Source of the DNA: Thermoanaerobaculia bacterium
GTDB taxonomy: Bacteria; Acidobacteriota; Thermoanaerobaculia; Multivoradales; JAHEKO01
Length of the DNA: 64,000 nt
Direction: 5' to 3'
NCBI GenBank assembly: GCA_963781065.1
Contig: CAWAET010000022.1
Location: forward strand, 29,055 to 93,054
Part shown: piece by piece, positions 1 through 64,000 of the stretch
Numbering within the stretch: position 1 is the first letter of the stretch
Layout: each line of letters starts with the position of its first letter
Position numbers and translations under genes: made by a program
The notes under the pieces: generated by a model
Told to the model about the DNA's origin: nothing
Databases searched by the model: none
Seen by the model: the letters and a program-made list of their open reading frames with translations, nothing else

Positions 1-1
1 C

Positions 2-1240
2 TTCGTCGGCTACGGCATCGAGGCGCCCGAGTACGGCTGGAACGACTACAAGGACGTCGACGTCAGCGGCAAGGTGCTGCTGATGCTCAACAACGACCCC
101 GAGTGGGACCCCGAGCTGTTCGCCGGCGAACGGCGCCTCTACTACGGCCGCTGGACCTACAAGTATCAGGAGGCCGCCAGGCGCGGCGCCGCCGGCGCCG
201 TCATCATCCACACCACGCCGTCGGCGGGCTACCCCTTCCAGGTCGTCCAGACCTCCTGGACCGGCGAGCAGTTCGAGCTGCCGGGCTCGCCGCGCAGCCA
301 GATCGAGGCCTGGTTGACCGAGGAGGCGGCCGTCAAGCTGGCCAAGCTGGCGGGCCAGGACCTCCAAGCCCTGGTCGAGGCCGCCCGCTCGGCCGACTTC
401 CAGCCGGTGCCGTTCGACGTCACCACTTCGCTGGCCCTGACCAACGAGATCCGCGAGGTGGAGACCGCCAACGTCGCCGGCCTCCTGCGCGGCTCGGACC
501 CCGTCCTCGCCGACGAGGTCGTGGTCTACACCGCACATCACGACCATCTGGGGGTCGGTGAGCCCAACGACCAGGGCGACACGATCTACAACGGCGCCCT
601 CGACAACGCCAGCGGCTGCGCCCAGCTGCTGGCCATCGCCAAGGCGTTCTCCGAGCTGCCCGAGCCGCCCCGCCGCTCGGTGCTGTTCCTGTTCGTCGCC
701 GCCGAGGAGCAGGGGCTGCTCGGCTCCGCCTACTACGCCCGCAACCCGACCTTCGCGCCGGGACGGATCGCCGCCAACATCAACCTCGACGGCGGCAACA
801 TCTGGGGCCGCACCACCGACGTGGCCTTTATCGGCTACGGCAAGTCGAGCCTCGACGCGGTGGTCGAGGCGGCGGCGGCGCGGCAGGGCCGGACCGTGGT
901 CGGCGACCAGTTCCCCGACAAGGGCTACTTCTACCGCTCCGACCAGTTCAACTTCGCCAAGATCGGCGTGCCGGCAATCTACCTCGACACCGGAGCCGAG
1001 TTCGTCGATCGGCCCGAGGGCTGGGGCAAGGAGCAGATCGACGCCTGGACCGAGGTCCACTATCACCAGCCCAGCGACGAGCTGACCGACGAGTGGGACT
1101 ACGCCGGCATGGTCGACGACGCCCGCCTGGCCCTCGAATGCGGCCTGGCGGTGGCCGAGTCCGACGCGGCGCCGGCCTGGGTGCCGGGCGACGAGTTCGA
1201 GGCGGCTCGCAAGCAGGCGCTGGCGGCGCTCGGCGGCTAG
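2..1240 (+). CDS. M28 family metallopeptidase (aminopeptidase type), 5' end outside the window
   Basis: The frame of ORF 74..1240 stays open to the window edge. Motifs HHDHLG, NGALDNASG, AAEEQGLLGS and YHQPSD are typical of M28 zinc ligands. Confidence 0.8.
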   Translation, partial: FVGYGIEAPEYGWNDYKDVDVSGKVLLMLNNDPEWDPELFAGERRLYYGRWTYKYQEAARRGAAGAVIIHTTPSAGYPFQVVQTSWTGEQFELPGSPRSQIEAWLTEEAAVKLAKLAGQDLQALVEAARSADFQPVPFDVTTSLALTNEIREVETANVAGLLRGSDPVLADEVVVYTAHHDHLGVGEPNDQGDTIYNGALDNASGCAQLLAIAKAFSELPEPPRRSVLFLFVAAEEQGLLGSAYYARNPTFAPGRIAANINLDGGNIWGRTTDVAFIGYGKSSLDAVVEAAAARQGRTVVGDQFPDKGYFYRSDQFNFAKIGVPAIYLDTGAEFVDRPEGWGKEQIDAWTEVHYHQPSDELTDEWDYAGMVDDARLALECGLAVAESDAAPAWVPGDEFEAARKQALAALGG

Positions 1241-1314
1241 CGCCCGAGGGGCAGCCCCCGAGGGCCTCGCGCGGGCCGGCGCGGGCGGCCCGGAAGGCGG
1301 CCCGCGGCGGCCGG

Positions 1315-1554
1315 CTACTCGAGGTTCGAGTGGGAGCCGTCGCACATCGGCGAGTTGCCGGTGTGCTTGCACTGGCAAAGCGCCACCCGGCGGCTCTCCT
1401 CGAGCTCGAACTTCAGCGGCTCGAAATCGGTGCTCGAGTGGGAACCGTCGCAGAACGGCTGGTTCTGCGACAGCCCGCAGCGGCACCAAAAGTACGTCCC
1501 GGCCTCGAGCTCGAGAACGGCGGGCAGGCGATCGGCGATCCTCGGTTCTGTCAT
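1315..1554 (-). CDS. CDGSH iron-sulfur domain protein (two CDGSH motifs)
   Basis: The 79-aa ORF contains CDGSHSS and CDGSHSN, each preceded by a C-x-C (CRC, CQC). Confidence 0.85.
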   Translation of the reverse strand: MTEPRIADRLPAVLELEAGTYFWCRCGLSQNQPFCDGSHSSTDFEPLKFELEESRRVALCQCKHTGNSPMCDGSHSNLE

Positions 1555-1627
1555 GCCGACATCCTAACCCAGGGCGCCGGGCGGAGCGACGAGGCGCCCG
1601 GAGGCGAAGCCCGGCCGGAGACCCCCC

Positions 1628-1740
1628 GTAGCGGTCGACCTCCGTGTCGACCGTCCGGCGACGCGTCGATGACGACCGACCCGGGTATCGACCGTCGGGT
1701 GATCAGGACGACCTCGGTCGACACGGAGGTCGACCGCTAC
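1628..1740. repeat. 26-nt perfect inverted repeat forming a 113-nt stem-loop abutting the add stop codon
   Basis: Direct reading: arm GTAGCGGTCGACCTCCGTGTCGACCG at 1628-1653, its exact reverse complement at 1715-1740, 61-nt spacer. The spacer contains the palindrome CGACGCGTCG. Confidence 0.9.
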
Positions 1741-2798
1741 GGGACTACGACCGCCTCCCCCAACTCCTCCTCGCCGATCCGAGCAAAGCTCCGCCGGAAC
1801 TCGGCCTCCAACCGCTTCTTCTCCGCCGCCGGCACGAAGGCGTGCCGCACCGCCGCCAGCGAGAAGCCCGCCAGCCTCTCCGGCGGGTAGCCCCAGGTGC
1901 GGTGGACCCGGCGGTACTCCTCGTTCAGGGTGACGTCGAAGAAGGCCGGGTCGTCGGTGTTGACCGTCACCTCGACTCCGGCCGCGGCCAGGCGGTCGAA
2001 CGGGTGCTCCTCCAGGCTCGGCACGGAGCGCAGGGCGACGTTGGAGCTGGGACAGACCTCGATGGGGACGCCGGCGGCACGCAGCTCTTCCATCAGCGCC
2101 GGGTCCTCGGCGGCGCGAATGCCGTGGCCGATCCTCTCCGGCCGGCAGACGGCCAGCGCCGAGCGGATGTTGTCGGCATCGGTGTTCTCGCCGGCATGGG
2201 CCACCCGGTGGAGGCCCTGGCGCTCGGCCTCGGCGAAGTGGTCGCCGAACGGCTCGTCGGGCTCGGACTCGAAGCCCGACAGGCCCAGCGCCGCCACCGT
2301 CCGATGGCGCTCGGCCAGCGCCCACTCCAGGGTCAGGTCGGCCTGGCCGGGCAGGTTGCGGACGATGTCGGGGATCAACCGCAGCACGACGCCCCGCCGC
2401 CGCCGCCCCTGCTCGACCGCCTCGGCCATGGCGTCGGCCAGCTCGCCGACGTTGACCCCGTTGGCGGCGTGGATGCCGACGGTGAGGTGGGCCTCACAGT
2501 AGACGACGTTCTGGCGCTCGAGCTCGGCCAGCAACTGGTCGGCGACGAGCTGGAAGTCCTCCGGATCGCGCAGGCACTCGAGACAGGCCAGGTAGATGTC
2601 GACAAACTCGGCGAAGTCCTCGAAGCGGAACCAGCGCCGCACCCCCTCGACGGTCGTCGCCGGCAGGTCGACGCGGTGACGCGCCGCCAGCCGCAGCAGC
2701 GTCGCCGGCCGGATCGAGCCCTCGAGGTGGAGGTGCAGCTCCGCCTTGGGCATCCGGGCGATGAAGCGGCCGACCCGGTCCGGGCCCGGGCGGCTCAA
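1737..2798 (-). CDS. add: adenosine deaminase
   Basis: Motifs PKAELHLHLEGS, HAGE and TVNTDDPAFF. The longest ORF starts at a TTG that overlaps the coaD stop. An internal ATG (MPKAELH) is an alternative start. Confidence 0.85.
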   Translation of the reverse strand: MSRPGPDRVGRFIARMPKAELHLHLEGSIRPATLLRLAARHRVDLPATTVEGVRRWFRFEDFAEFVDIYLACLECLRDPEDFQLVADQLLAELERQNVVYCEAHLTVGIHAANGVNVGELADAMAEAVEQGRRRRGVVLRLIPDIVRNLPGQADLTLEWALAERHRTVAALGLSGFESEPDEPFGDHFAEAERQGLHRVAHAGENTDADNIRSALAVCRPERIGHGIRAAEDPALMEELRAAGVPIEVCPSSNVALRSVPSLEEHPFDRLAAAGVEVTVNTDDPAFFDVTLNEEYRRVHRTWGYPPERLAGFSLAAVRHAFVPAAEKKRLEAEFRRSFARIGEEELGEAVVVP

Positions 2799-3316
2799 GG
2801 ATCGCTCTTCTGGCGCCGCGCGCGCAGCTCGGCCATGCGCTCGAGCACCGGCGCCGGCACCAGGCGGTCGAGCTTGCCGCCGAGAAAGAAGACCTCCTTG
2901 ACCAGCCGGCTCGACAGATAGCTGTACTCCTCCTTGGGGGTCAGGAAGACGGTCTCCATCCGCGGGTCCAGCTGGCGGTTCATCAGCGCCATCTGGAACT
3001 CGTACTCGAAGTCCGACACCGCCCGCAGGCCGCGGACGATGGTGCGGGCGCCGATCTGGTCCATGAAGTCGACCAGCAGGCCGGAGAAGCTCTCGGCCCG
3101 GCAGTCCGGCAGGTCGGCCAGCAGCCCCTCGAGCATCGCCACCCGCTCGTGGACGGCGAAGGTCGGGCTCTTCTCCTCGTTGTTGAGCACCGCCACCACG
3201 ACCTCGTCGAAGATCGGCCGGCAGCGGCGCACGATGTCCATGTGGCCGTTGTGGATCGGGTCGAAGGAGCCGGCGTAGACGGCGATGCGGGGCTCATTGA
3301 TCGGCGGCCGGCTCAT
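2795..3316 (-). CDS. coaD: phosphopantetheine adenylyltransferase
   Basis: The 173-aa C-terminal part of ORF 2795..4102 begins at the ATG at 3314-3316. It carries YAGSFDPIHNGHMDIV and SDFEYEFQMALMN. ATGA overlap with the upstream gene stop. Confidence 0.9.
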   Translation of the reverse strand: MSRPPINEPRIAVYAGSFDPIHNGHMDIVRRCRPIFDEVVVAVLNNEEKSPTFAVHERVAMLEGLLADLPDCRAESFSGLLVDFMDQIGARTIVRGLRAVSDFEYEFQMALMNRQLDPRMETVFLTPKEEYSYLSSRLVKEVFFLGGKLDRLVPAPVLERMAELRARRQKSDP

Positions 3317-5502
3317 CGGGTCGCCCTCGTCAGGTCGATGGTCACGGTGTTGAACGCCGCGTCGACCACCCGCAGCAGGACCAGCCGCGCCGCGCTCGGC
3401 CAGTCGACGATCAGCGTCTCGCGGCGGCCGTCGAGCAGGCCGTCGGCCGAGCTCAGCGATCGCCAGGGGCCGCCGTCGGCGCTGACCTCGGCCGAGCGCA
3501 GCGGGTTCCAGGCGTCCGCCACCTCGACCCGCAGACCGCCCTGGCGGCGCTCGATCTCGACCAGCGCCGGCGGCGTATGGTCGATCAGCACCGGCTCGCT
3601 GATCTCGGCCGCCGTCATCGCCTCCTCGAGGCTGTTCTCTTGCCGGTCCGAAGCCCGCAGCCGGAACCGGTAGAGGCCGTCCGGCAGCGCGCTGGCGTCG
3701 AAGCCGTAGTGGTCCGTGTCGAGCTTGTCGGCGACCGGCAGCCACGCCTCGTCGCCGCCGTCGACGCGGAACGTGAGCTCGTAGACGAGCTCGTCGCCAT
3801 TGGGGTCCTCGGCCTTCCAGCGCAGGCTGCGGTAGCCGCGCTTCCACAGCGTCTTGTACCGCTGGTCGGCGCGCGGCGTGCCGGTGTCCAGGGTGGTGAA
3901 GATCCCCTCGCGGTTCGGGTGCACCGGCTCGAAGACCTGGTTGGCGGGGTTGAAGGAGGTCGGCACCAGGATCTCGCCGGGCTCGAGGACGGTGAAGCTG
4001 TCGATGCTCGGTGGCAGGTTGCCCTGGAGATAGGAGACCACCACCTCGCTGAGCTCGGGCGAGGCCGATGCCGCGGCCGCGGCATCGAGCTCGGCCCGCC
4101 ACTGCAGATAGCGGCCGGGCGCGAGATCGGCCAGCGGCACCTCGCGGCCGGCGGCGGCGGCCGTCCAGTCGCTCCAGGTGGCGTCCGGCGAAGCGCTCAT
4201 GCCGCTGCGGGCCGCGAACCGCACCCGGGCGCCGTCCGGCAGGCGGCCGCGCCAGCGCAGGCTGCCGAAGTCGGCGATCTGCTCGGCGTCCAGCGCCGGG
4301 CTGGTGAAGGTGCCGTGCCGCTCGCTCTCGGCCGACAGCCGGTAGAGCGCGGCGGCGTTGGTGGTGGCGAAGGCCGGCCCCGGCTCGTCCGCCAGCAGGG
4401 CGACCAGCTGGCGCTCGTCGACGTCCTTCTCGAGCACCATGTCACCGTCGCGGAAGCTGTACAGCTTGCCCTCCTGGCCGGTGGCCACCCACAGCCGGTC
4501 GCGGTGCCAAAGCAGGGCGTAGGCGGTCTCTTCGGTGAACTTCCAGACCGACTCCACCCGGCCTCGCGGCGAGATCCGCACCAGCTCGGAGCGGGCCCCG
4601 GCAAAGCCGCTGGGCCGGCTGCCGCTGGCGGCGTCCGGCTCGCCCTCCGCGACCACGGTCACGGTGGCGGTGCCGCCCTCCTCGCCGGCGTCCTCCTTCT
4701 TGCTCTCCTTGCCGGCGCTCTCGCGCTTGCCCAGATCGGTGAAGCTCGCCTCCGAGGCCAGCAGGACCGCATAGCACCAGCCGTCGGCGCCGGCGGCAAG
4801 CGCCACCACCTCGGGCTGGACGCCGTCGTACAGGGTGCGCGCCCGGCCGCTGGGATCGATCCGCAGGATCAGGCCCTCGCCGGCCGTGCCGGCCAGCAGA
4901 TCGCCTCCAGGCAGCGGCTCGAGAGAGCGCAGGTGGGTGTCCTCGCTATCGAACAGCACCTCGCCCTCGCCCCCGGCGTCGACCTGCCACAGCCGCCCCT
5001 CGGTGCCGGTGGCGACCAGCAGCCGGCCCGCCGCCGACCGGGCGATCGCCCAGATGTAGGTCTCGCCGGGGTCGAAGAAGGGCTCCGCCTCGCCGCCGGC
5101 GATGCGGTAGACCTTGCCGTTGGGCGAGGTGCCGGCAAAGACCGTACCGTCGTCGTCGGCCCAGACCGCGAAGACCTCCGGCTCGGGGGCCGAGAACAGG
5201 GTCTCGACCCCACCGGCACGGTCCACCAGCATCACCTTGCCGCCGTTGCCGGTGCCCAGCACCCAGCCGTCGGGGTGGGGCGCGGCGGCGAACAGGAACG
5301 GCTCGCCGATGGTCGCCAACCGCGAGGCGCGGTCGGCCAGCCGCAGGGTGCCCAGCGGGTCGACGCTCAGACCGTCCAGGGTGCCGCCGAGAAACGCCTC
5401 CCGAGTGTTCAGCCGGAAGAAGCGCACCTCCGCCCGCGCCGCCGGCGCCACGGCGGCCGCCAGCAAGATTGTGGTTCCGATCGCCGCCAGTCGCCGCCTC
5501 AT
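3313..5502 (-). CDS. secreted hypothetical protein (beta-propeller-like N-terminal region, Ig/FN3-like C-terminal region)
   Basis: Signal-peptide-like N-terminus MRRRLAAIGTTILLAAAVAPAARA and coding-like composition. The repeated blades are judged by eye only. No named family recognised. Confidence 0.6.
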   Translation of the reverse strand: MRRRLAAIGTTILLAAAVAPAARAEVRFFRLNTREAFLGGTLDGLSVDPLGTLRLADRASRLATIGEPFLFAAAPHPDGWVLGTGNGGKVMLVDRAGGVETLFSAPEPEVFAVWADDDGTVFAGTSPNGKVYRIAGGEAEPFFDPGETYIWAIARSAAGRLLVATGTEGRLWQVDAGGEGEVLFDSEDTHLRSLEPLPGGDLLAGTAGEGLILRIDPSGRARTLYDGVQPEVVALAAGADGWCYAVLLASEASFTDLGKRESAGKESKKEDAGEEGGTATVTVVAEGEPDAASGSRPSGFAGARSELVRISPRGRVESVWKFTEETAYALLWHRDRLWVATGQEGKLYSFRDGDMVLEKDVDERQLVALLADEPGPAFATTNAAALYRLSAESERHGTFTSPALDAEQIADFGSLRWRGRLPDGARVRFAARSGMSASPDATWSDWTAAAAGREVPLADLAPGRYLQWRAELDAAAAASASPELSEVVVSYLQGNLPPSIDSFTVLEPGEILVPTSFNPANQVFEPVHPNREGIFTTLDTGTPRADQRYKTLWKRGYRSLRWKAEDPNGDELVYELTFRVDGGDEAWLPVADKLDTDHYGFDASALPDGLYRFRLRASDRQENSLEEAMTAAEISEPVLIDHTPPALVEIERRQGGLRVEVADAWNPLRSAEVSADGGPWRSLSSADGLLDGRRETLIVDWPSAARLVLLRVVDAAFNTVTIDLTRATR

Positions 5503-7394
5503 CTGCCCGTCTCCCCCCTCGTTGCCGGCGGCGCGCTCACCGCCATCGGTTCCGCGGCGCCCGCCGGTGGCGGCGAGTCGCCCGGCGCCACCGGCTCACG
5601 GCGGCGCACCTCGAGATCCACCCGCAGCAGGCCGCTGACCGGCACCGCCAGCCGCCGCTCGCTCTGTTGCGCCACCGCCAGCCGCAGCGGCTGGGCGCTG
5701 CCGGAAGGCGCCGCGGCCCAGATCGACCGTAGCGAGCCCGGCAGCTGCGGCAGGGCCTCGCCGGCCACCGCCAGCCCCGGGCCGCCAAAGACGCCCAGCA
5801 CCACCAGGTCGCGCCGCGAGTGCAGGCCCCGCAGCAGGTCCAGCGCCTGGCGGAAGCGGACCGGCGCCGCGCGCTCGATCGCCATCCGCGCCGCGTCGAC
5901 GCTGGTGCCGTCGCCGACCAGCAGCGTATAGCGGCCGTCCGGCAGGTCGGTGGGCAGCTGGATCGGGATCGACTCGCGAAACAGCTCGCCGCGATAGGCC
6001 ATGAGGTCGAGATTGAGCTCGAGCCGGTCTCCGGGGCGCAACTCGGTCCGGCTGACGTGCGCCTCGACCAGGCGGGCCAGCCGCGGCCGGGGATGCTGCT
6101 CGAGCTCGATCTCGATCGCCGCCAGCTCGACCTCGGCCATCGGGTTGCCGGTCAGAAAACCGGCGAAGGCCAGCAGATAGACCGCCGCTTCGATCCCCGC
6201 CGACTCGCCGTCGAAGCTCTGCTCCACCCGCAGCACGCCATGCTCCGCCAGGTCGAGCTTCGCCCGCATGTCGAGCCCCTGGGCACCGCCCGCCTGGGTG
6301 GCCGCATCCAGCGCCCCCAGCACCGAGATCGCGGCCAGCGTCGGGGTGAGCGTCGGCAGGTGGGCCAGACGCAGCTCGAAGTCCGCCTGACGCTGGCCGC
6401 TGACCGAGATCCGCAACGGCACCGTCGGCGCCAACGCCCCCAGGCGGCCGCGGATGCCGGCCGCCCGGTCGAGCTCGAAGGCCCCCACCACCGAGCCGAG
6501 GTTGGCGATCTTGAAGGAGCTGAACTGGCTCGGCAGCACGGTGATCACCTCGGAGGTGGCCATCGGCACGGCGAGCTCGCCGATGCCGAGGAAGGCGTGG
6601 CCGAAGGCGAGCAGGCTGTCGCCCACGCGGTCGGTGACGGTGCCGGTGGCCGCCATCCGCAGGTCGCCGTCGATCAGCACGCCGGCCACCGAGCCCCCGG
6701 GCACCAGGTCCGCCGGCGTCAGCCGCGAGCTGCCGGCCGGCGAAACGGTGCCGAGGCCGCCGGCCAGCCGCTGCCGGCTGGGCTCGCCAAAGCCGACGGT
6801 GCTCCACATCAGGCCGGAGCCGAAGCGGTCCGCCGCCTGCGAGCGCAACCGCCCAAGACCGTCGACGAGCAGATCCCGCGGCAGGTCGTTGGCCGCCAGC
6901 TGGTCGAGGGTCACCCCCGGCTCGCCGCGCGCCGGGCCCTCGGTGCCGGCCGGCACGGCGTAGAGCTTACGCATCTGCTCGATCGGCGTGATGCCGGCGA
7001 TCGGCTCGCGCGCGAACGGCCAGGCGAAGGCCACCGCCCCCGCCAACTTGCCGTCGAGATAGACCGGGCTGCCGCTCATGCCGGCGATGACGCCGCTGGT
7101 CTCGAGCCCCTGGCCGCTGAGCCGGGCGAGGATGAAGCTGGTGCCCGGGCGCAGGTTCTCCCAGATGCCCAGCACCTCGACCTCGAAGCGGTCCGGCTGG
7201 TCGCCCTGAAAGACCGACAGACCGTAGCCCCGCTGGCCGGCGCGGACCTCGGTGAGCGGCAGGATCTCCTGCTCGTGGGCGGCGGCCCCGAGACCCGGCA
7301 CCGGGTCCAGCATGGTGCCCGACACCAGCGCCAGCGCCACGATCGTCAGGCGGCACTGGCAGCGGGCGGAGCGCGGGGCGCGACGACGTCTCAT
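5499..7394 (-). CDS. putative SpoIVB-type (S55-like) serine peptidase domain protein
   Basis: The stretch SGVIAGMSGSPVYLDGKLAGAVAFAW resembles the S55 catalytic region. Start and stop overlap both neighbouring genes. Confidence 0.55.
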   Translation of the reverse strand: MRRRRAPRSARCQCRLTIVALALVSGTMLDPVPGLGAAAHEQEILPLTEVRAGQRGYGLSVFQGDQPDRFEVEVLGIWENLRPGTSFILARLSGQGLETSGVIAGMSGSPVYLDGKLAGAVAFAWPFAREPIAGITPIEQMRKLYAVPAGTEGPARGEPGVTLDQLAANDLPRDLLVDGLGRLRSQAADRFGSGLMWSTVGFGEPSRQRLAGGLGTVSPAGSSRLTPADLVPGGSVAGVLIDGDLRMAATGTVTDRVGDSLLAFGHAFLGIGELAVPMATSEVITVLPSQFSSFKIANLGSVVGAFELDRAAGIRGRLGALAPTVPLRISVSGQRQADFELRLAHLPTLTPTLAAISVLGALDAATQAGGAQGLDMRAKLDLAEHGVLRVEQSFDGESAGIEAAVYLLAFAGFLTGNPMAEVELAAIEIELEQHPRPRLARLVEAHVSRTELRPGDRLELNLDLMAYRGELFRESIPIQLPTDLPDGRYTLLVGDGTSVDAARMAIERAAPVRFRQALDLLRGLHSRRDLVVLGVFGGPGLAVAGEALPQLPGSLRSIWAAAPSGSAQPLRLAVAQQSERRLAVPVSGLLRVDLEVRRREPVAPGDSPPPAGAAEPMAVSAPPATRGETGR

Positions 7395-8074
7395 GGTGGT
7401 GGCGCCGGCTCGTCCCGCGCCGCCCGGATGGGCAGGTCCGGGACCCGCCGGCGCAGGTCGGCAATAGGATAACTCCCGCGGCGCAGAACCGTCAGCCGGC
7501 CCTCGCCCAGGGCCAGCAGGGTCGACGGCGGCCCGCCGGCGAGACGGCCGCCGTCGACGATCGCGGCGTCGCAGCCGGCCAGCAGGCCCGGCAGCTCCGC
7601 CGGATCGGTGACCGGCGGATCGCCGCTACGGTTGGCGCTGGTGGCGGTCAACGCCCGGCCGAGACCGCGGAGCAGGCGCAGCAGCGCCGGACAGTCCGGC
7701 AGCCGAACGGCCAGGGTTCGCCCGCCGGCGGCCGCCGGCATGCCCGGCGCGGCCGGCACGACCAGGCTCAGCGGCGCCGGCCAGAGGGCCGCAAGCCGAC
7801 GAAACAGCGGCTCGCCCACCGCAATGCCGAGGGCCGCCAGCTGACCCAGGTCGGCCGCGACCACCGGCAGCGGCTGGCCCGCCTGACGCCCTTTGAGGCG
7901 GTAGATCGCCGCCACGCCGCGCGGATCGCGTGGATCGGCCGCCAGCCCATAGCTCGACTCGGTGGGCACCGCCAGAACACCGCCGCGGTCGAGCAGCCGG
8001 CCGAGCGGCGCCAGGGGGTCGCCCGGGCGCCAGCGGCGCGGCGGCGCCGGATCGGAGCGACCGGCGGCCGTCAC
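7391..8074 (-). CDS. tsaC: L-threonylcarbamoyladenylate synthase (YrdC/TsaC domain)
   Basis: Motifs AVPTESSYGLAADP and IYRLKGRQAGQPLPV. GTG start overlaps the recN stop. Confidence 0.75.
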   Translation of the reverse strand: MTAAGRSDPAPPRRWRPGDPLAPLGRLLDRGGVLAVPTESSYGLAADPRDPRGVAAIYRLKGRQAGQPLPVVAADLGQLAALGIAVGEPLFRRLAALWPAPLSLVVPAAPGMPAAAGGRTLAVRLPDCPALLRLLRGLGRALTATSANRSGDPPVTDPAELPGLLAGCDAAIVDGGRLAGGPPSTLLALGEGRLTVLRRGSYPIADLRRRVPDLPIRAARDEPAPPP

Positions 8075-9792
8075 GCTTCGCCCGCCGCCACGGCGATCAG
8101 CTCGCGGGCGTGGGAGAGAGAGAGCTTCGTGACGTCGCGGCCGGCGAGCATGCGGGCAATCTCGCGCACCCGTGGATCCCCCGTCAGGGTCTCGACGCCG
8201 GTCTCGGTGCGCCCCCCGGCCTGCCGCTTGATCACCCGCAGGTGGCGCGCCCCGTGGCTGGCGACCTGCGGCAGATGGGTGACGACCAGGATCTGGCCGC
8301 CACGCGATAGCCGCTGTAGCTTGCTGCCCAGCGCCGCCGCCTCGGCGCCGCCGATGCCGGCGTCGACCTCGTCGAAGATCAGCGTCGCCGGCAGCGCCTC
8401 GCCGCTGCCTCGAACCGCCAGCTGCAGCGCCAGATAGATGCGCGAAAGCTCACCGCCGGAGGCGACCCGCGCCAGCGGTCCGGCCGGCTCGCCCGGGTTG
8501 GCGGCCAGCTGGAAGACGACCCGGTCGTAGCCCTCCGCCGCGAACTCCACCGGCTGGCCGGCCACCCGGAGCGGGCTGCCCTCCCGCCGCTGGCGCTCGA
8601 GCCGCACCGAGAACCGCGCCCTGGCCATCGCCAGCTCAGCGAGCTCGCGGTGCACCCGGCCGGCCAGCCCGCGGCCCCAGGCGGCGCGCTGCCTGGACAG
8701 CTCGGCTGCCGCGGCGGCGTACTCGTCGAGCGCCGCCGCGACCCCCTCCTCCAGCTCGGCGCGGCCCTCGGCGTCGGCGTCGAGCGTCGCCGCCTCGGCC
8801 GCCAGCCGGGCCCGCTCGGCCAGCACCCCGGCGCTGTCGCCGCCGTACTTGCGCAGCAGGGGCTCGATCGCTGACAGCCGCTGCTCGACCCGGTCCAGCC
8901 GGCGTGGATCCACCTCGACGCCGCGCAGCCGCTCACGCACCGCCACGGCCAGCTCCTGCAGCCGGATCCGCGCCTCCTCGAGCTCGTCGAGCCAGGCCGG
9001 CACCTCGGGCAGCCACTCCGACACCTCCTCCAGCTGCCGCTGGGCCCGCGCCACGCGCACCACGGCCGCGTCCTCGTCCTCCAGCAGCAGGCTCTCGGCC
9101 GCGGTCAGGGCGCCGCCGATCGCTTCGGCGTGCCGCAGCACGGCGCGCTCGCGGCGCAACTCGTCCTCCTCGCCGGCGGCCAGCTCGACCGCGTCGATCT
9201 CGCCGACCTGGAAGCGCAGCAGATCGAGCCGCTCACGGCGCTGGCGCTCGTCGCCGCTGACCCGCTCGAGCCGGTCGGCCAGATCGCGGTAGGCGCGGTA
9301 GGAAGCCGCCACGCCCCGGGTGAGCTTCGCCGCCTTCTCGCCGCCGCTGCGATCCAGCCAGGCGCGCTGAACCTCGGCCGAAAGCAGGCCGAGCTCCTCG
9401 CGCTGGGTGTGGATGCGCAGCAGGCCGGCGGCGAGGTCCCCCAAAAGCCTCAGGGTGACCGGCTGGTCGTTGACGAAGACCCGGTTGGGCGCCTCGCGGT
9501 GAACCTCGCGGCGCACCACCAGCTGGTCCTCGCCGGCATCGAGCCCGGCCGCGGCGAGCAGCCGCCGCTCGGGCTCGCCCAACGGCGCGAAGACGCCGGC
9601 CACCGACAGGACGTCGGCGCCGGCACGGATCGCTTCGCCGCTGGCGCGCGCCCCGGCCAGCAGCGCCAGCGAGTCGACGACGATCGACTTGCCGGCGCCG
9701 GTCTCGCCGGTGAGCACGTTGAGGCCGGGGCCGAACTCGACCTCGACGTCGGCCAGCACGGCGAGGTTTCGGACGTGAAGCGTGCGCAGCAT
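8071..9792 (-). CDS. recN: DNA repair protein RecN
   Basis: N-terminal Walker A (LTGETGAGKSIVVDSL), a long coiled-coil middle, and C-terminal ASGGELSRIYLAL plus LIFDEVDAGIGG. Confidence 0.9.
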   Translation of the reverse strand: MLRTLHVRNLAVLADVEVEFGPGLNVLTGETGAGKSIVVDSLALLAGARASGEAIRAGADVLSVAGVFAPLGEPERRLLAAAGLDAGEDQLVVRREVHREAPNRVFVNDQPVTLRLLGDLAAGLLRIHTQREELGLLSAEVQRAWLDRSGGEKAAKLTRGVAASYRAYRDLADRLERVSGDERQRRERLDLLRFQVGEIDAVELAAGEEDELRRERAVLRHAEAIGGALTAAESLLLEDEDAAVVRVARAQRQLEEVSEWLPEVPAWLDELEEARIRLQELAVAVRERLRGVEVDPRRLDRVEQRLSAIEPLLRKYGGDSAGVLAERARLAAEAATLDADAEGRAELEEGVAAALDEYAAAAAELSRQRAAWGRGLAGRVHRELAELAMARARFSVRLERQRREGSPLRVAGQPVEFAAEGYDRVVFQLAANPGEPAGPLARVASGGELSRIYLALQLAVRGSGEALPATLIFDEVDAGIGGAEAAALGSKLQRLSRGGQILVVTHLPQVASHGARHLRVIKRQAGGRTETGVETLTGDPRVREIARMLAGRDVTKLSLSHARELIAVAAGEA

Positions 9793-9825
9793 AGGACCTG
9801 CCCGGGTCGAGATCGCCCGACCGTG

Positions 9826-10197
9826 CTAGGCCGAGGGGATGAACTCCGGGTCCTCCTGTGCCCGTCGCTCGAAGCTCAGGAACTCGTAGTAGCCGCACCG
9901 CGGCTCGCCCGGGTACTCGCGACAGATCCCCGGCCGGGCTTCGTAGATCGTACAGCGACGCTCATCCGGATCCAGGAAGCGGCAGACCGACTTGTAGATG
10001 TGGTCCTTGCGGTGCCGCAGGACCCGCTCGCCCTTCTCCTCGCCCTTCTTGGTGTACTTGCGGCGCGCCGTCTCGAGATCGACGCCGAAGTGGGCCGCCA
10101 GCCGCTTCAGGTCCTTCTTCGAGACGATGACCCGCGGGTAGGAGCAGCAGTACGCCGGGCACAGGCTGCAGTCGTAGGAGGGCGCCATCGGTGGCAA
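9826..10197 (-). CDS. YkgJ-family cysteine-cluster protein (CxxCxxxCC)
   Basis: Motif CSLCPAYCC plus later Cys residues. The longest ORF starts at TTG 10197. An ATG at 10186-10188 is an alternative start. Confidence 0.7.
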
Positions 10198-10212
10198 CGC
10201 GCGGCCGAACCG

Positions 10213-10908
10213 CTACTGACAGCGGTCCACCAGGGCGTCCTGGTCGTGAACCGTGATGTGGTGGCGCGGGTCGACCGAGATGAACCCGCTCTCCTTGAAG
10301 TCGACGATCACCTGGTTCACCCGCTCACGCGAGGCGCCGACCAGCGCCGCGACGTCCGACTGGGTCAGCCGCAGCGGGATGCGGACGCCGTCTTCCGTAT
10401 CGTCGCGACCGTACTGCTGAGCGAAAGCGAGGATCTGGCGCGCCACCCGGCCGCGCACGTCGAGCGTGGACAGCGCCTTGATCTGCTCGTTGGCCAGGCG
10501 CAGGCGGCGAGTAAGCAGCTGCACCAGGTTGTAGCTCAGGTGAGGCATGGTGCGCAGGCACTCGCTGAACGCCATGCGGTTCATCGCCAGACACGAGCAC
10601 TGCTCGAGCGCCAGCACGTTGGCCGAGCGGCCGGCGCTGTCCAGCAGGCTCATCTCACCAAAGGTGTCGCCCGAGCCGAGAAAGGCGAGGATGACCTCCG
10701 AGCCGTCGATCTGATCGACGAAGATCTTCACCGTGCCCTCGAGCAGCATGTAGACCAGCTCGCCGGTCTTCTCGACCGTGATGATGAAGGTGCCGGGACG
10801 GAAGCTCTTGCGCAGCAGGCGCTGATTGAGCTGCTGCAGGTCCGCTTCCCCGAGCCCGTCGAACAGGGGTATGCCGACGAGCTGGTGGGGATCTTCCACG
10901 CCCGTCAT
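10213..10908 (-). CDS. Crp/Fnr family transcriptional regulator
   Basis: cNMP-binding-like region (IPLFDGLGEADLQQL, FGEMSLLD) and a C-terminal HTH (LTQSDVAALVGASRERVNQVI). ATG at 10906-10908 chosen. The upstream extension is R/A-rich. Confidence 0.8.
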   Translation of the reverse strand: MTGVEDPHQLVGIPLFDGLGEADLQQLNQRLLRKSFRPGTFIITVEKTGELVYMLLEGTVKIFVDQIDGSEVILAFLGSGDTFGEMSLLDSAGRSANVLALEQCSCLAMNRMAFSECLRTMPHLSYNLVQLLTRRLRLANEQIKALSTLDVRGRVARQILAFAQQYGRDDTEDGVRIPLRLTQSDVAALVGASRERVNQVIVDFKESGFISVDPRHHITVHDQDALVDRCQ

Positions 10909-11078
10909 GCGGGCTCGCTCCCCCTGCGCTTGCCGACCGCCCGCCCCGGACGCTGCCGGGCGGTGACCGCGGGCGCGCGACCGGGCGGCGAAAGCGGGCC
11001 CCATCGGCTGAGCTTCCTCGGCATCAGGCAGTGTCTCCGCGGCAGATTTGCCGCCGAGATCCTACCACGCCCGGCGCC

Positions 11079-11321
11079 TCAGCCGGCCTTGTAGCTACGC
11101 CCGGCGCCGTTCTCGATCGCCAGGTCCGGCGGCTGCTGCAGACCCCGCTCGACCAGCTCGCCGACCCGGGAAGCGTCGTTGAGATAGTGCTCTTCGCCGG
11201 TCCTGAGGTTGCGCACATAGACCCGTACGACGTCGGGCCGATCGTCGACCTCTCGCGGCTCCTTCCAGCAACGGACGAGGAAGGAGTCGCTCGTCTGTCG
11301 CGCTTGACGCCTTCCATTCAT
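11079..11321 (-). CDS. small hypothetical protein (80 aa)
   Basis: GGAGGG lies 7 nt upstream of the ATG. Composition is non-shadow. The FLVRCWKEPRE...VRVYVRNLRTGEEHYLND pattern recalls uncharacterised small proteins often found beside large SARP/LuxR-AAA regulators. Confidence 0.6.
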   Translation of the reverse strand: MNGRRQARQTSDSFLVRCWKEPREVDDRPDVVRVYVRNLRTGEEHYLNDASRVGELVERGLQQPPDLAIENGAGRSYKAG

Positions 11322-11419
11322 TCGCAGCCCTCCGAGGTCTTTTCCGCCGGGACTTCCGCGTCCACAAGGACTGCGCCGCCCCGGCGATACTCGCCAACGT
11401 CGCCAAAGTAGCCCAGAGG

Positions 11420-11447
11420 CGTCAGGAGATCGTCAGGAGGCGTCGAA
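11420..11447 (-). promoter_or_regulatory. heptamer direct-repeat box (SARP-box-like), plus-strand CGTCAGG-agat-CGTCAGG-agg-CGTCGAA
   Basis: Repeat periods are 11 and 10 nt. On the minus strand the proximal CCTGACG lies 9 nt upstream of TACTTT (11405-11410). The box sits in the divergent region between the small ORF and the SARP-type regulator. The same box recurs at 44898-44925. Confidence 0.45.
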
Positions 11448-11531
11448 CCGCGCCGCCGCGCTGCTACAATCCCGCCATCGGAAGGGCGCTTGGGGCTGGT
11501 CTGGCGCTGGCGCTTGGTCAGTGGGGCTCAC

Positions 11532-13838
11532 ATGAGTGACATCGAGATCCGTCTGCTGGGCGGTTTCGACATTCGCTGCGGCGAGGCGGCAGTGCGACGT
11601 TTCGAGTCGCAGAAAGCGCGTGGGCTGCTCGCCTATCTGGCGCTGCACCGCAACCAGGCGCTGAGCCGGGAGCACGTCTCCACCCTGCTGTGGTGCGACA
11701 AGGACGAGACCGCTGCCCGGCGCAACCTGCGCCAGGTGCTCTACAGCCTGCGCACCGTCTTCACCGAGGCCGGGCTGAGCGCCGAGCTGCTGCTCGGCGC
11801 CGCCAAGGAGATCAAGCTCCACCCCGACATCGACGTGCGGGTGGACGTGGTCGACTTCGAAGAGGCCATCCGGCGCGGACTCGACGGCACCGAGCCCGAT
11901 TCGCAACAGCTCGGCCGAGCCGCCCGGCTGTACATCGGCGACTTCTTGAGCGGTTTCTTCGTCCGCGACTGCCCGCAGTTCGAGGAGTGGCTGATCACCA
12001 CGCAGGAGCGGCTGCGCGAGGCGGCCCTGGCCGCCTTTCACACCCTGGTCGGCGCCTGTCTCAGACGCGGCGAGTCGCGCATGGGCATCCACTACGCCCG
12101 CCGCCTGCTGGCGATCGACCCGCTGTCGGAGCGGGCGCACCGCCAGTTGATGCGCCTGTACGCCCTGTCGAGCCGCCGCACCCGGGCCCTGGCCCAGTTC
12201 GAGGAGCTGCGCAACCTGCTCAACCAGGAGCTCGGCGTCGAGCCGCTGGCCGAGACCACCGAGCTCTACCAGGCGATCCTGCTCGAGGAGGTGCCCGAGG
12301 AGTCGGCCGGCGAAGAGCCGATGGGCCCCCTGATCCCGCTCGCCGGGCGGAGCGAAGAGCTGGCCGAGCTGCAGGGCTCGTGGCAGCAGGTCCTCGAGCA
12401 CGGCGCCCGGCTGGTGCTGATCAGCGGCGAGACCGGCGTCGGCAAGACCCGGCTGGTCAAGACCTGCGTCGACCGCGCCAGCTCGCAGCGCCGCACCCGG
12501 GTGCTGCGCGGCCGCGCCTACGAGGCCGCCCCGGCGCTGGCCTACGGCCCCTGGGCCGAGATCGTCACGACGGTCTTCGCCGACCTGATGCCGGACGAAG
12601 AGCTCGATCCCGAGCAGATCGACATGCGGTCGATCTCCGACCTGGCCCTGATGGCGCCGCAGCTGGCGGCGCTCGACCCCGAGCTGCTGGGCGGGCCGGC
12701 GCGGCGCGAAGACGGCGATGCGACTCGGCTGCCCGAGTCGCTGGGGCTGCTGCTGGCGGCCCTCACCGAGGGGCAGGACGGCGGCCGGACGCCGATGATC
12801 CTCATGCTGAGCGACCTGCACTGGGCCGCCGCGGAAAGCCTGGACCTGCTCCAGCTGCTGGCGCCGCAGCTCGCCGGACTCCCCGTCCTGGTGCTCGCCA
12901 CCGTCGACCCCACGGTGCCCGGGCTGGCGCATCCGCTCCTCACCGGCGGCGCGACCGACATCGGTCTGCCGGTCGACCGTCTGGCCCTCGGCCGCCTGCC
13001 GACCGAGGCCCTGGCCGAGATCGCCGACGCCCTGGTGCCCTCGGAGGACAGTCCCTGGCTGGCCGAGCTGTTGGAAGCCTGGTCCGGCGGCCTGCCGCTG
13101 GCGGTGACCGAGCTGATCAACTACCTGTGGGACGAGGACGTGCTGATCGCCCGCCAGCCCGGAGGCTGGACCGTGGACCGCGAGCGCGCCGAGACCTGCG
13201 AGCCGCCGGCAAGCCTCCACGACCTGATCGTCAGCCGATTCCGTGGCCTGCCGGCCTCGGCCCGGCGGCTGCTGGCACTGGCCGGTGTCATCGGGCAGCG
13301 CTTCGACGTCGACCTGCTGCGGGTCGCCGGCGACGAGAACCTCGCCGTCGTCGAGGCCTGCATCGAACTGATGCTGCAGCGCTGGCTGATCCGCCAGTTC
13401 CCCCGCACCTGGACCCACACCGGCCGCGAGCGCGACATCGTGCTGTTCGCCCGCGGCGCCCGCCGCGGCATCTTCGAGTTCGCGCACGAATCGATCCGCA
13501 GCGCCATCGTCGCCGACGTCAACCCGCTACGGCGGCAGGTGATGCACCGCGACACAGCGGCCGCTCTGGCCCAGATCTATGCCGAGGACTCCGAGTCGGT
13601 CTGTGAGGCCACCGCCCACCACCTGATCGAGGGCGGCGAGATCGACCGCGCGCGGGACTGCCTGATGATGGCGGCCGAGCGGGCGCGGCTGGCCGGTGCC
13701 ACTACCACCGAGAGCCGCTATCTCGAGCGCTGGCGGACATCGCTGGGCCGCAACAAGGGCTCCCGCGCGGCACCCGGCGAGCGCGAGCACATCGAGCAGC
13801 GGCTGAGCGAGATCGCCGCCCTCCAGCCGCCGGGCTAG
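11532..13838 (+). CDS. SARP/AfsR-family regulator (winged-helix + BTAD + AAA ATPase + helical repeats)
   Basis: MSDIEIRLLGGFDI...QKARGLLAYLALH (OmpR-type DNA-binding domain), a BTAD region (FEEWL...ELYQAIL) and a P-loop (ISGETGVGKTRLV). ATG at 11532. Confidence 0.85.
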   Translation: MSDIEIRLLGGFDIRCGEAAVRRFESQKARGLLAYLALHRNQALSREHVSTLLWCDKDETAARRNLRQVLYSLRTVFTEAGLSAELLLGAAKEIKLHPDIDVRVDVVDFEEAIRRGLDGTEPDSQQLGRAARLYIGDFLSGFFVRDCPQFEEWLITTQERLREAALAAFHTLVGACLRRGESRMGIHYARRLLAIDPLSERAHRQLMRLYALSSRRTRALAQFEELRNLLNQELGVEPLAETTELYQAILLEEVPEESAGEEPMGPLIPLAGRSEELAELQGSWQQVLEHGARLVLISGETGVGKTRLVKTCVDRASSQRRTRVLRGRAYEAAPALAYGPWAEIVTTVFADLMPDEELDPEQIDMRSISDLALMAPQLAALDPELLGGPARREDGDATRLPESLGLLLAALTEGQDGGRTPMILMLSDLHWAAAESLDLLQLLAPQLAGLPVLVLATVDPTVPGLAHPLLTGGATDIGLPVDRLALGRLPTEALAEIADALVPSEDSPWLAELLEAWSGGLPLAVTELINYLWDEDVLIARQPGGWTVDRERAETCEPPASLHDLIVSRFRGLPASARRLLALAGVIGQRFDVDLLRVAGDENLAVVEACIELMLQRWLIRQFPRTWTHTGRERDIVLFARGARRGIFEFAHESIRSAIVADVNPLRRQVMHRDTAAALAQIYAEDSESVCEATAHHLIEGGEIDRARDCLMMAAERARLAGATTTESRYLERWRTSLGRNKGSRAAPGEREHIEQRLSEIAALQPPG

Positions 13839-13856
13839 CCTGCGACCGGCAAGTGG

Positions 13857-14582
13857 CTATCCGACGTAGAGATCGAAGAATCGCCGGATCAGCAGCGCCG
13901 CCTCGGCCGACGGCGACAGCAGGCGCGAGACCTCATCCGCCGTGGTCCGCTCGGCAAGATAGCCGTCGCGGTACCACAGCAGCCGCGCCGCCATGTGATC
14001 GACGGTCATCTCGCTGTGAAACTGGGTGCTGTAGATCGGCCGGCCCGGAGCGCGCAGCGCCTGGAACGGGCAACGTTCCGAGGCCGCCAGCTCGACCAGC
14101 CCCGGCGGCAGCCGCTGCACCCGATCGTGGTGGCCCAGCTGGACCGCGAAGCGCGCCGGCAGGCCGGCACACAGCGGATCCTGCCGGCCGGCGGCGGTCA
14201 GCCGGATCTCGAACGTGCCCACCTCGCCGGTCGACGGATCGGTGACCACCCGGCCGCCCATCGCGTCGACCAGCGCGTGGTGGCCGTAGCAGGAGGCAAA
14301 CAGCGGCCGGCGCTCGTCCACCAGGCGCAGCAGCGTCTCGCGCAGCGGTTGGCTGAAGGGATAGGCCGCCGTGACGGTGTGGGCGCCGGCGCCGCCGACC
14401 ATCACGGCGTCGAACCGGCTCACTTTTCGCCAGTCGAGGCGCGGCTCCTCGACCAGGTTGTGACAGGTCAGCCGCTCGGGCCGCAGCTCGGCTGCCTCGA
14501 GAAAGCACAGCCGCTCCTGTTCCTCGGCGCGCGGCTCGTCGCGCACCTGCAGCAGCAGCACCCGCGGCTCGGCCCGGCCCAT
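13857..14582 (-). CDS. class I glutamine amidotransferase-like protein
   Basis: Motifs FASCYGHHAL and YSTQFHSE (Cys-His type GATase1) in the 241-aa C-terminal part of ORF 13857..14981. ATG at 14580-14582. Confidence 0.7.
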   Translation of the reverse strand: MGRAEPRVLLLQVRDEPRAEEQERLCFLEAAELRPERLTCHNLVEEPRLDWRKVSRFDAVMVGGAGAHTVTAAYPFSQPLRETLLRLVDERRPLFASCYGHHALVDAMGGRVVTDPSTGEVGTFEIRLTAAGRQDPLCAGLPARFAVQLGHHDRVQRLPPGLVELAASERCPFQALRAPGRPIYSTQFHSEMTVDHMAARLLWYRDGYLAERTTADEVSRLLSPSAEAALLIRRFFDLYVG

Positions 14583-14608
14583 GCCGTGAGCGCCCACCGC
14601 CGTGACGC

Positions 14609-15508
14609 TCAGCCCAGGCCGAGGAAGCCGCGAACCACGTGCCGGGCCACTTCCGGGTTCTCGCGCAGCCGGCGGATCGAGTAGGCGTACCAGTCTCGCC
14701 CGTAGGGCACGTAGACCCGCAGCCGGTGCCCCTCGGCCAGCAGGATGCGGCGCAGCTCCTCGTCGACTCCGAGCAGCATCTGGAACTCGTAGCGGTCCCG
14801 GGGCAGCCGGTGGCGGTCGATCAGCTCGCGGGCGGCGCAGACCAGGTACTCGTCGTGGGTGGCAATGCCGACGTAGACCCCCTGGCGGATCAGCTTGTCG
14901 AGCGCCGCCACGAAGTTGCGCCGCACGGTCTCGTAGCCCTTCCAGGCGACGGTCCGCGGCTCGATGTAGATCCCCTTGCACAGCCTTGCGTTGGCGCCGT
15001 CGGCCGGCAGCGCGGCGATGTCGTCCAGGGTGCGGCGCATGTAGGCCTGGAAGACCACCCCCAGGTTGCCGTGCCGCGGCTGCAGCTCGTGGTAGATCCG
15101 CAGCGTGGCGTCGGTTGCCGTGCGGTCCTCCATGTCGAGGCGCAGGAAGTTGCCGTGGCGGGCTGCCACGGCGGCGATGCGGTCGACGTTGTCGCGGCAG
15201 AACGACTCGTCGATCTCGAGGCCGACCATGGTCAGCTTGATCGAGACGTTGGAGTCGAGCCCACGGCGCTCGATCTCGTCGAACAGCCGCAAGTACTCCT
15301 CTACCGCCGCCTCGGCCCGGCGGCGGTCGGTGACCTCCTCGCCCAGCAGGTCGAGGGTGGCCATGGCGCCGGTCTCGTTGAGGCCGGCGATGACCTCGAA
15401 CGCCCGCTCGCGGCTCTCGCCGGCGACGTAGCGGCGCGCCACTTTGCCGACCAAGAACCTGGGAACCAGCGGCAGGCCGACGACGACCAAGCGGCCGAAC
15501 AGGCTCAT
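14609..15508 (-). CDS. proline dehydrogenase family protein
   Basis: Motifs SIKLTMVGL, FLRLDMED, QAYMRRT, RLCKGIY, YEFQMLLGV and VYVPYG. ATG at 15506-15508. Confidence 0.8.
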   Translation of the reverse strand: MSLFGRLVVVGLPLVPRFLVGKVARRYVAGESRERAFEVIAGLNETGAMATLDLLGEEVTDRRRAEAAVEEYLRLFDEIERRGLDSNVSIKLTMVGLEIDESFCRDNVDRIAAVAARHGNFLRLDMEDRTATDATLRIYHELQPRHGNLGVVFQAYMRRTLDDIAALPADGANARLCKGIYIEPRTVAWKGYETVRRNFVAALDKLIRQGVYVGIATHDEYLVCAARELIDRHRLPRDRYEFQMLLGVDEELRRILLAEGHRLRVYVPYGRDWYAYSIRRLRENPEVARHVVRGFLGLG

Positions 15509-15545
15509 GCCGCTCGCGTCGGGCGGCGTGAATGGCGGGGGCGGT

Positions 15546-16886
15546 TCACGCCGAGTCGCCGCCCTCGACGCCGGCCCCGGCCTCCGGCGCGTCGGCCACC
15601 CAGCGCACCGACTTGGAGCACGGGCAGACGCCGCCCACCCGGCGCAGGTCCGGCATCGCCGAGACCGCGTCGCGCAACGTGGACTCGCCGGCGGCCAGCT
15701 TCTGCGCCTGCTCCACGTAGTGCCGGAAGTCGCGGCTGGCACGGTAGGCGTCGGGCAGGTGCTTGCGCAGATGCTCGAGATAGGAGGCCAGGTCGTCGAA
15801 GCTCTCGCCCTGCCAGCCGGTGAGCTCGAAGGCCGGCACCCCCCGCCGGCGAAAGAAGGCGCGGTGGGGCAGGTGCACCAGGTCCTCCCAGGCGATCCCC
15901 TGCTCGCTGCCGTGCTCGGCCAGGATCCGGTCGAGCACCTTCTCGGCCTGCTTCAGGTCGAGCCCCGGGATGCGCGCCCGGATATAGCGCATGTTGAGGT
16001 CGCGCACCAGCTTCTCGACCTCTTCGATGTAGAGATCCTGCGCCTCCAGGTTCTTCATCGGCTTGAGGCCGAACCGGACGTTGGTGCCGCCGCCGCGCTC
16101 GTCGCCGAACATCTCGAGGCCGCGCGGGAACCACTTGTTGATCGTCTTCTGGATGTCCGACGTGGCGACATAGGGCAGCTCGCGGGCCGCCTGCTCCATC
16201 CAGCGCCGCAGCGGCACCACCCCGGCCGCCAGGTGGAAGGCCTCCTCGCGCAGCATCTGCGGCATGCTCTCGGCCATCGGCTTGTAGGCGCTGACCCGCT
16301 GCATGTTGAGCTGGTACTTGCCGACGCGGTCGATAAGGGCGCAGAAGACGGCGTTGTCGACGAAGGAGTCGAAGTCGACGTTGAAGGCCCCCAGGATGTG
16401 GGAGCCGGTGCGCATCGACAGGGTCTCCTCGACCAGCTGATCGCCGCCGACGTCGGATACCGACGTCCAGTCGTCCTCGAGCAGCAGATGCAGCATCTGG
16501 TAGCCGTGGCGCAGCTCCTCGGCCATCATCCGCAGGATCCAGAACTGCTCCTCCTCGTTCTGCGCCCGCGCCAGCGTCAGCTGGTGCTGCTGGATCGAGC
16601 CGAACTCGGTCGACGCCTGGGCGCGGATCGCCCCCAGCAGATGCGCCGCCTGCTCCGGGTGGAGGTCCGCGGCGCGGGTGCGCTTGGGCTCGCCCTCGGC
16701 ATCGCCGCACTCGATCTCGTTGCAGATCCCCAGCTCGCGGAAAGCGCAGAGCTCGAAGGGGCGGTCGCGGGGAAAGTGCTTGTCCCAGTTCTCGACCAGG
16801 AAGTCGTAGTCGGGCAGAAAAGTCTGCCGCCACTTGACCACGGCGTCGTGGTACTTGCCCGGTAGACGGGTCTTGGTCATCCGCAT
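15546..16886 (-). CDS. ferritin-like diiron oxygenase, BoxB/PaaA-like (assignment tentative)
   Basis: 446 aa from [14 protein letters not shown] and [11 protein letters not shown] are candidate diiron E / ExxH motifs, with [10 protein letters not shown] further on. No partner reductase or hydrolase genes lie nearby. Confidence 0.5.
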
Positions 16887-16891
16887 GCCTG

Positions 16892-17353
16892 CTAGGTCCC
16901 CTCTCCCAGCCGTTTGACGAACGGCCGCAGCGACGACGGCTGGAAGCCGAGGCTCTCGAAGAAGCGCTCGATGCCGGTCATCTCCGCGTTCACCATGGTG
17001 CGCACCGCGGTGGCGCCCTGGGCCTCGAAATAGGCCATCATGGCCTCGGCCAGCCGTCGCCCGACCGCCTGGCCGCGGGCCTCGGGATCGACGCCCAGGA
17101 CCTCGATCCAGCCGGTGGGCTCCTCCATGCCGAACTCGCCCGAGCGGATCTCGCCGAACATGAAGCCCACCACGCGGCCGCCGCTCTCGGCCACCACCGA
17201 GGCCTCCGGATCGCGCCGCGAGTAGTAAGCCATGCGCTGCTCCCAGACGTCGGGCCGGTAGTCGCCGCCGATCTTCTCGTCGATACCGATGATCTCCCCG
17301 AGGTCCGTGTCCTCGAGGCAGCGGATCCGCACTTCTGGCGTCGTCTCGCTCAT
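16892..17353 (-). CDS. GNAT family N-acetyltransferase
   Basis: [16 protein letters not shown] is an acetyl-CoA binding motif (Q/RxxGxG/A). Confidence 0.8.
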
Positions 17354-17479
17354 CTTGATGTCGCCGGTTCTCGATCCCGGCCCTCCATTGCGCCAACTGA
17401 GACCAGTCTACCCGCCGGCTGGGAATGGCGGCAACAGGTTTCCCGGCAAACAGGTGCTTCGCGAGCGCCTGCCAACCGG

Positions 17480-18431
17480 ATGCCCAGCCGCAGTTCGATA
17501 GACTCCAAGCCGGTGAGCGAATCTCTGGTACAGATCGGACGGCGAGAGCGATCGGGGGGACGGCCGCCCTGGCTGCGCATCCGTCTGGCGACCCCCGAGC
17601 CCTACCACCAGGTCAAGGGGCTGGTGGAAAAGCTGAGCCTCAACACCGTCTGCCAGGAGGCCCGCTGCCCCAACATCTACGAGTGCTGGGGCGAGCACGG
17701 CACCGCCACCTTCATGATCCTGGGCGACGTCTGCACCCGCCGCTGCGGCTTTTGCGCCGTCACTACCGGCCGGCCGGCGCCGGGCGGTCGACGCCGACGA
17801 GCCCGAGCACGTGGCCGAGGCGGTGGCGACGATGGGCCTCAAGCACGCCGTGATCACGTCGGTCGACCGGGACGACCTTCCGGACGGCGGCGCCGGCCAC
17901 TTCGCCGAAGTGATCGAGGCGATCCACCGCCGCCGCCCGCAGACCGGGGTCGAGGTGCTGACGCCGGACTTCCGCGGCGTCGGCGAGGCGCTCGACGTCG
18001 TGCTGGCGGCGCGGCCGGAGGTCTTCTCGCACAACATGGAGACGGTGCCGCGGCTCTACCGCCAGGCGCGCCCCGGCAGCAGCTACCGGCGCTCGCTGGC
18101 GCTGCTCGAGGACGCCGCCGGGCGGCGCGACGCCGGCCGCTATCCCGGCACCATCAAGACCAGCATCATGGTCGGGCTGGGCGAGCGGCCCGAGGAGGTG
18201 AGCGCGACCCTGGGCGACATCCGCGCCGCCGGCGTCGAGGTGCTCACCATCGGCCAGTACCTGCAGCCGACCCGCGACCACCTGCCGGTCGACCGCTGGG
18301 TCCACCCCGACGAGTTCGCCGCCTACCGCGACGAGGCCCTGGCGCTGGGCTTCCGCCACTGCGAGTCGGGCCCCATGGTGCGCAGCTCGTACCACGCCCA
18401 CGAGCACGTCGGCGCCAGCCTGCGGGACTGA
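17480..18431 (+). pseudogene. lipA: lipoyl synthase, reading frame broken by a net +1 nt near 17777-17786 (real pseudogene or consensus error)
   Basis: The N-terminal part ([23 protein letters not shown]) is in the frame of 17480. The continuation ([31 protein letters not shown] ... SSYHA) is in the frame of 17811..18431. There are 10 nt where a multiple of 3 is required. Confidence 0.85.
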
Positions 18432-18467
18432 CCCGATCCGCCGCCCGGCCCCGATCCGCTGCCCGGC
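18432..18467. repeat. 18-nt tandem duplication (CCCGATCCGCYGCCCGGC x2) just after the lipA stop
   Basis: Direct reading, one mismatch between the copies. Confidence 0.7.
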
Positions 18468-18538
18468 CCCGGCTGGCGGCGCCGTGGCCAGGCTGGCCGA
18501 TCACACGTCGAGGCCCGCAGCGGGCGGCCGAGCCCCGC

Positions 18539-27339: not shown

Positions 27340-27626
27340 CGGTCGGCGCGATCGGTGGCCAGCTCGGCCATGAGCTCATCCAGGGGCGCGACGGGTGCTC
27401 GCGGCACTGGCCCCAGGGAGCCGACGGACGGGGCAGCGATCCAGCCCCGCCGCACAGCCTCGGCCAGGCGCGCGTCCTCGAGGATGGGGCTGCGACCCGT
27501 GGCCGGCGGACGCAGCTCCGCCACCACCCGGTCGCGATCCGTCACCAGAACTGTCTCCCCGGCCGCCGCCAGCCGAACATACTCGCTGAGCCTGTTCTTC
27601 AGAACCTTGAGGCCGACCGAGCGCAT
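27336..27626 (-). CDS. Phd/YefM-type antitoxin
   Basis: MRSVGLKVLKNRLSEYVRLAAAGETVLVTDRDRVVAEL. ATG at 27624-27626. Directly upstream of vapC. Confidence 0.8.
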   Translation of the reverse strand: MRSVGLKVLKNRLSEYVRLAAAGETVLVTDRDRVVAELRPPATGRSPILEDARLAEAVRRGWIAAPSVGSLGPVPRAPVAPLDELMAELATDRADR

Positions 27627-27629
27627 GGC

Positions 27630-27657
27630 CAAAGGTAGCTTCCAGAAGCTACCTTTG
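27630..27657. promoter_or_regulatory. 13-bp perfect inverted repeat (CAAAGGTAGCTTC-ca-GAAGCTACCTTTG), candidate TA operator
   Basis: Direct reading. It ends 3 nt upstream of the antitoxin ATG. Confidence 0.5.
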
Positions 27658-27725
27658 TCAAGCAGGTCGCCTGACTCCGGTGTCACGCCAGGTATGGACA
27701 GATTCGATCGTGGCGATCTTGGCGC

Positions 27726-28190
27726 TCAGTCTCTCCGGTCGGCGCTCGGGTACCTCTCGCCTCCAATCACACACCGAATCGCGGTCAGCAGACTCTCGCT
27801 CAACTCCTGCTTGCTCACATAGCCGCCGGCTCCCGCGTGAAAGGCGCGATCTGAATAGAGCGCCGCGCTGTGCATCGAAAGCACCAGAACCGGCAGGTCA
27901 CCATGGCTCTCCCGAATCTCCTTCACCAGCTCCAGCCCATCGCCATCACCAAGCGAGATGTCGGCGATGACCAGATCGGGCCGGCAGGAGGCCACCGCGT
28001 CGAGCCCCGCCCGATAGTCGGCGGCTTCGCCACAGACGACGAGATCCGGCTCGTTGTCGATCAGCTCGCGCAGCCCACGGCGCAGGAGGGGGTGATCGTC
28101 GATAAGCAGGATGCGCCGCTTGGCTCCTGGCGCCTGCGGCGGATTGTTGCTGCGCATTGGGGCTTGCTGCTGGGACCGACCATTGCCCAT
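27726..28190 (-). CDS. receiver-domain-only response regulator, apparently a truncated NarL/LuxR-type paralogue
   Basis: Aligns by eye along the whole REC domain with the RR at 29192..29878 (ILLIDDHPLLRRGL..., SMHSAALYSDRAFHAGAGGYVSK). It stops 7 aa after GGERY, where the paralogue continues into a linker and HTH. Confidence 0.7.
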   Translation of the reverse strand: MGNGRSQQQAPMRSNNPPQAPGAKRRILLIDDHPLLRRGLRELIDNEPDLVVCGEAADYRAGLDAVASCRPDLVIADISLGDGDGLELVKEIRESHGDLPVLVLSMHSAALYSDRAFHAGAGGYVSKQELSESLLTAIRCVIGGERYPSADRRD

Positions 28191-28335
28191 CGACACAGTT
28201 TGCGTGGTGAGCGCCGAGAGCGCATCGGGGCCGGGGCACCCTTGGCCGCGTAGGGGAATGCTCCATAGCGGAGTCTCTTGTACCTCACGCTGAGGCGACA
28301 GGCGGGCTGTCCCGCGTGCTAGTCTTTTTTGGTCA

Positions 28336-28692
28336 ATGGAAGATGTGATCGTCCTCAACAAGTCGTCCGAGCACTCGCTCCAGGAGTTGGCGCAAAGAGC
28401 CGCGGAACCCCTGGCCGCGGCCGGCGCGGAATGCGCGGTGGCGTTCGGCTCGTGGGCTACGGGCTCGGCCGACGGCTATTCGGACCTGGACCTGGCCGTG
28501 GTCCTGAAGACCGACCTCCCACGCCTCGAGCGCGGCCGGCTGCTCGCCGGGCTCATCGAGGCGCTGCCGATCGCGGTGGACCTGATGGTCTACACGCCCG
28601 AGGAGTTCAAGCGCGGGCTCGCAGCGAAGATCGGGGTCTTCGACGCGATCGCCCGGGAAGGCGTGACGATCTATGCACGATCCGCAGCGTGA
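28336..28692 (+). CDS. nucleotidyltransferase-domain protein (MNT-type antitoxin)
   Basis: Motif GSWATGSADGYSDLDLAVVL (GSxxxGxxxxxSDxDL). 20-nt overlap with the HEPN gene. Confidence 0.85.
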   Translation: MEDVIVLNKSSEHSLQELAQRAAEPLAAAGAECAVAFGSWATGSADGYSDLDLAVVLKTDLPRLERGRLLAGLIEALPIAVDLMVYTPEEFKRGLAAKIGVFDAIAREGVTIYARSAA

Positions 28693-29092
28693 GCGCCGAC
28701 GCTGGCTGGCGGCGGCGAGCGAGGACCTGGCCTTCGCCCGGCATGCGGTCGACGGCGGCTTCTACGCACCCGCCTGCTTTCACGCTCAGCAGGCGGCGGA
28801 GAAGGCGGTCAAGGCGGTCCATTACGGCCGCGGCTCGCGTGCCGTTATCGGGCACAACGTGCGCGCCCTGATCAGCACGCTCGACCCGCCCGCCGAAGCC
28901 CTCCACCGCCAGCTCGATGCGGCTCGCGAGCTGGATCTGTTCTACGTGCCGACCCGATACCCGAACGGCCTCGACGAGGGAACTCCCGGTGATGCCTTCT
29001 CGGCCGATCAGGCCGAGCGAGCGGTGAAGCTCGCCGGGGGGATCATCGAGGCCGCCGAGAGCGCGATCTCGGGCGCGTCGTCGGCCAGCTGA
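28673..29092 (+). CDS. HEPN-domain protein (toxin partner of MNT)
   Basis: Motifs ASEDLAFARHAV, FHAQQAAEKAVKAV, GHNVRALI and YVPTRYPN. Confidence 0.85.
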   Translation: MHDPQRERRRWLAAASEDLAFARHAVDGGFYAPACFHAQQAAEKAVKAVHYGRGSRAVIGHNVRALISTLDPPAEALHRQLDAARELDLFYVPTRYPNGLDEGTPGDAFSADQAERAVKLAGGIIEAAESAISGASSAS

Positions 29093-29101
29093 CCACCAAC
29101 C

Positions 29102-29173
29102 CCGGGCTCGGCCGGCGGCGGTTCGGATCGGGACCTGGCCGTGGTTCTTCGGACGGATGCCGGCGCCGGCTGA
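29102..29173 (+). pseudogene. remnant of a second MNT nucleotidyltransferase gene
   Basis: Reads PGSAGGGSDRDLAVVLRTDAGAG*, paralleling TGSADGYSDLDLAVVLKTD of the intact MNT. Nucleotide blocks GGGCTCGGCCG.CGGC and GACCTGGCCGTGGT are shared. Confidence 0.4.
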
Positions 29174-29191
29174 CGGGTCTTCGGCGCTCCC

Positions 29192-29878
29192 CTACTCCTG
29201 CCGCCCAGTCTCCACCCACTGAGCCGCCCGCTGAGCCAGCTGGGCGGCGGTCTGGATGCCCAGCTTGTTCTTGATGTGCTCGCGGTGGGACTCGATGGTC
29301 TTGACGCTGAGGCTCAAGGTCTCGGCGATCTCGCGGGTGCCGCGGCCCTGGCCGATCCAGCGGAAGACCTCGAGCTCGCGGTCGCTCAAGGCCTCCAGAG
29401 GCGAGCCGGCGGCCAGCTTGCGACCGTCCAAAAACCGGCCCGCCAGGCGGCGCTCGAGCTTGCCGCTCATGTAGGTGCCGCCGTCGAGCACACGGTGGAT
29501 GGCGACGAGGACGGTCTCGTCGAGCTGCTGCTTGTCGACGTAACCGCGGGCGCCGGCACGTAGCGCGCGCTCGGCGTAGACCGACTCGTCGTGCATGGAG
29601 AACACCAGCGCCGGGACTCTCGGATCGCGAGTCTTGAGCTCCTTGACGAAATCCAGACCGTCGCGCCCGCCCAGCTCGAGGTCGACGACGACCATGTCGG
29701 GGCGGAGCTCGCGGACCGCCGCCAGCGCCTCGGCGGCGGAGGCGGCCTCACCACAGGCTGTCAGATCGGGCTCGGAGTCGATCAGCGCGGTCAGACCGCG
29801 CCGCAGGACCGGATGGTCGTCGACGATGAGGACTCTCTTCGGGGCCTGAGACACCCGGTCGGTCCGCTCTGCCGTCAT
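29192..29878 (-). CDS. NarL/LuxR-family response regulator (REC + HTH)
   Basis: VLIVDDHPVLRRGL starts the REC domain. The C-terminal part reads LSDRELEVFRWIGQGRGTREIAETLSLSVKTIESHREHIKNKLG. ATGA overlap with the kinase stop. Confidence 0.9.
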   Translation of the reverse strand: MTAERTDRVSQAPKRVLIVDDHPVLRRGLTALIDSEPDLTACGEAASAAEALAAVRELRPDMVVVDLELGGRDGLDFVKELKTRDPRVPALVFSMHDESVYAERALRAGARGYVDKQQLDETVLVAIHRVLDGGTYMSGKLERRLAGRFLDGRKLAAGSPLEALSDRELEVFRWIGQGRGTREIAETLSLSVKTIESHREHIKNKLGIQTAAQLAQRAAQWVETGRQE

Positions 29879-31023
29879 GATCCGGTCCTCTCGCAAGCAC
29901 CGCGTTGCGGCGCCCCCGAACCGGCGGCTGGCTCGGACCCTCGCCCGGGCTGGCTCGGAACCAGGCGCAGCGGGAGGGAGCAGATCACAATGGTGCCTCG
30001 CGCGGCACGCCGGCGCACCTCGAGAGAGGCACCGATCAGCCGCGCTCGGTAGGCCATGGTGTGCAGCCCCATCCCACGCCCGTCGGGCGGACACTCGGGC
30101 AGGCCCACTCCATCGTCCCGAACGGTCAGGACGGCCCTGCCGTCGGCAACGGCCAGGCCGATCTCGACGCGAGCTGCCCGGGCGTGAGCCACGGCGTTGC
30201 TGACCGCTTCCTGGGCAATGCGGAAGAGGTGATCCTCGTCGTCGCAGGCCAGCCGGGGGAACTCCTGCGGCCCAACAAAGCCACAGGAAACCCGGAACAG
30301 GCGCTCGACGCTTGCGGCCTGGACCTCCAGGGCGGTGCCGAGGCCACCGGTATCCAGGCCCGATGGGGCCAGCCCGCGGGCCAGGTCGCGCGCCTGGCCG
30401 ATGGCGTCGTTGAGCAACGAGGTGATCTCGGCGGCGGTGGCGGCGGCGCTCGCTTCAGACGCCGCAGCCAGTCGCCGCCACAGCATCGAGCTGAGGGCGG
30501 CGATGCCGGCCAGGCTCTGGCACAGGCCGTCGTGCAGCTCCCGCCCCAGTCGCTCCTTTTCGCGGTCCGCCACCTCGAGGATCTCCCGCTCCTGCCGCCG
30601 GCGCCGGGTGACGTCCCGCGCGGTGGCGTGGATGCGCCGGCGTCCCGGCACCGGTCGGGCGTTCCACTGCAGCCAGTGGTACGAGCCGTTTCGGTGGCGG
30701 TAGCGGTTCTCGAAGAAGATCGTCTCGGCGCCGGCGGCGAGCTTGGCGACCTCGGCCCGCGTCCGCTCGCGGTCGTCCGGGTGCACGAAGTCGAGAAACG
30801 GGCTCGCCTGAAGCTCGTCGAGGCTCCATCCCAGACGGATCGCCCAGGCCGGGTTGAGGCGCTTGAAGTAGCCGTCGAGACCGGCGATGCAGAGCAGGTC
30901 GGGCGACTGGGTGAAGAACCGGGCGAGCTCGGCCTCAGCCTCCGCTGCTCGGGCCAGCGCTGCCTTCGCGGCCGCGGGCGCCGGGCGCTGCGCGGGGTTC
31001 ATCGAGCTTGGTAGCGTTGACAT
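29875..31023 (-). CDS. cytoplasmic PAS-domain sensor histidine kinase (HisKA_3/NarX-type)
   Basis: PAS region (LLCIAGLDGYFKRLNPAW...YRHRNGSYHWLQW), H-box (LGRELHDGLCQSL) and ATPase region (VRDDGVGLP...GMGLHTM). No TM segment. Confidence 0.85.
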   Translation of the reverse strand: MSTLPSSMNPAQRPAPAAAKAALARAAEAEAELARFFTQSPDLLCIAGLDGYFKRLNPAWAIRLGWSLDELQASPFLDFVHPDDRERTRAEVAKLAAGAETIFFENRYRHRNGSYHWLQWNARPVPGRRRIHATARDVTRRRRQEREILEVADREKERLGRELHDGLCQSLAGIAALSSMLWRRLAAASEASAAATAAEITSLLNDAIGQARDLARGLAPSGLDTGGLGTALEVQAASVERLFRVSCGFVGPQEFPRLACDDEDHLFRIAQEAVSNAVAHARAARVEIGLAVADGRAVLTVRDDGVGLPECPPDGRGMGLHTMAYRARLIGASLEVRRRAARGTIVICSLPLRLVPSQPGRGSEPAAGSGAPQRGACERTGS

Positions 31024-31384
31024 CCTCAGGCCACCTTCGCCGCCTCGAGAGGCCAGCGAGGCAAGGTAGACCGGTCGAGACCGTTCCGAGTCGATCCGGC
31101 CGCGTTTCGACTTACGACTCGATCTGTCGACCCTGAATCCCGCCCCTGGACGGCGCCTATTTCATGACAAATCTTATAACTGTCGCCCACTCTACACCAA
31201 ATCGGCGGTCGTGCCGGTCGATCCCGGCAGCGCGGGTGGAACCCGGATTCTCGGCCACCTGGCCGTAGGCGCCCAAACTGGGACCGACTCGCCTCGATCC
31301 GATTGCCGTCGGCGCCAACGGCCACGGCCGCCAAGCCGGCGGCAGAACGGCCGCGGCAGGGGCGAGCTTTCGCTCGGTTCTGCC

Positions 31385-33355
31385 CTATTTCGTCAGCTTG
31401 AGGCGCAGCTTGACGTGCTCCGCATCTGCCGTGGCGTGCTTCTTCATCTCGGCCTCGAGCGCCGCCGCCCGACCCACGACCTCCGTCTCCTTCGCCTTCA
31501 CCTCGCCCTCGACCCCCTTTTCGACCGCCCGCTCCTTGTCATCGACGGCGGTCTTGGCATCGGCTTCGAGTGCCTTGACGTCGGCGTCCAGGTTGCAGGC
31601 GTACCAGCACCAGGTCGCCTTGGAGGTGGCCTGACGGACGCTGGTGGCGATGATCTCGACGATGAAGGCCTCGAGCGGCGGGTTGTTGAGGCTGAACGGG
31701 CCGATGCCGGCAAGGACGCGGCTTAGGATCGCCCGCGTCTTCGCCGCCACCTGGTCGTTGGTCTGGGTCATCCGGGACAGATCCGCGCTGTCCACGTTGC
31801 CCATCGGCGAGGTGAAGAGCGGCAAATCGTATTCGCTCAGCGTCAGCCCCGTCGGCTTGACGGTGGGCAGATTTGCCGGCGCCACGGCCGGCAGCCCCTC
31901 GTGGGCGTCGAAGACCGCCTCCAGGAAGACCCGCATGACCTCGGCCCCGATCGAGCTCCCGGTTCCCACGCCCGAGGTGTCGGTCGCTACCCCCATGTCG
32001 CCAAAGGCGGACCTGCCGCTCATGACCTGACCGGTGTCGACGTCCGTGGCCTTCACCAAATGGTGGGCCGTCGGATCGAGGGTGACCTCGATGGTCGGCA
32101 GCCTGGCCTGGAAAGTGTGGTCGCGGGAGACGAAGCCGACGTTCGACACCTTGAAGACGTTACTGAGCGCCGCGTCGGCCTTGCCCAGCTCCTGGTCGAT
32201 GTCGCCAACAACCTTCTGATCTGCCACCCCCACCCCGCTCTCAAGCTTGTCGAGCGCCGTCTTGACCTTGCCCAGCAGCCCGTTGAGCTCCGACACCAGG
32301 GCCTGGACGTCCTTGGCGGCGGCCGAGTCGGCGGCCTGCGCCAACGCCTCCGACTTGGCGGCAACTTCGCCCGACAAGCCGCGGAGATCGCTGAGGATCA
32401 CCTCCGCCGCCTTGCCGAAACGGCCCGTGATCGCCCCTTCCACCTTGGCGACCAACGCCTGAACCTCGCCCCCCACACCGGCCGCGTCGGCGCCGAGAGC
32501 CGCCAGGACCGCCGTCTCCGTCTGCCCGACGTCCGTCTCGACCGCCTGCAGCTTCCCCAGCACAGCGGCGATATCCCCCTCGATCGCCGCCGCGCCGTTA
32601 TTCACCGCCTGGATCGCGCCCGTCAGCTGTACGTCGACCTCGAGGAACTTGCCGCTTCGCATGTAGGCCTCGAAATACGACCGGATGAAGGCGACCCGGC
32701 GGCAGTCGCTCTCGATCGCGGAACGCCCCGGATCGTTCGTCTTCGCCGCGAGCAGCTGCTTGCAGCGCTCGTGGAGGCTCCGCCAGCCCTTCGTACCGAG
32801 CGTCGACAGCAGGCCGTCGTGGAGATCTTGCGCATCGCCGATGCGCAGGCTCATCGACGCCGTGCTCTGCGCGCCGCCGTCGGCCCGCTGGCCCTTCTCG
32901 ACGGAGAAACCCGGCACGCTCCCGGTGTCGTGGCCACGCAGATGGTCATGCAGCGCCGACGCCAGCCCGACGACCGGGTGACCGAGAACACCCAGCGCAG
33001 CCTTGGCCGGGTCTCCGGCCGGCAGCTTCGCCACCGCGTCGCGAAGGGCCTGACTCGAGCCCGAAGAGACCGCGCTCACCGCTTGCGTCGCGGCATGCTG
33101 GCTGCTGTGGGGAAGAGCGGTGGTGTCGCTCCCCTGGCAGCTCCCGCCCCGCTCCTTCAGGCACTTGCGGAAGAGGCCGAGGTCGGTGTCGAAGATCCCG
33201 AGCTCATGGTCCATGGCCTTGACGTCTTTCTCCGCCAGGTGGGTCGCGAAGTCCTCAACCAGCGACGTGCAGCCGGCAGTGGCCGCGGCGACGAGCGTGA
33301 GAAAGACGGATCGAAGGCCGAGCCGGTAAAGCGGAGACTGTCGAGTGAATCTCAT
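31385..33355 (-). CDS. large coiled-coil lipoprotein, function unknown
   Basis: Lipobox LVAAATAGC and AGGAGC upstream of the ATG. The central region is long and Ala/Val/Glu-rich with heptad-like periodicity. No family recognised. Confidence 0.7.
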   Translation of the reverse strand: MRFTRQSPLYRLGLRSVFLTLVAAATAGCTSLVEDFATHLAEKDVKAMDHELGIFDTDLGLFRKCLKERGGSCQGSDTTALPHSSQHAATQAVSAVSSGSSQALRDAVAKLPAGDPAKAALGVLGHPVVGLASALHDHLRGHDTGSVPGFSVEKGQRADGGAQSTASMSLRIGDAQDLHDGLLSTLGTKGWRSLHERCKQLLAAKTNDPGRSAIESDCRRVAFIRSYFEAYMRSGKFLEVDVQLTGAIQAVNNGAAAIEGDIAAVLGKLQAVETDVGQTETAVLAALGADAAGVGGEVQALVAKVEGAITGRFGKAAEVILSDLRGLSGEVAAKSEALAQAADSAAAKDVQALVSELNGLLGKVKTALDKLESGVGVADQKVVGDIDQELGKADAALSNVFKVSNVGFVSRDHTFQARLPTIEVTLDPTAHHLVKATDVDTGQVMSGRSAFGDMGVATDTSGVGTGSSIGAEVMRVFLEAVFDAHEGLPAVAPANLPTVKPTGLTLSEYDLPLFTSPMGNVDSADLSRMTQTNDQVAAKTRAILSRVLAGIGPFSLNNPPLEAFIVEIIATSVRQATSKATWCWYACNLDADVKALEADAKTAVDDKERAVEKGVEGEVKAKETEVVGRAAALEAEMKKHATADAEHVKLRLKLTK

Positions 33356-33482
33356 CTTCTCTGCTCCTGCTGTTCGACGCCTCCCCCACCAGGGAGATCA
33401 GCGTCGCTGATTCCACCGAGAATCGATGTTGGTCGCGAAATACTGTGGCCAGATCCTAGCCGCAGAGCCGCGGGATCGCAAT

Positions 33483-33509
33483 GGGGAAAAGCCCCACCTC
33501 AGGCGGGGC
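33483..33509 (-). terminator. intrinsic terminator-like hairpin downstream of the E2 gene
   Basis: The minus strand reads GCCCC-gcctgaggt-GGGGC followed by TTTTCCCC. Confidence 0.45.
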
Positions 33510-33574
33510 ACGCCGCAGCCAGCAGCAGCCGGCCGATTCGAGCCGCGCGGGCTAAAGACTCGATCCGCGGCCGC

Positions 33575-35095
33575 CTAGCCGAAGGCGTCCAGCTCGGACC
33601 AGCTCTCCTCGACCAGGGTCTTCTTGATCGAGATCATGAAGTGGTCGGCGTCGGCGCCGTCGACCAGCCGGTGGTCGTAGCTGATCGAGAAGTAGGACAT
33701 GGTCTTGATGGCGATGGTGTCGTTGCCGTCGGCGTCGGCGGCCACGATGGGCCGCTTCTCGATGGCGCCGATGCCGAGGATCGCCACCTGCGGCTGGCTG
33801 ATGATCGGCGTGCCGATCAGGCTGCCGAAGACCCCCGGGTTGGTCACCGTGAAGGTGCCGCCCTGGATCTCGTCGGGGCCGAGCTTCTTCCTGCGCGCCC
33901 GATCGGCGAGGTCGTTGGCTCCCTTGGCGAGACCGACCAGGTTGAGCTGGTCGGCGTTGCGCAGGACCGGCACCAGCAAGCCCCAATCGAGAGCCACCGC
34001 CATGCCGATGTTGATCTGCTGCTTGAAGACCACGTTGGTGCCGTCGATGGACGCGTTGAGCTTGGGGTGGGCCTTGAGCGCCGAGGCGACCGCCTTGAAG
34101 ATGAAGGGCATGTAGGTCAGCTTGGTGCCGTGGGCCTCGAGGAAGCCCGCCTTGGCCCGTTGCCGGACCCGCGCCACCCGCGACATGTCCATGTGGAAGA
34201 CCGTCGTGACGTGCGCCGAGGTGTCCTTGGAGTAGCGCATGTGGGCGGCGGTGATCTGGCGGATGCGCGACATCGGCTCGATCCGGACCGGCTCGCCCTC
34301 GGCGTAGGCCGGGACGTGGAAGCCACCGGTGGCCGGGGGCGCCGATGGGGCCGGAGCCGCGGGCGCTGCCGCCGCCGCTGCGGCAGCCGGACGCTCCGGG
34401 GCCGCGGCAGCCTTCGCGGCCGGCGCTTCGGCCTTGCCCTCGCCGCCTTCGAGGTGGGCTTCGAGATCGCGCCGGGTCACCCGGCCGTGGATGCCGGTGC
34501 CGGCGACCTGTGACAGGTCGACGTCGTGCTCGACCGCCATCTTGCGCACCACCGGGCTCGAGAAGGTGCGCGCGCGCTCGGCCTCGGGGTCGGCATCGGC
34601 ATCGGCATCGGCATCGGCAAGGGTGTCGGAGGGCTCGGGAGGCGCGGCTCCATCCGCCTGGCGGCTCGCCTCCGGCGCCGGCGCCTCGGCCTCCGGCGCC
34701 GTTTCCGCGGTTTCCGGCTCACCCTGCCGGGCCTGCGGCTCGGCGGCCGCTGGCTCGGGCTCCGCGGCCTCCCCGGAGGCCGGCTTCGGGGCCTCTTCGG
34801 CCTTAACCTCCGGCGCCGGCTCGGCCTGCCCTGCCCCGTCGGCGGCGGGCTTCTCGCCCGGCTCGCCGATCCGGGCGACAACATCGTTGACCTCGACCGT
34901 CGCCCCCTCCTCGTGGTGGATCTCGAGCAGCACGCCGTCGGCGGGGCTGGGGATCTCGGCGTCCACCTTGTCGGTGGAGATCTCGAACAGGGGCTGGTCG
35001 CGCTCGACTTTGTCGCCGACCTTCACCAGCCATCTGGTGATCGTTCCTTCGGCGATCGACTCGCCCATCTGCGGCATGATCACATCGGTTGCCAT
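33575..35095 (-). CDS. 2-oxoacid dehydrogenase E2 component (dihydrolipoamide acyltransferase)
   Basis: Lipoyl domain (EISTDKVDAEIPSP), E3-binding domain (SPVVRKMAVEHDVDLSQVAGTGIHGRVT) and catalytic DHRLVDGA. Confidence 0.9.
   Translation of the reverse strand: MATDVIMPQMGESIAEGTITRWLVKVGDKVERDQPLFEISTDKVDAEIPSPADGVLLEIHHEEGATVEVNDVVARIGEPGEKPAADGAGQAEPAPEVKAEEAPKPASGEAAEPEPAAAEPQARQGEPETAETAPEAEAPAPEASRQADGAAPPEPSDTLADADADADADPEAERARTFSSPVVRKMAVEHDVDLSQVAGTGIHGRVTRRDLEAHLEGGEGKAEAPAAKAAAAPERPAAAAAAAAPAAPAPSAPPATGGFHVPAYAEGEPVRIEPMSRIRQITAAHMRYSKDTSAHVTTVFHMDMSRVARVRQRAKAGFLEAHGTKLTYMPFIFKAVASALKAHPKLNASIDGTNVVFKQQINIGMAVALDWGLLVPVLRNADQLNLVGLAKGANDLADRARRKKLGPDEIQGGTFTVTNPGVFGSLIGTPIISQPQVAILGIGAIEKRPIVAADADGNDTIAIKTMSYFSISYDHRLVDGADADHFMISIKKTLVEESWSELDAFG
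34590..34619. repeat. hexanucleotide microsatellite (TCGGCA, about 5 copies) in the E2 linker, encoding (DA)n
   Basis: Direct reading. Corresponds to ADADADADADP in the protein. Confidence 0.8.
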
Positions 35096-35104
35096 CGGTC
35101 TACC

Positions 35105-36499
<1,395 letters not shown>

Positions 36500-36518
36500 C
36501 CGGGTGTCCTGAAGCCCC

Positions 36519-37376
36519 TCAGGAGGCGGCCACCAACGCCACCGGCTCGGCGGCGAAGCGGCCCGGCTTCTCCTCGCGCAGCCGGGCCAGCGGCGTCTCG
36601 GGGTCGTGCTCGAAGACGCACAGCCAACTCTCCGCCGCCGCGCGCGGCAGCCAGCGCTGCTTGTTGGTCATCGTGTCGAGCGGATAGAGGTCGTAGCCCA
36701 TCACCCAGGCGTACGGCAGGTGGGCCGCGGTGGGCACCAGATCGGCCCAGAAGACACCGCGCTCGCCGGGCCCCCCGTCGAGCAGCACGATGCACATGTC
36801 GGCGTTGTGGCCCGGCGCCTTGACCGCCTCCACACCGGCGACCGGCGCCGCCCGATCGTCAAAAAGCTCGACCACGCCGGCCTCGAACAGCGGCTCCCAG
36901 TTGCGCGGGTCATAGCTCGCCCGGTCGCGCTCGCTGGGCGAGCGGGCGTGCGCAACCTCGCCCCGCTCGAGCCAGTAGCGGGCGCGGGGGAAGGTCGGCA
37001 CCAGCCGGCCGTCGACCAGCCGGGTGTTCCAGCCGCAGTGGTCGAAGTGCAGGTGGGTCAGCAGGACGTGGGTGACGTCCTCGGGCTCGAAACCGGCCTG
37101 GCGGATCGCCTCGGGCAGCCGCCGAGCACCCTCGTCGATGCCGAAGATGTCGTTGAACTTCTGGTCGTTCTTGTCGCCGATCCCGGTGTCGATCAACAAC
37201 AGATCGTCGCCGCTCGCAACCAGCAGGCTGTTGACCGTCATCTGGATCCGGTTGCGCTCGTCGGCCGGCTTGCGGCGCTCCCAGAGCACCTTGGGCACCA
37301 CACCGAACATCGCTCCGCCATCGAGGCGAAAACCGCCGTCGTCGGCCAGATGAAGATCGAGTCGACCCAGTCGCAT
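36519..37376 (-). CDS. MBL-fold metallo-hydrolase
   Basis: Motif LLTHLHFDHCGW. Confidence 0.8.
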   Translation of the reverse strand: MRLGRLDLHLADDGGFRLDGGAMFGVVPKVLWERRKPADERNRIQMTVNSLLVASGDDLLLIDTGIGDKNDQKFNDIFGIDEGARRLPEAIRQAGFEPEDVTHVLLTHLHFDHCGWNTRLVDGRLVPTFPRARYWLERGEVAHARSPSERDRASYDPRNWEPLFEAGVVELFDDRAAPVAGVEAVKAPGHNADMCIVLLDGGPGERGVFWADLVPTAAHLPYAWVMGYDLYPLDTMTNKQRWLPRAAAESWLCVFEHDPETPLARLREEKPGRFAAEPVALVAAS

Positions 37377-37391
37377 AGCCGCAGGAGTCTA

Positions 37392-37407
37392 CCGGATCGC
37401 GATCCGG
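37392..37407. promoter_or_regulatory. 16-bp perfect palindrome CCGGATCGCGATCCGG in the divergent MBL/patatin promoter region
   Basis: Direct reading. Confidence 0.3.
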
Positions 37408-37525
37408 CCGGTAAGGAACCGCGGCGTCGCCGCCTGTGCTCCGTCACGCTGCCGAGAGATGGCGGGGACATCGGGAACCGGTATCCTGGCCCCGCACTGC
37501 CGTAGCCGACGATCGGACGCGCGCG

Positions 37526-38692
37526 ATGAGTGAGACGACCCCCAGGCCGCGAGACGAGACCGGGAAAGGGAGCATCGCCCTGGTCCTGGCCGGCGGCGGC
37601 GCCCGGGCGGCCTATCAGATCGGCTTCCTCCGCTGTCTGGCGCGCAACCTGCCGGAGGAGCGTTTCGACATCCTCACCGGGGTCTCGGCCGGGGCGATCA
37701 ACGCCGCCTTCCTGGCCTCGCATCCCGGTCCGCTGGCCGCCGCCGTAGACGAGTTGAGCGAGATCTGGTCGGGACTCAGCCCGGAGCGGATCTTCCGCAT
37801 CGGCAGTCTGTCGCTGGCCGCCAGCATGCTCCGCTGGGGTCTGCGCCTGATCACCGGCGGCGGCCCGGCAACGCCCCAGACCAGGGGCCTGCTCGACACC
37901 GCGCCGCTGCGCGACCTGCTCGAGAGCTGCCTGGGTCCGGTCGACGACGAGATCCCCGGCATCGCCGCCAACGTCGAGAATGGCCGGCTGTCCGCGGTTG
38001 CCCTGACCACTCTCGACTACGGCACCGGCCAGACGGTGACCTGGGTGCAGGGCCGCGAGATCGACGCCTGGGAGCGGCCCAACCGGATCGGTGTGAACTG
38101 CCGCTTGACGGTCGACCACGTCATGGCCTCGGCATCGTTGCCGCTGGTGTTCCCGGCCGTGAAGCTGGCGGGATCGTGGTGCGGCGACGGCGGCGTGCGC
38201 ATGCTGACGCCCTTGGCGCCGGCGATCCACCTGGGCGCCGACCGGATCCTGGCGATCTCGACCCGCTACGCCCGGTCGCGCGAGGAGGCCGACCGGCCGG
38301 TGATCCGCGCCTACCCGCCGCCGGCACAGATCGCCGGCACCCTGCTCAACGCCATCTTCCTCGACTCCGTCGACCTGGACGCACTGAGGCTCGAGAGAAC
38401 CAATCGGCTCCTGGGCAAGCTGCCAGCCGGGCAGCGCGAGGGGCTCAGGCCGGTGGGGCTGCTGGTCCTGCGGCCGTCGATCGATCTCGGCAAGCTGGCC
38501 GCCCGCTACGAGGCCAACCTGCCCGGCGCCTTCCGCTTCCTGACCCGCGGCCTCGGCACCCGGGAGACCGCCAGCCCCGATTTCCTGAGCCTCCTGATGT
38601 TCCAGGCCGACTACCTGAAGAACCTGATCGAGGTCGGCGAACAGGACGCCGAGCGCCGGGTGCAGGAGATTGGCGAGTTCATGAGCGACTGA
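37526..38692 (+). CDS. patatin-like phospholipase
   Basis: Motifs LVLAGGGARAAYQIG and GVSAGAINAA (GxSxG), with a later DGG. ATG at 37526. Confidence 0.85.
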   Translation: MSETTPRPRDETGKGSIALVLAGGGARAAYQIGFLRCLARNLPEERFDILTGVSAGAINAAFLASHPGPLAAAVDELSEIWSGLSPERIFRIGSLSLAASMLRWGLRLITGGGPATPQTRGLLDTAPLRDLLESCLGPVDDEIPGIAANVENGRLSAVALTTLDYGTGQTVTWVQGREIDAWERPNRIGVNCRLTVDHVMASASLPLVFPAVKLAGSWCGDGGVRMLTPLAPAIHLGADRILAISTRYARSREEADRPVIRAYPPPAQIAGTLLNAIFLDSVDLDALRLERTNRLLGKLPAGQREGLRPVGLLVLRPSIDLGKLAARYEANLPGAFRFLTRGLGTRETASPDFLSLLMFQADYLKNLIEVGEQDAERRVQEIGEFMSD

Positions 38693-38751
38693 GGCCGGCG
38701 CGCCGCCGCCCGGCCACCGGTCGCCGCGGCGGCCGGGATGGCAAGGCGGCC

Positions 38752-39768
38752 TCAGGAGCGTTCGAGGTCGGCCAGAACGGCCTCCCGCACCGCCGGCAGG
38801 CCGGCCATCCCGGGCGGATAGACAAGCCGGCGCACCGGCACCTCCCGCACCAGCCGGGCAAAGGCCTCCAGCCGTGCCGCCTGCAGGCCCGCCGCCTCGA
38901 CGATGTAGGGCGAGAACGAGCGGCGCAGCAGCTCGACGACCGCCTGCCGCGCGGGGACCGGAGAGATCCGGACGCCCCCGCCGGCCGTCTCGCCATCCAG
39001 CCGCTCGGGCAGATACAGACGGCCGAGCGGCGCCGCGGCGGCGTGGAAGTCGCCGAAGCCGCCCTCCCCGACCGGAACCCAGTGCTTGCCGAGCTGGACG
39101 CGAGACGCCTCGCGGAGCCCCGGATCGGTGACGAAGTGCGCCAGCCCGTCCGGCCGCATGCGCATCTGGGGGTAGCCGGAGCGGCCGACGATCCCTGCGG
39201 CGGGCGCCTCGATCGCCAGCAGGTCGTCGCAGAGCAGCGGCGCGCCACCGGCCATCATCGCCGCCGCCAGGGCGGTCTTGCCGCCCCGGTGGCCGGCCAT
39301 GAAGGCCACCACCCGGCCGGCGACAACCACCGCCGAGGCGTGCAGGGCGCAGATCGCCAACCGCTCCAGCCAGTAGGCCAGGACCGGCCCCAGCAGGCGG
39401 ACCTCGACCAGCCGCGCGCCGGCCGCCCGACGCAGGTGACAATCGATGCGATCGCCGCCCAGGTAGAAGTCCAGCGCGTCGCCAAAGCGCAGCAGCTCTC
39501 CCTCGTCCAGCCGGTAAAGCCGCGACAGGCTGTCGCCGGCCGGATCGAGCAGCGGGCTCTCGTAGACCGGGTCGCCCAGCTGCGCCACGTACGGAGGCCG
39601 GTCCGCGACCGAGAAGGTCAGATCCACGTCCCCCCGGCCCGGCGACAGCCGGCTGGCAAAGGCGAACGAGCTGGCCAGGGTGAGGCCGAACAGGCGGTGG
39701 CTGCGCCGGCCCGAGATCGCGCCGGAGATCGCGCCCCTCGGGGTGCCCCCGTCCGGCGCCTCCGTCAT
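38752..39768 (-). CDS. HPr-kinase-C-terminal-domain-like serine kinase (HprK-related)
   Basis: LHASAVVVAGRVVAFMAGHRGGKTALAAAMMAGGAPLLCDD is a P-loop-like GxxGGKT in an HprK-type context. Confidence 0.65.
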   Translation of the reverse strand: MTEAPDGGTPRGAISGAISGRRSHRLFGLTLASSFAFASRLSPGRGDVDLTFSVADRPPYVAQLGDPVYESPLLDPAGDSLSRLYRLDEGELLRFGDALDFYLGGDRIDCHLRRAAGARLVEVRLLGPVLAYWLERLAICALHASAVVVAGRVVAFMAGHRGGKTALAAAMMAGGAPLLCDDLLAIEAPAAGIVGRSGYPQMRMRPDGLAHFVTDPGLREASRVQLGKHWVPVGEGGFGDFHAAAAPLGRLYLPERLDGETAGGGVRISPVPARQAVVELLRRSFSPYIVEAAGLQAARLEAFARLVREVPVRRLVYPPGMAGLPAVREAVLADLERS

Positions 39769-39800
39769 GGCACCTCCGTCATGGCGCCTCCGTCATGGCG
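39759..39800 (-). repeat. three tandem 14-nt units (minus strand GCCATGACGGAGGn), each carrying an ATG and a GGAGG
   Basis: Direct reading. ATGs lie at 39796, 39782 and 39768. The first two open 5-codon ORFs (MTEAP*, MTEVP*) whose TGA overlaps the next ATG. The third opens the kinase gene. Confidence 0.85.
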
Positions 39801-39815
39801 GCCCCATCATCGCGG

Positions 39816-40829
39816 TCAGACGGCGGCGGCTTCCAACAGCCGGTGCCCGGCCAGCGTCTCGGCGAAGGAACCAAGGTCCCGCCGCAGGGTGTCGAGCGGC
39901 GCCTCGTACCGCTCGGCGAGGAAAGCCGCTCCGGCGTCGACGCTGCCCCAGGCCGCCAGGGCCCGCCACATGTCCGCGCCAACCCCCTCGAGGGCGAAGA
40001 CCCGATCCGTCGCCAGCGAGTAGAGCCAGATGCGGTCGTCGAGGGCGGCCGTGGCCACCTCATCGGCGACCCGCCAGGCCGGGGCCTCCACCGGCACCGG
40101 CGGCGGCCCGAGCTCGGCCCGCGCCTTGAGACAGCTGTGCGGCGGCAGCAGCCGCCAGCCCCGCTCGAGAGCCCCGCTGGCGGGGTTCCAGATCGGGCGG
40201 TCGGGCTCGCTCCAGGCAAAGCCGACCAGGTCCGGCAGACCCAACCAGTAGCGGCCGCCGCCGAGGTGGTCGCGACCGCTGGCCAGCCAGCGTGGATAGT
40301 CGTCGCCGTACAGCTCGCGCGCGTGGTCGGCCAGATCGGCCGCCGCCACACAGCGCTCCACCCGCGGCTCGGTGGCGACGATCGCCGCGCGCAGGTCCGG
40401 GTGCGAGTAGAGGTGCGCGAACACGACCCGCGGGCTGTCGCAGCCGGCCAGGGCGGCGCGGAAGCGCGAGCCGCTCAGCGCACAGTCGTCCACCAGCAAA
40501 AGCGGCCGATCGCCGGCCGGCTCGCCCGACAGCCGTGCCGCGCGCAGATCGAGCATGTACGCCAGCATGCCCAGCACGATCAGCCCGCCACGCGGGATGC
40601 CGCGGGCGGCGAACGCTCTCAGATCGCCGCGCGAGTGGCCCTCGAGCAGCTTGGCCGCCAGCGCCTCGCACAGGCGCTCGGCCCGGCGGTAGTCGACATA
40701 GCGGAGGGTGTGGCGCAGGCGCCGGACGACTCCCGGCAGGGTGCCCAGCCGCGCGGCATCGACCGATGTCAGCCCCGGCGGGGCCTGCAGGCCGGTCGGC
40801 AGCCGGTCCGCCTCATCAGTCCTCGTCAT
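39816..40829 (-). CDS. fusion protein: phosphoribosyltransferase-like domain + C-terminal PqqD-family (RRE-type) domain
   Basis: RGGLIVLGMLAYML and PLLLVDDCALSGSRF are a PRPP-type motif. The C-terminal ALEGVGADMWRALAAWGSVDAGAAFLAERYEAPLDTLRRDLGSFAETLAGHRLL is PqqD-like. The ATG at 40827-40829 overlaps the upstream stop (ATGA). Confidence 0.6.
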   Translation of the reverse strand: MTRTDEADRLPTGLQAPPGLTSVDAARLGTLPGVVRRLRHTLRYVDYRRAERLCEALAAKLLEGHSRGDLRAFAARGIPRGGLIVLGMLAYMLDLRAARLSGEPAGDRPLLLVDDCALSGSRFRAALAGCDSPRVVFAHLYSHPDLRAAIVATEPRVERCVAAADLADHARELYGDDYPRWLASGRDHLGGGRYWLGLPDLVGFAWSEPDRPIWNPASGALERGWRLLPPHSCLKARAELGPPPVPVEAPAWRVADEVATAALDDRIWLYSLATDRVFALEGVGADMWRALAAWGSVDAGAAFLAERYEAPLDTLRRDLGSFAETLAGHRLLEAAAV

Positions 40830-41977
40830 CGGCCGAGCTGGAAGATGACGGCGCCGACGTCGTCGCCCTGGAGCTCCCACTCGGTGGACTCCCGCTTGCG
40901 GTTGGGCCCGAACGAGTAGACGAAGATGACGCGGCTGCCGCGGCGGCGCGAGCACTCGTCACGGATCCAGTAGGGCGAGTTCCAGGGGTCGAGGAAGAAC
41001 TCCGCCCGCTCCGTCGGCATGCCCTGGCCGGTGAGCGCGGCGAAGGCGCCCTCGTACAGGTAGTCGGTGTCGTACTTCTCAACGAACGAGTAGACCCGCT
41101 TGTGCACTCCGCACCGGGTCACCGCCTTGCCGCGGTTGTCACGCGCCATGGTCAGGAAGTCGTCCTTGAGGGCGGCGGTCTCGGTAACCACCGCGGCCAG
41201 GATCTCCTCGCCGGTCCCGCGCTGCCCGCGCGAGTAGGCAGCCGCCGCCAGGCCCAGCGCGGCGACGATCGCCACCACCAGCGCCAGCCTGCCGAGACGC
41301 CGGGGCCCGGTCTCGGGCCGGCCGGCAAAGGTCTCCGCCGCGACCAGCGAGGCGAACAGGAATCCCAGCCCGACCATCAGCTCGATCACCTCGCCGGTGA
41401 ACTTGAGCGGATACTGCTGGTAGACGACCCAGGTGACCAGGAAGGCTGGCGCCAGTTGCCACGGCGACGCCACGACGGCGAGCCGATCCAACTGCCGGCG
41501 GACCGGCGCCGCCAGCGCCAGCAGCGGCAGCAACACGCCGTAGCCCAGGATGACGCCCTTCAGAGCCAGCTTGCGCAGCGAGGTGTCGACCACGTTGTGG
41601 ATGTTCAACTCCTGCTGGAAGTTCTCCTGCAGGAAGTAGACCGGCGGCCGGTAGCCCAGCACGCGCTGGCCCCACGAGATCTCCTCGCCGGCGACAAAGA
41701 CGCAGAACAGCGAGACGCCAGCCAGGAACCAGGGCAGCGCCCCGCTCGCCCGCCGCTGGCGGACCGCGGCGACGGCGAAGATCACCGCGGCGACGGCAAA
41801 GGCCCAGACCGTGGCCCATTCGAGGAACTCGTCCTCCTGGACCGCCTGGTAGTAGGCGTCCCGGCTCGACTCGTGAAGCGCCAGGGCCACGAGCAGCGGC
41901 AGCACCGCCAGCAGGTTGGCCACCAGCGGCCAGACGAAGCCCTGGGAGCTTCGGGCCGTGTTGAGCGTCGCGTTCAT
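40826..41977 (-). CDS. polytopic membrane protein with a GspG-C-terminal-like soluble domain
   Basis: Several hydrophobic helices occupy the first 250 aa or so. The C-terminal DPWNSPYWIRD...VYSFGPNRKRES resembles the pseudopilin DPWGxPY...GPDG motif. Confidence 0.65.
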   Translation of the reverse strand: MNATLNTARSSQGFVWPLVANLLAVLPLLVALALHESSRDAYYQAVQEDEFLEWATVWAFAVAAVIFAVAAVRQRRASGALPWFLAGVSLFCVFVAGEEISWGQRVLGYRPPVYFLQENFQQELNIHNVVDTSLRKLALKGVILGYGVLLPLLALAAPVRRQLDRLAVVASPWQLAPAFLVTWVVYQQYPLKFTGEVIELMVGLGFLFASLVAAETFAGRPETGPRRLGRLALVVAIVAALGLAAAAYSRGQRGTGEEILAAVVTETAALKDDFLTMARDNRGKAVTRCGVHKRVYSFVEKYDTDYLYEGAFAALTGQGMPTERAEFFLDPWNSPYWIRDECSRRRGSRVIFVYSFGPNRKRESTEWELQGDDVGAVIFQLGR

Positions 41978-42062
41978 AACCTCGACGCCGATTGTACAGG
42001 CAGGGCAAAGCCGGCAGAGGAGCCACGCTCTCCCCTACCGGCCGCGCCCCACCGGGCAGACG

Positions 42063-44834
42063 CTAGTGACTATCGCTGTCCGAATCGCTGTCCGACGCGC
42101 TGTCGGAGTCGGAATCGCTGTCCGACGCGCTGTCGGAGTCGGAGTCACCCGAGTCCGAGTCCCCGTCGTCGGTCACGATCTCGCCGTTGATGTGGCACGC
42201 CAGGCCGCCGCCGTCGGAGTCGCCATCCGAGTCGGAATCCGAGTCACTATCGCTGTCCGAGTCCGAATCGCTGTCCGAGTCCGAGTCGTCGCTGTCGGAA
42301 TCGCCGTCATCGTCGCCCAGTGGGCAGAGCTCGCCGCCCTCGCGGCTGGTCCCCTCGACGACCTCGAAGTCGCCGCTCACGAGGCCCGGCCCGATTGGCT
42401 GCGAGCAACTCGTGTGGATCTTGGTGTTGAGCTGGCCGTTGACGTAGATGCTGATCTCGGTCCCCAGGGTGCCCTTCTTGTCCATCCCGGAGAAGGAGAA
42501 CGGCGCTCCGGGCTGGACGAAGTCGTTGAAGACCACCTTGCCGTCCTTCTTCTGCTTGATCAGGACCTGGGCGTTCATCGTCAGCCCGTTGTACTGCAGA
42601 GTAAGTTCCTGGACCTTGCCCTCGCACCCGCCGCAGTCGCCGCCGGGGTCGTTCCCGGAGTCGCTGTCGGAGTCATCGGAGCCCGAATCACTGTCGGAAT
42701 CGTCATCGAAGTCGATCAGGCAGATCGGGGCCACCCCGGTGATGACGTCATCGGAGTCGGAGTCGGAGTCGGAGTCGCTGTCATCACCCGAATCCGAGTC
42801 ACTGTCGTCGCCCGAATCGGAGTCGCTGTCGTCGCCCGAATCCGAGTCGCTGTCGTCGCCCGAGTCCGAGTCGCTGTCATCGCCCGAGTCCGAGTCGCTG
42901 TCATCGCCCGAGTCCGAGTCGCTGTCATCGCCCGAATCCGAGTCGCTGTCGTCGCCCGAGTCGGAGTCCGAGTCGACGTCACAGGGACAGATGTACGGGA
43001 AGTCGAAGGTCAGGACGTCACCCGAGCCCACGAGGTCCACCTCGAAGCCCGGCACTATCCGGTCGGGCCCCCCAAGGCCGTCGCCACCGTCGTTGGTGAC
43101 GATCAGCGCCGTTACCGGCAGGGTGATGGCCAGGCCCTCGAGAGGGCCGCCCGGCTCGGAGTTCGCCGGCGTGCACTCGACCAGGTACTCACCAGGCTCC
43201 AGCCCTTCGAACAGGTACATGCCGCTGTCGTCGGTCGTCGTGGTGTCGAGCAGCTCCGTCTGATCCGCGTTCCAAAGCTTGACCTCGACTCCGGGGATGC
43301 CCGGCTCGCCGGGATCCTCTTCGCCGTCGCCGTCGCGGTCCAGCCAGACGAAGTTGCCGACGTTGTACTCGGGATCCGGCACCACCTCGGCGTCGAAGCG
43401 GAAGAGGTTCAGGTTCTCCAAGTCGAGTCCGCTGACCCTGACCTCGTAGAGACCCGGTGGCAGCTCCGCCACCTGGGCGTCGGAGGCCACGATGCGGGTC
43501 GTGGGCACGCCGGGATCGGTGGGATCGAACAGAGTGATCTCACACAGCGCCGAGCCTTGCGAGATGCAGAAGACCTCCCACTCGCGGTTGCCGGAGGGAT
43601 TCACACCGGGGTCATCGCCCGGCGCGCCGTTGCTGGCCAGGACCTCGTCCAGCCCGCCGGTCTGGCCGTCGTAGCGCTCGCGCAGGATGACCTCGTAGTA
43701 GATCGACGGCTGACGCAGGAAGGGGTTGTTCGAGGTCGCGGGTCGGTCATCAGGCGGGTTGCCGGTGGAGGGCCCCAGGCCGCCGGCCACACCCTCCCAC
43801 TCCGCGCGCCGCACGATGCAGAAATCGCCGGGCGCCGGAATCGGATCGCCGAGCTCCTGGGCGCAGGCAGTCACGCAACCCGCTTCGCCAACCTCGAGCT
43901 CGGGCTCGGTGCAGCGGAACCCCCAGGGGGGCAAATCGCCCAGGTCCCCCACTATCGAGGGTGTGTTGGGGTCATCCGTGTCGTTGTTGGTGCCGAGCGC
44001 GTCGCCGCGATCCAGATCGCCGTCCCAGATCTCGAGCTGGTTGATCTGACCGGAGCCCGGGGGCGCCTGCACGTCGAGGAAGAAGCTGAACGTGCCGTCG
44101 TAGGTCGTGCCCTCAGCGAGGCAGGCCGGGAAGTTGCTCAGGTCGGACAAGCAGGCCGGGTAGATGATCGCCAGCTCCTTCAGGTCGGGCATCGCGGCAT
44201 TGAAGCCGAAGGGCTGCTGCGTCACCTGGATCGAAACGTCGGTCTCGAAGGTCTGGACCTTGAAGACGCTGCGGATCGTCTCCGACGAACTCGACGGCAC
44301 CGACTCCAGTGCCGAGCGCAGCACGTAGGCGTACTCGCTCTCGCACGGGTTCTGACCGGGGTTCCCCACGCACGCCGCGGGGTCATTCGTCACCGCGAAC
44401 GACGTCCACGCGTTGTCGTCCAGCTCCTCGGTGAATTCGTTGATGACCAGCAGTGGAGCCACGTCGTCCGGGTTGCCGTCTTGTGGAGCGACGTCCGGGT
44501 ACAGCCGAAAGATCAGCCGCGGATCGGGCTTGATCGCCGCCTGGGTGTTGATGTCCCAGTGGCCGACGGCCCGGCTGGTCTCGCCGTCGAAGATCCGCAG
44601 CGTGAAGCCGGCGATCAGCGGCGAGCTGATCTGGATATCGACTCCCTGATCGGCAAAGGTCGCCAGGCCCTGGTCGGCTCGTGTGTCGGTGATCGCGAGA
44701 AACCGCCCGTCGTTGACCGCGCAAGACGGCAGACAGTTGGTGTCCATCTGCGCCTGCGCCGCGGCCACAGTGGGCAGCGTGAGCACCAGGACCACCAGCG
44801 ACAGTCCAATGCAGGTGTGCTTGTTCAGTCTCAT
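42063..44834 (-). CDS. secreted Ser-Asp-repeat protein with an SdrD-B/Cna-B-like domain
   Basis: Signal peptide (CIGLSLVVLVLTLPTVAAAQA). GNFVWLDRDGDGEEDPGEPGIPGVEVKLWN...DSGMYLFEGLEPGEYLV is an SdrD B-like fold motif. There are two DS-rich repeat tracts. GGAGG lies 5 nt upstream of the ATG. Confidence 0.85.
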   Translation of the reverse strand: MRLNKHTCIGLSLVVLVLTLPTVAAAQAQMDTNCLPSCAVNDGRFLAITDTRADQGLATFADQGVDIQISSPLIAGFTLRIFDGETSRAVGHWDINTQAAIKPDPRLIFRLYPDVAPQDGNPDDVAPLLVINEFTEELDDNAWTSFAVTNDPAACVGNPGQNPCESEYAYVLRSALESVPSSSSETIRSVFKVQTFETDVSIQVTQQPFGFNAAMPDLKELAIIYPACLSDLSNFPACLAEGTTYDGTFSFFLDVQAPPGSGQINQLEIWDGDLDRGDALGTNNDTDDPNTPSIVGDLGDLPPWGFRCTEPELEVGEAGCVTACAQELGDPIPAPGDFCIVRRAEWEGVAGGLGPSTGNPPDDRPATSNNPFLRQPSIYYEVILRERYDGQTGGLDEVLASNGAPGDDPGVNPSGNREWEVFCISQGSALCEITLFDPTDPGVPTTRIVASDAQVAELPPGLYEVRVSGLDLENLNLFRFDAEVVPDPEYNVGNFVWLDRDGDGEEDPGEPGIPGVEVKLWNADQTELLDTTTTDDSGMYLFEGLEPGEYLVECTPANSEPGGPLEGLAITLPVTALIVTNDGGDGLGGPDRIVPGFEVDLVGSGDVLTFDFPYICPCDVDSDSDSGDDSDSDSGDDSDSDSGDDSDSDSGDDSDSDSGDDSDSDSGDDSDSDSGDDSDSDSGDDSDSDSDSDSDDVITGVAPICLIDFDDDSDSDSGSDDSDSDSGNDPGGDCGGCEGKVQELTLQYNGLTMNAQVLIKQKKDGKVVFNDFVQPGAPFSFSGMDKKGTLGTEISIYVNGQLNTKIHTSCSQPIGPGLVSGDFEVVEGTSREGGELCPLGDDDGDSDSDDSDSDSDSDSDSDSDSDSDSDGDSDGGGLACHINGEIVTDDGDSDSGDSDSDSASDSDSDSDSASDSDSDSDSH
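42081..42140. repeat. perfect 30-nt tandem duplication inside the C-terminal SD tract
   Basis: GAATCGCTGTCCGACGCGCTGTCGGAGTCG x2 by direct reading. Encodes DSDSASDSDS twice. Confidence 0.85.
42747..42975. repeat. about 8 tandem 24-nt units encoding DSDSDSGD
   Basis: GTCGCTGTC(G/A)TCGCCCGA(A/G)TCCGA periodicity by direct reading. The repeat is in frame in the SD-repeat gene. Confidence 0.85.
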
Positions 44835-44897
44835 CGTGTCCTCCGTTCGCCCGACCCGTTCATCGTCCGGGATCTTGCGTGAATTGTGCTCACCAAC

Positions 44898-44925
44898 CGT
44901 CAGGAAAACGTCAGGTGACGTATCG
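44898..44925 (-). promoter_or_regulatory. second copy of the heptamer direct-repeat box, plus-strand CGTCAGG-aaaa-CGTCAGG-tga-CGTATCG
   Basis: Same heptamer and same 11/10-nt spacing as 11420-11447. On the minus strand the proximal CCTGACG lies 9 nt upstream of CACAAT (44883-44888), and that hexamer ends 48 nt upstream of the SD-repeat gene ATG. Confidence 0.45.
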
Positions 44926-44947
44926 GTGGGGACTCATGGGCTCCCCT

Positions 44948-44983
44948 GAAACGGAAAACGCCGGCGTCGCCCGGCGCCGGCGT
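44948..44983 (-). terminator. intrinsic terminator downstream of the precursor-like ORF
   Basis: The minus strand reads ACGCCGGCG-ccgggcga-CGCCGGCGT followed by TTTCCGTTTC. Perfect 9-bp stem. Confidence 0.55.
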
Positions 44984-45012
44984 AGTCGTGGAGCCAGGGT
45001 CACCGGACCGGA

Positions 45013-45186
45013 TCAGGTGGCGAACGACGCGCCGAAGCCGTCCCCGGGCACCTGGGTGGAGAGCGTGCGGGTGAGCTCCTTCAAGCTCCCGTACTCCTGC
45101 AGCTCGGGCGGCTGGTAGGGATGTCCGCGCCGGCTCTCGGCCGATGGCCTCTTCGCCTTGGTTGGCTCAGGTCGCTTGTCGCTCAT
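45013..45186 (-). CDS. candidate lasso-peptide precursor (57 aa), in frame with the upstream cyclase-like ORF
   Basis: MSDKRPEPTKAKRPSAESRRGHPYQPPELQEYGSLKELTR|TLSTQVPGDGFGASFAT. It matches the leader motif YxxPxLx3Gx5Tx exactly, and Asp is at core position 9. GAGGAGG lies 11 nt upstream of the ATG. A terminator follows the stop. Confidence 0.45.
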   Translation of the reverse strand: MSDKRPEPTKAKRPSAESRRGHPYQPPELQEYGSLKELTRTLSTQVPGDGFGASFAT

Positions 45187-47065
45187 CTCTTGGTCAACCT
45201 CCTCGGGCAAACCCCGCAGCCAGGATTCCAGGCAGAGAAAAGATAACAGTCCATAGGCGGTACCCGTTCCATCCCAGAATCTATCGAAGGCGGCTGCAAC
45301 GGAGCCAGTAATGAACTGTACAGCTTCGGCGTGGGGCTTGTCCAGCATCCGCTCGACCGCCGTCCTCTCCTCGTGCCTCAGACGGCCGAGAAGCACGTCC
45401 TGGATGTGGCTCTTGCTCACTCGCCGCCGAATCCGCTCGGGCATCCGGCCAGCCATCGCCAGGCGCAGGATGCGCCGGTCGCCGCCGTGCCAGCTGCGCA
45501 ACCGGCGGGGCGCGTGGAGCAGGAGATCCACCACTCGGCGGTCGAGGAACGGCAGGCGCCACTCCACCCCGGCGTGCGCCGCGGTGACGTCGATCGCGCT
45601 GTGCCGAGCCAGATCGAACGGCCGCCCGATGGAGCGCGCCGCCCAGCGGCCGGCGGGCCCCAGGCCGGCGGCGAGAGCTCGCCGCGGCAGGGCCGGCAAC
45701 CGGCCGCGCCACGACCCTCGACCGGCGCGCCGCACCCATTCCCGATCGCCGGCGGGCCGCAACCGCCGCAAGGCCTCCTGCAGCCCGGCCGGAACCAGCG
45801 GCCAGAGAAAGGCTCGCGCCAGGAGCTCGGCGGTAGCCGTCCCGGTCGTCGAGCGGAAGCGGGGCAGCTCGGCCGCCAGCTCGCGCCAGCCGACCAGCCG
45901 CAGCGCCCGCGGGTCGTAGTAGAAGGCGTGGCCCAGCACCTGGTTGGCGCCTTCGCCGGCCAGCACAACCCGGCAGCCGTCACCCGCGGCGGCGTCGAAA
46001 AGCGCGGCGGTGTGGCTGCGCAGCAGGTAGACCTCGGGCTCGTCCAGCGGCTGCTCGTCGGCCGCCAGCCGACCGAGGGTAAGCGGCAGCTCCGCCGCCG
46101 GGATCCGTCGCGACGCCACGCCCTCGAGTCGATCGTCGAGCTCGTCGAAATAGTCGCTCTCGTCCGCCGTCGGCGTGCCTTCGAAGGTGAGACAGTAGAG
46201 GCGCAGCCGTTCCGCCGCGACGGCCTCGTGGGCGGTGCTGGCGACGGCGGCCGAGTCGACGCCGCCACCGGCCAGCAGACCCACCGGCTTCGGGCTGCGC
46301 AACCGGCTGCTGACCGCCAGATCGAACACCCGGCGGAAGCCCTCGGCCCACTCCTCGTCGCTGGTCGAAGGAGCCCGAGAAGGTCGACCCCAGCTCCCAC
46401 CACAGCCGCTGCCTGAGGCCGGTCTCGTCGGCGGTCAGGAAGTGCCCCGGCGCGACGCGCCGCACTCCTTCGTAGACAGTGCCCTCGATCCAGTGGCGGT
46501 AGGAATCGTGGAGAAAGGCCTCGACCAGCGGCCGGTTGAGCGGCGGCCGCTCGGCCAGCGCCGCCAGCACCGCGCCGATCGTGCTGCCGAAGGCCAGCGT
46601 CGCTCCGCGCCGCGCCCAGTAGAGCTGGCGCATGCCCATCGCGTCGCGGGCCAGCAGCAGCCGGCGCCGAGCGCCGTCCCACAGGGCGAAGGCGAAGTCG
46701 CCGAGGGCCTGGTCGCACACCCGTGGCCCGAACCGTTGATAGCCGGCCAGCAGGAGCCGGGCGTCGGAGGCGTCCTCGCCGAGCTCCGGCCGGCCTTGCC
46801 GCAGGCCGGCCAGCAGCTCGTCCCGGTTGTCGATCCGCGCGTCCGCGACGAGCCGTAGCCGGCCGCTCGCGTCGGCGATCGGCTGTTCCTCGGCGACCTC
46901 CTCGGGCGTCGTCCAGAACCGGCCGTGCACCATGCCGACGGCGCCGCCGACCCAACTCGCCATGCCGTCCGGCGAGCGGTAGGCGAGCTGGCCCGCCATC
47001 CGATCCAGCCGCGTCGGGTCGATCGGCGCACCGTCCAGGTTGAGCAAGCCGGCGAAACAGCTCAA
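45013..47065 (-). pseudogene. asparagine-synthetase-like (lasso-cyclase-type) gene, frame broken near 46360, no stop codon before the precursor-like tail
   Basis: The N-terminal GATase-like domain (GDFAFALWDGARRRLLLARDAMGMRQLYW) is in the frame of 45980..47170. The synthetase domain (LLAGGGVDSAAV ... LESWLRGL) is in the frame of 45013..46329. The junction reads GAC CAG C GAC GAG. Probable TTG start at 47065 ([12 protein letters not shown]). Confidence 0.65.
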
Positions 47066-47108
47066 GGCCGCGGGCCCCGCGCCGTTGGCGGTGCGAGAGC
47101 GGCCCGCG

Positions 47109-48193
47109 CTAGGCCACGCTGACGTCGTCGCACAGGAAGACGTCCTGGATCGCGTTGAGCAGCTCGACACCCTCGGCCAGCGGGCGCTGGAACGCCTTGC
47201 GGCCCGAGATCAGGCCGCAGCCGCCGGCGCGCTTGTTGATCACCGCGGTGCGCACCGCCTGGGCCAGGTCGCCCTGGCCGCTCGACGAGCCGCCCGAGTT
47301 GATCAGCCCCACCCGGCCCATGTAGCAGTTGGCCACCTGCCAGCGCACCAGATCCACCGGGTGGTCGGTGGTCAGCTTGTCGTAGACCAGCGGGTGCGTC
47401 TTGCCGAAGCCGATCGGCGCCGTAGCCGTTGTTGTTGGTCGCCTGCTTCTGCTTGACGATGTCGGCCTCGATGGTGACGCCCAGGTGGTTGGCCTGGCCC
47501 GTCAGGTCGGCCGCCGCGTGATAGTCGACGCCGTCCTTCTTGAAGGCCGGCTGGCGCAGATAGCACCAGAGGATCGTCGCCATCCCCAGCTCGTGCGCCT
47601 GGGCGAAGCACTCGGCGATCTCGACCAGCATCTCGTCCGAGTTCTCGGCGCCGAAGTAGACCGTCGCGCCGACGGCCGCGGCGCCCAGGTCCCAGGCCTG
47701 CTCGACGCTGGCGAACAGCACCTGCCGATAGCGCGTGGGGTAGGTCAGCGATCTCGTTGTGGTTGATCTTGACGATGAACGGGATGCGGTGGGCGTACTT
47801 GCGCGACATCGTGCCCAGGACGCCCATCGTCGAGGCGACGCCGTTGCAGCCGCCCTCGATGGCCAGCTCGATGATGTTCTCGGGGTCGAACAGCGCCGGG
47901 TTGGGGGCGAAGGATGCGGCGGCCGAGTGCTCGATGCCCTGGTCCACCGGCAGGATCGAGACATAGCCGGTGCCGCCCAGGCGGCCGTGGTTGAGGATCC
48001 GCCCCAGGTTGACCAGCACGCTGGGTTTGCGGTTCGAGATCCCCCAGACCCGGTCCAGGTGGTCGGGCCCGGGCAGGTGCAGCTGGTCACGAGTGATGCC
48101 GGTGCAGGTGTGCTCGAGCAGGCTCGTGGCCTCGTCGCCAAGCAGCTCGGCTATGCGGTCGATAGTGCCCGAAGGGCTTGCCGTTACGGTCAT
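47109..48193 (-). pseudogene. fbaB: class I fructose-bisphosphate aldolase (FbaB/DhnA type) split over three frames by two single-base insertions
   Basis: Three segments each match the FbaB pattern: [17 protein letters not shown]...FIVKINHNE, then [17 protein letters not shown]...[17 protein letters not shown], then [23 protein letters not shown]...AVINKRAGG. The breaks are at about 47749-47752 and about 47415. Confidence 0.85.
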
Positions 48194-48263
48194 TTGAGGC
48201 TTCCTCCGACCCTCTCCCGACGCGGGGGAAGGTCTGTCTGTCGTTGAGATCCGTCTCCAAAGC

Positions 48264-49076
48264 TCATTCTGTCACAGCGCTTTCGAGGTACTCGGCCATC
48301 GCCCGCCAGACTTCAGGGCGGGCCAACAGGTCGTTGTGGCCGGCGCCGCCGACCTCGAGGAATCGCGCCGCGGGCAGCGCCCCGGCCAGCCGCCGGCCGT
48401 GCTGGGCCGGGATGATCCGATCCTCGGCGCCGTGCACGACCAGCGTCGGCAGGCTCAGCTCCCCCGCCCGGCCGATCGAGTCGTACCGCTCGCGCAGCAG
48501 CAGCGAGACCATCCAGCCCGGGAAGTGCTCCCCGGCGAGGCTCGACAGGTCGGCCCAGGGGCTCAAGAGCATCAACCCGTCGACCTCCGGAGCGCGGTTG
48601 GCGGCCAGCTGGACGCCCACCGCGGCGCCCAGCGACCAGCCGCAGACCACCCGTGGCCGGCCGGGGAAGCGCCGGCCGAGCTCCTTGAAGCCGCTCTCGG
48701 CGGCCTCGACCAGCGCCGCCTCGGAGGGGCTGCCGCCGCTGCGGCCGTAACCGGGGTAGTCGACCGCCAGCCACGAGATGCCCAGCCGGTCGAGATCCTC
48801 GTAGAGGCCTCCGAGCCGCATCGTCTCCAGGTTCTCGCCGTTGCCGTGGAAGAAGATCACCGCCGGGGCGCCCGGAGACGCGCCGGCGCCCCCCGCCCAG
48901 CCGACGATCGGCGTGCCGTCGGCGAGCTTCCAGCCGAGCTCTTCGATGGGTGGTGGCGGCGGCGAGGGCACCCGATAGGGCGGCGCCGGGTAGAGCATGT
49001 GTCTCATGTCGCAGGCGGAGAGAAGCAGAGCCGCCAAGGCGGCGACGAGTGGACCGCGGGCGCGCCTCTCGCTCAT
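48264..49076 (-). CDS. alpha/beta hydrolase, lipoprotein-type signal
   Basis: Lipobox LLLSAC, nucleophile elbow GWSLGA, and the C-terminal GAGHND. Confidence 0.8.
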
Positions 49077-49251
49077 TTCGTCTCGCCGCCCATGCTATCG
49101 CCGCGATCGATCCGGCGCCGCGCCGGCCGCCGAGAGATCGAGCGGCTGGCCGAGGAGAGCGCCGGCCATCCCTGTCTGCAGCTCGGAGAGGGGCGACCTT
49201 TCAGTCGCCGGCGCCCAGCGGGACACGTCCAACCCCGCCGCCGGGGAGCAG

Positions 49252-49280
49252 TTGACAGCCCTTGATATCACGATTAAGAT
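49252..49280 (+). promoter_or_regulatory. near-consensus sigma-70 promoter TTGACA-N17-TAAGAT
   Basis: Direct reading: -35 at 49252-49257, 17-nt spacer, -10 at 49275-49280. The context is AT-rich, which is unusual for this genome. Confidence 0.5.
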
Positions 49281-49287
49281 TAAGCTC

Positions 49288-49327
49288 AATTACCCTAGCA
49301 AGTAGTTAATTACCCTAGCAAGTAGTT
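49288..49327 (+). repeat. perfect 20-nt tandem duplication AATTACCCTAGCAAGTAGTT x2 at the predicted transcript start
   Basis: Direct reading. Preceded by GATTAAGATTAAG. Confidence 0.9.
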
Positions 49328-49402
49328 CAAGTGCTCTGCTGACAGGCGAAACGTCAACGCTTCACACAGACAACTCCACACTGTTTGGAAGGAGGACCAC
49401 TC

Positions 49403-49918
49403 ATGTTCAAGCATCCGAGAATCGTGCTCACCGTCGCCGCACTGGTGGCCATCGCCCTGACCGCGGGTCCGCTCACCGCACAGCAGCCGGCCAACGTCAT
49501 CTCCAAGGGAGGGATCGTGACTGGCGTCAACAAGCCCGGCGACGGGACGTTCGATACCTTCACCGTGCAGAACGGCAACCAGGTCACTTACGCGAAGTAC
49601 GCGCCTGTGACGGACGACGTCGCCGTGAAGATCGCCGGCGGCCTGACTTATAACATGTTCATGATCACCCAGCCGGACAACAACGACGCTCAGGCCTTCA
49701 TCGTCTGGTCGCCGGACGATCCGACGTGGCAGGACAAGCTGTCGAAGACCGACACCGAGGTCAGCGGCATCGGCGATCCCGGACCGAACACGCTCAAGCG
49801 CGGCGACTCGGTCCAGATCAGCGTCCAGTCAGCCGAGGGCGGTGGAACGGACGTCACGCTCGACGTCTGGCGGGACAACAAGGCGGTGGCGACCTTTTCC
49901 TTCGTGGTCCGTGACTGA
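49403..49918 (+). CDS. secreted hypothetical protein (171 aa), orphan-like
   Basis: GGAGGA lies 6 nt upstream of ATG 49403. Signal peptide (MFKHPRIVLTVAALVAIALTAGPLTA). Reduced G+C. Beta-rich composition. Confidence 0.7.
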   Translation: MFKHPRIVLTVAALVAIALTAGPLTAQQPANVISKGGIVTGVNKPGDGTFDTFTVQNGNQVTYAKYAPVTDDVAVKIAGGLTYNMFMITQPDNNDAQAFIVWSPDDPTWQDKLSKTDTEVSGIGDPGPNTLKRGDSVQISVQSAEGGGTDVTLDVWRDNKAVATFSFVVRD

Positions 49919-49990
49919 GGTCCGAGGCGAGGCTGGCGCGCGCCGGCAGGTTGCCGCGGATGTCGTAGAGCGCCGCGATCCGCATCGTCC

Positions 49991-51205
49991 TCACCCGCCG
50001 GAGGTGAAGGTCTCCGGATCGGCCCGGCGCTCGGGTCCCCGACTCCGGCCGGCCGCCGCCGGCAGACTACCCCGCCGCGCCGGCAGCCGCGCCAGCCAGC
50101 GGGAGAGCGCCCGCAGGGAGTGCAGGTTGTGGATCGGCAGGAAATCGTCGACGTGCTCGAGCGCCGCCGCCATGCCCTCGACCAGCGGCTCGTAGCCCGC
50201 CCGCCCGAGGTGAGGGTTGAGCCAGATCAGCCGGTAGCAGTGGCGCCGGAGGCGGGCCATTTCCTCGCGCAGCAGCGCAACGTCGCCGCGCTCCCAGCCG
50301 TCGCTGACGATCAGCACCACCGCGCCGCGCCGCAGCACCCGGCGCCCCCAGCGGCGGTTGAACTCGGCCAGCGAGTCGCCGATGCGGGTGCCGCCCGACC
50401 AGTCGACCACCTGCCTCGCCGCCTGGTCGAGCGCCCGGTCGACCTGGCGCAGCCGCAGCTGGCCGGTGATCCGGGTCAGCCGGGTGCCGAAGACGAAGGC
50501 CTCCACCCGGTCGAGGCTGTGGGCGGCGCTGTAGAAGAACTGCAGCACGAGCCGGGCGTAGCTCTCCATCGAGCCGCTGATGTCGGCCAGCAGCACCATC
50601 GGCCGCTGCTTCACCTTGCGCCGCAGCCAGCGCAGCCGCGCCGGCGCGCCGTCGAGCCGGGCGGCGTCGCGCAGCGCCCGGCGCAGGTGGATCCGGCGGC
50701 CGCGGCGGTCCGGGACGTGCCGTCGGGTGCGACGCTCGCAGACCTGCCAGCGGGTCTCGCGGATCAGGCGCTGGATTTCATGCGCCTCCTCGGGGGTCAG
50801 CTGGGCGAAATCCCGGCGACGCAAGGTCTCCTCGGGGCTGAAGGTCTCGGCGCGGTCGGACACCTCCACCCCGGGGTCGGCGTGGCGCGGCCGGCCGGCC
50901 ATGAAGCTGAAGCTGAACCGCTGCCCGCGGGCCGGGTCCAGGCGCGGCGCGAAGGCCGGCGGCCGGTCCGCCGCAGGCTCCTCGATGCCCAGCCAGAAGT
51001 GGTCGAAGACGGTGCGGAACAGCTCCAGGTCCTCGCGCCGGCTGACCAGCAGCGCCCGCGCGGCGTGGAAGACCTGGTCGCGCGCGCCGAGATCGACCCA
51101 GCCGAGCGCCTGGACGAAGGCCGCGCTCTGCTCTTGCGAGACCTTGAGCCCGGCGCGGCGCAGGGCGCGGACGAAGAGGACGAGGTTGTCGAGGAGGCGG
51201 GTCAC
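49991..51205 (-). CDS. VWA-domain protein (CoxE-like)
   Basis: LLADISGSMESY is a MIDAS motif (DxSxS). IVSDGWERGD follows later. It lies downstream of a MoxR ATPase gene. Confidence 0.8.
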   Translation of the reverse strand: MTRLLDNLVLFVRALRRAGLKVSQEQSAAFVQALGWVDLGARDQVFHAARALLVSRREDLELFRTVFDHFWLGIEEPAADRPPAFAPRLDPARGQRFSFSFMAGRPRHADPGVEVSDRAETFSPEETLRRRDFAQLTPEEAHEIQRLIRETRWQVCERRTRRHVPDRRGRRIHLRRALRDAARLDGAPARLRWLRRKVKQRPMVLLADISGSMESYARLVLQFFYSAAHSLDRVEAFVFGTRLTRITGQLRLRQVDRALDQAARQVVDWSGGTRIGDSLAEFNRRWGRRVLRRGAVVLIVSDGWERGDVALLREEMARLRRHCYRLIWLNPHLGRAGYEPLVEGMAAALEHVDDFLPIHNLHSLRALSRWLARLPARRGSLPAAAGRSRGPERRADPETFTSGG

Positions 51206-51259
51206 GGGCTCGGCCAGGGGGGTCCGCTCAGCGGCGAGCCGCGTCGCGAGTGCGCCGCC

Positions 51260-52129
51260 TCAGGCCTCCATTTCGTGGAGCAGCACTTCCGACCGCCCAC
51301 GCAACCGCGCGACGTCGTCCTCGTACTTGAGCAGGAATCCGAGAGTCGACTGGACCGTCTCGAGCACCAGGCTCCTCGCCTCGAGATGAGTCAGCGCCTC
51401 TGCCCAATCGAGCGTCTCGGAGATCCCCGGCGGCTTGTAGACCTCCTCCCGGCGCACCCGCTGGACGAAATCCACCACCCGCTCGGCCAGCCGCTCGTCC
51501 AGCCCCGGCACCTTGCGGCGGACGATCTCGACCTCCTTGTCGAACGACGGGTAGTCGATCCAGTGGTAGACACAGCGGCGCTTGAGCGCGTCGTGGATCT
51601 CGCGCGTCCGGTTCGAGGTGATCACCGTGAGCGGCTTGTGCTCGGCCCGCAGGGTACCGATCTCGGGGATCGTCACCTGGAAGTCGGACAGCAGCTCGAG
51701 CAGGAAGCTCTCGAACTCCTCGTCGGCCCGGTCGAGCTCGTCGATCAGCAGCACCGGCGCCCGCTCGTGGCTCTGGTCGATCGCCTGGAGCAGCGGCCGC
51801 TTGAGCAGGAAGGCCTCCGAGAAGATGTCGCGCTCCTCCACTCCGCCCTCCCGCCGCGCCTGGATCTCGAGCAGCTGACGCGGGTAGTTCCACTCGTAGA
51901 CCGCCTGGCTCAGGTCCAGCCCCTCGTAGCACTGCAGCCGGATCAACGGCGTCTCGAACACCCGGCTCAGCACCTTGGCGACCTCGGTCTTGCCGACCCC
52001 GGGCTCGCCCTCGAGAAACAGGGCGCGCTCCATCTTGAGCGCCAGGAACAGGCTGGTGGCCAGGCCGGTGTCGGCGATATAGGTCTGGCCGGCGAGCCGC
52101 TCGACGGTGTCGTCGATGGAGTCGAACAC
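51260..52129 (-). CDS. MoxR-family AAA+ ATPase (CoxD-like)
   Basis: Motifs LEGEPGVGKTEVAKVL, LLIDELDRADEE and ITSNRTREI. Confidence 0.85.
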   Translation of the reverse strand: MFDSIDDTVERLAGQTYIADTGLATSLFLALKMERALFLEGEPGVGKTEVAKVLSRVFETPLIRLQCYEGLDLSQAVYEWNYPRQLLEIQARREGGVEERDIFSEAFLLKRPLLQAIDQSHERAPVLLIDELDRADEEFESFLLELLSDFQVTIPEIGTLRAEHKPLTVITSNRTREIHDALKRRCVYHWIDYPSFDKEVEIVRRKVPGLDERLAERVVDFVQRVRREEVYKPPGISETLDWAEALTHLEARSLVLETVQSTLGFLLKYEDDVARLRGRSEVLLHEMEA

Positions 52130-52239
52130 GGGCGGAGGCTAGCAGAAGGGTTGCGCAACCGGTCCCCACCGCGAGGGGGCCGGTCCCGTCAGACCCGGAC
52201 CGCGGGCTCAACTCCGCACCGGCCGCGGCCGCGCCCCGG

Positions 52240-52965
52240 TCACGGACCGGCCGGCGCCGCCGACCGCGCCAGCGCCACCAGCCGCTCGCGCGCCTCGGTC
52301 GGCGTGGCGACCGGCTCGGGGAAGCTCAGGCGGACGTGCTGCCCGGCGGCCAGCAGGTCGCAGCCCTCGGCGTCGATGCCGGCCATGGTGACCTCGGCGT
52401 CGTCGGCCAGCTCGAGGCCGGCGAGCTTGCGGCAGTAGCCGCGCATGGTGTCGGCGTGGTCGTCGTTCATGTGGACGACGATCGCCGTCTCCTGGCCGCG
52501 GTCGAACGGGCTCTCGAGCAGCAGATCCTCGGGCTCGATCCAGCGGATGTCGCCGAAGCCGCCGATCCAGCGCAGCCGCACCGGGTCGAGGCGGGCGAAG
52601 AAGAAGTCGTGCGCCTGGTGGTAGCCGCTCGAGCCCGGGAAGCGGCGGGTGTAGCGCTCGGCCGCCTCCGCCGCCCCCTCGCCCACGCGCTTCGCCCGCG
52701 CCAGCACCGAGAGCCGGCCGGAGGCCTGGACGTCGGCGCCGCCGGCAAGGATGGTGAGGCAGACGCGTGGGTCGGCGTCGATGTTCTTGGTGTGCTGGGC
52801 GATCTCGCTGATCAGCAGCAGCGGCCGGCCGTGCCGGTCGAGGCAGTAGGGCACGACCGAGCCGAAGGGGTAGCCGCCGACCTCGACCGAGTGGGTCGAC
52901 AGGACGCCGGCCGTCCCCGCGCAGAGAAGCGCTCGGGCGTCACGATGGCGTTCGGGGTTCTCCAT
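52240..52965 (-). CDS. HugZ-like / pyridoxamine-5'-phosphate-oxidase-related FMN-binding protein with a DUF2470-like C-terminal domain
   Basis: GVLSTHSVEVGGYPFGSVVPY in the N-terminal part and HMNDDHADTM in the C-terminal part. Confidence 0.7.
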   Translation of the reverse strand: MENPERHRDARALLCAGTAGVLSTHSVEVGGYPFGSVVPYCLDRHGRPLLLISEIAQHTKNIDADPRVCLTILAGGADVQASGRLSVLARAKRVGEGAAEAAERYTRRFPGSSGYHQAHDFFFARLDPVRLRWIGGFGDIRWIEPEDLLLESPFDRGQETAIVVHMNDDHADTMRGYCRKLAGLELADDAEVTMAGIDAEGCDLLAAGQHVRLSFPEPVATPTEARERLVALARSAAPAGP

Positions 52966-53011
52966 CCGAGAACCGATCTTATCCGGTCGAGGCCGGCCGA
53001 CACGTCGGCGC

Positions 53012-53611
53012 TCAGTCCGACTCGCCGGGCAGGCCGCCCATCCCCAGCCGATCCAGCAGGTTCTGGATCAGCCGCGCGGTCAACCCCCAGACCTGGCGGC
53101 CGCCGGCCACGTGATAGACCCGCAGAGTCCGGGTGCGGCCGTTGATCGTCACCTCGCGCTCTTCGGCCATCCGAACGTTGGCCAAGGCCAGCAGCGGCAC
53201 CGAGAAGATCTCGGCGATCTCGACCCCGTCGGGCTCGGCATCGAGGGGGTTGGGGACGGCGCCGACACAGGGAACGATGCGGTAGCCGCTGGGCGTCGCC
53301 GCCTCGTCCAGCTCGCCCAGACGGAGCACCTTCTTGGGTTCGAGCCCGATCTCCTCCTCGGTCTCGCGCAGGGCGGTCGCCCACGACTCCTCGCCGGTCT
53401 CGCGGCCGCCGCCGGGGAAGGCGATCTGACCGCGGTGGTGCGGCAGATCGTCGGTGCGCCGGGTGAGCACGGTCCACAGCTGGCCGGCGTCGACATAGAG
53501 CGGCACCAGCACCGCCGCCTGCCGGCCCTCGCCGGGCGCCAGCCGTCTCGGCGGCGGCGACGCCAGGCGCTGACGCACCTGCAGGATCCAGCTTGACGGG
53601 GTTTCACTCAT
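53012..53611 (-). CDS. Nudix hydrolase, CoA pyrophosphatase type
   Basis: LTRRTDDLPHHRGQIAFPGG precedes the Nudix box GGRETGEESWATALRETEEEIGL. Confidence 0.8.
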   Translation of the reverse strand: MSETPSSWILQVRQRLASPPPRRLAPGEGRQAAVLVPLYVDAGQLWTVLTRRTDDLPHHRGQIAFPGGGRETGEESWATALRETEEEIGLEPKKVLRLGELDEAATPSGYRIVPCVGAVPNPLDAEPDGVEIAEIFSVPLLALANVRMAEEREVTINGRTRTLRVYHVAGGRQVWGLTARLIQNLLDRLGMGGLPGESD

Positions 53612-53641
53612 CTCGAAAGGTGCCTTCGCGCCGGGATCGGC

Positions 53642-55159
53642 CTACGGTTGCGGCCTCGCCCACAGGCGAAAGCGCAGCTTGCCGGTACCCCCGCTGTCGC
53701 CGAACCGCACCTCGATCAGGTGCACGCTCAGAGCGCCGTCGCCAAACCACAGCCGCTGGGTGCTACGCGGCTGGCTCAGCAGCACCTCGAAGCCTACCCT
53801 GCCGTCGGGGCGAAACACCGTCCGGCCGCCGGTGGCGCCGGCGACCTCGAACGTCGAGGGCGCCCCGGGGCCGAGCTCCAGCCCGACTCGCTCGAGCCCG
53901 AGAGGCGTGGCGAGCCAGATCACCGCCGGACCGTCGCCGTCGAGCTCGAAACGGCCCGACTCGCCGCCCAGCCGGCAGCCGGAGACCGCCCGCGCCCGCA
54001 CGTCCTGGCCGGGGAGGTCGGCCTCGCCCCGCTGCGGCAGGGTCCGCAGGGTCGCCTCGTAGGGCAGGTGGCGCCGCGGCCAGGCGGCGGCCAGCCCCGT
54101 CCCGTTGCCGGCCAGCGCCGCACCAGGCGACACCCACAACGGCCAGGTCGCCAGGCCGCAGAGCAGGACGGCCGCCGCCCACTGCCAGGGCCGCGGCGGC
54201 CGGGAAGGCAGGTGCCACAAGGCGCCGTAGATCGCCAGGAAGGAGAGGTCGAGCCAGCCGGCGGCGAAATCGAACGGCAGCAGCAGGGCGCCGAGGACGG
54301 GCAGGGCCAGACCGACCGCGGCCAACGCCGGCCGGCCGGGGCCACGGCCGAGCGCGAGCAGCAAGAGCAGCGGCGCGAAACCGAGCCCGAGCCCGACGTT
54401 GCGGCCCACGACCAGCGCCAGCAGGTTGCGGCCGACCAGCGCCGGATCGAGGCTGAAGGTGTCGGCGGCCAGGGCCAGCGGACCGGTCAAGGCGCCGGCG
54501 CCGTGTACCGCCGCTTCGATGGCGAGGCCGGTGAGAAAGCCCAGCCCCAGTGCGGGCAGGAGCGCCCGCCGCCGGTGCCGCGGCACGGCCAGTGCCGCGG
54601 GCAGCAGCAGACCGGCCAGCAGCGGGCTGCCGGGCACCAGCTCCGCCAGCAGCAGACCGACCGCCAGCCAGCGGGCCAACCCACCGCCCTCGCGCGGTTG
54701 CTGGTAGACCTCGGCTGGCCCCTCCCCCGCCGGCTCGCCGCCGTAGGCCAGCGCGAAGGCCGCCACCGCCAGCGCCAGGGGCGCCAGGGCCGCGCCATCG
54801 GTCCAGACCAGAGCCCACGCCGCCGAGCCGAAGACCAGCAGCGCCACCAGCAGCGGCGCCGACCGGCCGATCCGCCGCTCGAGCGGCCGGCAGGCGCAGC
54901 CGGCGGCTAGCGCCAGCATCAAGGCGCCGAAGATCGCCGGCGCGCGCGTGCCCGCCACCGCCGACAGCGGCAGCGCCAGCGCGGCGGTGAGCAGCGCCGG
55001 GGCGCCCGCGGCGGGCCCCGGCCCGACGGCCGCCAACTCCAGCGGGCCCGGCACCGCCGCCGCCACGAGGACCGCCGCGAGCGCCGCCGCCAGGACCGCG
55101 CGCTGGGGCCAGGGCGGCGGCGGCGCGGGCACCGTCAGGCCTCGATCTCGTTCACCCAC
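53642..55159 (-). CDS. polytopic membrane protein, function unknown
   Basis: Long A/L/G-rich hydrophobic segments with a soluble C-terminal region of about 130 aa. It overlaps the end of the GT4 gene. Coding status is less certain because of extreme composition. Confidence 0.5.
   Translation of the reverse strand: MGERDRGLTVPAPPPPWPQRAVLAAALAAVLVAAAVPGPLELAAVGPGPAAGAPALLTAALALPLSAVAGTRAPAIFGALMLALAAGCACRPLERRIGRSAPLLVALLVFGSAAWALVWTDGAALAPLALAVAAFALAYGGEPAGEGPAEVYQQPREGGGLARWLAVGLLLAELVPGSPLLAGLLLPAALAVPRHRRRALLPALGLGFLTGLAIEAAVHGAGALTGPLALAADTFSLDPALVGRNLLALVVGRNVGLGLGFAPLLLLLALGRGPGRPALAAVGLALPVLGALLLPFDFAAGWLDLSFLAIYGALWHLPSRPPRPWQWAAAVLLCGLATWPLWVSPGAALAGNGTGLAAAWPRRHLPYEATLRTLPQRGEADLPGQDVRARAVSGCRLGGESGRFELDGDGPAVIWLATPLGLERVGLELGPGAPSTFEVAGATGGRTVFRPDGRVGFEVLLSQPRSTQRLWFGDGALSVHLIEVRFGDSGGTGKLRFRLWARPQP

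Positions 55160-64000: not shown

Follow-up and report, generated by a model that had tools for sequence, protein, structure and literature searches.

In a 64-kb stretch of DNA (hereafter the window), a short tandem repeat lies between a divergently transcribed regulator gene and a small open reading frame, and the same repeat recurs 33 kb away upstream of a gene for a secreted protein. The regulator looks like a SARP, a family that the literature assigns to actinomycetes exclusively or almost so (PMC7040171, PMC10936776), while the host belongs to the Thermoanaerobaculia (Acidobacteriota) and is not an actinomycete. This raises the question of whether the two repeats are operators of one small regulon and whether the neighbouring SARP-like protein is the factor that reads them. 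Here we examine the repeat in the window and in related loci (designated by L numbers), the promoters it appears to belong to, the regulator, and the genes that would be controlled.

A tandem heptamer at two places in the window

On the plus strand the repeat reads CGTCAGGagatCGTCAGG at 11420–11437 and CGTCAGGaaaaCGTCAGG at 44898–44915. The initial annotation held that CGTCAGG-n4-CGTCAGG is confined to these two places, with the same spacing, and an exact pattern search agrees. None of 100 dinucleotide-preserving shuffles of the window gave the pattern (0 expected versus 2 observed), and the lone CGTCAGG heptamer is not enriched (14 observed versus 18 expected). Separate repeat finding also recovers both repeats with their 11-nt period. 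Using a position weight matrix built from the sites of other loci only, the window sites score 38.0 bits (box 1) and 37.7 bits (box 2), while the top score among 50 shuffles is 15.7 bits. Apart from these two, no position scores above 3.9 bits, and the window therefore holds exactly two sites and none weaker.

Read on the minus strand, site 1 is CCTGACG-n4-CCTGACG-n9-TACTTT and site 2 is CCTGACG-n4-CCTGACG-n9-CACAAT, as had been claimed. Both do lie upstream of minus-strand genes with a good ribosome binding site, GGAGGG before the ATG at 11321 and GGAGGA before the ATG at 44834. The core heptamers occupy 11437–11431 and 11426–11420 in box 1, and 44915–44909 and 44904–44898 in box 2. Each 11-bp repeat consists of 8 conserved bp, (T)CCTGACG, and 3 free bp. 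A third repeat with a 10-nt period had also been proposed (CGTCGAA at site 1, CGTATCG at site 2), but it did not hold up, as none of the 24 positions that lie upstream of the distal heptamer is informative across 101 non-redundant sites. Three heptamers or two nearby boxes are seen in a few loci (L066, L042, L018 and L068). The features of the window are collected in Table 1.

Table 1. Positions of the candidate operators, promoter elements and genes in the window
Feature	Position	Strand	Remarks
Box 1, 22-bp candidate operator	11417..11438	-	two 11-bp direct repeats TCCTGACGatc TCCTGACGcct
Box 2, 22-bp candidate operator	44895..44916	-	ACCTGACGttt TCCTGACGgtt
-10 hexamer TACTTT, 80-aa ORF promoter	11405..11410	-	orthologues keep C-TA-nn-TT-G there
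-10 hexamer CACAAT, SD-gene promoter	44883..44888	-	n9 spacing as at site 1
Extended -10 TGcTACAAT, regulator's own promoter	11462..11470	+	CGCTGCTACAAT invariant in four orthologous regions
Intrinsic terminator	44958..44983	-	9-bp GC stem then T run, just upstream of box 2
SARP-LAL-type regulator	11532..13838	+	OmpR-type wHTH, BTAD, AAA_16 ATPase, helical C-terminal region
80-aa ORF 'small80'	11079..11321	-	most conserved target gene
Secreted SD-repeat protein, second target	42063..44834	-	signal peptide, SdrD_B, DUF7467, Ser-Asp repeats (Pfam)
383-aa protein	40826..41977	-	same strand as SD gene, 85-nt gap; syntenic in L016, L017, L100, L101
C-terminal PqqD (RRE-like) domain protein	39816..40955	-	Pfam PqqD 1.8e-9; weak match to lasso PqqD
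338-aa protein, last gene of putative operon	38752..39768	-	syntenic in L016 and L017
57-aa lasso-type precursor	45013..45186	-	leader YQPPELQEYGSLKELTR, core TLSTQVPGDGFGASFAT; directly upstream of terminator and box 2
Lasso-cyclase-like asparagine synthase gene	45190..47065	-	frameshifted; context gene, not under a box here

Conservation of the box across related loci

A search of 657 kb, comprising the window and the related loci, found 109 tandem boxes as against 0.85 in shuffles. The spacer between the heptamers is strictly 4 nt, with 109 sites at this length and 0–5 at each other spacer in the range from 0 to 19. Homologues of the 80-aa ORF follow 53 of the boxes, and homologues of the SD-protein N-terminal domain follow another 35; all 88 boxes are in the orientation that would transcribe the gene. 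The possibility, raised at the outset, that the tandem heptamer is scattered without regard to promoters is answered by the 91 of the 109 sites that stand upstream of recognisable target genes. Comparative footprinting of box 1 in orthologous intergenic regions (77–89% protein identity) agrees with the prediction of a conserved element: CGTCAGGA(g/a)ATCGTCAGGA is kept while the flanks diverge. Box 1 is kept in L009–L013, and box 2 is kept upstream of the orthologues in L017 and L014/L015.

The proposal that one box is shared by the regulator locus and the SD-gene locus extends beyond the window. SD-type orthologues or paralogues in L017, L014/L015, L016 and L100/L101 are also preceded by a box, and L014–L017 and L100/L101 were found through the SD protein, independently of the regulator. 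In L013 and L019 the divergent neighbour of the regulator is an SD-type gene in place of the small ORF, with a box in between, and where small80 and SD genes form tandem pairs there is one box per gene (e.g. L029 and L030). Among 84 regulator homologues (38–89% identity), 64 carry a box in divergent orientation no more than 600 bp away; of the upstream boxes, 96 are directed away from the regulator gene and none into it. Because L018–L097 were gathered through the regulator, ascertainment accounts in part for how often box and regulator adjoin there, though not for the presence of a box. The other 20 homologues have no upstream box at ≤1 mismatch; several of them have nCTGACG variants with 2 mismatches, or a box on the downstream side of the gene. 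No box was found in L098 and L099, 29%-identical homologues outside the SARP/lasso context that served as negative controls. The element is thus conserved, strictly spaced, consistently oriented, and associated with both the target genes and the regulator family.

Promoter architecture

At a fixed offset of 9 nt from the box, position 2 of the −10 hexamer is A in 91 of 101 sites and position 6 is T in 88 of 101, neither of which belonged to the search pattern. Relatives of the SD gene have their −10 at the same offset (CACAAT in L017, GATGAT in L014). The regulator-adjacent boxes in L020 and L021 have no −10-like hexamer after them and were counted against the pattern. A consensus scan found no −35, and no canonical sigma-70 −35/−10 promoter, at either site of the window. 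Promoters of this kind, without a −35 and with a non-consensus −10, are typical of activated promoters (PMC10936776). Transcription of the 80-aa ORF is predicted to start near 11398 and that of the SD gene near 44876.

In known SARP targets the direct repeats are 11 bp apart, and 8 bp separate the 3′ repeat from the −10 (PMC10936776). The afs box covers −40 to −19 with its centre at −29.5, contacts are made with the initial 8 bp of each of its 11-bp repeats, and the −10 of afsS is suboptimal (PMC10936776). Of the SARP-like geometry put forward in the initial annotation, the 11-bp periodicity stands; the distance from heptamer to candidate −10 is 9 nt, however, and not the textbook 8. Measured from the end of the second 11-bp unit, the candidate −10 is 6 bp away, the same as at afsS. 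With the −10 set provisionally at −12 to −7, the box would span −40 to −19.

The regulator had also been credited with a candidate −10 of its own, TACAAT at 11465–11470, just past the boxes. This is indeed present, and the TG at 11462–11463 that precedes it makes it an extended −10. The distance from the box to the regulator's −10 depends on the clade, at 19–27 nt and beyond. At the distant site, the transcript of the upstream cyclase and precursor stops at the terminator, and the SD gene therefore requires a separate promoter.

The divergent regulator and its host

The description of the gene at 11532 as a SARP/BTAD-AAA regulator is borne out by its domains. BTAD (PF03704) is found at residues 104–250 with the full model covered (E = 2e-24, 87 bits), AAA_16 at residues 270–454 (1.4e-21), and the N-terminus aligns with EmbR and AfsR over wHTH and BTAD. 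The EmbR match (E = 8e-8) pairs query residues 26–252 with 32–257, the AfsR match (E = 1e-5) pairs residues 26–251 with 46–264, and phmmer places residues 26–92 without gaps on the DNA-binding domain of EmbR. With 21.5 bits, the window protein does not reach the Pfam Trans_reg_C cut-off of 26.2, and many orthologues carry a precomputed PF00486. The wHTH that defines the SARP family is present despite this sub-cut-off score, and BTAD follows directly after it. Residues 249–722 resemble the ATPase region of a TOMM kinase/cyclase fusion (4.4e-28). Pfam gave no match to a GerE/LuxR HTH in the regulator, nor to NB-ARC or TPR. A SARP domain followed by a LAL/guanylate-cyclase-type ATP-binding region, without a C-terminal LuxR HTH, is the plan of the SARP-LAL subclass. 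Assignment to the AfsR-type large SARPs was considered and rejected on the lack of NB-ARC and TPR and on an NCBIfam AfsR score of 31.6 bits against a cut-off of 1430.

Conservation within the regulator peaks in the wHTH, at FESQK[AV]R[AG]L and R[RH]NLRQ, as fits a nearly invariant DNA target. No covariation between recognition helix and box was found, with RHALRQ and RSSLRQ variants pairing with the same box; a heptamer this constant leaves no covariation with the regulator to draw on. The protein is the putative binder of the boxes.

The named homologues of the regulator come from Thermoanaerobaculia/Acidobacteriota MAGs, one 76%-identical fragment among them. Scanning the GTDB representative genomes with the regulator returned proteobacterial or other matches only, at ≤36% identity, so the lineage has no close representative genome. 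SARP-type regulators had not been described in this acidobacterial group, and occurrence in an actinomycete, which is a historical trait of the SARP family and not a structural criterion, is absent here.

Putative target genes and their lasso-peptide neighbourhood

The small80 product is a cytoplasmic protein of a fold family without known match. It has no Pfam or NCBIfam match, and a word-based homologue search gave close relatives only. Its AF2 model (pLDDT 74) shows three strands and one helix, for which a comparison with the PDB gave no fold match (best Foldseek E-value 0.37). The idea that small80 is a truncated PqqD/RRE domain was dropped after profile-profile comparison gave a probability of 2.8%. 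In the SD protein, the N-terminal domain is all-beta and about 480 aa long; its AF2 model (pLDDT 71) has only meaningless matches in the PDB, with TM-scores ≤0.18. The 383-aa gene is probably co-transcribed with the SD gene, and its product matches no family in Pfam or NCBIfam. The true start of the PqqD-domain protein probably lies near 40805, and its orthologues are 329–333 aa long. For the 338-aa protein the earlier label 'kinase' proved weak, with an HprK-related kinase A match at E = 0.006 and 15.7 bits.

A lasso-peptide cyclase/precursor pair stands directly upstream of the putative SD operon. The operon belongs to a lasso-peptide gene neighbourhood, and the regulon is tied to lasso-peptide genes. 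The precursor matches the YxxPxLxxxGxxxxxTx motif and is a separate 57-aa gene in L014, and its L017 orthologue scores 20.1 with NCBIfam lasso_leader_L3 (cut-off 19). The leader, YQPPELQEYGSLKELTR, has Thr at −2, and the core that follows (TLSTQVPGD...) has Asp at position 9, where 7–9 is expected. It is unusual for a core to begin with Thr. The precursor comes after the cyclase in about 10 related loci. The cyclase gene of the window is split into two frames at about 46364 (tblastn), with a 1-nt insertion relative to L017 and L014; the L017 orthologue matches the NCBIfam lasso cyclase at 3.4e-90 and 303 bits, below the cut-off of 525. Three frameshifts in all fall within 45.0–48.2 kb, and they may reflect either assembly errors or genuine decay of the genes. 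A tblastn search of the window with the L011 B2 protein found no B2 gene, and in L011 a B2 protease gene stands directly after small80 (78 bits versus a cut-off of 33).

Proposed mechanism and alternative explanations

We consider it likely that the boxes are the cores of activator-dependent, sigma-70-type promoters without a usable −35, bound by the divergent SARP-LAL regulator, which would drive both targets. Such a promoter would consist of two 11-bp repeats, each (T)CCTGACG plus 3 free bp, then 6 bp and an nAnnnT −10. The regulator would occupy both repeats as a dimer, its subunits side by side and head to tail with the centre near −29.5, take over the −35 contact ('sigma adaptation', as for AfsR) and recruit RNA polymerase. 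Promoter 1 would drive the 80-aa gene adjoining the regulator, and promoter 2 the operon for the SD-repeat, 383-aa, PqqD-domain and 338-aa proteins. The ATPase and C-terminal region presumably gate activity on a nucleotide or ligand. We infer activation rather than repression, as we do the transcription starts and the signal.

Could the repeat pairs have no regulatory role at all, having arisen by chance, as fragments of a mobile or repetitive element, or as RNA structure? There are only two copies in the window and some short incidental repeats in the flanks, but chance predicts none, 109 sites with a strict spacer share a co-conserved −10, likeness between sites ends at the box and the −10, and box orientation always follows the downstream gene. 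Moreover, no Rfam family matches anywhere in the window. This explanation is scarcely conceivable and is effectively refuted already. A regulatory role might still fall to another direct-repeat transcription factor, such as an OmpR/PhoB-type response regulator encoded elsewhere, with the SARP gene a mere conserved neighbour. Winged-helix response regulators also bind direct repeats of 10–11-bp period that overlap the −35, and the constancy of the heptamer across recognition-helix variants would suit such a factor as well. We nevertheless regard this as improbable, given that the SARP-LAL gene (38–89% identity) is the only transcription-factor gene that consistently adjoins the boxes, that no OmpR-type regulator was seen beside them, that the sole histidine kinase of the window is of the HisKA_3 type, which partners NarL-type regulators, and that the wHTH is the best-conserved part of the SARP, matching an invariant operator. 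A Crp/Fnr neighbour was also rejected as the binder: Crp occurs in 9 loci only, and Crp-type sites are palindromes.

The SARP-like protein might instead bind the boxes mainly as a repressor, or at an autoregulatory operator of its own divergent promoter. Box 1 does sit between two divergent −10 elements, and in some clades the box is 19 nt from the regulator's −10, at the place of a −35. For box 2 and many other boxes, however, there is no gene on the far side that could be regulated. On the target side about 90% of sites have the −10 at the same offset of 9 nt, but on the regulator side the distance is variable, and the target promoters have the missing −35 and non-consensus −10 of activated promoters (PMC10936776). 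Repression as the main role thus strikes us as distinctly improbable, and activation by the SARP-LAL regulator remains the reading that we prefer.

Relation to known systems

The arrangement resembles AfsR/afsS of Streptomyces coelicolor in several respects. Both involve a large SARP with an N-terminal wHTH and BTAD and a C-terminal ATPase module, and two 11-bp repeats (8 + 3 bp) at −40 to −19, given the start sites predicted here, which overlap or replace the −35, as they would here, and are followed by a suboptimal −10 (PMC10936776). In both, the main conserved target is a gene for a very small protein adjoining the regulator (60–80 aa here). The afsS product has 63 aa, and to our knowledge small80 bears no likeness to AfsS. 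The systems differ in that the proteins share little sequence similarity (E = 1e-5 over the SARP domain), AfsR has NB-ARC and TPR while the regulator here is of the AAA_16/LAL type, the operator here is (T)CCTGACG, the small target here is divergent from the regulator, the host is one of the Thermoanaerobaculia, and box binding is here a prediction.

PimR, FilR and SanG, the Streptomyces SARP-LAL regulators, likewise combine a SARP domain with a LAL/guanylate-cyclase-type ATP-binding half and lack a LuxR HTH (PMC10972967), and they use heptameric direct repeats with 4-nt spacers. Here two heptamers would stand in a −35-replacing position, in another phylum, and where the target of PimR is the gene of a PAS-LuxR regulator, the targets here are a small protein and secreted-protein/lasso-associated genes. 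The small SARPs ActII-ORF4, DnrI and RedD share the wHTH and BTAD and the 11-bp period of the heptamers, which in their targets lie close to the −35, the 3′ one some 8 bp ahead of the −10. Their heptamers are of the TCGAG type; these proteins have no ATPase module, often use three repeats and sit in actinomycete polyketide clusters. EmbR of Mycobacterium tuberculosis (PDB 2FEZ) is the best sequence match among solved structures over wHTH and BTAD, but has a C-terminal FHA domain, absent here, and is controlled by Ser/Thr kinase phosphorylation. Finally, split B1/B2 lasso clusters are matched in the YxxPxLxxxGxxxxxTx leader, the asparagine-synthase-like cyclase, the PqqD-domain protein and the B2 gene after the small ORF in L011. 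They are not matched in small80 and the SD/DUF7467 proteins, which are not known components of lasso biosynthesis, nor in the window's lack of a detected B2, its frameshifted cyclase and a core that would start with Thr.

Implications

On a wider and rather doubtful view, there may be a large SARP-LAL regulon in soil and sediment Thermoanaerobaculia/Acidobacteriota, with an almost invariant 8-bp operator and, as its foremost target, a 60–80-aa protein of novel fold that would serve as an effector much as AfsS does for AfsR. Such a regulon could couple lasso-peptide production to secretion of DUF7467/SD-repeat beta-rich proteins, and the ATPase module might sense the lasso peptide or a related metabolite in an autoinduction circuit.

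SARPs are textbook switches of antibiotic gene clusters. The loci described here add a SARP-LAL family of some size, found in uncultured Acidobacteriota and with the AfsR-type promoter geometry retained. Its candidate operator, (T)CCTGACG-n3-(T)CCTGACG-n9-[−10], is sharp enough for regulon prediction from sequence alone. The regulon is linked to lasso-peptide genes and to two protein families without known function. Overexpression of the regulator, or use of the box as a mining beacon, would offer a handle to switch on or locate silent RiPP clusters of unculturable organisms. The finding also supports the view that activation by 'sigma adaptation' is older and more widespread than the Actinobacteria.

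A tandem-heptamer element upstream of two genes

The initial annotation described CGTCAGG heptamers repeated in tandem at two sites about 33 kb apart, and both repeats are present on the plus strand as stated, CGTCAGGagatCGTCAGG at 11420-11437 (site 1) and CGTCAGGaaaaCGTCAGG at 44898-44915 (site 2). Read on the minus strand, the sites share the claimed layout CCTGACG-n4-CCTGACG-n9-hexamer, and each precedes a gene that has a strong RBS, namely an 80-aa ORF (small80) and a 923-aa SD-repeat gene. The 14 specified bases of the tandem pattern occur at these two places in the 64 kb and at no others, and are absent from 100 dinucleotide-preserving shuffles, while the single heptamer shows no enrichment in the window (14 observed vs 18 expected). 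A promoter scan of both regions found no consensus -35/-10 promoter at either site. Coordinates are collected in the table.

Features in the window and at related loci (positions are those of the window unless a locus is named; L numbers denote loci from other metagenome contigs or genomes, with identities relative to the window protein)
Feature	Position	Strand	Detail
small80	11321-11079	-	80-aa ORF
-10-like hexamer, site 1	11410-11405	-	TACTTT
Regulator leader repeat	11485-11519	+	GGCGCTTGGGGCTGGTC / GGCGCTGGCGCTTGGTC
Regulator gene	11532-13838	+	768 aa; divergent from small80
GATase gene	13857-14981	-	longest ORF 374 aa
GH25 lysozyme gene	25897-26676		between box loci
Nucleotidyltransferase/HEPN pair	28336-29092	+	toxin-antitoxin type; between box loci
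PAS-HisKA_3 kinase gene	29875-31023		between box loci
Three genes after SD gene		-	383-aa family-less protein; C-terminal PqqD protein; 338-aa protein
SD-repeat gene	44834-42063	-	923 aa
-10-like hexamer, site 2	44888-44883	-	CACAAT
Intrinsic terminator	44983-44958	-	separates preceding gene from site-2 box
Lasso-type precursor	45013-45186	-	57 aa; directly upstream of terminator; perfect YxxPxLxxxGxxxxxTx leader
Lasso-cyclase-like asparagine synthase	45190-47065	-	two frames, split near 46364
DeoC-type aldolase gene	47112-48193	-	three frames, breaks near 47740 and 47400
Lasso B2 protease gene	L011 8270-8713	-	directly after small ORF; NCBIfam 78 bits vs cut-off 33
SD orthologue (87%)	L017 (sample shared with L009)		upstream CCTGACGttctCCTGACG-n9-CACAAT
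SD orthologue (60%)	L014 / L015		upstream CCTGACAttctCCTGACG-n9-GATGAT
DUF7467 paralogue, operon end	L016 / L017		upstream CCTGACGttttGCTGACG-n9-TAGGAT
Same DUF7467 paralogue	L100 / L101 (two other metagenomes)		upstream CCTGACGctttACTGACG-n9-TACTAT

Conservation at the two sites

Gene order at site 1 is kept in L009, L010 and L011, whose regulators are 89, 81 and 77% identical to that of the window. In their aligned intergenic regions the flanks have diverged and three elements persist: the box block CGTCAGGA(g/a)ATCGTCAGGA; CGCTGCTACAAT, the extended -10 of the regulator gene; and CAAnnTAG, which read on the minus strand gives the small ORF its TAnnTT -10. The box reads CGTCAGGagatCGTCAGC in L012 (72% regulator identity). 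In L013 (68%) and L019 (70%) an SD-repeat protein orthologue takes the place of the small ORF as divergent neighbour; CGTCAGGagatCGTCAGG again lies between the two genes, and this arrangement links regulator, box and SD-type gene directly.

Loci for site 2 were gathered by a search with the SD N-terminal domain, without reference to the regulator, and the box recurs upstream of SD-type orthologues or paralogues in L014-L017, L100 and L101. Two SD homologues of 29% identity served as negative controls: L098 and, from Myxococcales, L099. Their surroundings are unrelated and free of SARP and lasso genes, and no box was found at up to 2 mismatches in their 13.6 kb.

Occurrence across the family

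Thirty regulator homologues were aligned and the alignment was used to scan metagenomes, which yielded 80 loci of 38-70% identity; together with the window and the loci described above these make up 657 kb. Here the tandem heptamer (up to 1 mismatch) occurs 109 times, or 101 times non-redundantly, against 0.85 in mononucleotide shuffles, and each alternative spacer length between 0 and 19 gives 0-5 heptamer pairs. Targets were assigned by tblastn with window proteins, accepting genes within 600 bp that the box would face in transcribing orientation: 53 boxes precede small80 homologues, 35 precede homologues of the SD N-terminal domain and 3 precede lasso-type genes. Where small80 and SD-type genes stand in tandem (e.g. 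L026, L029, L030, L031 and L043), each has its own box. Of the 84 regulator genes preceded by 300 bp of sequence or more, 64 have a divergent box within 600 bp; of boxes upstream of regulator genes, 96 are oriented away from the regulator and none into it.

The consensus of the 101 sites is T-CCTGACG-aTcT-CCTGACG-n9-nAnacT, in which the heptamer columns are partly set by how the sites were collected and the spacer T's and -10 positions were left free in the search. In the hexamer, position 2 is A in 91 sites and position 6 is T in 88. Together with the heptamers, the conserved spacer T's define an 11-bp repeating unit of 8 conserved and 3 free bases. Upstream of the distal unit the logo holds no information, so conservation does not extend to the third repeat of the initial annotation. 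When the two window sites are scored with a matrix from which they were left out, they reach 38.0 and 37.7 bits, against 3.9 for the next position in the window. We regard the cis-element itself as essentially certain.

Some loci depart from the single-box form. L018/L076, L042, L066, L068 and L069 have either a pair of boxes separated by 57-127 bp or a run of three heptamers (L066, CCTGACGattcCCTGACGatctCCTGACA), which suggests occasional higher-order operator arrangements. In two 48% relatives, regulator-side boxes (L020 near 3867, L021 near 641) are followed by AATCCG and GCCGGA, neither of them -10-like, and may be decayed or differently used.

The regulator and its host lineage

The regulator contains BTAD (2e-24) and AAA_16 (1.4e-21) domains and a Trans_reg_C match below threshold. 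Over the wHTH and BTAD, the N-terminal 250 residues can be aligned with EmbR (E = 8e-8) and AfsR (E = 1e-5), and the C-terminal half is similar to a TOMM kinase/cyclase fusion in its ATPase region; the domain search gave no LuxR HTH, NB-ARC or TPR match. PimR, FilR and SanG have this same 'SARP-LAL' plan (PMC10972967). The best-conserved stretches among homologues, FESQK[AV]R[AG]L and R[RH]NLRQ, fall in the wHTH, where alignment with EmbR and AfsR places the recognition-helix region. The regulator's 5′ leader carries an imperfect direct repeat, and in L012 the leader from -10 to start codon is ~290 nt longer than in other orthologues.

SARPs have been called exclusive or nearly exclusive to actinomycetes (PMC7040171, PMC10936776). 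The window DNA (71% G+C) is not from an actinomycete; named relatives are MAGs of Thermoanaerobaculia / Acidobacteriota, and no homologue closer than 36% identity was found in GTDB representative genomes.

Promoter geometry and proposed mode of action

SARP targets carry direct repeats 11 or 22 bp apart, with 8 bp between the 3′ repeat and the -10; in the afs box, two 11-bp repeats extend from -40 to -19 (centre -29.5) and overlap the -35, AfsR protomers contact the first 8 bp of each repeat and leave the last 3 bp untouched, and both the -10 (CACTGT) and -35 of afsS are poor (PMC10936776). The boxes here share the 11-bp period, and the gap from heptamer to putative -10 is 9 nt instead of 8. 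Setting the hexamer at -12 to -7 gives the 22-bp box the coordinates of the afs box, -40 to -19, and the predicted transcription starts would be G at 11398 and A at 44876. In the proposed mechanism, the SARP-LAL protein would bind both repeats as a head-to-tail dimer, take over from the absent -35 contact and bring RNA polymerase to the small ORF and SD operon promoters, with the ATPase and C-terminal module presumably gating its activity.

That this regulator binds the boxes is, on sequence evidence, quite probable. Its gene is the only regulator gene consistently beside them, and the pairing of an invariant operator with a wHTH that is the most conserved part of the protein supports it as the putative binder; the operator does not vary, leaving no recognition-helix/box covariation to exploit. 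Binding by another protein that recognizes direct repeats is improbable, no candidate gene co-occurring with the boxes. A purely autoregulatory or repressive role is unlikely given that many boxes, site 2 included, have no gene to regulate on their other side, and that boxes keep a constant distance from the target-side -10, the distance to the regulator's own -10 varying over 19-27 nt. Chance repeats, a mobile-element fragment or an RNA motif are excluded by the shuffles, the strict spacer, the co-conserved -10 and the absence of any Rfam match in the window.

Target genes and the lasso-peptide association

small80 has no family match in Pfam or NCBIfam, and its predicted structure (three strands and a helix, pLDDT 74) has no PDB match. 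A relationship to RRE/PqqD was tested and found no support, profile comparison being non-significant (probability 2.8%); locally, VRVYVRNLRTGEEHYLND...VGELVERGL resembles the PqqD/RRE beta-hairpin and first helix (l.l.tGe.f.Ln..g..iW.ll). The SD-repeat protein carries SdrD_B and DUF7467, and its all-beta N-terminal domain has no structural match. The 338-aa protein of its putative operon has only a faint HprK-related match (E = 0.006).

The lasso-type precursor, with leader YQPPELQEYGSLKELTR and core TLSTQVPGDGFGASFAT, follows the cyclase-like gene. The predicted core would begin with Thr and close a 9-residue ring at Asp9. In the window and L017 no stop separates the precursor from the cyclase ORF, whose frame it shares; in L014 it is a separate gene behind a TAG stop. 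The cyclase gene is broken by a 1-nt insertion (TTCGACCAGC vs TTCG-CCAGC in L017 and L014), either a sequencing error or the mark of a pseudogene. The adjacent aldolase gene is also broken and is intact (360 aa) in L017. These three frameshifts fall within ~2 kb of one operon, neighbouring genes compared with orthologues look intact, and the cluster could reflect local assembly error or operon decay. The GATase ORF next to the regulator exceeds orthologous calls (234-248 aa) by ~130 aa; its N-terminal extension is probably spurious, with the true start near 14600.

Across loci the box-driven small ORF often precedes lasso genes: in L037/L038, L041, L077 and L094 it is followed by a lasso-cyclase-like gene, a YxxPxLxxxGxxxxxTx precursor and a PqqD gene, and in L011, the 77% relative, the inserted B2 gene places a core enzyme of lasso biosynthesis behind the box promoter. 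A B2 gene was looked for in the window and not found; here the gene set is split by ~33 kb of housekeeping and miscellaneous genes, a region that is absent from the shorter L016 arrangement. Our literature search found no publication describing a SARP-LAL/box regulon. Mechanism and architecture are those of a SARP system of known kind; new are the host phylum, outside actinomycetes, the regulon content and the operator sequence, which in the sites compared is near-invariant over a family at 38-89% identity. With lasso genes lying behind the box-driven small ORF, the regulator has the appearance of a cluster-situated activator serving a set of lasso-peptide-associated genes.

Follow-up and report, generated by a model that had tools for sequence, protein, structure and literature searches.

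This locus raises the question of what is modified by the products of four co-directional genes encoding a secreted Ser-Asp (SD)-repeat protein, a membrane protein, a phosphoribosyltransferase (PRTase)-fold protein fused to a PqqD-type peptide-binding domain (RRE), and an HprK/PEPCK-fold kinase. A preliminary description of the DNA offered two readings, a tailoring and export module for a peptide encoded just upstream or a Ser-modification system for the SD repeats, and took neither to have been described before. We analysed the whole stretch (the window), 64 kb from a Thermoanaerobaculia-like member of the Acidobacteriota. At a probability of roughly 0.7, the region would be a single gene cluster for lasso-peptide biosynthesis, of an uncharacterised but widespread subtype, in which the fusion protein and the kinase tailor the precursor by the mechanism proposed below.

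Organization of the locus

All four ORFs were present on the minus strand as first described: the secreted protein (923 aa, 42063-44834), a hydrophobic and, as read from its sequence, probably membrane protein (383 aa, 40826-41977), the fusion protein (337 aa, 39816-40829) and the kinase (338 aa, 38752-39768). Each of the four aligned to its orthologue in the related locus L005 in one reading frame without frameshifts and was judged intact. The gaps between the genes are short, and the predicted ATGA stop/start overlap between the membrane protein gene and the fusion gene was correctly placed at 40826-40829. Directly upstream of the set are a lasso cyclase gene carrying one frameshift and a lasso precursor gene.

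A strong terminator-like hairpin of the intrinsic type (44958-44983, minus strand) stands between the precursor gene and a conserved direct repeat, CTGACG-N5-CTGACG (family D2; 44895-44915, minus strand), located upstream of the secreted protein gene. The hairpin has a 9-bp stem with 8 G-C pairs followed by a T-rich tail and begins 29 nt past the precursor stop codon; its arms are largely kept in L005, with substitutions. The repeat box, CTGACGTT(T/C)TCCTGACGG, was kept in the window, L005 and L007, which are diverged relatives, with a single variable position and diverging flanks. This bears out the box as a sequence element, and it is a probable candidate for a regulator or promoter site. 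Together the hairpin and the box split the cyclase and precursor genes from the four-gene set, and co-expression of the two groups is not assured.

The lasso cyclase and precursor

The Asn-synthetase-like lasso macrolactam cyclase (47065 to about 45187-45190, minus strand) was recognised by Pfam GATase_7 and Asn_synthase and by the NCBIfam lasso cyclase model NF033535, which matched with E values of 1.4e-54 and 7.9e-24. Reading the start region against relatives placed the start codon, a TTG, at 47065. A tblastn search with the intact 682-aa L005 orthologue aligned in two frames, split by a 1-nt insertion near 46365. Because of this frameshift the cluster may be inactive in the window organism, or the assembly may contain errors. 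The cyclase ORF has no stop codon ahead of the precursor (57 aa, 45013-45186, minus strand), which is in frame with it, has its own ATG with GAGGAGG ahead and matched NCBIfam lasso_leader_L3. The lasso-type precursor and cyclase noted upstream in the preliminary description were thus both recovered by family models.

In the precursor both lasso parts, leader and core, are complete, and they include Thr at -2 and Asp9. Its leader bears YQPPELQEYGSLKELT-R, and this leader motif was also found in 60 unique precursors from related loci. The predicted core is TLSTQVPGDGFGASFAT, in which Ser14 lies at +5 from the ring Asp9. The combination of Asp or Glu at positions 7-9 with a following G[ST] was present in 37 of the 60 unique cores, whereas shuffles gave 4 on average and 10 at most; the strict motif was missing in 23. 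Counted from the ring Asp or Glu, the conserved core Ser or Thr is in most cases at +5 or +6, and a C-terminal Ser was present in only 10 of the 60 related cores. The window precursor ends in Thr. The Ser or Thr 5-6 residues past the ring Asp or Glu (Ser14 here) is the likely modification site. The internal location of this site is read solely from conservation, and the lasso kinases characterised so far act on a C-terminal Ser.

The PRTase::RRE fusion protein

The fusion protein was divided into a PRTase-like N-domain (aa about 20-240; 40110-40772, minus strand), assigned by Foldseek and profile alignment, and a PqqD-type RRE resembling the leader-binding lasso B1 proteins (aa about 250-337 plus the stop codon; 39816-40082, minus strand), assigned by Pfam, profile comparison and Foldseek. 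The PqqD call was upheld by Pfam PqqD (E 1.3e-9) and by profile comparison of the C-terminal 90 aa, which were nearest to the lasso B1 protein TbiB1 (E 1e-14; TfuB1 E 1e-7) and superimposed on it with a Foldseek TM-score of 0.89-0.91. Unlike TbiB1 and TfuB1, this RRE forms the C-terminal part of a larger protein, behind a PRTase-like domain of 240 aa; in canonical fused B proteins the RRE comes first and a transglutaminase-type protease follows.

The predicted structure of the N-domain (pLDDT 90) matched the type I PRTase fold, with XGPRT, HGXPRT and OPRT found by Foldseek at E values from 2e-4 and TM-scores on target of 0.5-0.6, which confirms the PRTase-like assignment. A family alignment revealed three invariant features: a PRGG loop, VDD..(S/T)G.R and a Trp-rich FAWSEPD...W...GW segment. 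By profile, the family PRGG and VDD..SG.R motifs align to the PPi and PRPP loops of OPRT. What the domain has in common with type I PRTases is the core fold, together with an alignable PPi loop (RGG) and acidic PRPP motif. At about 20% identity to these enzymes, it differs from them in having SG.R instead of TTGGT as the phosphate-binding loop, an extra Trp-rich segment and a presumed acceptor that is a peptide rather than a base. Pfam Pribosyltran matched 10 of 36 fusion-family members below threshold and never reached its curated threshold in the fusion proteins, and the PRPP motif is off the PROSITE-type consensus at three positions (DDCALSGSR versus DDvlTTGgT). For these reasons the domain could bind another ligand or be a mere scaffold.

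The HprK-like kinase

The model of this P-loop kinase (pLDDT 92) matched PEPCK (E 1.5e-6) and HprK/P (TM-score on target 0.52-0.62) in Foldseek, and the family profile matched HPr kinases in the PDB (E 4e-4), confirming the HprK-like fold first assigned. HprK_rel_A was weakly matched by 36 of 37 family members. The invariant residues are His143, Lys164, Asp181 and Asp182, which make up the His-Lys-Asp-Asp motif reported for lasso kinases (PMC9266682). The same kinase family was found with a discrete PqqD protein and NTP_transf_5 in locus L087, indicating that PRTase::RRE takes the position of the discrete RRE and NTP transferase.

Distribution and gene context

Homologues with the fusion architecture numbered 298. 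The N-domain profile retrieved 381 representatives at 50% identity (E<=1e-30); among the matches listed (150 of 381), lengths were 175-487 aa and nearly all were long enough to include an RRE. Fusion relatives were encoded in 135 stretches of species-representative genomes from bacteria and methanogens, and 80 loci were kept, from Acidobacteriota, Chloroflexota, Cyanobacteria, Gemmatimonadota, cultured Halomonadaceae and methanogens. Judged by its homologues, the PRTase::RRE fusion is a real, widespread family.

Gene context was counted in 43 loci, from many phyla, whose fusion gene is flanked on each side by 6 kb or more, scoring neighbours within 6 kb. A lasso cyclase was present in 39, the same kinase family in 38 and a lasso-type precursor in 34. 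This co-occurrence of cyclase and kinase in about 90% of loci strongly suggests that the fusion/kinase pair is a module aimed at a lasso precursor. In 39 of 75 loci the kinase gene was the next gene downstream of the fusion gene. A discrete B1 was encoded besides the fusion in 25 of the 43 loci, and no other RRE was nearby in 13. In a few loci a cyclase is missing beside the pair, as in L031 (Altericista), which has a WxxP-type precursor and no cyclase within 10 kb, and in L020, where the flanks are shorter (about 8.8 kb and 3.8 kb).

Across the 64 kb of the window we found no B2-like ORF (best E 1.3), no second PqqD/RRE ORF (best E 0.96) and no encoded leader peptidase. B2 is also missing from about half of the related loci. 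The reported absence of B2 therefore held for the whole window; that of an ABC exporter held among the 25 of 78 Pfam families listed for 41 window proteins, which do not include ABC_tran.

Proposed pathway and alternatives

The lasso precursor is probably decorated by the HPr-kinase-like enzyme and the PRTase::RRE fusion, pointing to a possibly new peptide modification. In the proposed pathway the fusion RRE would bind the YxxPxL motif of the leader and, as the sole RRE in the window, would probably double as the B1 of the cluster. The kinase would phosphorylate the conserved Ser/Thr, here Ser14 of TLSTQVPGDGFGASFAT. The PRTase domain, which retains the pyrophosphate loop and an acidic PRPP-type motif, would use PRPP to add a group of the ribose-phosphate type, in the simplest case to the phosphoserine, in a putative parallel to hexose addition by PsmN in pseudomycoidin. 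The cyclase would close the Thr1-Asp9 macrolactam once the leader has been removed, possibly by a B2 encoded elsewhere in the genome or by a host protease. The tailoring half of the first reading has strong backing from the gene context and from the lasso B1-like RRE; its export half found no support.

A possible but distinctly less probable explanation is that the kinase is the sole tailoring enzyme, with an inert or ligand-binding PRTase-like domain and a fusion that serves as an RRE adaptor, a B1 substitute bringing the precursor to kinase and cyclase. The subthreshold Pribosyltran matches, the unusual PRPP loop, the loci with no other RRE nearby and the frequent adjacency of the two genes, which fits a complex, are all compatible with it. 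However, invariance of the PRGG loop, the VDD acidic pair and SG.R across phyla is unexpected for a mere scaffold, and an adaptor role alone would be redundant in the 25 of 43 loci that encode a discrete B1.

It is unlikely that the pair is a semi-independent RiPP module, like the linear polyphosphorylated peptide (LPP) systems of Bacillota, that only co-localises with lasso clusters and makes a linear modified peptide. An HprK-like kinase, an RRE and an NTP transferase do form their own RiPP family, often beside lasso clusters (Popov et al. 2026, PMC13381572), and L031 and L020 hold the pair without a cyclase. The window, however, has one precursor, with a full lasso leader and core, and one RRE; SpI-like peptidase and NTP transferase are not among the Pfam families listed (25 of 78), and a cyclase accompanies the pair in nearly all fully flanked loci.

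Comparison with known lasso systems

Kinase-tailored lasso peptides are already known. PadeK, ThcoK and PsmK, HprK-like kinases of lasso clusters, have lasso precursors as their phosphorylation substrates, and hexose is attached to the phosphoserine by PsmN (PMC9266682, PMC6993621). Lasso or related clusters without B proteins are known too: pseudomycoidin does not require B1 and B2, and a Stanieria cluster has no B proteins (PMC6993621). Modules of a kinase and an RRE that co-localise with lasso clusters have likewise been described (Popov et al. 2026, PMC13381572). These elements are thus already known, but the suggestion that the arrangement was undescribed stands for the PRTase::PqqD fusion, which is apparently undescribed, as no description was found in the searchable literature.

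Like the paeninodin and pseudomycoidin clusters, the window has a lasso cyclase, a YxxP-type leader and an HprK-like kinase with His-Lys-Asp-Asp, and it shares with pseudomycoidin a second transferase, which in that cluster decorates phosphoserine. It differs from both in that an RRE-fused PRTase-fold domain takes the place of a discrete RRE and NTP transferase, in the missing B2 peptidase (64 kb) and ABC exporter (25 of 78 families), in the conserved Ser being internal instead of C-terminal, and in that systems of the window type occur mostly outside Bacillota. LPP clusters, too, have [Y/W]xxP leaders and a module in which an RRE guides an HprK-like kinase, located next to or inside lasso clusters (PMC13381572); unlike them, the window has a cyclase.

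The secreted SD-repeat protein and the membrane protein

The secreted protein begins with a hydrophobic stretch that by eye resembles a signal peptide. It contains a Pfam-less N-terminal domain (aa 29-485; 43380-44750, minus strand) whose family is shared with related loci, an SdrD_B Ig-like domain (aa 491-555; Pfam E 4.5e-20), which substantiates the SdrD-B-like call, DSDSDSGD repeats (aa 619-729), a DUF7467 domain (aa 754-827; Pfam E 4.8e-12) and a C-terminal SD tail, with 114 SD/DS dipeptides overall. The SD repeats and B-type Ig-like domain are shared with the staphylococcal MSCRAMM Sdr/Clf adhesins. The protein differs from these in its NCBIfam scores, which were about 100 bits where the cut-offs are 999-2500, in a distinct N-terminal domain, in lacking LPXTG (it ends in DSDSDSH) and in its host, which appears to be a Thermoanaerobaculia-like acidobacterium.

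The SD repeats of staphylococcal Sdr proteins are targets of cytoplasmic glycosyltransferases, and secreted proteins with the shared N-terminal domain recur, beside or within such clusters, elsewhere in the Acidobacteriota and also in Chloroflexota. Despite this and the tight, overlapping gene arrangement, a dedicated system phosphorylating or phosphoribosylating Ser of the SD-repeat surface protein is very improbable, because SD repeats occur only in the window and its closest relatives (L005/L006 and L007) and are absent from related secreted proteins beside other clusters, the fusion/kinase pair is kept in Halomonadaceae, cyanobacteria and methanogens without any such protein, and the RRE is of the lasso leader-binding type while the secreted N-terminus looks like a Sec-type signal peptide and not a YxxP leader. 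The secreted protein is more likely a co-regulated partner than a substrate. As its N-terminal domain recurs at such clusters, some functional coupling of the lasso module to a secreted protein may exist.

Pfam and NCBIfam searches returned no family for the membrane protein, and no HMM backed the pseudopilin-like C-terminal motif once proposed for it. Among 87 loci, only L005, L006 and L007 contained homologues of it, and the secreted and membrane protein genes sit between precursor and tailoring genes only in the Thermoanaerobaculia-like clade.

Organization of the lasso cyclase, precursor and fusion-kinase genes

Every gene between 38752 and 47065 lies on the minus strand. In order of transcription, these are a lasso cyclase and a lasso precursor, then a hairpin and a repeat box, and then the genes for the secreted Ser-Asp (SD)-repeat protein (42063-44834), a membrane protein (40826-41977), the fusion of a phosphoribosyltransferase (PRTase)-fold domain to a PqqD-type leader-binding domain (RRE) (39816-40829) and the HprK-like kinase (38752-39768). 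The preliminary description had proposed a lasso-type precursor and cyclase upstream, and both were recovered by profile matching. The macrolactam cyclase carries Pfam GATase_7 and Asn_synthase domains and matched NCBIfam NF033535 with E-values of 1.4e-54 (N-terminal half) and 7.9e-24 (C-terminal half), scores kept under the curated threshold by a frameshift that divides the gene. Comparison with intact orthologues set its start at TTG 47065 and located one inserted base near 46365. The precursor (45013-45186, minus strand, 57 aa) matched lasso_leader_L3. Its leader contains YQPPELQEYGSLKELT-R, with the YxxPxLxxxGxxxxxT motif and Thr at -2, and its core, TLSTQVPGDGFGASFAT, begins TLSTQVPGD9 and so has an Asp/Glu acceptor within positions 7-9. 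Unusually, the core starts with Thr.

The cyclase reading frame continues into the precursor without an intervening stop codon (45013-47065, minus strand), and the same arrangement was found in two of the closest relatives of the window, L005 (3630-5678) and L007 (1487-3520), which are 70-87% identical. In all three the precursor is preceded by a conserved internal ATG and by purine-rich sequence. As the in-frame ORF occurs in three sequences a cyclase-precursor fusion is possible, and the cyclase may be made in this form as well, besides the separately initiated precursor. A terminator-like hairpin (44958-44983, minus strand) lies between the precursor and the repeat box, a direct repeat of CTGACG-N5-CTGACG, CTGACGTT(T/C)TCCTGACGG, at 44895-44915 (minus strand) in front of the secreted-protein gene. 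The box is kept in the window, L005 and L007 save for one position while the surrounding intergenic DNA has diverged, and it is likely a regulator binding site. The only lasso RRE (B1 function) in the window is the C-terminal domain of the fusion, and no second RRE was found within the 64 kb. The absence of the B2 leader peptidase held for the same 64 kb: an HMM made from the B2 proteins of related loci found none in six-frame ORFs (best E 1.3).

The fusion and kinase are conserved with lasso cyclases across many phyla

A word search identified 298 homologues of the fusion, and a profile of its N-terminal domain matched 381 representatives (50% identity level, E<=1e-30) out of 1.84 billion. 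Among the matches listed (150 of 381) lengths ranged from 175 to 487 aa and nearly all were long enough to hold the RRE. Fusion relatives were encoded in 135 stretches of species-representative genomes. Eighty loci were kept, from Thermoanaerobaculia and other Acidobacteriota, Chloroflexota, Cyanobacteria, Gemmatimonadota, Rhodothermales, cultured Halomonadaceae and methanogenic archaea. Altogether 87 loci were annotated with purpose-built HMMs, and gene context was counted for 43 loci flanked by 6 kb or more of sequence on each side.

A lasso cyclase was present within 6 kb of the fusion in 39/43 loci, the kinase family of the window in 38/43 and a precursor with the lasso leader motif in 34/43. 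In 39 of 75 loci the gene immediately downstream of the fusion encoded the kinase. Conservation of the gene set in other genomes had been named as a check on the proposed operon; the fusion and kinase genes were present with a lasso cyclase in most of the 43 loci and in many phyla. The B proteins were less regular. Only 21/43 loci had a B2 peptidase within 10 kb (absent in 22/43), a discrete B1 was found within 10 kb in 25/43, and 13/43 had cyclase and kinase with neither B protein. Three gene orders recurred: B1-B2-C-A-fusion-K (L012, L018, L049, L067 and L075), B1-C-A-fusion-K (L003, L061, L073, L079 and L080) and C-A-fusion-K (Halomonadaceae, L028, L051 and the clade of the window), where C is the cyclase, A the precursor and K the kinase. 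The window is thus one member of a large and phylogenetically broad set of clusters that includes cultured Halomonadaceae and cyanobacteria.

Two loci had additional neighbouring systems. In Methanobacterium formicicum DSM 3637 (L001) a second HprK-like kinase paralogue with B1 and B2 is encoded at 9144-10973, some 5 kb away from the fusion-cyclase-precursor-kinase set and on the other strand, with a 1339-aa CLIPPER-repeat surface protein between them. In Litchfieldella rifensis (L068) a lasso cluster with cyclase, three precursors, B1 and B2 (69-4223) adjoins a second cluster with cyclase, fusion and kinase (7259-12086); these twin clusters could be a natural experiment in which to look for cross-talk of a canonical with a PRTase-type system.

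Domain identity of the fusion and the kinase

Current annotation gives the fusion gene no name beyond 'PqqD family protein'. The C-terminus of the protein is a PqqD-type RRE: the family profile matched two lasso B1 proteins, TbiB1 (E 1e-14) and TfuB1, and the AlphaFold model of the fusion (pLDDT 90) superposed on TbiB1 with a TM-score of 0.9. The N-terminal 240 aa superposed in Foldseek on the type I PRTases XGPRT, HGXPRT, OPRT, PyrR and UPRT, with E-values from 2e-4 and TM-scores on the target of 0.4-0.6. Two motifs, PRGG and LLLVDDCALSGSR (VDD..(S/T)G.R), aligned with the OPRT and HGPRT loops for pyrophosphate and PRPP, with three positions off consensus, and their residues are invariant across the fusion family. 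Pfam Pribosyltran (PF00156) gave subthreshold matches only, in 10/36 family members (best E 2e-4). The structural model predicts a PRTase core fold for the N-terminal domain, and with the TbiB1-like RRE and hundreds of homologues the proposed PRTase::PqqD fusion was confirmed.

Two other explanations of the fusion were considered and rejected. A frameshift artefact was discarded in spite of the frameshifts in the aldolase and cyclase genes, because hundreds of independent homologues share the architecture and the fusion gene matches L005 in one frame. A new leader peptidase replacing B2 was discarded as the fold is that of a PRTase and B2 is also found in 21 of the 43 loci.

The 338-aa kinase has an HprK/PEPCK-type P-loop fold (model pLDDT 92), with Foldseek matches to PEPCK and HprK/P and profile matches to HPr kinases; HprK_rel_A was matched weakly by 36/37 family members. 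His143, Lys164, Asp181 and Asp182 are invariant in 37 kinase sequences, and this His-Lys-Asp-Asp motif is essential in lasso kinases by mutagenesis (review PMC9266682). Fold, profile matches and motif agree with the HprK-like assignment made earlier. The likeness to the lasso kinases PadeK, ThcoK and PsmK lies in fold type and motif. Unlike the substrates of those kinases, which are modified at a conserved C-terminal Ser, the window precursor ends in Thr.

Core peptides and proposed chemistry

Among 60 unique cores of related precursors, 37 had Asp/Glu at 7-9 followed by G[ST], with Ser/Thr mostly 5-6 residues past the acceptor; in composition-preserving shuffles the number of such cores averaged 4 and never exceeded 10. 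The window core is a variant, D9-G-F-G-A-S14, with Ser at +5. In the paeninodin type the acceptor is the C-terminal Ser (PMC9266682), a residue found in only 10/60 related cores. From its conservation we infer that the internal Ser/Thr is the probable modification site.

What the data show directly is the identity of the domains and a conserved association with the cyclase and precursor genes of lasso clusters. The boldest interpretation is that the PRTase::RRE protein is an active, leader-guided peptide (phospho)ribosyltransferase that, with the HprK-like kinase, puts a ribose-phosphate-type group on the conserved internal Ser/Thr of lasso cores. This would be a post-translational modification new to RiPPs, present in hundreds of clusters of bacteria and methanogens, about half of which would mature without a local B2, and in Acidobacteriota and Chloroflexota it would be tied functionally to a family of large secreted proteins whose N-terminal domain is novel. 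We hold this joint reading tentatively, with a probability of roughly 0.3. In the mechanism proposed for the window, the fusion RRE would bind the precursor leader, the kinase would phosphorylate Ser14 of the core, and the PRTase domain would transfer a ribose-phosphate-type group, for which the phosphate would be the simplest acceptor. These steps would parallel pseudomycoidin, in which PsmK acts first and PsmN, an NTP-transferase-like enzyme, then adds a hexose to the phosphoserine (PMC6993621). The analogy is supported by L087, a related locus where the kinase family of the window occurs with a discrete PqqD and NTP_transf_5 in place of the fusion. There is precedent, too, for removing the leader with no B2 nearby: pseudomycoidin can be made without B1 and B2, and in Stanieria a cluster with cyclase, precursor and PsmK homologue encodes no B proteins (both PMC6993621). 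The frequent absence of B2 from the fusion loci bears on the routes of lasso leader removal.

The PRTase domain might instead be a scaffold only. We consider this unlikely, as its ligand-binding residues are invariant and a separate B1 is available in 25 of the 43 loci. A further idea is that the pair of fusion and kinase is a semi-independent RiPP module, comparable to the linear polyphosphorylated peptides (LPPs) encoded beside lasso clusters of Bacillota (PMC13381572). One cyanobacterial locus agrees with it: Altericista sp. CCNU0014 (L031, 8878-11233, full 10-kb flanks) has kinase and fusion with a WxxP-type precursor and no cyclase. Three more cyanobacterial loci with shorter flanks (L020, L026 and L036) also have the pair without a cyclase, and together these loci suggest that linear peptides, too, can be substrates of the pair. 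LPP clusters, however, have no cyclase and a discrete RRE, whereas the 64-kb window has a cyclase, one precursor and one RRE that is not discrete, which makes a separate module very improbable. [quoted passage not shown]

As a RiPP class, the lasso peptides have been mined heavily, and there is demand for new tailoring chemistry. Lasso peptides tailored by kinases, clusters lacking B proteins, and modules of a kinase and an RRE next to lasso clusters are already known. The preliminary description knew of no account of either arrangement that it proposed, and in the searchable literature on lasso/RRE systems and phosphoribosyltransferases, with several key subscription papers outside it, we found no PRTase-fold::RRE fusion as partner of lasso kinases, no conserved internal Ser/Thr and no secreted-protein neighbour. 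If the PRTase domain is active, a PRPP-dependent modification would be added to RiPP enzymology, and the pair would be a second case, after PsmK/PsmN, of phosphorylation priming further decoration.

The secreted protein carries a distinct N-terminal domain

The 923-aa secreted protein consists of a signal-peptide-like N-terminus (judged by eye), a 450-aa region without Pfam matches, SdrD_B, DSDSDSGD repeats, DUF7467 and an SD tail. It differs from the MSCRAMM Sdr/Clf proteins in scoring 55-109 bits against NCBIfam cut-offs of 999-2500, and in ending ...DSDSDSH without the LPXTG expected of that group. The SD repeats are restricted to the window, L005/L006 and L007, while the pair is conserved where no SD-repeat protein exists; the repeats were therefore rejected as a conserved substrate, and the earlier suggestion of a Ser-modification system for them is scarcely tenable. 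The 383-aa hydrophobic membrane protein has no family and occurs only in the closest relatives of the window, and the pseudopilin-like motif ascribed to it found no HMM support.

The region without Pfam matches (aa 29-485; 43380-44750, minus strand) forms a distinct family, and a profile search of the PDB returned noise only. It has many invariant Asp residues and the motifs C.PSC..DGRFL, WDGD.D.G, DTDDP.TP and NPSGN.EWE.F. Single-pass phmmer found the domain (E 1e-8 to 1e-38) in secreted proteins adjoining or inside fusion-containing lasso clusters of Holophagales (L066 10973-15174), other Thermoanaerobaculia (L069 10982-14857; L071 1362-8875; L077 10988-13630 and 18439-20322) and Chloroflexota (L075 12098-14713; L018 4401-5921), with a further relative at L087 10001-11962. 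Of three family members on long contigs, P0277 lies inside another lasso cluster and P0281 and P0264 have no lasso genes nearby, and the association is therefore recurrent and not obligate. Such a recurrent neighbour hints at a biological function on the cell surface. In L005 an additional, 549-aa paralogue of the secreted protein (12156-13805; N-terminal domain and DUF7467, no SD repeats) is encoded between the kinase and the patatin gene; the window lacks this paralogue (38693-38751).

Sequence quality of the locus

The secreted-protein, membrane-protein, fusion and kinase genes each read in one frame against the orthologue and show no frame damage. Compared to the intact L005 orthologues, the cyclase has one frame change (~46365) and the adjoining class I aldolase gene (DeoC family, 47062-48193, minus strand) has two. 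Overlapping ORF pairs occur elsewhere in the window, e.g. at 29192-31023 and 14609-17396, and suggest further frameshifts. The frame changes may be assembly errors or true decay into pseudogenes. G+C content of the window is ~71%, with a local dip to 0.62 at 24001-26000 as compared to about 0.71 window-wide.

Follow-up and report, generated by a model that had tools for sequence, protein, structure and literature searches.

A putative SARP-type promoter ahead of a large secreted-protein gene in an uncultured Thermoanaerobaculia bacterium

Two direct CCTGACG heptamers and a -10-like hexamer precede the gene for a 923-aa secreted protein in the 64,000-nucleotide stretch of Thermoanaerobaculia DNA analysed here (the window). 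We regard it as likely that this element is a SARP-type, activator-dependent promoter, bound by a putative regulator encoded at 11532-13838 of the window, starting transcription at about 44876 and driving the 923-aa gene and probably the genes beyond it. In the proposed mechanism two protomers of the 768-aa regulator would lie side by side on 11-bp units of the form (a/t)CCTGACGnTT, approximately from -40 to -19, where they would stand in for the missing -35 contact of the housekeeping sigma factor. Transcription would start about 7 nt past CACAAT, near 44876 on the minus strand, and the transcript would cover the gene of the 923-aa SdrD_B/DUF7467 protein and probably continue into the 383-aa, PqqD-fusion and HprK-like kinase genes of a lasso-peptide cluster.

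The element at 44883-44925 and its surroundings

Read on the minus strand, positions 44925..44883 of the window are CGATACG-tca-CCTGACG-tttt-CCTGACG-gttggtgag-CACAAT, and exactly 48 nt separate CACAAT from the ATG at 44834. Sequence, coordinates and this distance had all been given correctly in the preliminary description. The features of the element are as follows:

44919..44925, minus strand: CGATACG, a proposed degenerate third heptamer, judged here to lie outside the element
44909..44915, minus strand: upstream heptamer CCTGACG, invariant across 51 related sites
44905..44908, minus strand: 4-nt spacer TTTT, giving a repeat period of 11 bp
44898..44904, minus strand: downstream heptamer CCTGACG, at -28..-22 for a start at 44876
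44883..44888, minus strand: -10 hexamer CACAAT, 9 nt past the downstream heptamer
44876, minus strand: predicted transcription start (A), 7 nt past CACAAT, placed from the hexamer position only
44839..44844, minus strand: ribosome-binding site GGAGGA, 4 nt before the ATG at 44834

With CACAAT at -12..-7, the units aCCTGACGttt and tCCTGACGgtt fill -40..-19 exactly, and the upstream heptamer (-39..-33 if the start is at 44876) occupies the -35 position. The 22-bp unit of the box ends 6 bp before CACAAT, the same distance as in afsS, and the gap between heptamer and CACAAT is 9 nt, or 8 with the heptamer register moved by one position. A start at 44876 predicts a leader of about 42 nt. Consensus scanning revealed no sigma-70-like promoter at the 44883-44925 site. 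The only TTGACA-like words near CACAAT are CTGACG, at distances of 20 nt and 9 nt, and a -35 element hidden in the box was rejected because of these spacings. Comparison of the leader and terminator region with Rfam returned sub-threshold noise only and no structured RNA. The assembly contains many single-base indels, and the homopolymer spacer TTTT could therefore be miscounted; this worry is countered by the 11-bp period, which is identical in 50 other sites.

A further word, CATGAGT (window 44932-44938, minus strand), is placed 22-23 nt ahead of the upstream heptamer in the promoter of the 923-aa gene. It is also found in the paralogous promoter on contig C4 (~496225) and in the same-genus orthologue (L079, ~7530), and is absent from the other 48 box sites. 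It may serve a third protomer as a weak site, two helical turns away, or be an extra element specific to the genus.

The genes downstream of the element are:

42063..44834, minus strand: first gene, coding for the 923-aa secreted protein with signal peptide, SdrD_B, DUF7467 and Ser-Asp repeats
38752..41977, minus strand: three genes, coding for a 383-aa protein of no assigned family, a 379-aa ORF ending in PqqD and a 338-aa HprK-like protein

The 923-aa protein contains a conserved N-terminal domain of about 480 aa. Its gene is followed by a gap of 85 nt, then by an overlap and then by a gap of 47 nt, and the next gene is convergent. Terminator matches between the operon genes occurred at chance level and inside coding sequence, and none was convincing. 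The preliminary description had placed the secreted-protein, PqqD and kinase genes in one operon behind the element. As far as the compared sequences tell, the conserved target of the box is the large secreted-protein gene, whereas the 383-aa, PqqD-fusion and kinase-like genes are probably co-transcribed with it because they share its strand, are separated by short gaps and have no terminator between them. The hexamer TACAAT is present at 41991-41996 (minus strand), 13 nt ahead of the start codon (ATG) of the 383-aa gene and within the 85-nt gap; it could be an internal promoter with a very short leader, or a coincidence.

On the upstream side the element is preceded by two features:

45013..45186, minus strand: lasso-peptide precursor gene of 57 codons (NF033521, 25.4 bits against a cut-off of 19), the last gene of the upstream unit
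44947..44983, minus strand: terminator-like hairpin with UUUUCCGUUUC, past the lasso precursor gene

The hairpin proper (44983-44958) has 9 bp, 8 of them G-C pairs, and a folding energy of -17.9 kcal/mol; the U-tract UUUUCCGUUUC that follows it completes the arrangement of an intrinsic terminator, which lies 22 nt upstream of the element. It had been proposed that this terminator, together with a promoter of its own, spares the operon from simple read-through out of the cyclase gene. The strong hairpin with its U-tract and the retained box agree with that proposal, but the same-genus orthologue has not kept the terminator, and some read-through is therefore possible. We consider it rather unlikely that the operon is mainly read through from the cyclase/precursor unit, with the box promoter being minor or serving the secreted-protein gene only. 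Besides the lack of terminator conservation, this reading could appeal to the interruption of the U-tract, to the folding of the hairpin region, which taken whole is no better than that of its shuffles (z = -1.0), and to another genome of the same genus, in which the lasso genes and a secreted-protein gene stand in one co-directional row. The hairpin itself is nevertheless strong, and the box precedes the 923-aa family also on contigs C4 and C21, where no lasso genes lie upstream. Because the box is kept before the secreted-protein family at such loci, an autonomous promoter is favoured. No box was found ahead of the cyclase/precursor unit.

Several observations concern the upstream unit itself. 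The lasso cyclase (45013-47170 region, minus strand) is frame-broken near 46340-46380, and its C-terminal part runs stop-free into the precursor frame; in the same-genus locus L079 the reading frame of the cyclase is unbroken, and the precursor lies in that frame there too. Frame breaks affect lpxC (C15:23980-24784), the class I aldolase/fbaB (window 47062-48193) and the lasso cyclase (~46360), and such single-base breaks in essential or conserved genes suggest assembly indel errors rather than gene decay. The only sigma-70-like match in 44000-46000 is TGGACA-18-TACAGT at 45315-45344 (minus strand). It falls inside the cyclase gene, at its 3' end and about 130 nt upstream of the precursor's ATG, and could be a separate precursor promoter.

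Occurrence and conservation of the box

The exact 18-mer pattern, two heptamers with 11-bp spacing, occurs twice in the window, both times on the minus strand, and three times in the 4.9-Mb genome, where the heptamer frequency would predict about 0.09 occurrences (Poisson P(>=3) = 1.3e-4). Taken singly, the heptamer shows no enrichment in the window, with 14 copies found and 18 expected. A weight matrix was built from 46 sites, all of them from other genomes, and scanned over the 9.8 million positions of the 4.9-Mb genome. The 44883-44915 site received the highest score of the genome, 40.0 bits. Five sites rank below it, at 36.6 (the companion site in the window), 31.9 (C4:496202), 29.2 (C2:84099), 25.2 (C21:90392) and 21.3 bits (C8:326251), and a clear gap separates these six sites (21-40 bits) from the background maximum of 15.3 bits. 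The sites other than 44883-44915, with the small ORF that follows the companion box, are:

11405..11437, minus strand: companion promoter CCTGACG-atct-CCTGACG-cctctgggc-TACTTT, second in the genome
11321..11079, minus strand: 80-aa ORF with a GGAGGG ribosome-binding site; a Crp-like gene also lies past the companion box
C4:496202, minus strand: predicted box before a paralogue of the 923-aa protein (the C4 and C21 paralogues have 1065 aa and about 1108 aa)
C21:90392, plus strand: predicted box before a paralogue of the 923-aa protein (C21:90533)
C2:84099, plus strand: predicted box before the gene of a 288-aa membrane-anchored protein
C8:326251, plus strand: predicted box before a receiver/histidine-kinase hybrid gene with an ambiguous start codon

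All six predicted sites lie upstream of a correctly oriented gene and carry a (T/C/G)AnnnT hexamer 9-10 nt past the second heptamer. The 923-aa protein and its paralogues make up three of the six box-preceded gene products. The paralogues at C4:496132 and C21:90533 share 42% identity with it over the N-terminal domain of about 480 aa, possess DUF7467 repeats and have a box each; another paralogue, C4:406218-407315, is without one. A homologue of the 288-aa protein in another genus is likewise box-preceded.

The companion site had been presented as a counterpart of the 44883-44925 element at the regulator locus. Its score is the second best of the genome. The companion box (11420-11437), however, has the same minus orientation as the 44883-44925 site and faces away from the regulator gene at 11532..13838, toward the divergent 80-aa ORF, so that it is predicted to drive the 80-aa ORF and the Crp-like gene and not the regulator gene. 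Among Pfam families the 80-aa protein has no match, and it matches no DNA-binding family.

The orthologous intergenic region of a genome from the same genus (G002) reads GCTGACG-ttct-CCTGACG-ggtagcgca-GAGAAT. Box, 9-nt distance and an nAnAAT hexamer are kept there while most of the surrounding sequence has diverged. A GGAGG ribosome-binding site is conserved as well, the 923-aa protein is 65% identical to its G002 orthologue, and the order of the locus is unchanged (aldolase, cyclase, precursor, secreted protein, 383-aa gene, PqqD fusion, kinase).

We compared 51 distinct box sites, all from this order, against a background of 70% G+C. The heptamers are nearly invariant and the spacers vary, with a preference for nTnT (T in 72% and 66% of sites at spacer positions 2 and 4). 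Exactly 9 nt past the box, A is found in 70% of sites at hexamer position 2 and T in 66% at position 6. No conservation was detected upstream of the box across the 51 sites. The consensus motif is thus CCTGACG-N4-CCTGACG-N9-nAnnnT. CGATACG, which the preliminary description had set ahead of the two repeats, has no place in it as a third heptamer: at the third-heptamer offset at least 4 of 7 positions match in 4 of the 51 sites, against about 6 expected, and the word is not kept in the same-genus orthologue. It was rejected on both grounds.

In other genera, the genes behind boxes encode mostly signal-peptide or membrane-anchored proteins (L022, L021, L032, L033, L034, L045); examples are an FG-GAP-like repeat protein, a Cys-rich protein of 215 aa and large Ig-like repeat proteins. 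At L033 two divergent boxes stand back to back.

These comparisons bear on two other interpretations of the repeat. The box overlaps the -35 and spacer region, where repressors bind too, and it might be an operator through which the bound protein represses a weak constitutive promoter. We judge this very improbable, as there is no usable -35 on which an unaided promoter could depend and the scan returned no sigma-70-like promoter, the strict phasing between box and -10 in the 51 sites suits an activator that contacts RNA polymerase and not a repressor, and the characterised SARPs are activators (PMC10972967, PMC10936776). As for a chance or neutral duplication without function, genomes that lack the regulator do contain single exact boxes, about 0.1 for each genome. 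The top genome-wide score, the conserved orthologous site, the coupled -10 hexamer and the intergenic location in correct orientation all speak against such an origin, and comparison of the sequences effectively refutes it.

The candidate regulator and its co-distribution with the box

The reading that we prefer, a SARP-type activator bound to the box, depends on the identity of the binder, for which one gene of the window is the candidate:

11532..13838, plus strand: putative activator of 768 aa, SARP-type, with a candidate winged helix, BTAD and AAA_16 NTPase

Its BTAD domain (PF03704) scores 87 bits against a cut-off of 22, and its AAA_16 domain, an NTPase of STAND/NOD type, 78 bits (residues 270-454). 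The Trans_reg_C winged helix reaches 21.5 bits and is under the cut-off of 26.2. Alignments of residues 26-254 with EmbR (E = 1.2e-7) and with the SARP domain of AfsR (E = 5e-5) show the regulator to be only distantly related to characterised SARPs. Within residues 455-768 Pfam gave no TPR family. The genome holds one strong BTAD protein (92 bits), the next best scoring 34 bits. In 12 regulator orthologues the recognition-helix motif ARRNLRQ is invariant at an otherwise 42-78% identity; the helices of the two homologues that diverge most read RANIRQ and RRSVRQ, and neither of these homologues has the box.

Full-length orthologues of the regulator (38-78% identity) are present in 24 of 41 close genomes, this genome counted. 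In this sample the exact box was found in 20 of the 24 genomes with a SARP orthologue, as opposed to 3 of the 17 without; in a class-level sample the corresponding fractions were 8/12 and 16/139. The class-level genomes that lack the orthologue have 0.12 exact boxes per genome, which is the chance rate. Since the genomes in these samples are kin, the counts overstate independence. Four genomes with a SARP orthologue lack the exact box: in three, boxes with one mismatch stand where they would be expected, and the fourth (G038) has none.

The gene neighbourhood links box and regulator as well. In every examined relative that keeps it, the box adjoins the regulator gene and points away from it; at the regulator loci of G012 and G038 no box was seen. 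In G101, which belongs to another order, an exact box is found 93 nt ahead of the orthologue and divergent from it, so that the box abuts the SARP gene across two orders. In relatives (L008, L013, L014, L030 and L036) the box leads into a homologue of the 80-aa ORF, behind which comes one of the 923-aa protein; in some cases another box lies between the two. In G001, of the same genus, the regulator, the box, the small ORF and a secreted-protein gene are followed without interruption by cyclase, PqqD fusion, precursor and kinase, then by a second box with a second secreted-protein gene, and by Crp. The present genome has these components in two blocks about 31 kb apart and retains the box. The regulator is thus cluster-situated in the relatives, and the cluster has been split in this genome; gene order shows an ancestral adjacency of regulator and target. 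Arrangements with two boxes in one neighbourhood were noted at L081 (G001:C22:9000-28500) and L080 (G024:C13:850000-867000).

Other binders have to be weighed at this point. Crp/Fnr proteins read palindromes, not direct repeats, and the Crp-like regulator was accordingly rejected as a binder of the box. More generally, the promoter element might be real and be read by some other direct-repeat binder, either a response regulator of OmpR/PhoB type or the 80-aa protein, the SARP gene being merely a neighbour. Direct repeats of 11 bp are typical of OmpR/PhoB-family sites also, and one of the predicted sites precedes a gene for a hybrid sensor kinase/receiver. The 80-aa ORF always travels with the SARP gene and co-occurs with the box as tightly, so that co-occurrence would fit either protein. 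We nevertheless think a different binder improbable. Genomes without a SARP orthologue have the box at the chance rate only, the box abuts the SARP gene in two orders, the recognition helix of the SARP is invariant along with the heptamer, and the 80-aa protein matches no DNA-binding family. Moreover, the position at -40..-19 is specific to SARPs and differs from the -41.5 of class II activators (PMC10936776).

We infer that the regulator encoded at 11532-13838 binds and activates the element. The preliminary description had proposed a SARP-type, activator-dependent promoter without a usable -35, common to this element and the regulator locus, and comparative sequence analysis supports the proposal as firmly as this kind of evidence can, because box and spacing are conserved, a -10 signal emerges from the 51 sites, the genome has a single clear SARP, and regulator and box co-occur and are adjacent in relatives.

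The host and comparison with known systems

SARPs are usually regarded as particular to actinobacteria and as tools for activating silent antibiotic clusters; a recent review calls them exclusive to actinobacteria (PMC10972967). The host genome contains LpxC (242 bits), and neither WhiB nor RbpA was found in this 86%-complete genome. For these reasons the host is not an actinobacterium. An actinobacterial host is a taxonomic habit of the SARP family, not a mechanistic requirement. We lean, by a small measure, toward the wider view that a SARP/STAND regulator operates here outside Actinobacteria through an AfsR-like, -35-replacing geometry without RbpA, and that its conserved regulon consists of the 80-aa protein, several very large secreted DUF7467 proteins and the tailoring half of the lasso cluster. 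If this is true, the protein would govern an extracellular protein programme and would not be an antibiotic-pathway switch of the classical kind. What would be new is a known kind of promoter in an unusual host and with an unusual regulon, a small one of six predicted sites in this genome. It presents a clear sequence-level case of SARP promoter logic, with a defined motif, in an uncultured LPS-bearing lineage. The system could show whether the replacement of -35 by SARPs works with a non-actinobacterial RNA polymerase, and the element is a possible switch for heterologous expression of the lasso tailoring genes (PqqD fusion and HprK-like kinase).

The closest parallel is AfsR and its afs box in Streptomyces coelicolor (PMC10936776). 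In SARP targets the direct repeats have a spacing of 11 or 22 bp and the 3' one is 8 bp away from the -10 element, and two SARP protomers side by side offer sigma region 4 an alternative docking surface (PMC10936776). In the afsS promoter, the 22-bp afs box of two 11-bp repeats spans -40 to -19, ahead of a suboptimal -10 (CACTGT) and with a poor -35 (PMC10936776). The element described here shares this layout, including the suboptimal -10 (CACAAT) and the lack of a functional -35; the box centre is at -29.5 in the afs box and at -30.5 for the heptamer pair. Both regulators are of the 'large' SARP type with BTA domain and STAND-type NTPase domain, the winged helix of the regulator described here being a candidate. 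In full-length AfsR the NOD and TPR domains exert auto-inhibition (PMC10936776). Unlike in the AfsR system, the repeat is CCTGACG, the regulator is a distant relative (E = 5e-5), the targets are mostly secreted proteins and the system is known here from sequence.

The sites of the small SARPs ActII-ORF4, DnrI and RedD are similar in that heptamer direct repeats with 4-nt spacers lie over the -35 region, the 3' repeat is about 8 bp from the -10, and the regulator stands beside a biosynthetic cluster (PMC10972967), as it does beside the lasso cluster in the relatives. They differ in often having three repeats, whereas two are supported here. The regulator described here has an extra NTPase domain and is encoded 31 kb from its target in this genome, and its predicted regulon extends to other contigs too.

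Boxes of the PhoP/OmpR family, for example PHO boxes, are also 11-bp direct repeats, read by winged-helix domains arranged head to tail. In contrast to them, the box described here has no link to a receiver-domain regulator, is nearer to the -10 than typical class II sites, and is co-distributed with a BTAD protein. The mycobacterial PafBC system resembles the proposed mechanism in its 'sigma adaptation', in which the activator is placed between DNA and sigma region 4 at promoters without a -35, as has been proposed for SARPs. PafBC, unlike the putative binder of this box, belongs to the WYL family and uses a -26 element with no direct heptamer repeats.

Follow-up and report, generated by a model that had tools for sequence, protein, structure and literature searches.

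When the reading frame of a putative lasso cyclase runs without a stop codon into the peptide that appears to be its substrate, is the enzyme-tethered form put to use, or has a separate gene merely been overrun by its upstream neighbor? The question is raised by a 64,000-nucleotide stretch of DNA from a Thermoanaerobaculia bacterium (Acidobacteriota; contig CAWAET010000022.1), referred to here as the window, in which an original prediction made from the sequence alone described a lasso-peptide-type precursor at the 3' end of a cyclase-like gene. The answer that we consider probable is that an independently translatable lasso-type precursor gene (A) is coupled to the cyclase gene (C), that the stop codon of C has been lost, and that the fusion is a tolerated by-product. 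The elements that meet at the junction are as follows.

45187..47065, minus strand: Asn-synthetase-like gene of lasso-cyclase type, with a TTG start at 47065 and a 1-nt insertion near 46365
45187..45219, minus strand: stop-less 11-codon linker (LRGLPEEVDQE) running from the last conserved cyclase residue (the Trp of ESW) to the ATG
45198..45204, minus strand: Shine-Dalgarno-like GAGGAGG, within the reading frame of the cyclase and 11 nt ahead of the ATG
45013..45186, minus strand: lasso-type precursor ORF, 57 codons plus TGA, with its ATG at 45186-45184
45067-45186, minus strand: precursor leader, residues 1-40
45016-45066, minus strand: predicted 17-aa core, TLSTQVPGDGFGASFAT
44947..44983, minus strand: intrinsic-terminator-like hairpin and T-tract, about 30 nt past the precursor stop codon

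The identity of the peptide as a lasso-type precursor is supported by several features. The terminal 57 codons of the minus-strand ORF that ends at 45013 do read MSDKRPEPTKAKRPSAESRRGHPYQPPELQEYGSLKELTRTLSTQVPGDGFGASFAT, and the lasso leader motif lies in register, with Tyr(-17), Pro(-14), Leu(-12) and Thr(-2) (numbered as in PMC10368454) falling on Y24, P27, L29 and T39. Residues 24-40 score 25.4 bits on the NCBIfam model NF033521 (lasso_leader_L3), above its curated threshold of 19, which the fused protein of the related locus L001 also exceeds (20.1 bits). A six-frame translation of all 64 kb contains Y..P.L...G.....T. at the precursor site and nowhere else; simulated windows of the same first-order composition would lead one to expect 0.03 matches by chance. 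Across 23 aligned family members Y24, P27, L29 and T39 are invariant, and the predicted cleavage point follows R40. Length is similarly constrained: of 22 free homologues, 21 have 57 aa and one has 60, and of the four fused tails three have 57 aa and one, that of L004, has 58. Passage of the leader model, this conservation, and the adjoining cyclase, RRE and HprK-like kinase genes together argue for the assignment.

The core is conserved in the same manner. Asp9, proposed earlier as the ring acceptor, is invariant in the 23 aligned members and present in the fused tails; Thr(-2) stands a constant 10 positions ahead of it in the family and in more distant relatives, and the more distant homologues inspected carry Asp at the same spacing. 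A small residue (Gly, Ala, Ser or Cys) is usual at position 1 of lasso cores, with exceptions such as fusilassin, which begins with Trp. The Thr found here is outside that usual set, as had been remarked, but it is unexceptional within its own family, which uses Thr, Ser, Asn or Gln. The kinase sites first suggested are doubtful, the C-terminal residue being variable (T/N/D/I/S/G/V); Ser14 of the core, by comparison, never varies, and conservation of Ser3 is 90% or more across the family.

At the junction itself, no in-frame stop separates the end of the Asn_synthase domain (...LLSFLCLESWLR) from the peptide, and a TGA in the +1 frame overlaps the precursor ATG (agATGAgc); both alternative frames have stops right at this point. 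The GAGGAGG 11 nt upstream of the ATG is present (45204-45198); its predicted duplex with the anti-Shine-Dalgarno sequence comes to -12.8 kcal/mol, where the background of the window is -3.9 +/- 2.5. The terminator placed after the peptide is there as well, as a hairpin of 9 pairs (8 of them G-C) with the tail TTTTCCGTTTC, and a similar element is found in L001.

The ORF originally given as 45013..46329 comprises only the part of the cyclase downstream of the single-base insertion near 46365; the N-terminal amidotransferase-like domain is in a different frame as sequenced. Both parts are recognizable by Pfam (GATase_7/GATase_6 and Asn_synthase), the N-terminal Cys is not conserved (MSC/MSG/MSA), and an AlphaFold2 model of the intact homologue P0002 (pLDDT 90.8) has the AsnB/beta-lactam synthetase fold. 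Relative to L001 the window carries three single-base insertions (47749, 47414 and 46365) within 1.4 kb just upstream of the junction, which break its aldolase and cyclase genes. The insertion in the cyclase is probably an assembly error, as all three look to be, because the adjacent housekeeping aldolase has two similar ones.

Such insertions, and the stops that close both other frames, invite the reading that the apparent fusion stems from a base lost or gained in sequencing or assembly, or from a wrongly called stop. The same stop-less junction nevertheless occurs in L001 and L002 (two JGI samples), L003 (a Thermoanaerobaculia MAG at NCBI) and L004 (Logan), from different projects and assemblers, and between 45755 and 44954, a span that takes in the junction, the window (NCBI/ENA) aligns collinearly with L001 and without an indel. 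L001 and L002 have an identical junction, so that the fused state is counted at four independent loci, three of them in further assemblies whose cyclases are 57-88% identical. An artefact at the junction is hence essentially refuted despite the nearby insertions, and we regard it as extremely improbable. The recurrence indicates a genuine junction from which, as originally envisioned, the peptide can be made free as well as tethered to the enzyme; homologous C-terminal extensions on cyclases had been proposed as a thing to seek, and L001/L002, L003 and L004 supply them.

Fusion is the minority state, with 4 of the 13 loci examined fused and 9 split. Most homologous cyclases stop 6-22 residues beyond ESWLR, and a separate 57-codon precursor gene typically begins no more than 10 nt from the cyclase stop codon or overlaps it. 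Five split loci (L005, L006, L013, L014 and L015) have C and A in one frame with an 11-codon spacer like that of the fused loci, interrupted by a TAG at linker codon -1, -2 or -4 relative to the ATG. In three others the two genes lie in different frames, joined by GTGA in L008, by ATGA in L012 (with a spacer 1 nt shorter) and by a 20-nt overlap in L007, while L016 (P0012, a 45% identical cyclase) has a separate precursor-like ORF past a gap of about 70 nt. What separates the fused from the split state is a single point mutation, TAG against a sense codon, or 1 nt in the length of the spacer. The original prediction had looked to tail-less homologous cyclases, with no conservation of the motif, as evidence against itself; tail-less cyclases do prevail, yet the leader motif of the peptide is conserved, and it is an obligatory, borosin-like fused precursor that finds no support. 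In the window 14 of 42 ORFs end in TAG, which is a common and ordinary stop there as in the related loci, and there is no evidence for family-wide fusion through TAG recoding or read-through.

Signals for separate translation persist where the genes are fused. The precursor start codon (ATG or GTG) is kept at the same position, and the Shine-Dalgarno-like duplex energies of the fused loci (-12.8, -8.6, -6.9 and -12.9) are as strong as those of the split ones, comparable sites being found at 12 of 12 loci, fused or split; in L004, where the internal start is GTG, the upstream purine-rich stretch is less clear as a Shine-Dalgarno site. Together with the conserved length, these signals suggest internal initiation, and the free peptide is probably still made. 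As to substitutions, synonymous and non-synonymous differences are 0.26 and 0.17 in the leader motif and 0.39 and 0.18 in the core, and non-synonymous ones prevail in the linker and the N-terminal part of the leader (0.66 per codon pair), which points to purifying selection on motif and core and to an unconstrained linker.

A neighbor-joining tree places the fused loci in two clades, one of the window, L001, L003 and L005 (bootstrap 77) and one of L004, L007 and L008 (bootstrap 89), implying at least two origins of fusion. Within the first, L005 has a stop at a new position (TAG, codon -1); L012, closest to the window (80% identity), has a partial cyclase C-terminus that did not enter the tree.

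These observations bear on the more ambitious reading, that the fusion is the intended substrate or scaffold, in cis or in trans, as in borosins or BURP-domain proteins. Some Thermoanaerobaculia would then use a natural cyclase-substrate fusion, either as a single-turnover enzyme that is its own substrate or as a cleaved cyclase retaining a leader that recruits the RRE partner. Its repeated origin and its retention between divergent cyclases speak for such a role, as does the spacer of exactly 11 codons from Trp to ATG in 8 of 8 same-frame loci, which keeps the ORFs in frame even with a TAG between them; the recurrence and persistence of fusion over about 30% cyclase divergence could reflect a useful state. 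Against it stand the prevalence of split loci, a further 22 free precursors, the reappearance of stops at new positions in a mostly fused clade (L005, and L012 with its ATGA), the retained internal start and Shine-Dalgarno-like sequence, and the free drift of the linker. In the AlphaFold2 model of the fused P0002 the cyclase domain is confident and the tail from residue 643 has pLDDT below 50; the tail, some 50 residues long, is thus modeled as a flexible tether, which counts for such a role, and as undocked, which counts against it, although at this low confidence the model says little about processing in cis. Among the 120 cyclase homologues listed, no fused tails were found beyond the four known members. 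A profile search of 1.84 billion representatives gave 152 matches, nearly all free peptides of 44-82 aa, the longer ones being multi-unit precursors or an unrelated repeat protein, and peptide-profile scans of genome and metagenome DNA added only L012. On balance we think a functional tether unlikely.

Stop loss at a coupled boundary, the reading we favor, would work as follows. In this Thermoanaerobaculia family the stop of C lies within a few codons of the start of A, its position drifts, and A would be translationally coupled to the cyclase gene immediately upstream. Where the stop is lost, as in the window and three other loci, the C frame reads through A. The free 57-aa precursor, made from its own Shine-Dalgarno sequence and ATG, would be the main substrate; a second product, which follows directly from the sequence, would be a cyclase of about 683 aa bearing the precursor on its flexible tail. 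[quoted passage not shown] The fused form might also be processed, because the lasso leader tolerates large N-terminal fusions: in cell-free systems, precursors fused to an N-terminal MBP are processed to lasso peptides (bioRxiv 10.1101/2020.11.25.399105). MBP-FusA and MBP-CelA show a large N-terminal protein to be compatible with leader recognition, cleavage and cyclization, as a cyclase-precursor fusion would need, but these constructs are artificial and their partner is not a cyclase.

The partners invoked in this scheme are encoded downstream.

42063..44834, minus strand: secreted SdrD_B/DUF7467 protein with a signal peptide, the conserved next gene of the cassette
40826..41977, minus strand: conserved multi-pass membrane protein, 383 aa
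39816..40802, minus strand: RRE fusion protein, 328 aa, with an N-terminal PRPP-loop-like motif (LLLVDDCALSG) and a C-terminal lasso-type RRE (PqqD)
38752..39768, minus strand: HprK-related kinase-like protein with a P-loop GGK(T/S) followed by LLxDD

The cassette (C, A, secreted protein, membrane protein, RRE fusion and kinase) is syntenic in L001, L003 and L007, and the secreted-protein gene also in L005 and L015, with a homologue in the Chloroflexi locus L017. The RRE is the C-terminal domain of the 39816-40802 product and not a discrete B1 (Pfam PqqD, 1.8e-9; TbiB1 in the PDB, 5v1u, 8e-7 and 3e-7). The N-terminal assignment of this protein is a tentative one from the PRPP-loop-like motif and faint Pfam matches; PDB profile searches with that domain and with the membrane protein gave no match, and a single-sequence AlphaFold2 model of the fusion protein (pLDDT 41) was unusable. 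The kinase-like protein matches TIGR04352 at 1.4e-4 (L001 orthologue) and HPr(Ser) kinase 3tqf at 0.013 (profile).

The leader peptidase B2 (PF13471, NCBIfam) had no match in the cassette or in the window between 29.8 and 53.6 kb, searches of the 64-kb window and of related Thermoanaerobaculia loci turned up no discrete B1, and tblastn with the B1 and B2 of L017 returned nothing significant in the whole window or those loci; the same tools do detect B2 in L017. The processing route, and hence lasso formation, is accordingly putative for this family.

One way to read the missing B1 and B2 is decay: the cassette, orphaned of both (they are near none of the Thermoanaerobaculia loci, whereas L017 has B1-B2-C-A in a row), would no longer work, and the lost stop and the frameshifted window cyclase would be signs of erosion. 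Cyclases are intact, however, in L001, L003, L004 and every split locus, leader motif and core appear to be under strong purifying selection, the cassette keeps its synteny, and the insertions in the aldolase make assembly errors the likelier source of the frameshift. We judge decay very unlikely. Another reading is that the product is not a lasso peptide, Asp9 undergoing some other ATP-dependent amide formation by the Asn-synthetase-like enzyme, and the leader, if removed at all, being cut off by an unrelated protease, to give a lasso-derived RiPP of different final structure. The lack of a nearby B2, the T/S/N/Q at core position 1 and the unusual accessory genes (the PRPP-loop-like domain fused to an RRE, the secreted DUF7467 protein and the membrane protein) are in keeping with it, as is the score of the intact L001 cyclase against the lasso cyclase model NF033535, 303 bits under a cut-off of 525. 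That model is still the top-scoring NCBIfam family, though, the leader is above its own lasso cut-off, the Thr(-2)-to-Asp9 spacing is constant, and L017, the nearest outgroup, has the canonical cluster order B1-B2-C-A and a Gly1...Asp8 core; a non-lasso product seems improbable.

L017 (GCA_014360755.1; cyclase P0045, 42-43% identical) is instructive in other respects. It shares the module of C, A, RRE fusion and HprK-like gene, and the secreted-protein homologue, with the window, and the last 8 nt of its C are shared with A; unlike the window, it places a canonical B1 (PqqD, 93 aa) and a canonical B2 (Transglut_core3, E 1e-20) immediately before C, encodes a 69-aa precursor, and has C and A in different frames and unfused. 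Resemblance extends to the kinase-associated clusters with split B1 and B2 of the paeninodin and bsf type, which likewise combine Tyr(-17)xxPro(-14)xLeu(-12), an Asn-synthetase-like cyclase, a PqqD-type RRE and an HprK-like kinase. In the bsf cluster of Bradymonas sediminis, BsfK modifies Ser3, aided by B1 (PMC10368454), and a conserved core Ser could be phosphorylated here too. The present family differs from these clusters in its gene order (C then A, abutting or fused), in its RRE being a domain of a larger protein with no discrete B1 or B2 nearby, in core residue 1 (Thr, Ser, Asn or Gln), and in having conserved secreted and membrane proteins where no ABC exporter was found.

Among enzyme-fused RiPPs, plant BURP-domain peptide cyclases carry core peptides on the same polypeptide and are eukaryotic, copper-dependent and obligatorily fused; enzyme and core share one chain as they do here, but sequence and chemistry are unrelated. 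Borosins are the closer parallel, since fused (OphMA-type) and split (type IV) architectures coexist among them (bioRxiv 10.1101/2021.12.24.474128; PMC7878506), which speaks for a used tether, and the core peptide can likewise sit at the C-terminus of the modifying enzyme. In fused borosins, however, the fusion is conserved and obligatory and the modification autocatalytic, whereas here it is one point mutation from the split state, the peptide keeps its own translation signals, and the predicted chemistry is macrolactam formation instead of N-methylation.

Natural in-frame fusions of a lasso cyclase to its precursor seem to be previously undescribed, in agreement with what had first been supposed: none was found in full-text literature searches, including reviews and papers that discuss fusions. 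If the fusion is a neutral by-product, which we deem most likely, it is a modest curiosity and not a new mechanism; if it is used, the absence of canonical B1 and B2 would imply a new route of leader removal and an unusual macrolactam closed at Thr, Ser, Asn or Gln. Either way, close relatives one mutation apart offer a natural experiment on whether a cyclase-tethered lasso leader works, and the fused and split pairs also probe the enzyme-to-substrate stoichiometry set by translational coupling and bear on the possible origin of enzyme-fused RiPP architectures such as borosins. The RRE joined to a PRPP-loop-like domain and the HprK-like kinase, with the lack of nearby B1 and B2 and the choice of core residue 1, are traits of interest in the family beyond the fusion. 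Gene callers hide the fused precursor inside an "asparagine synthase" ORF, so genome mining that relies on small ORFs misses such clusters.

The final 57 codons of the cyclase frame do carry a lasso-type leader, as originally predicted. MSDKRPEPTKAKRPSAESRRGHPYQPPELQEYGSLKELTRTLSTQVPGDGFGASFAT is the C-terminal end of a minus-strand ORF with a TGA stop at 45015-45013, and the frame stays open from the end of the Asn_synthase domain (...LLSFLCLESWLR) to the precursor Met. The expression signals claimed for the precursor lie where they were placed, and a TGA in the +1 frame overlaps its ATG:

45204-45198, minus strand, GAGGAGG, 11 nt upstream of the precursor ATG
45186-45184, minus strand, precursor start ATG, read from the sequence
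44983-44947, minus strand, G+C-rich hairpin with T-tract (terminator), downstream of the precursor

The motif Y..P.L...G.....T. occurs once in the six frames of the window, at the precursor (0.03 matches in simulated sequence of the same composition), and NF033521, the NCBI curated lasso-leader model, scores 25.4 bits over residues 24-40, above its cut-off of 19. Cleavage after Arg40 puts Tyr24 at -17, Pro27 at -14, Leu29 at -12 and Thr39 at -2, positions reported to serve as recognition elements for B1, the discrete PqqD-type RRE protein, and B2, the transglutaminase-like leader peptidase (PMC10368454).

ORF 45013..46329, first taken for the cyclase-like gene, is only part of it; the amidotransferase-like N-terminal domain lies in another frame (ORF 45980-47170). 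Alignment to L001, a related locus with 89% identical DNA, reveals one extra base near 46365 that splits the enzyme into two frames, and the gene starts with TTG at 47065. Single-base insertions at 47749 and 47414 (again relative to L001) likewise break the class I fructose-bisphosphate aldolase gene (47109-48193, minus strand) into three frames. Because the three insertions, none at a homopolymer run, cluster within 1.4 kb and affect a housekeeping gene, they are probably assembly errors. The junction is unaffected, since the window and L001 are collinear from 45755 to 44954.

Could the fusion itself be a sequencing or assembly artefact? A protein search with the window ORF gathered full-length cyclase homologues, three of which carry the same stop-less tail: P0002 (682 aa, 88% identical, core identical), P0003 (677 aa, 70%) and P0009 (688 aa, 57%). 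Their contigs come from two JGI metagenome samples (L001 and L002), an NCBI MAG titled Thermoanaerobaculia bacterium, Acidobacteriota (L003) and a Logan assembly (L004). The DNA of every fused junction was read directly; because the stop-less junction is shared across these different sources, an artefact is rejected and the missing stop is genuine.

Fusion is nevertheless a minority state in the family. The remaining close cyclase homologues have no such tail: they terminate 6-22 residues past ESWLR, and each of these split loci has a separate precursor ORF that overlaps the cyclase or starts at most 10 nt from its stop.

Cyclase-precursor junctions at split loci
L005: TAG immediately 5' of the ATG
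L013, L014, L015: TAG, one sense codon, ATG
L006: TAG at codons -4 and -2
L008: GTGA overlap
L012: ATGA overlap, spacer 1 nt shorter than the window's
L007: 20-nt overlap
L016 (ninth split locus, more distant; cyclase P0012, 45% identical): precursor-like ORF separated from the cyclase by about 70 nt

Among the 120 cyclase homologues listed, only the four family members have the leader motif in the cyclase tail, and when 1.84 billion representative proteins were searched exhaustively, the matches were nearly all free peptides, 44-82 aa long. With a profile, 22 free precursor peptides were recovered, 21 of 57 aa, despite poorly conserved first 22 residues, and one of 60 aa. The representative search also yielded single ORFs in which a leader-like unit, YxxPxL...T ahead of a short core, is repeated in tandem two to five times (P0162, 199 aa; P0163, 382 aa; P0156, 133 aa). 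Either they are multi-unit lasso-like precursors, or adjacent precursor genes have merged in frame; a merger would give a further kind of stop-less junction.

In 8/8 same-frame loci the ESW Trp codon and the ATG lie exactly 11 codons apart, so fused and split states differ by point mutations; codon -2, for example, is CAG in L003 versus TAG in L013-L015. In these genomes TAG serves as a normal stop codon. A neighbour-joining tree of cyclase domains places (window, L001) with (L003, L005) at bootstrap 77, and (L004, (L007, L008)) at bootstrap 89; L012, for which only the last 153 cyclase residues are available, is nearest to the window at 80% identity. With fused members in two clades, the fused state must have arisen at least twice. 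Stops in the first clade occupy new positions, at codon -1 in L005 and through a 1-nt change in L012. This history looks like stop-codon flux over an unconstrained boundary, and codon comparisons agree.

Synonymous and non-synonymous values from codon comparisons
Linker: synonymous 0.20, non-synonymous 0.66
N-terminal leader: synonymous 0.12, non-synonymous 0.67
Leader motif: synonymous 0.26, non-synonymous 0.17
Core: synonymous 0.39, non-synonymous 0.18

All fused loci keep the homologous start (ATG, or GTG in L004), with a precursor of 57 codons in three and 58 in L004. Anti-Shine-Dalgarno pairing, predicted over the 22 nt upstream of the precursor start, is -12.8, -8.6, -6.9 and -12.9 kcal/mol at fused loci and -4.3 to -12.1 kcal/mol at split loci (window background, -3.9 +/- 2.5 kcal/mol). 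We infer that free precursor would still be made from its own start at fused loci; it also follows from the sequence that ribosomes on a fused cyclase must continue to the precursor stop and so produce a fusion protein.

Such a protein might act as a functional enzyme-tethered lasso precursor. In an AlphaFold2 model of intact P0002 (99-sequence alignment; mean pLDDT 90.8, pTM 0.90) the cyclase domain is modelled with confidence, while the tail from residue 643 falls below pLDDT 50; the fold is matched by TsnB9, asparagine synthetase B and beta-lactam synthetase. This tail puts about 50 flexible residues between enzyme and cleavage site. Given this predicted tether, and since cell-free reactions process lasso precursors that carry an N-terminal MBP (bioRxiv 10.1101/2020.11.25.399105), processing of the tethered precursor is plausible. 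Fused and split enzyme-precursor architectures also coexist among borosins, within one RiPP class. The borosin fusion, however, is conserved and autocatalytic, whereas here two of the defining features tested, family-wide conservation and lack of an own start, came out the other way: most relatives are split and the start is kept. An obligatory, borosin-like fusion is not supported, and a functional tethered precursor seems quite unlikely. We favor, with reasonable though not strong confidence, an account in which the stop codon has been lost repeatedly where cyclase and precursor meet and are translationally coupled; the fusion itself is probably tolerated as a by-product. Full-text literature searches found no lasso precursor fused to a cyclase; the lasso fusions covered in a review (PMC8498205) are limited to engineered ones at the C-terminal tail and to nucleotidyltransferase-B2 fusions. 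The variant is real and apparently undescribed, and the family offers natural fused/split pairs together with an unusual cassette lacking nearby B1 or B2.

The core reads x-L-S-T-Q-T-P-G-D-G-F-G-A-S-F-A-T. Asp9 and Ser14 never vary, conservation of Ser3 is 90% or higher, and position 1 is Thr/Ser/Asn/Gln in the family, not Gly/Ala/Ser/Cys. A nine-residue macrolactam closed on Asp9, as first proposed, remains the natural prediction; the C-terminal Thr, proposed as a kinase site, is a variable residue, and Ser3 or Ser14 would be better candidates, with BsfK a precedent for Ser3 (PMC10368454).

The syntenic order, read from the related loci with enough flanking sequence (L001, L003, L007), is aldolase, cyclase, precursor, terminator, SdrD_B/DUF7467 protein, membrane protein, RRE fusion and HprK-related kinase-like gene; in the window it includes:

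42063-44834, minus strand, secreted SdrD_B/DUF7467 protein with signal peptide, first gene past the precursor terminator
40826-41977, minus strand, conserved 383-aa membrane protein, N-terminal multi-pass membrane region and C-terminal soluble domain
39816-40802, minus strand, 328-aa RRE fusion protein, C-terminal lasso-type RRE (PqqD 1.8e-9, TbiB1 8e-7)

Neither B2 (Transglut_core3) nor a discrete B1 was found in the cassette or window 29.8-53.6 kb, by tblastn across the whole window and related loci, or near the Thermoanaerobaculia cassettes L001, L003, L005-L008 and L013-L015. For the Thermoanaerobaculia family, the lasso assignment is weakest on this point. The Chloroflexi relative L017 (cyclase 42-43% identical) differs in having B1-B2 directly upstream of the cyclase (9293-10004; B2 Transglut_core3 1e-20), in the order secreted protein, B1, B2, cyclase, precursor, RRE fusion, HprK-like; its precursor overlaps the cyclase by 8 nt and has a canonical Gly1...Asp8 core. 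Given this shared arrangement, the tight cyclase-then-precursor order and the RRE-fusion/kinase pair are older than the Thermoanaerobaculia family, in whose lineage B1 and B2 have been lost or relocated elsewhere.

The RRE fusion (counterparts at L001 16372-17361 and L017 12197-13105) is conserved from Thermoanaerobaculia to Chloroflexi and always adjoins the HprK-like gene. The other domain, N-terminal and about 240 aa long, contains a motif like the PRPP-binding loop (RPLLLVDDCALSGARF) and gives only faint Pfam phosphoribosyltransferase matches; the protein may be a new tailoring enzyme. The 383-aa membrane protein has no match in Pfam, NCBIfam or the PDB; its soluble domain (DPWNSPYWIRD...FVYSFGPN...GDDIG) is reminiscent of the type II secretion pseudopilin G signature. 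The SdrD_B/DUF7467 gene directly follows the terminator in all five related loci that reach past it, and its homologue 5' of B1 in the Chloroflexi cluster L017 (6609-8126) suggests that the protein is functionally connected with the peptide. In L001 and L007 another DUF7467 protein is encoded after the kinase gene.
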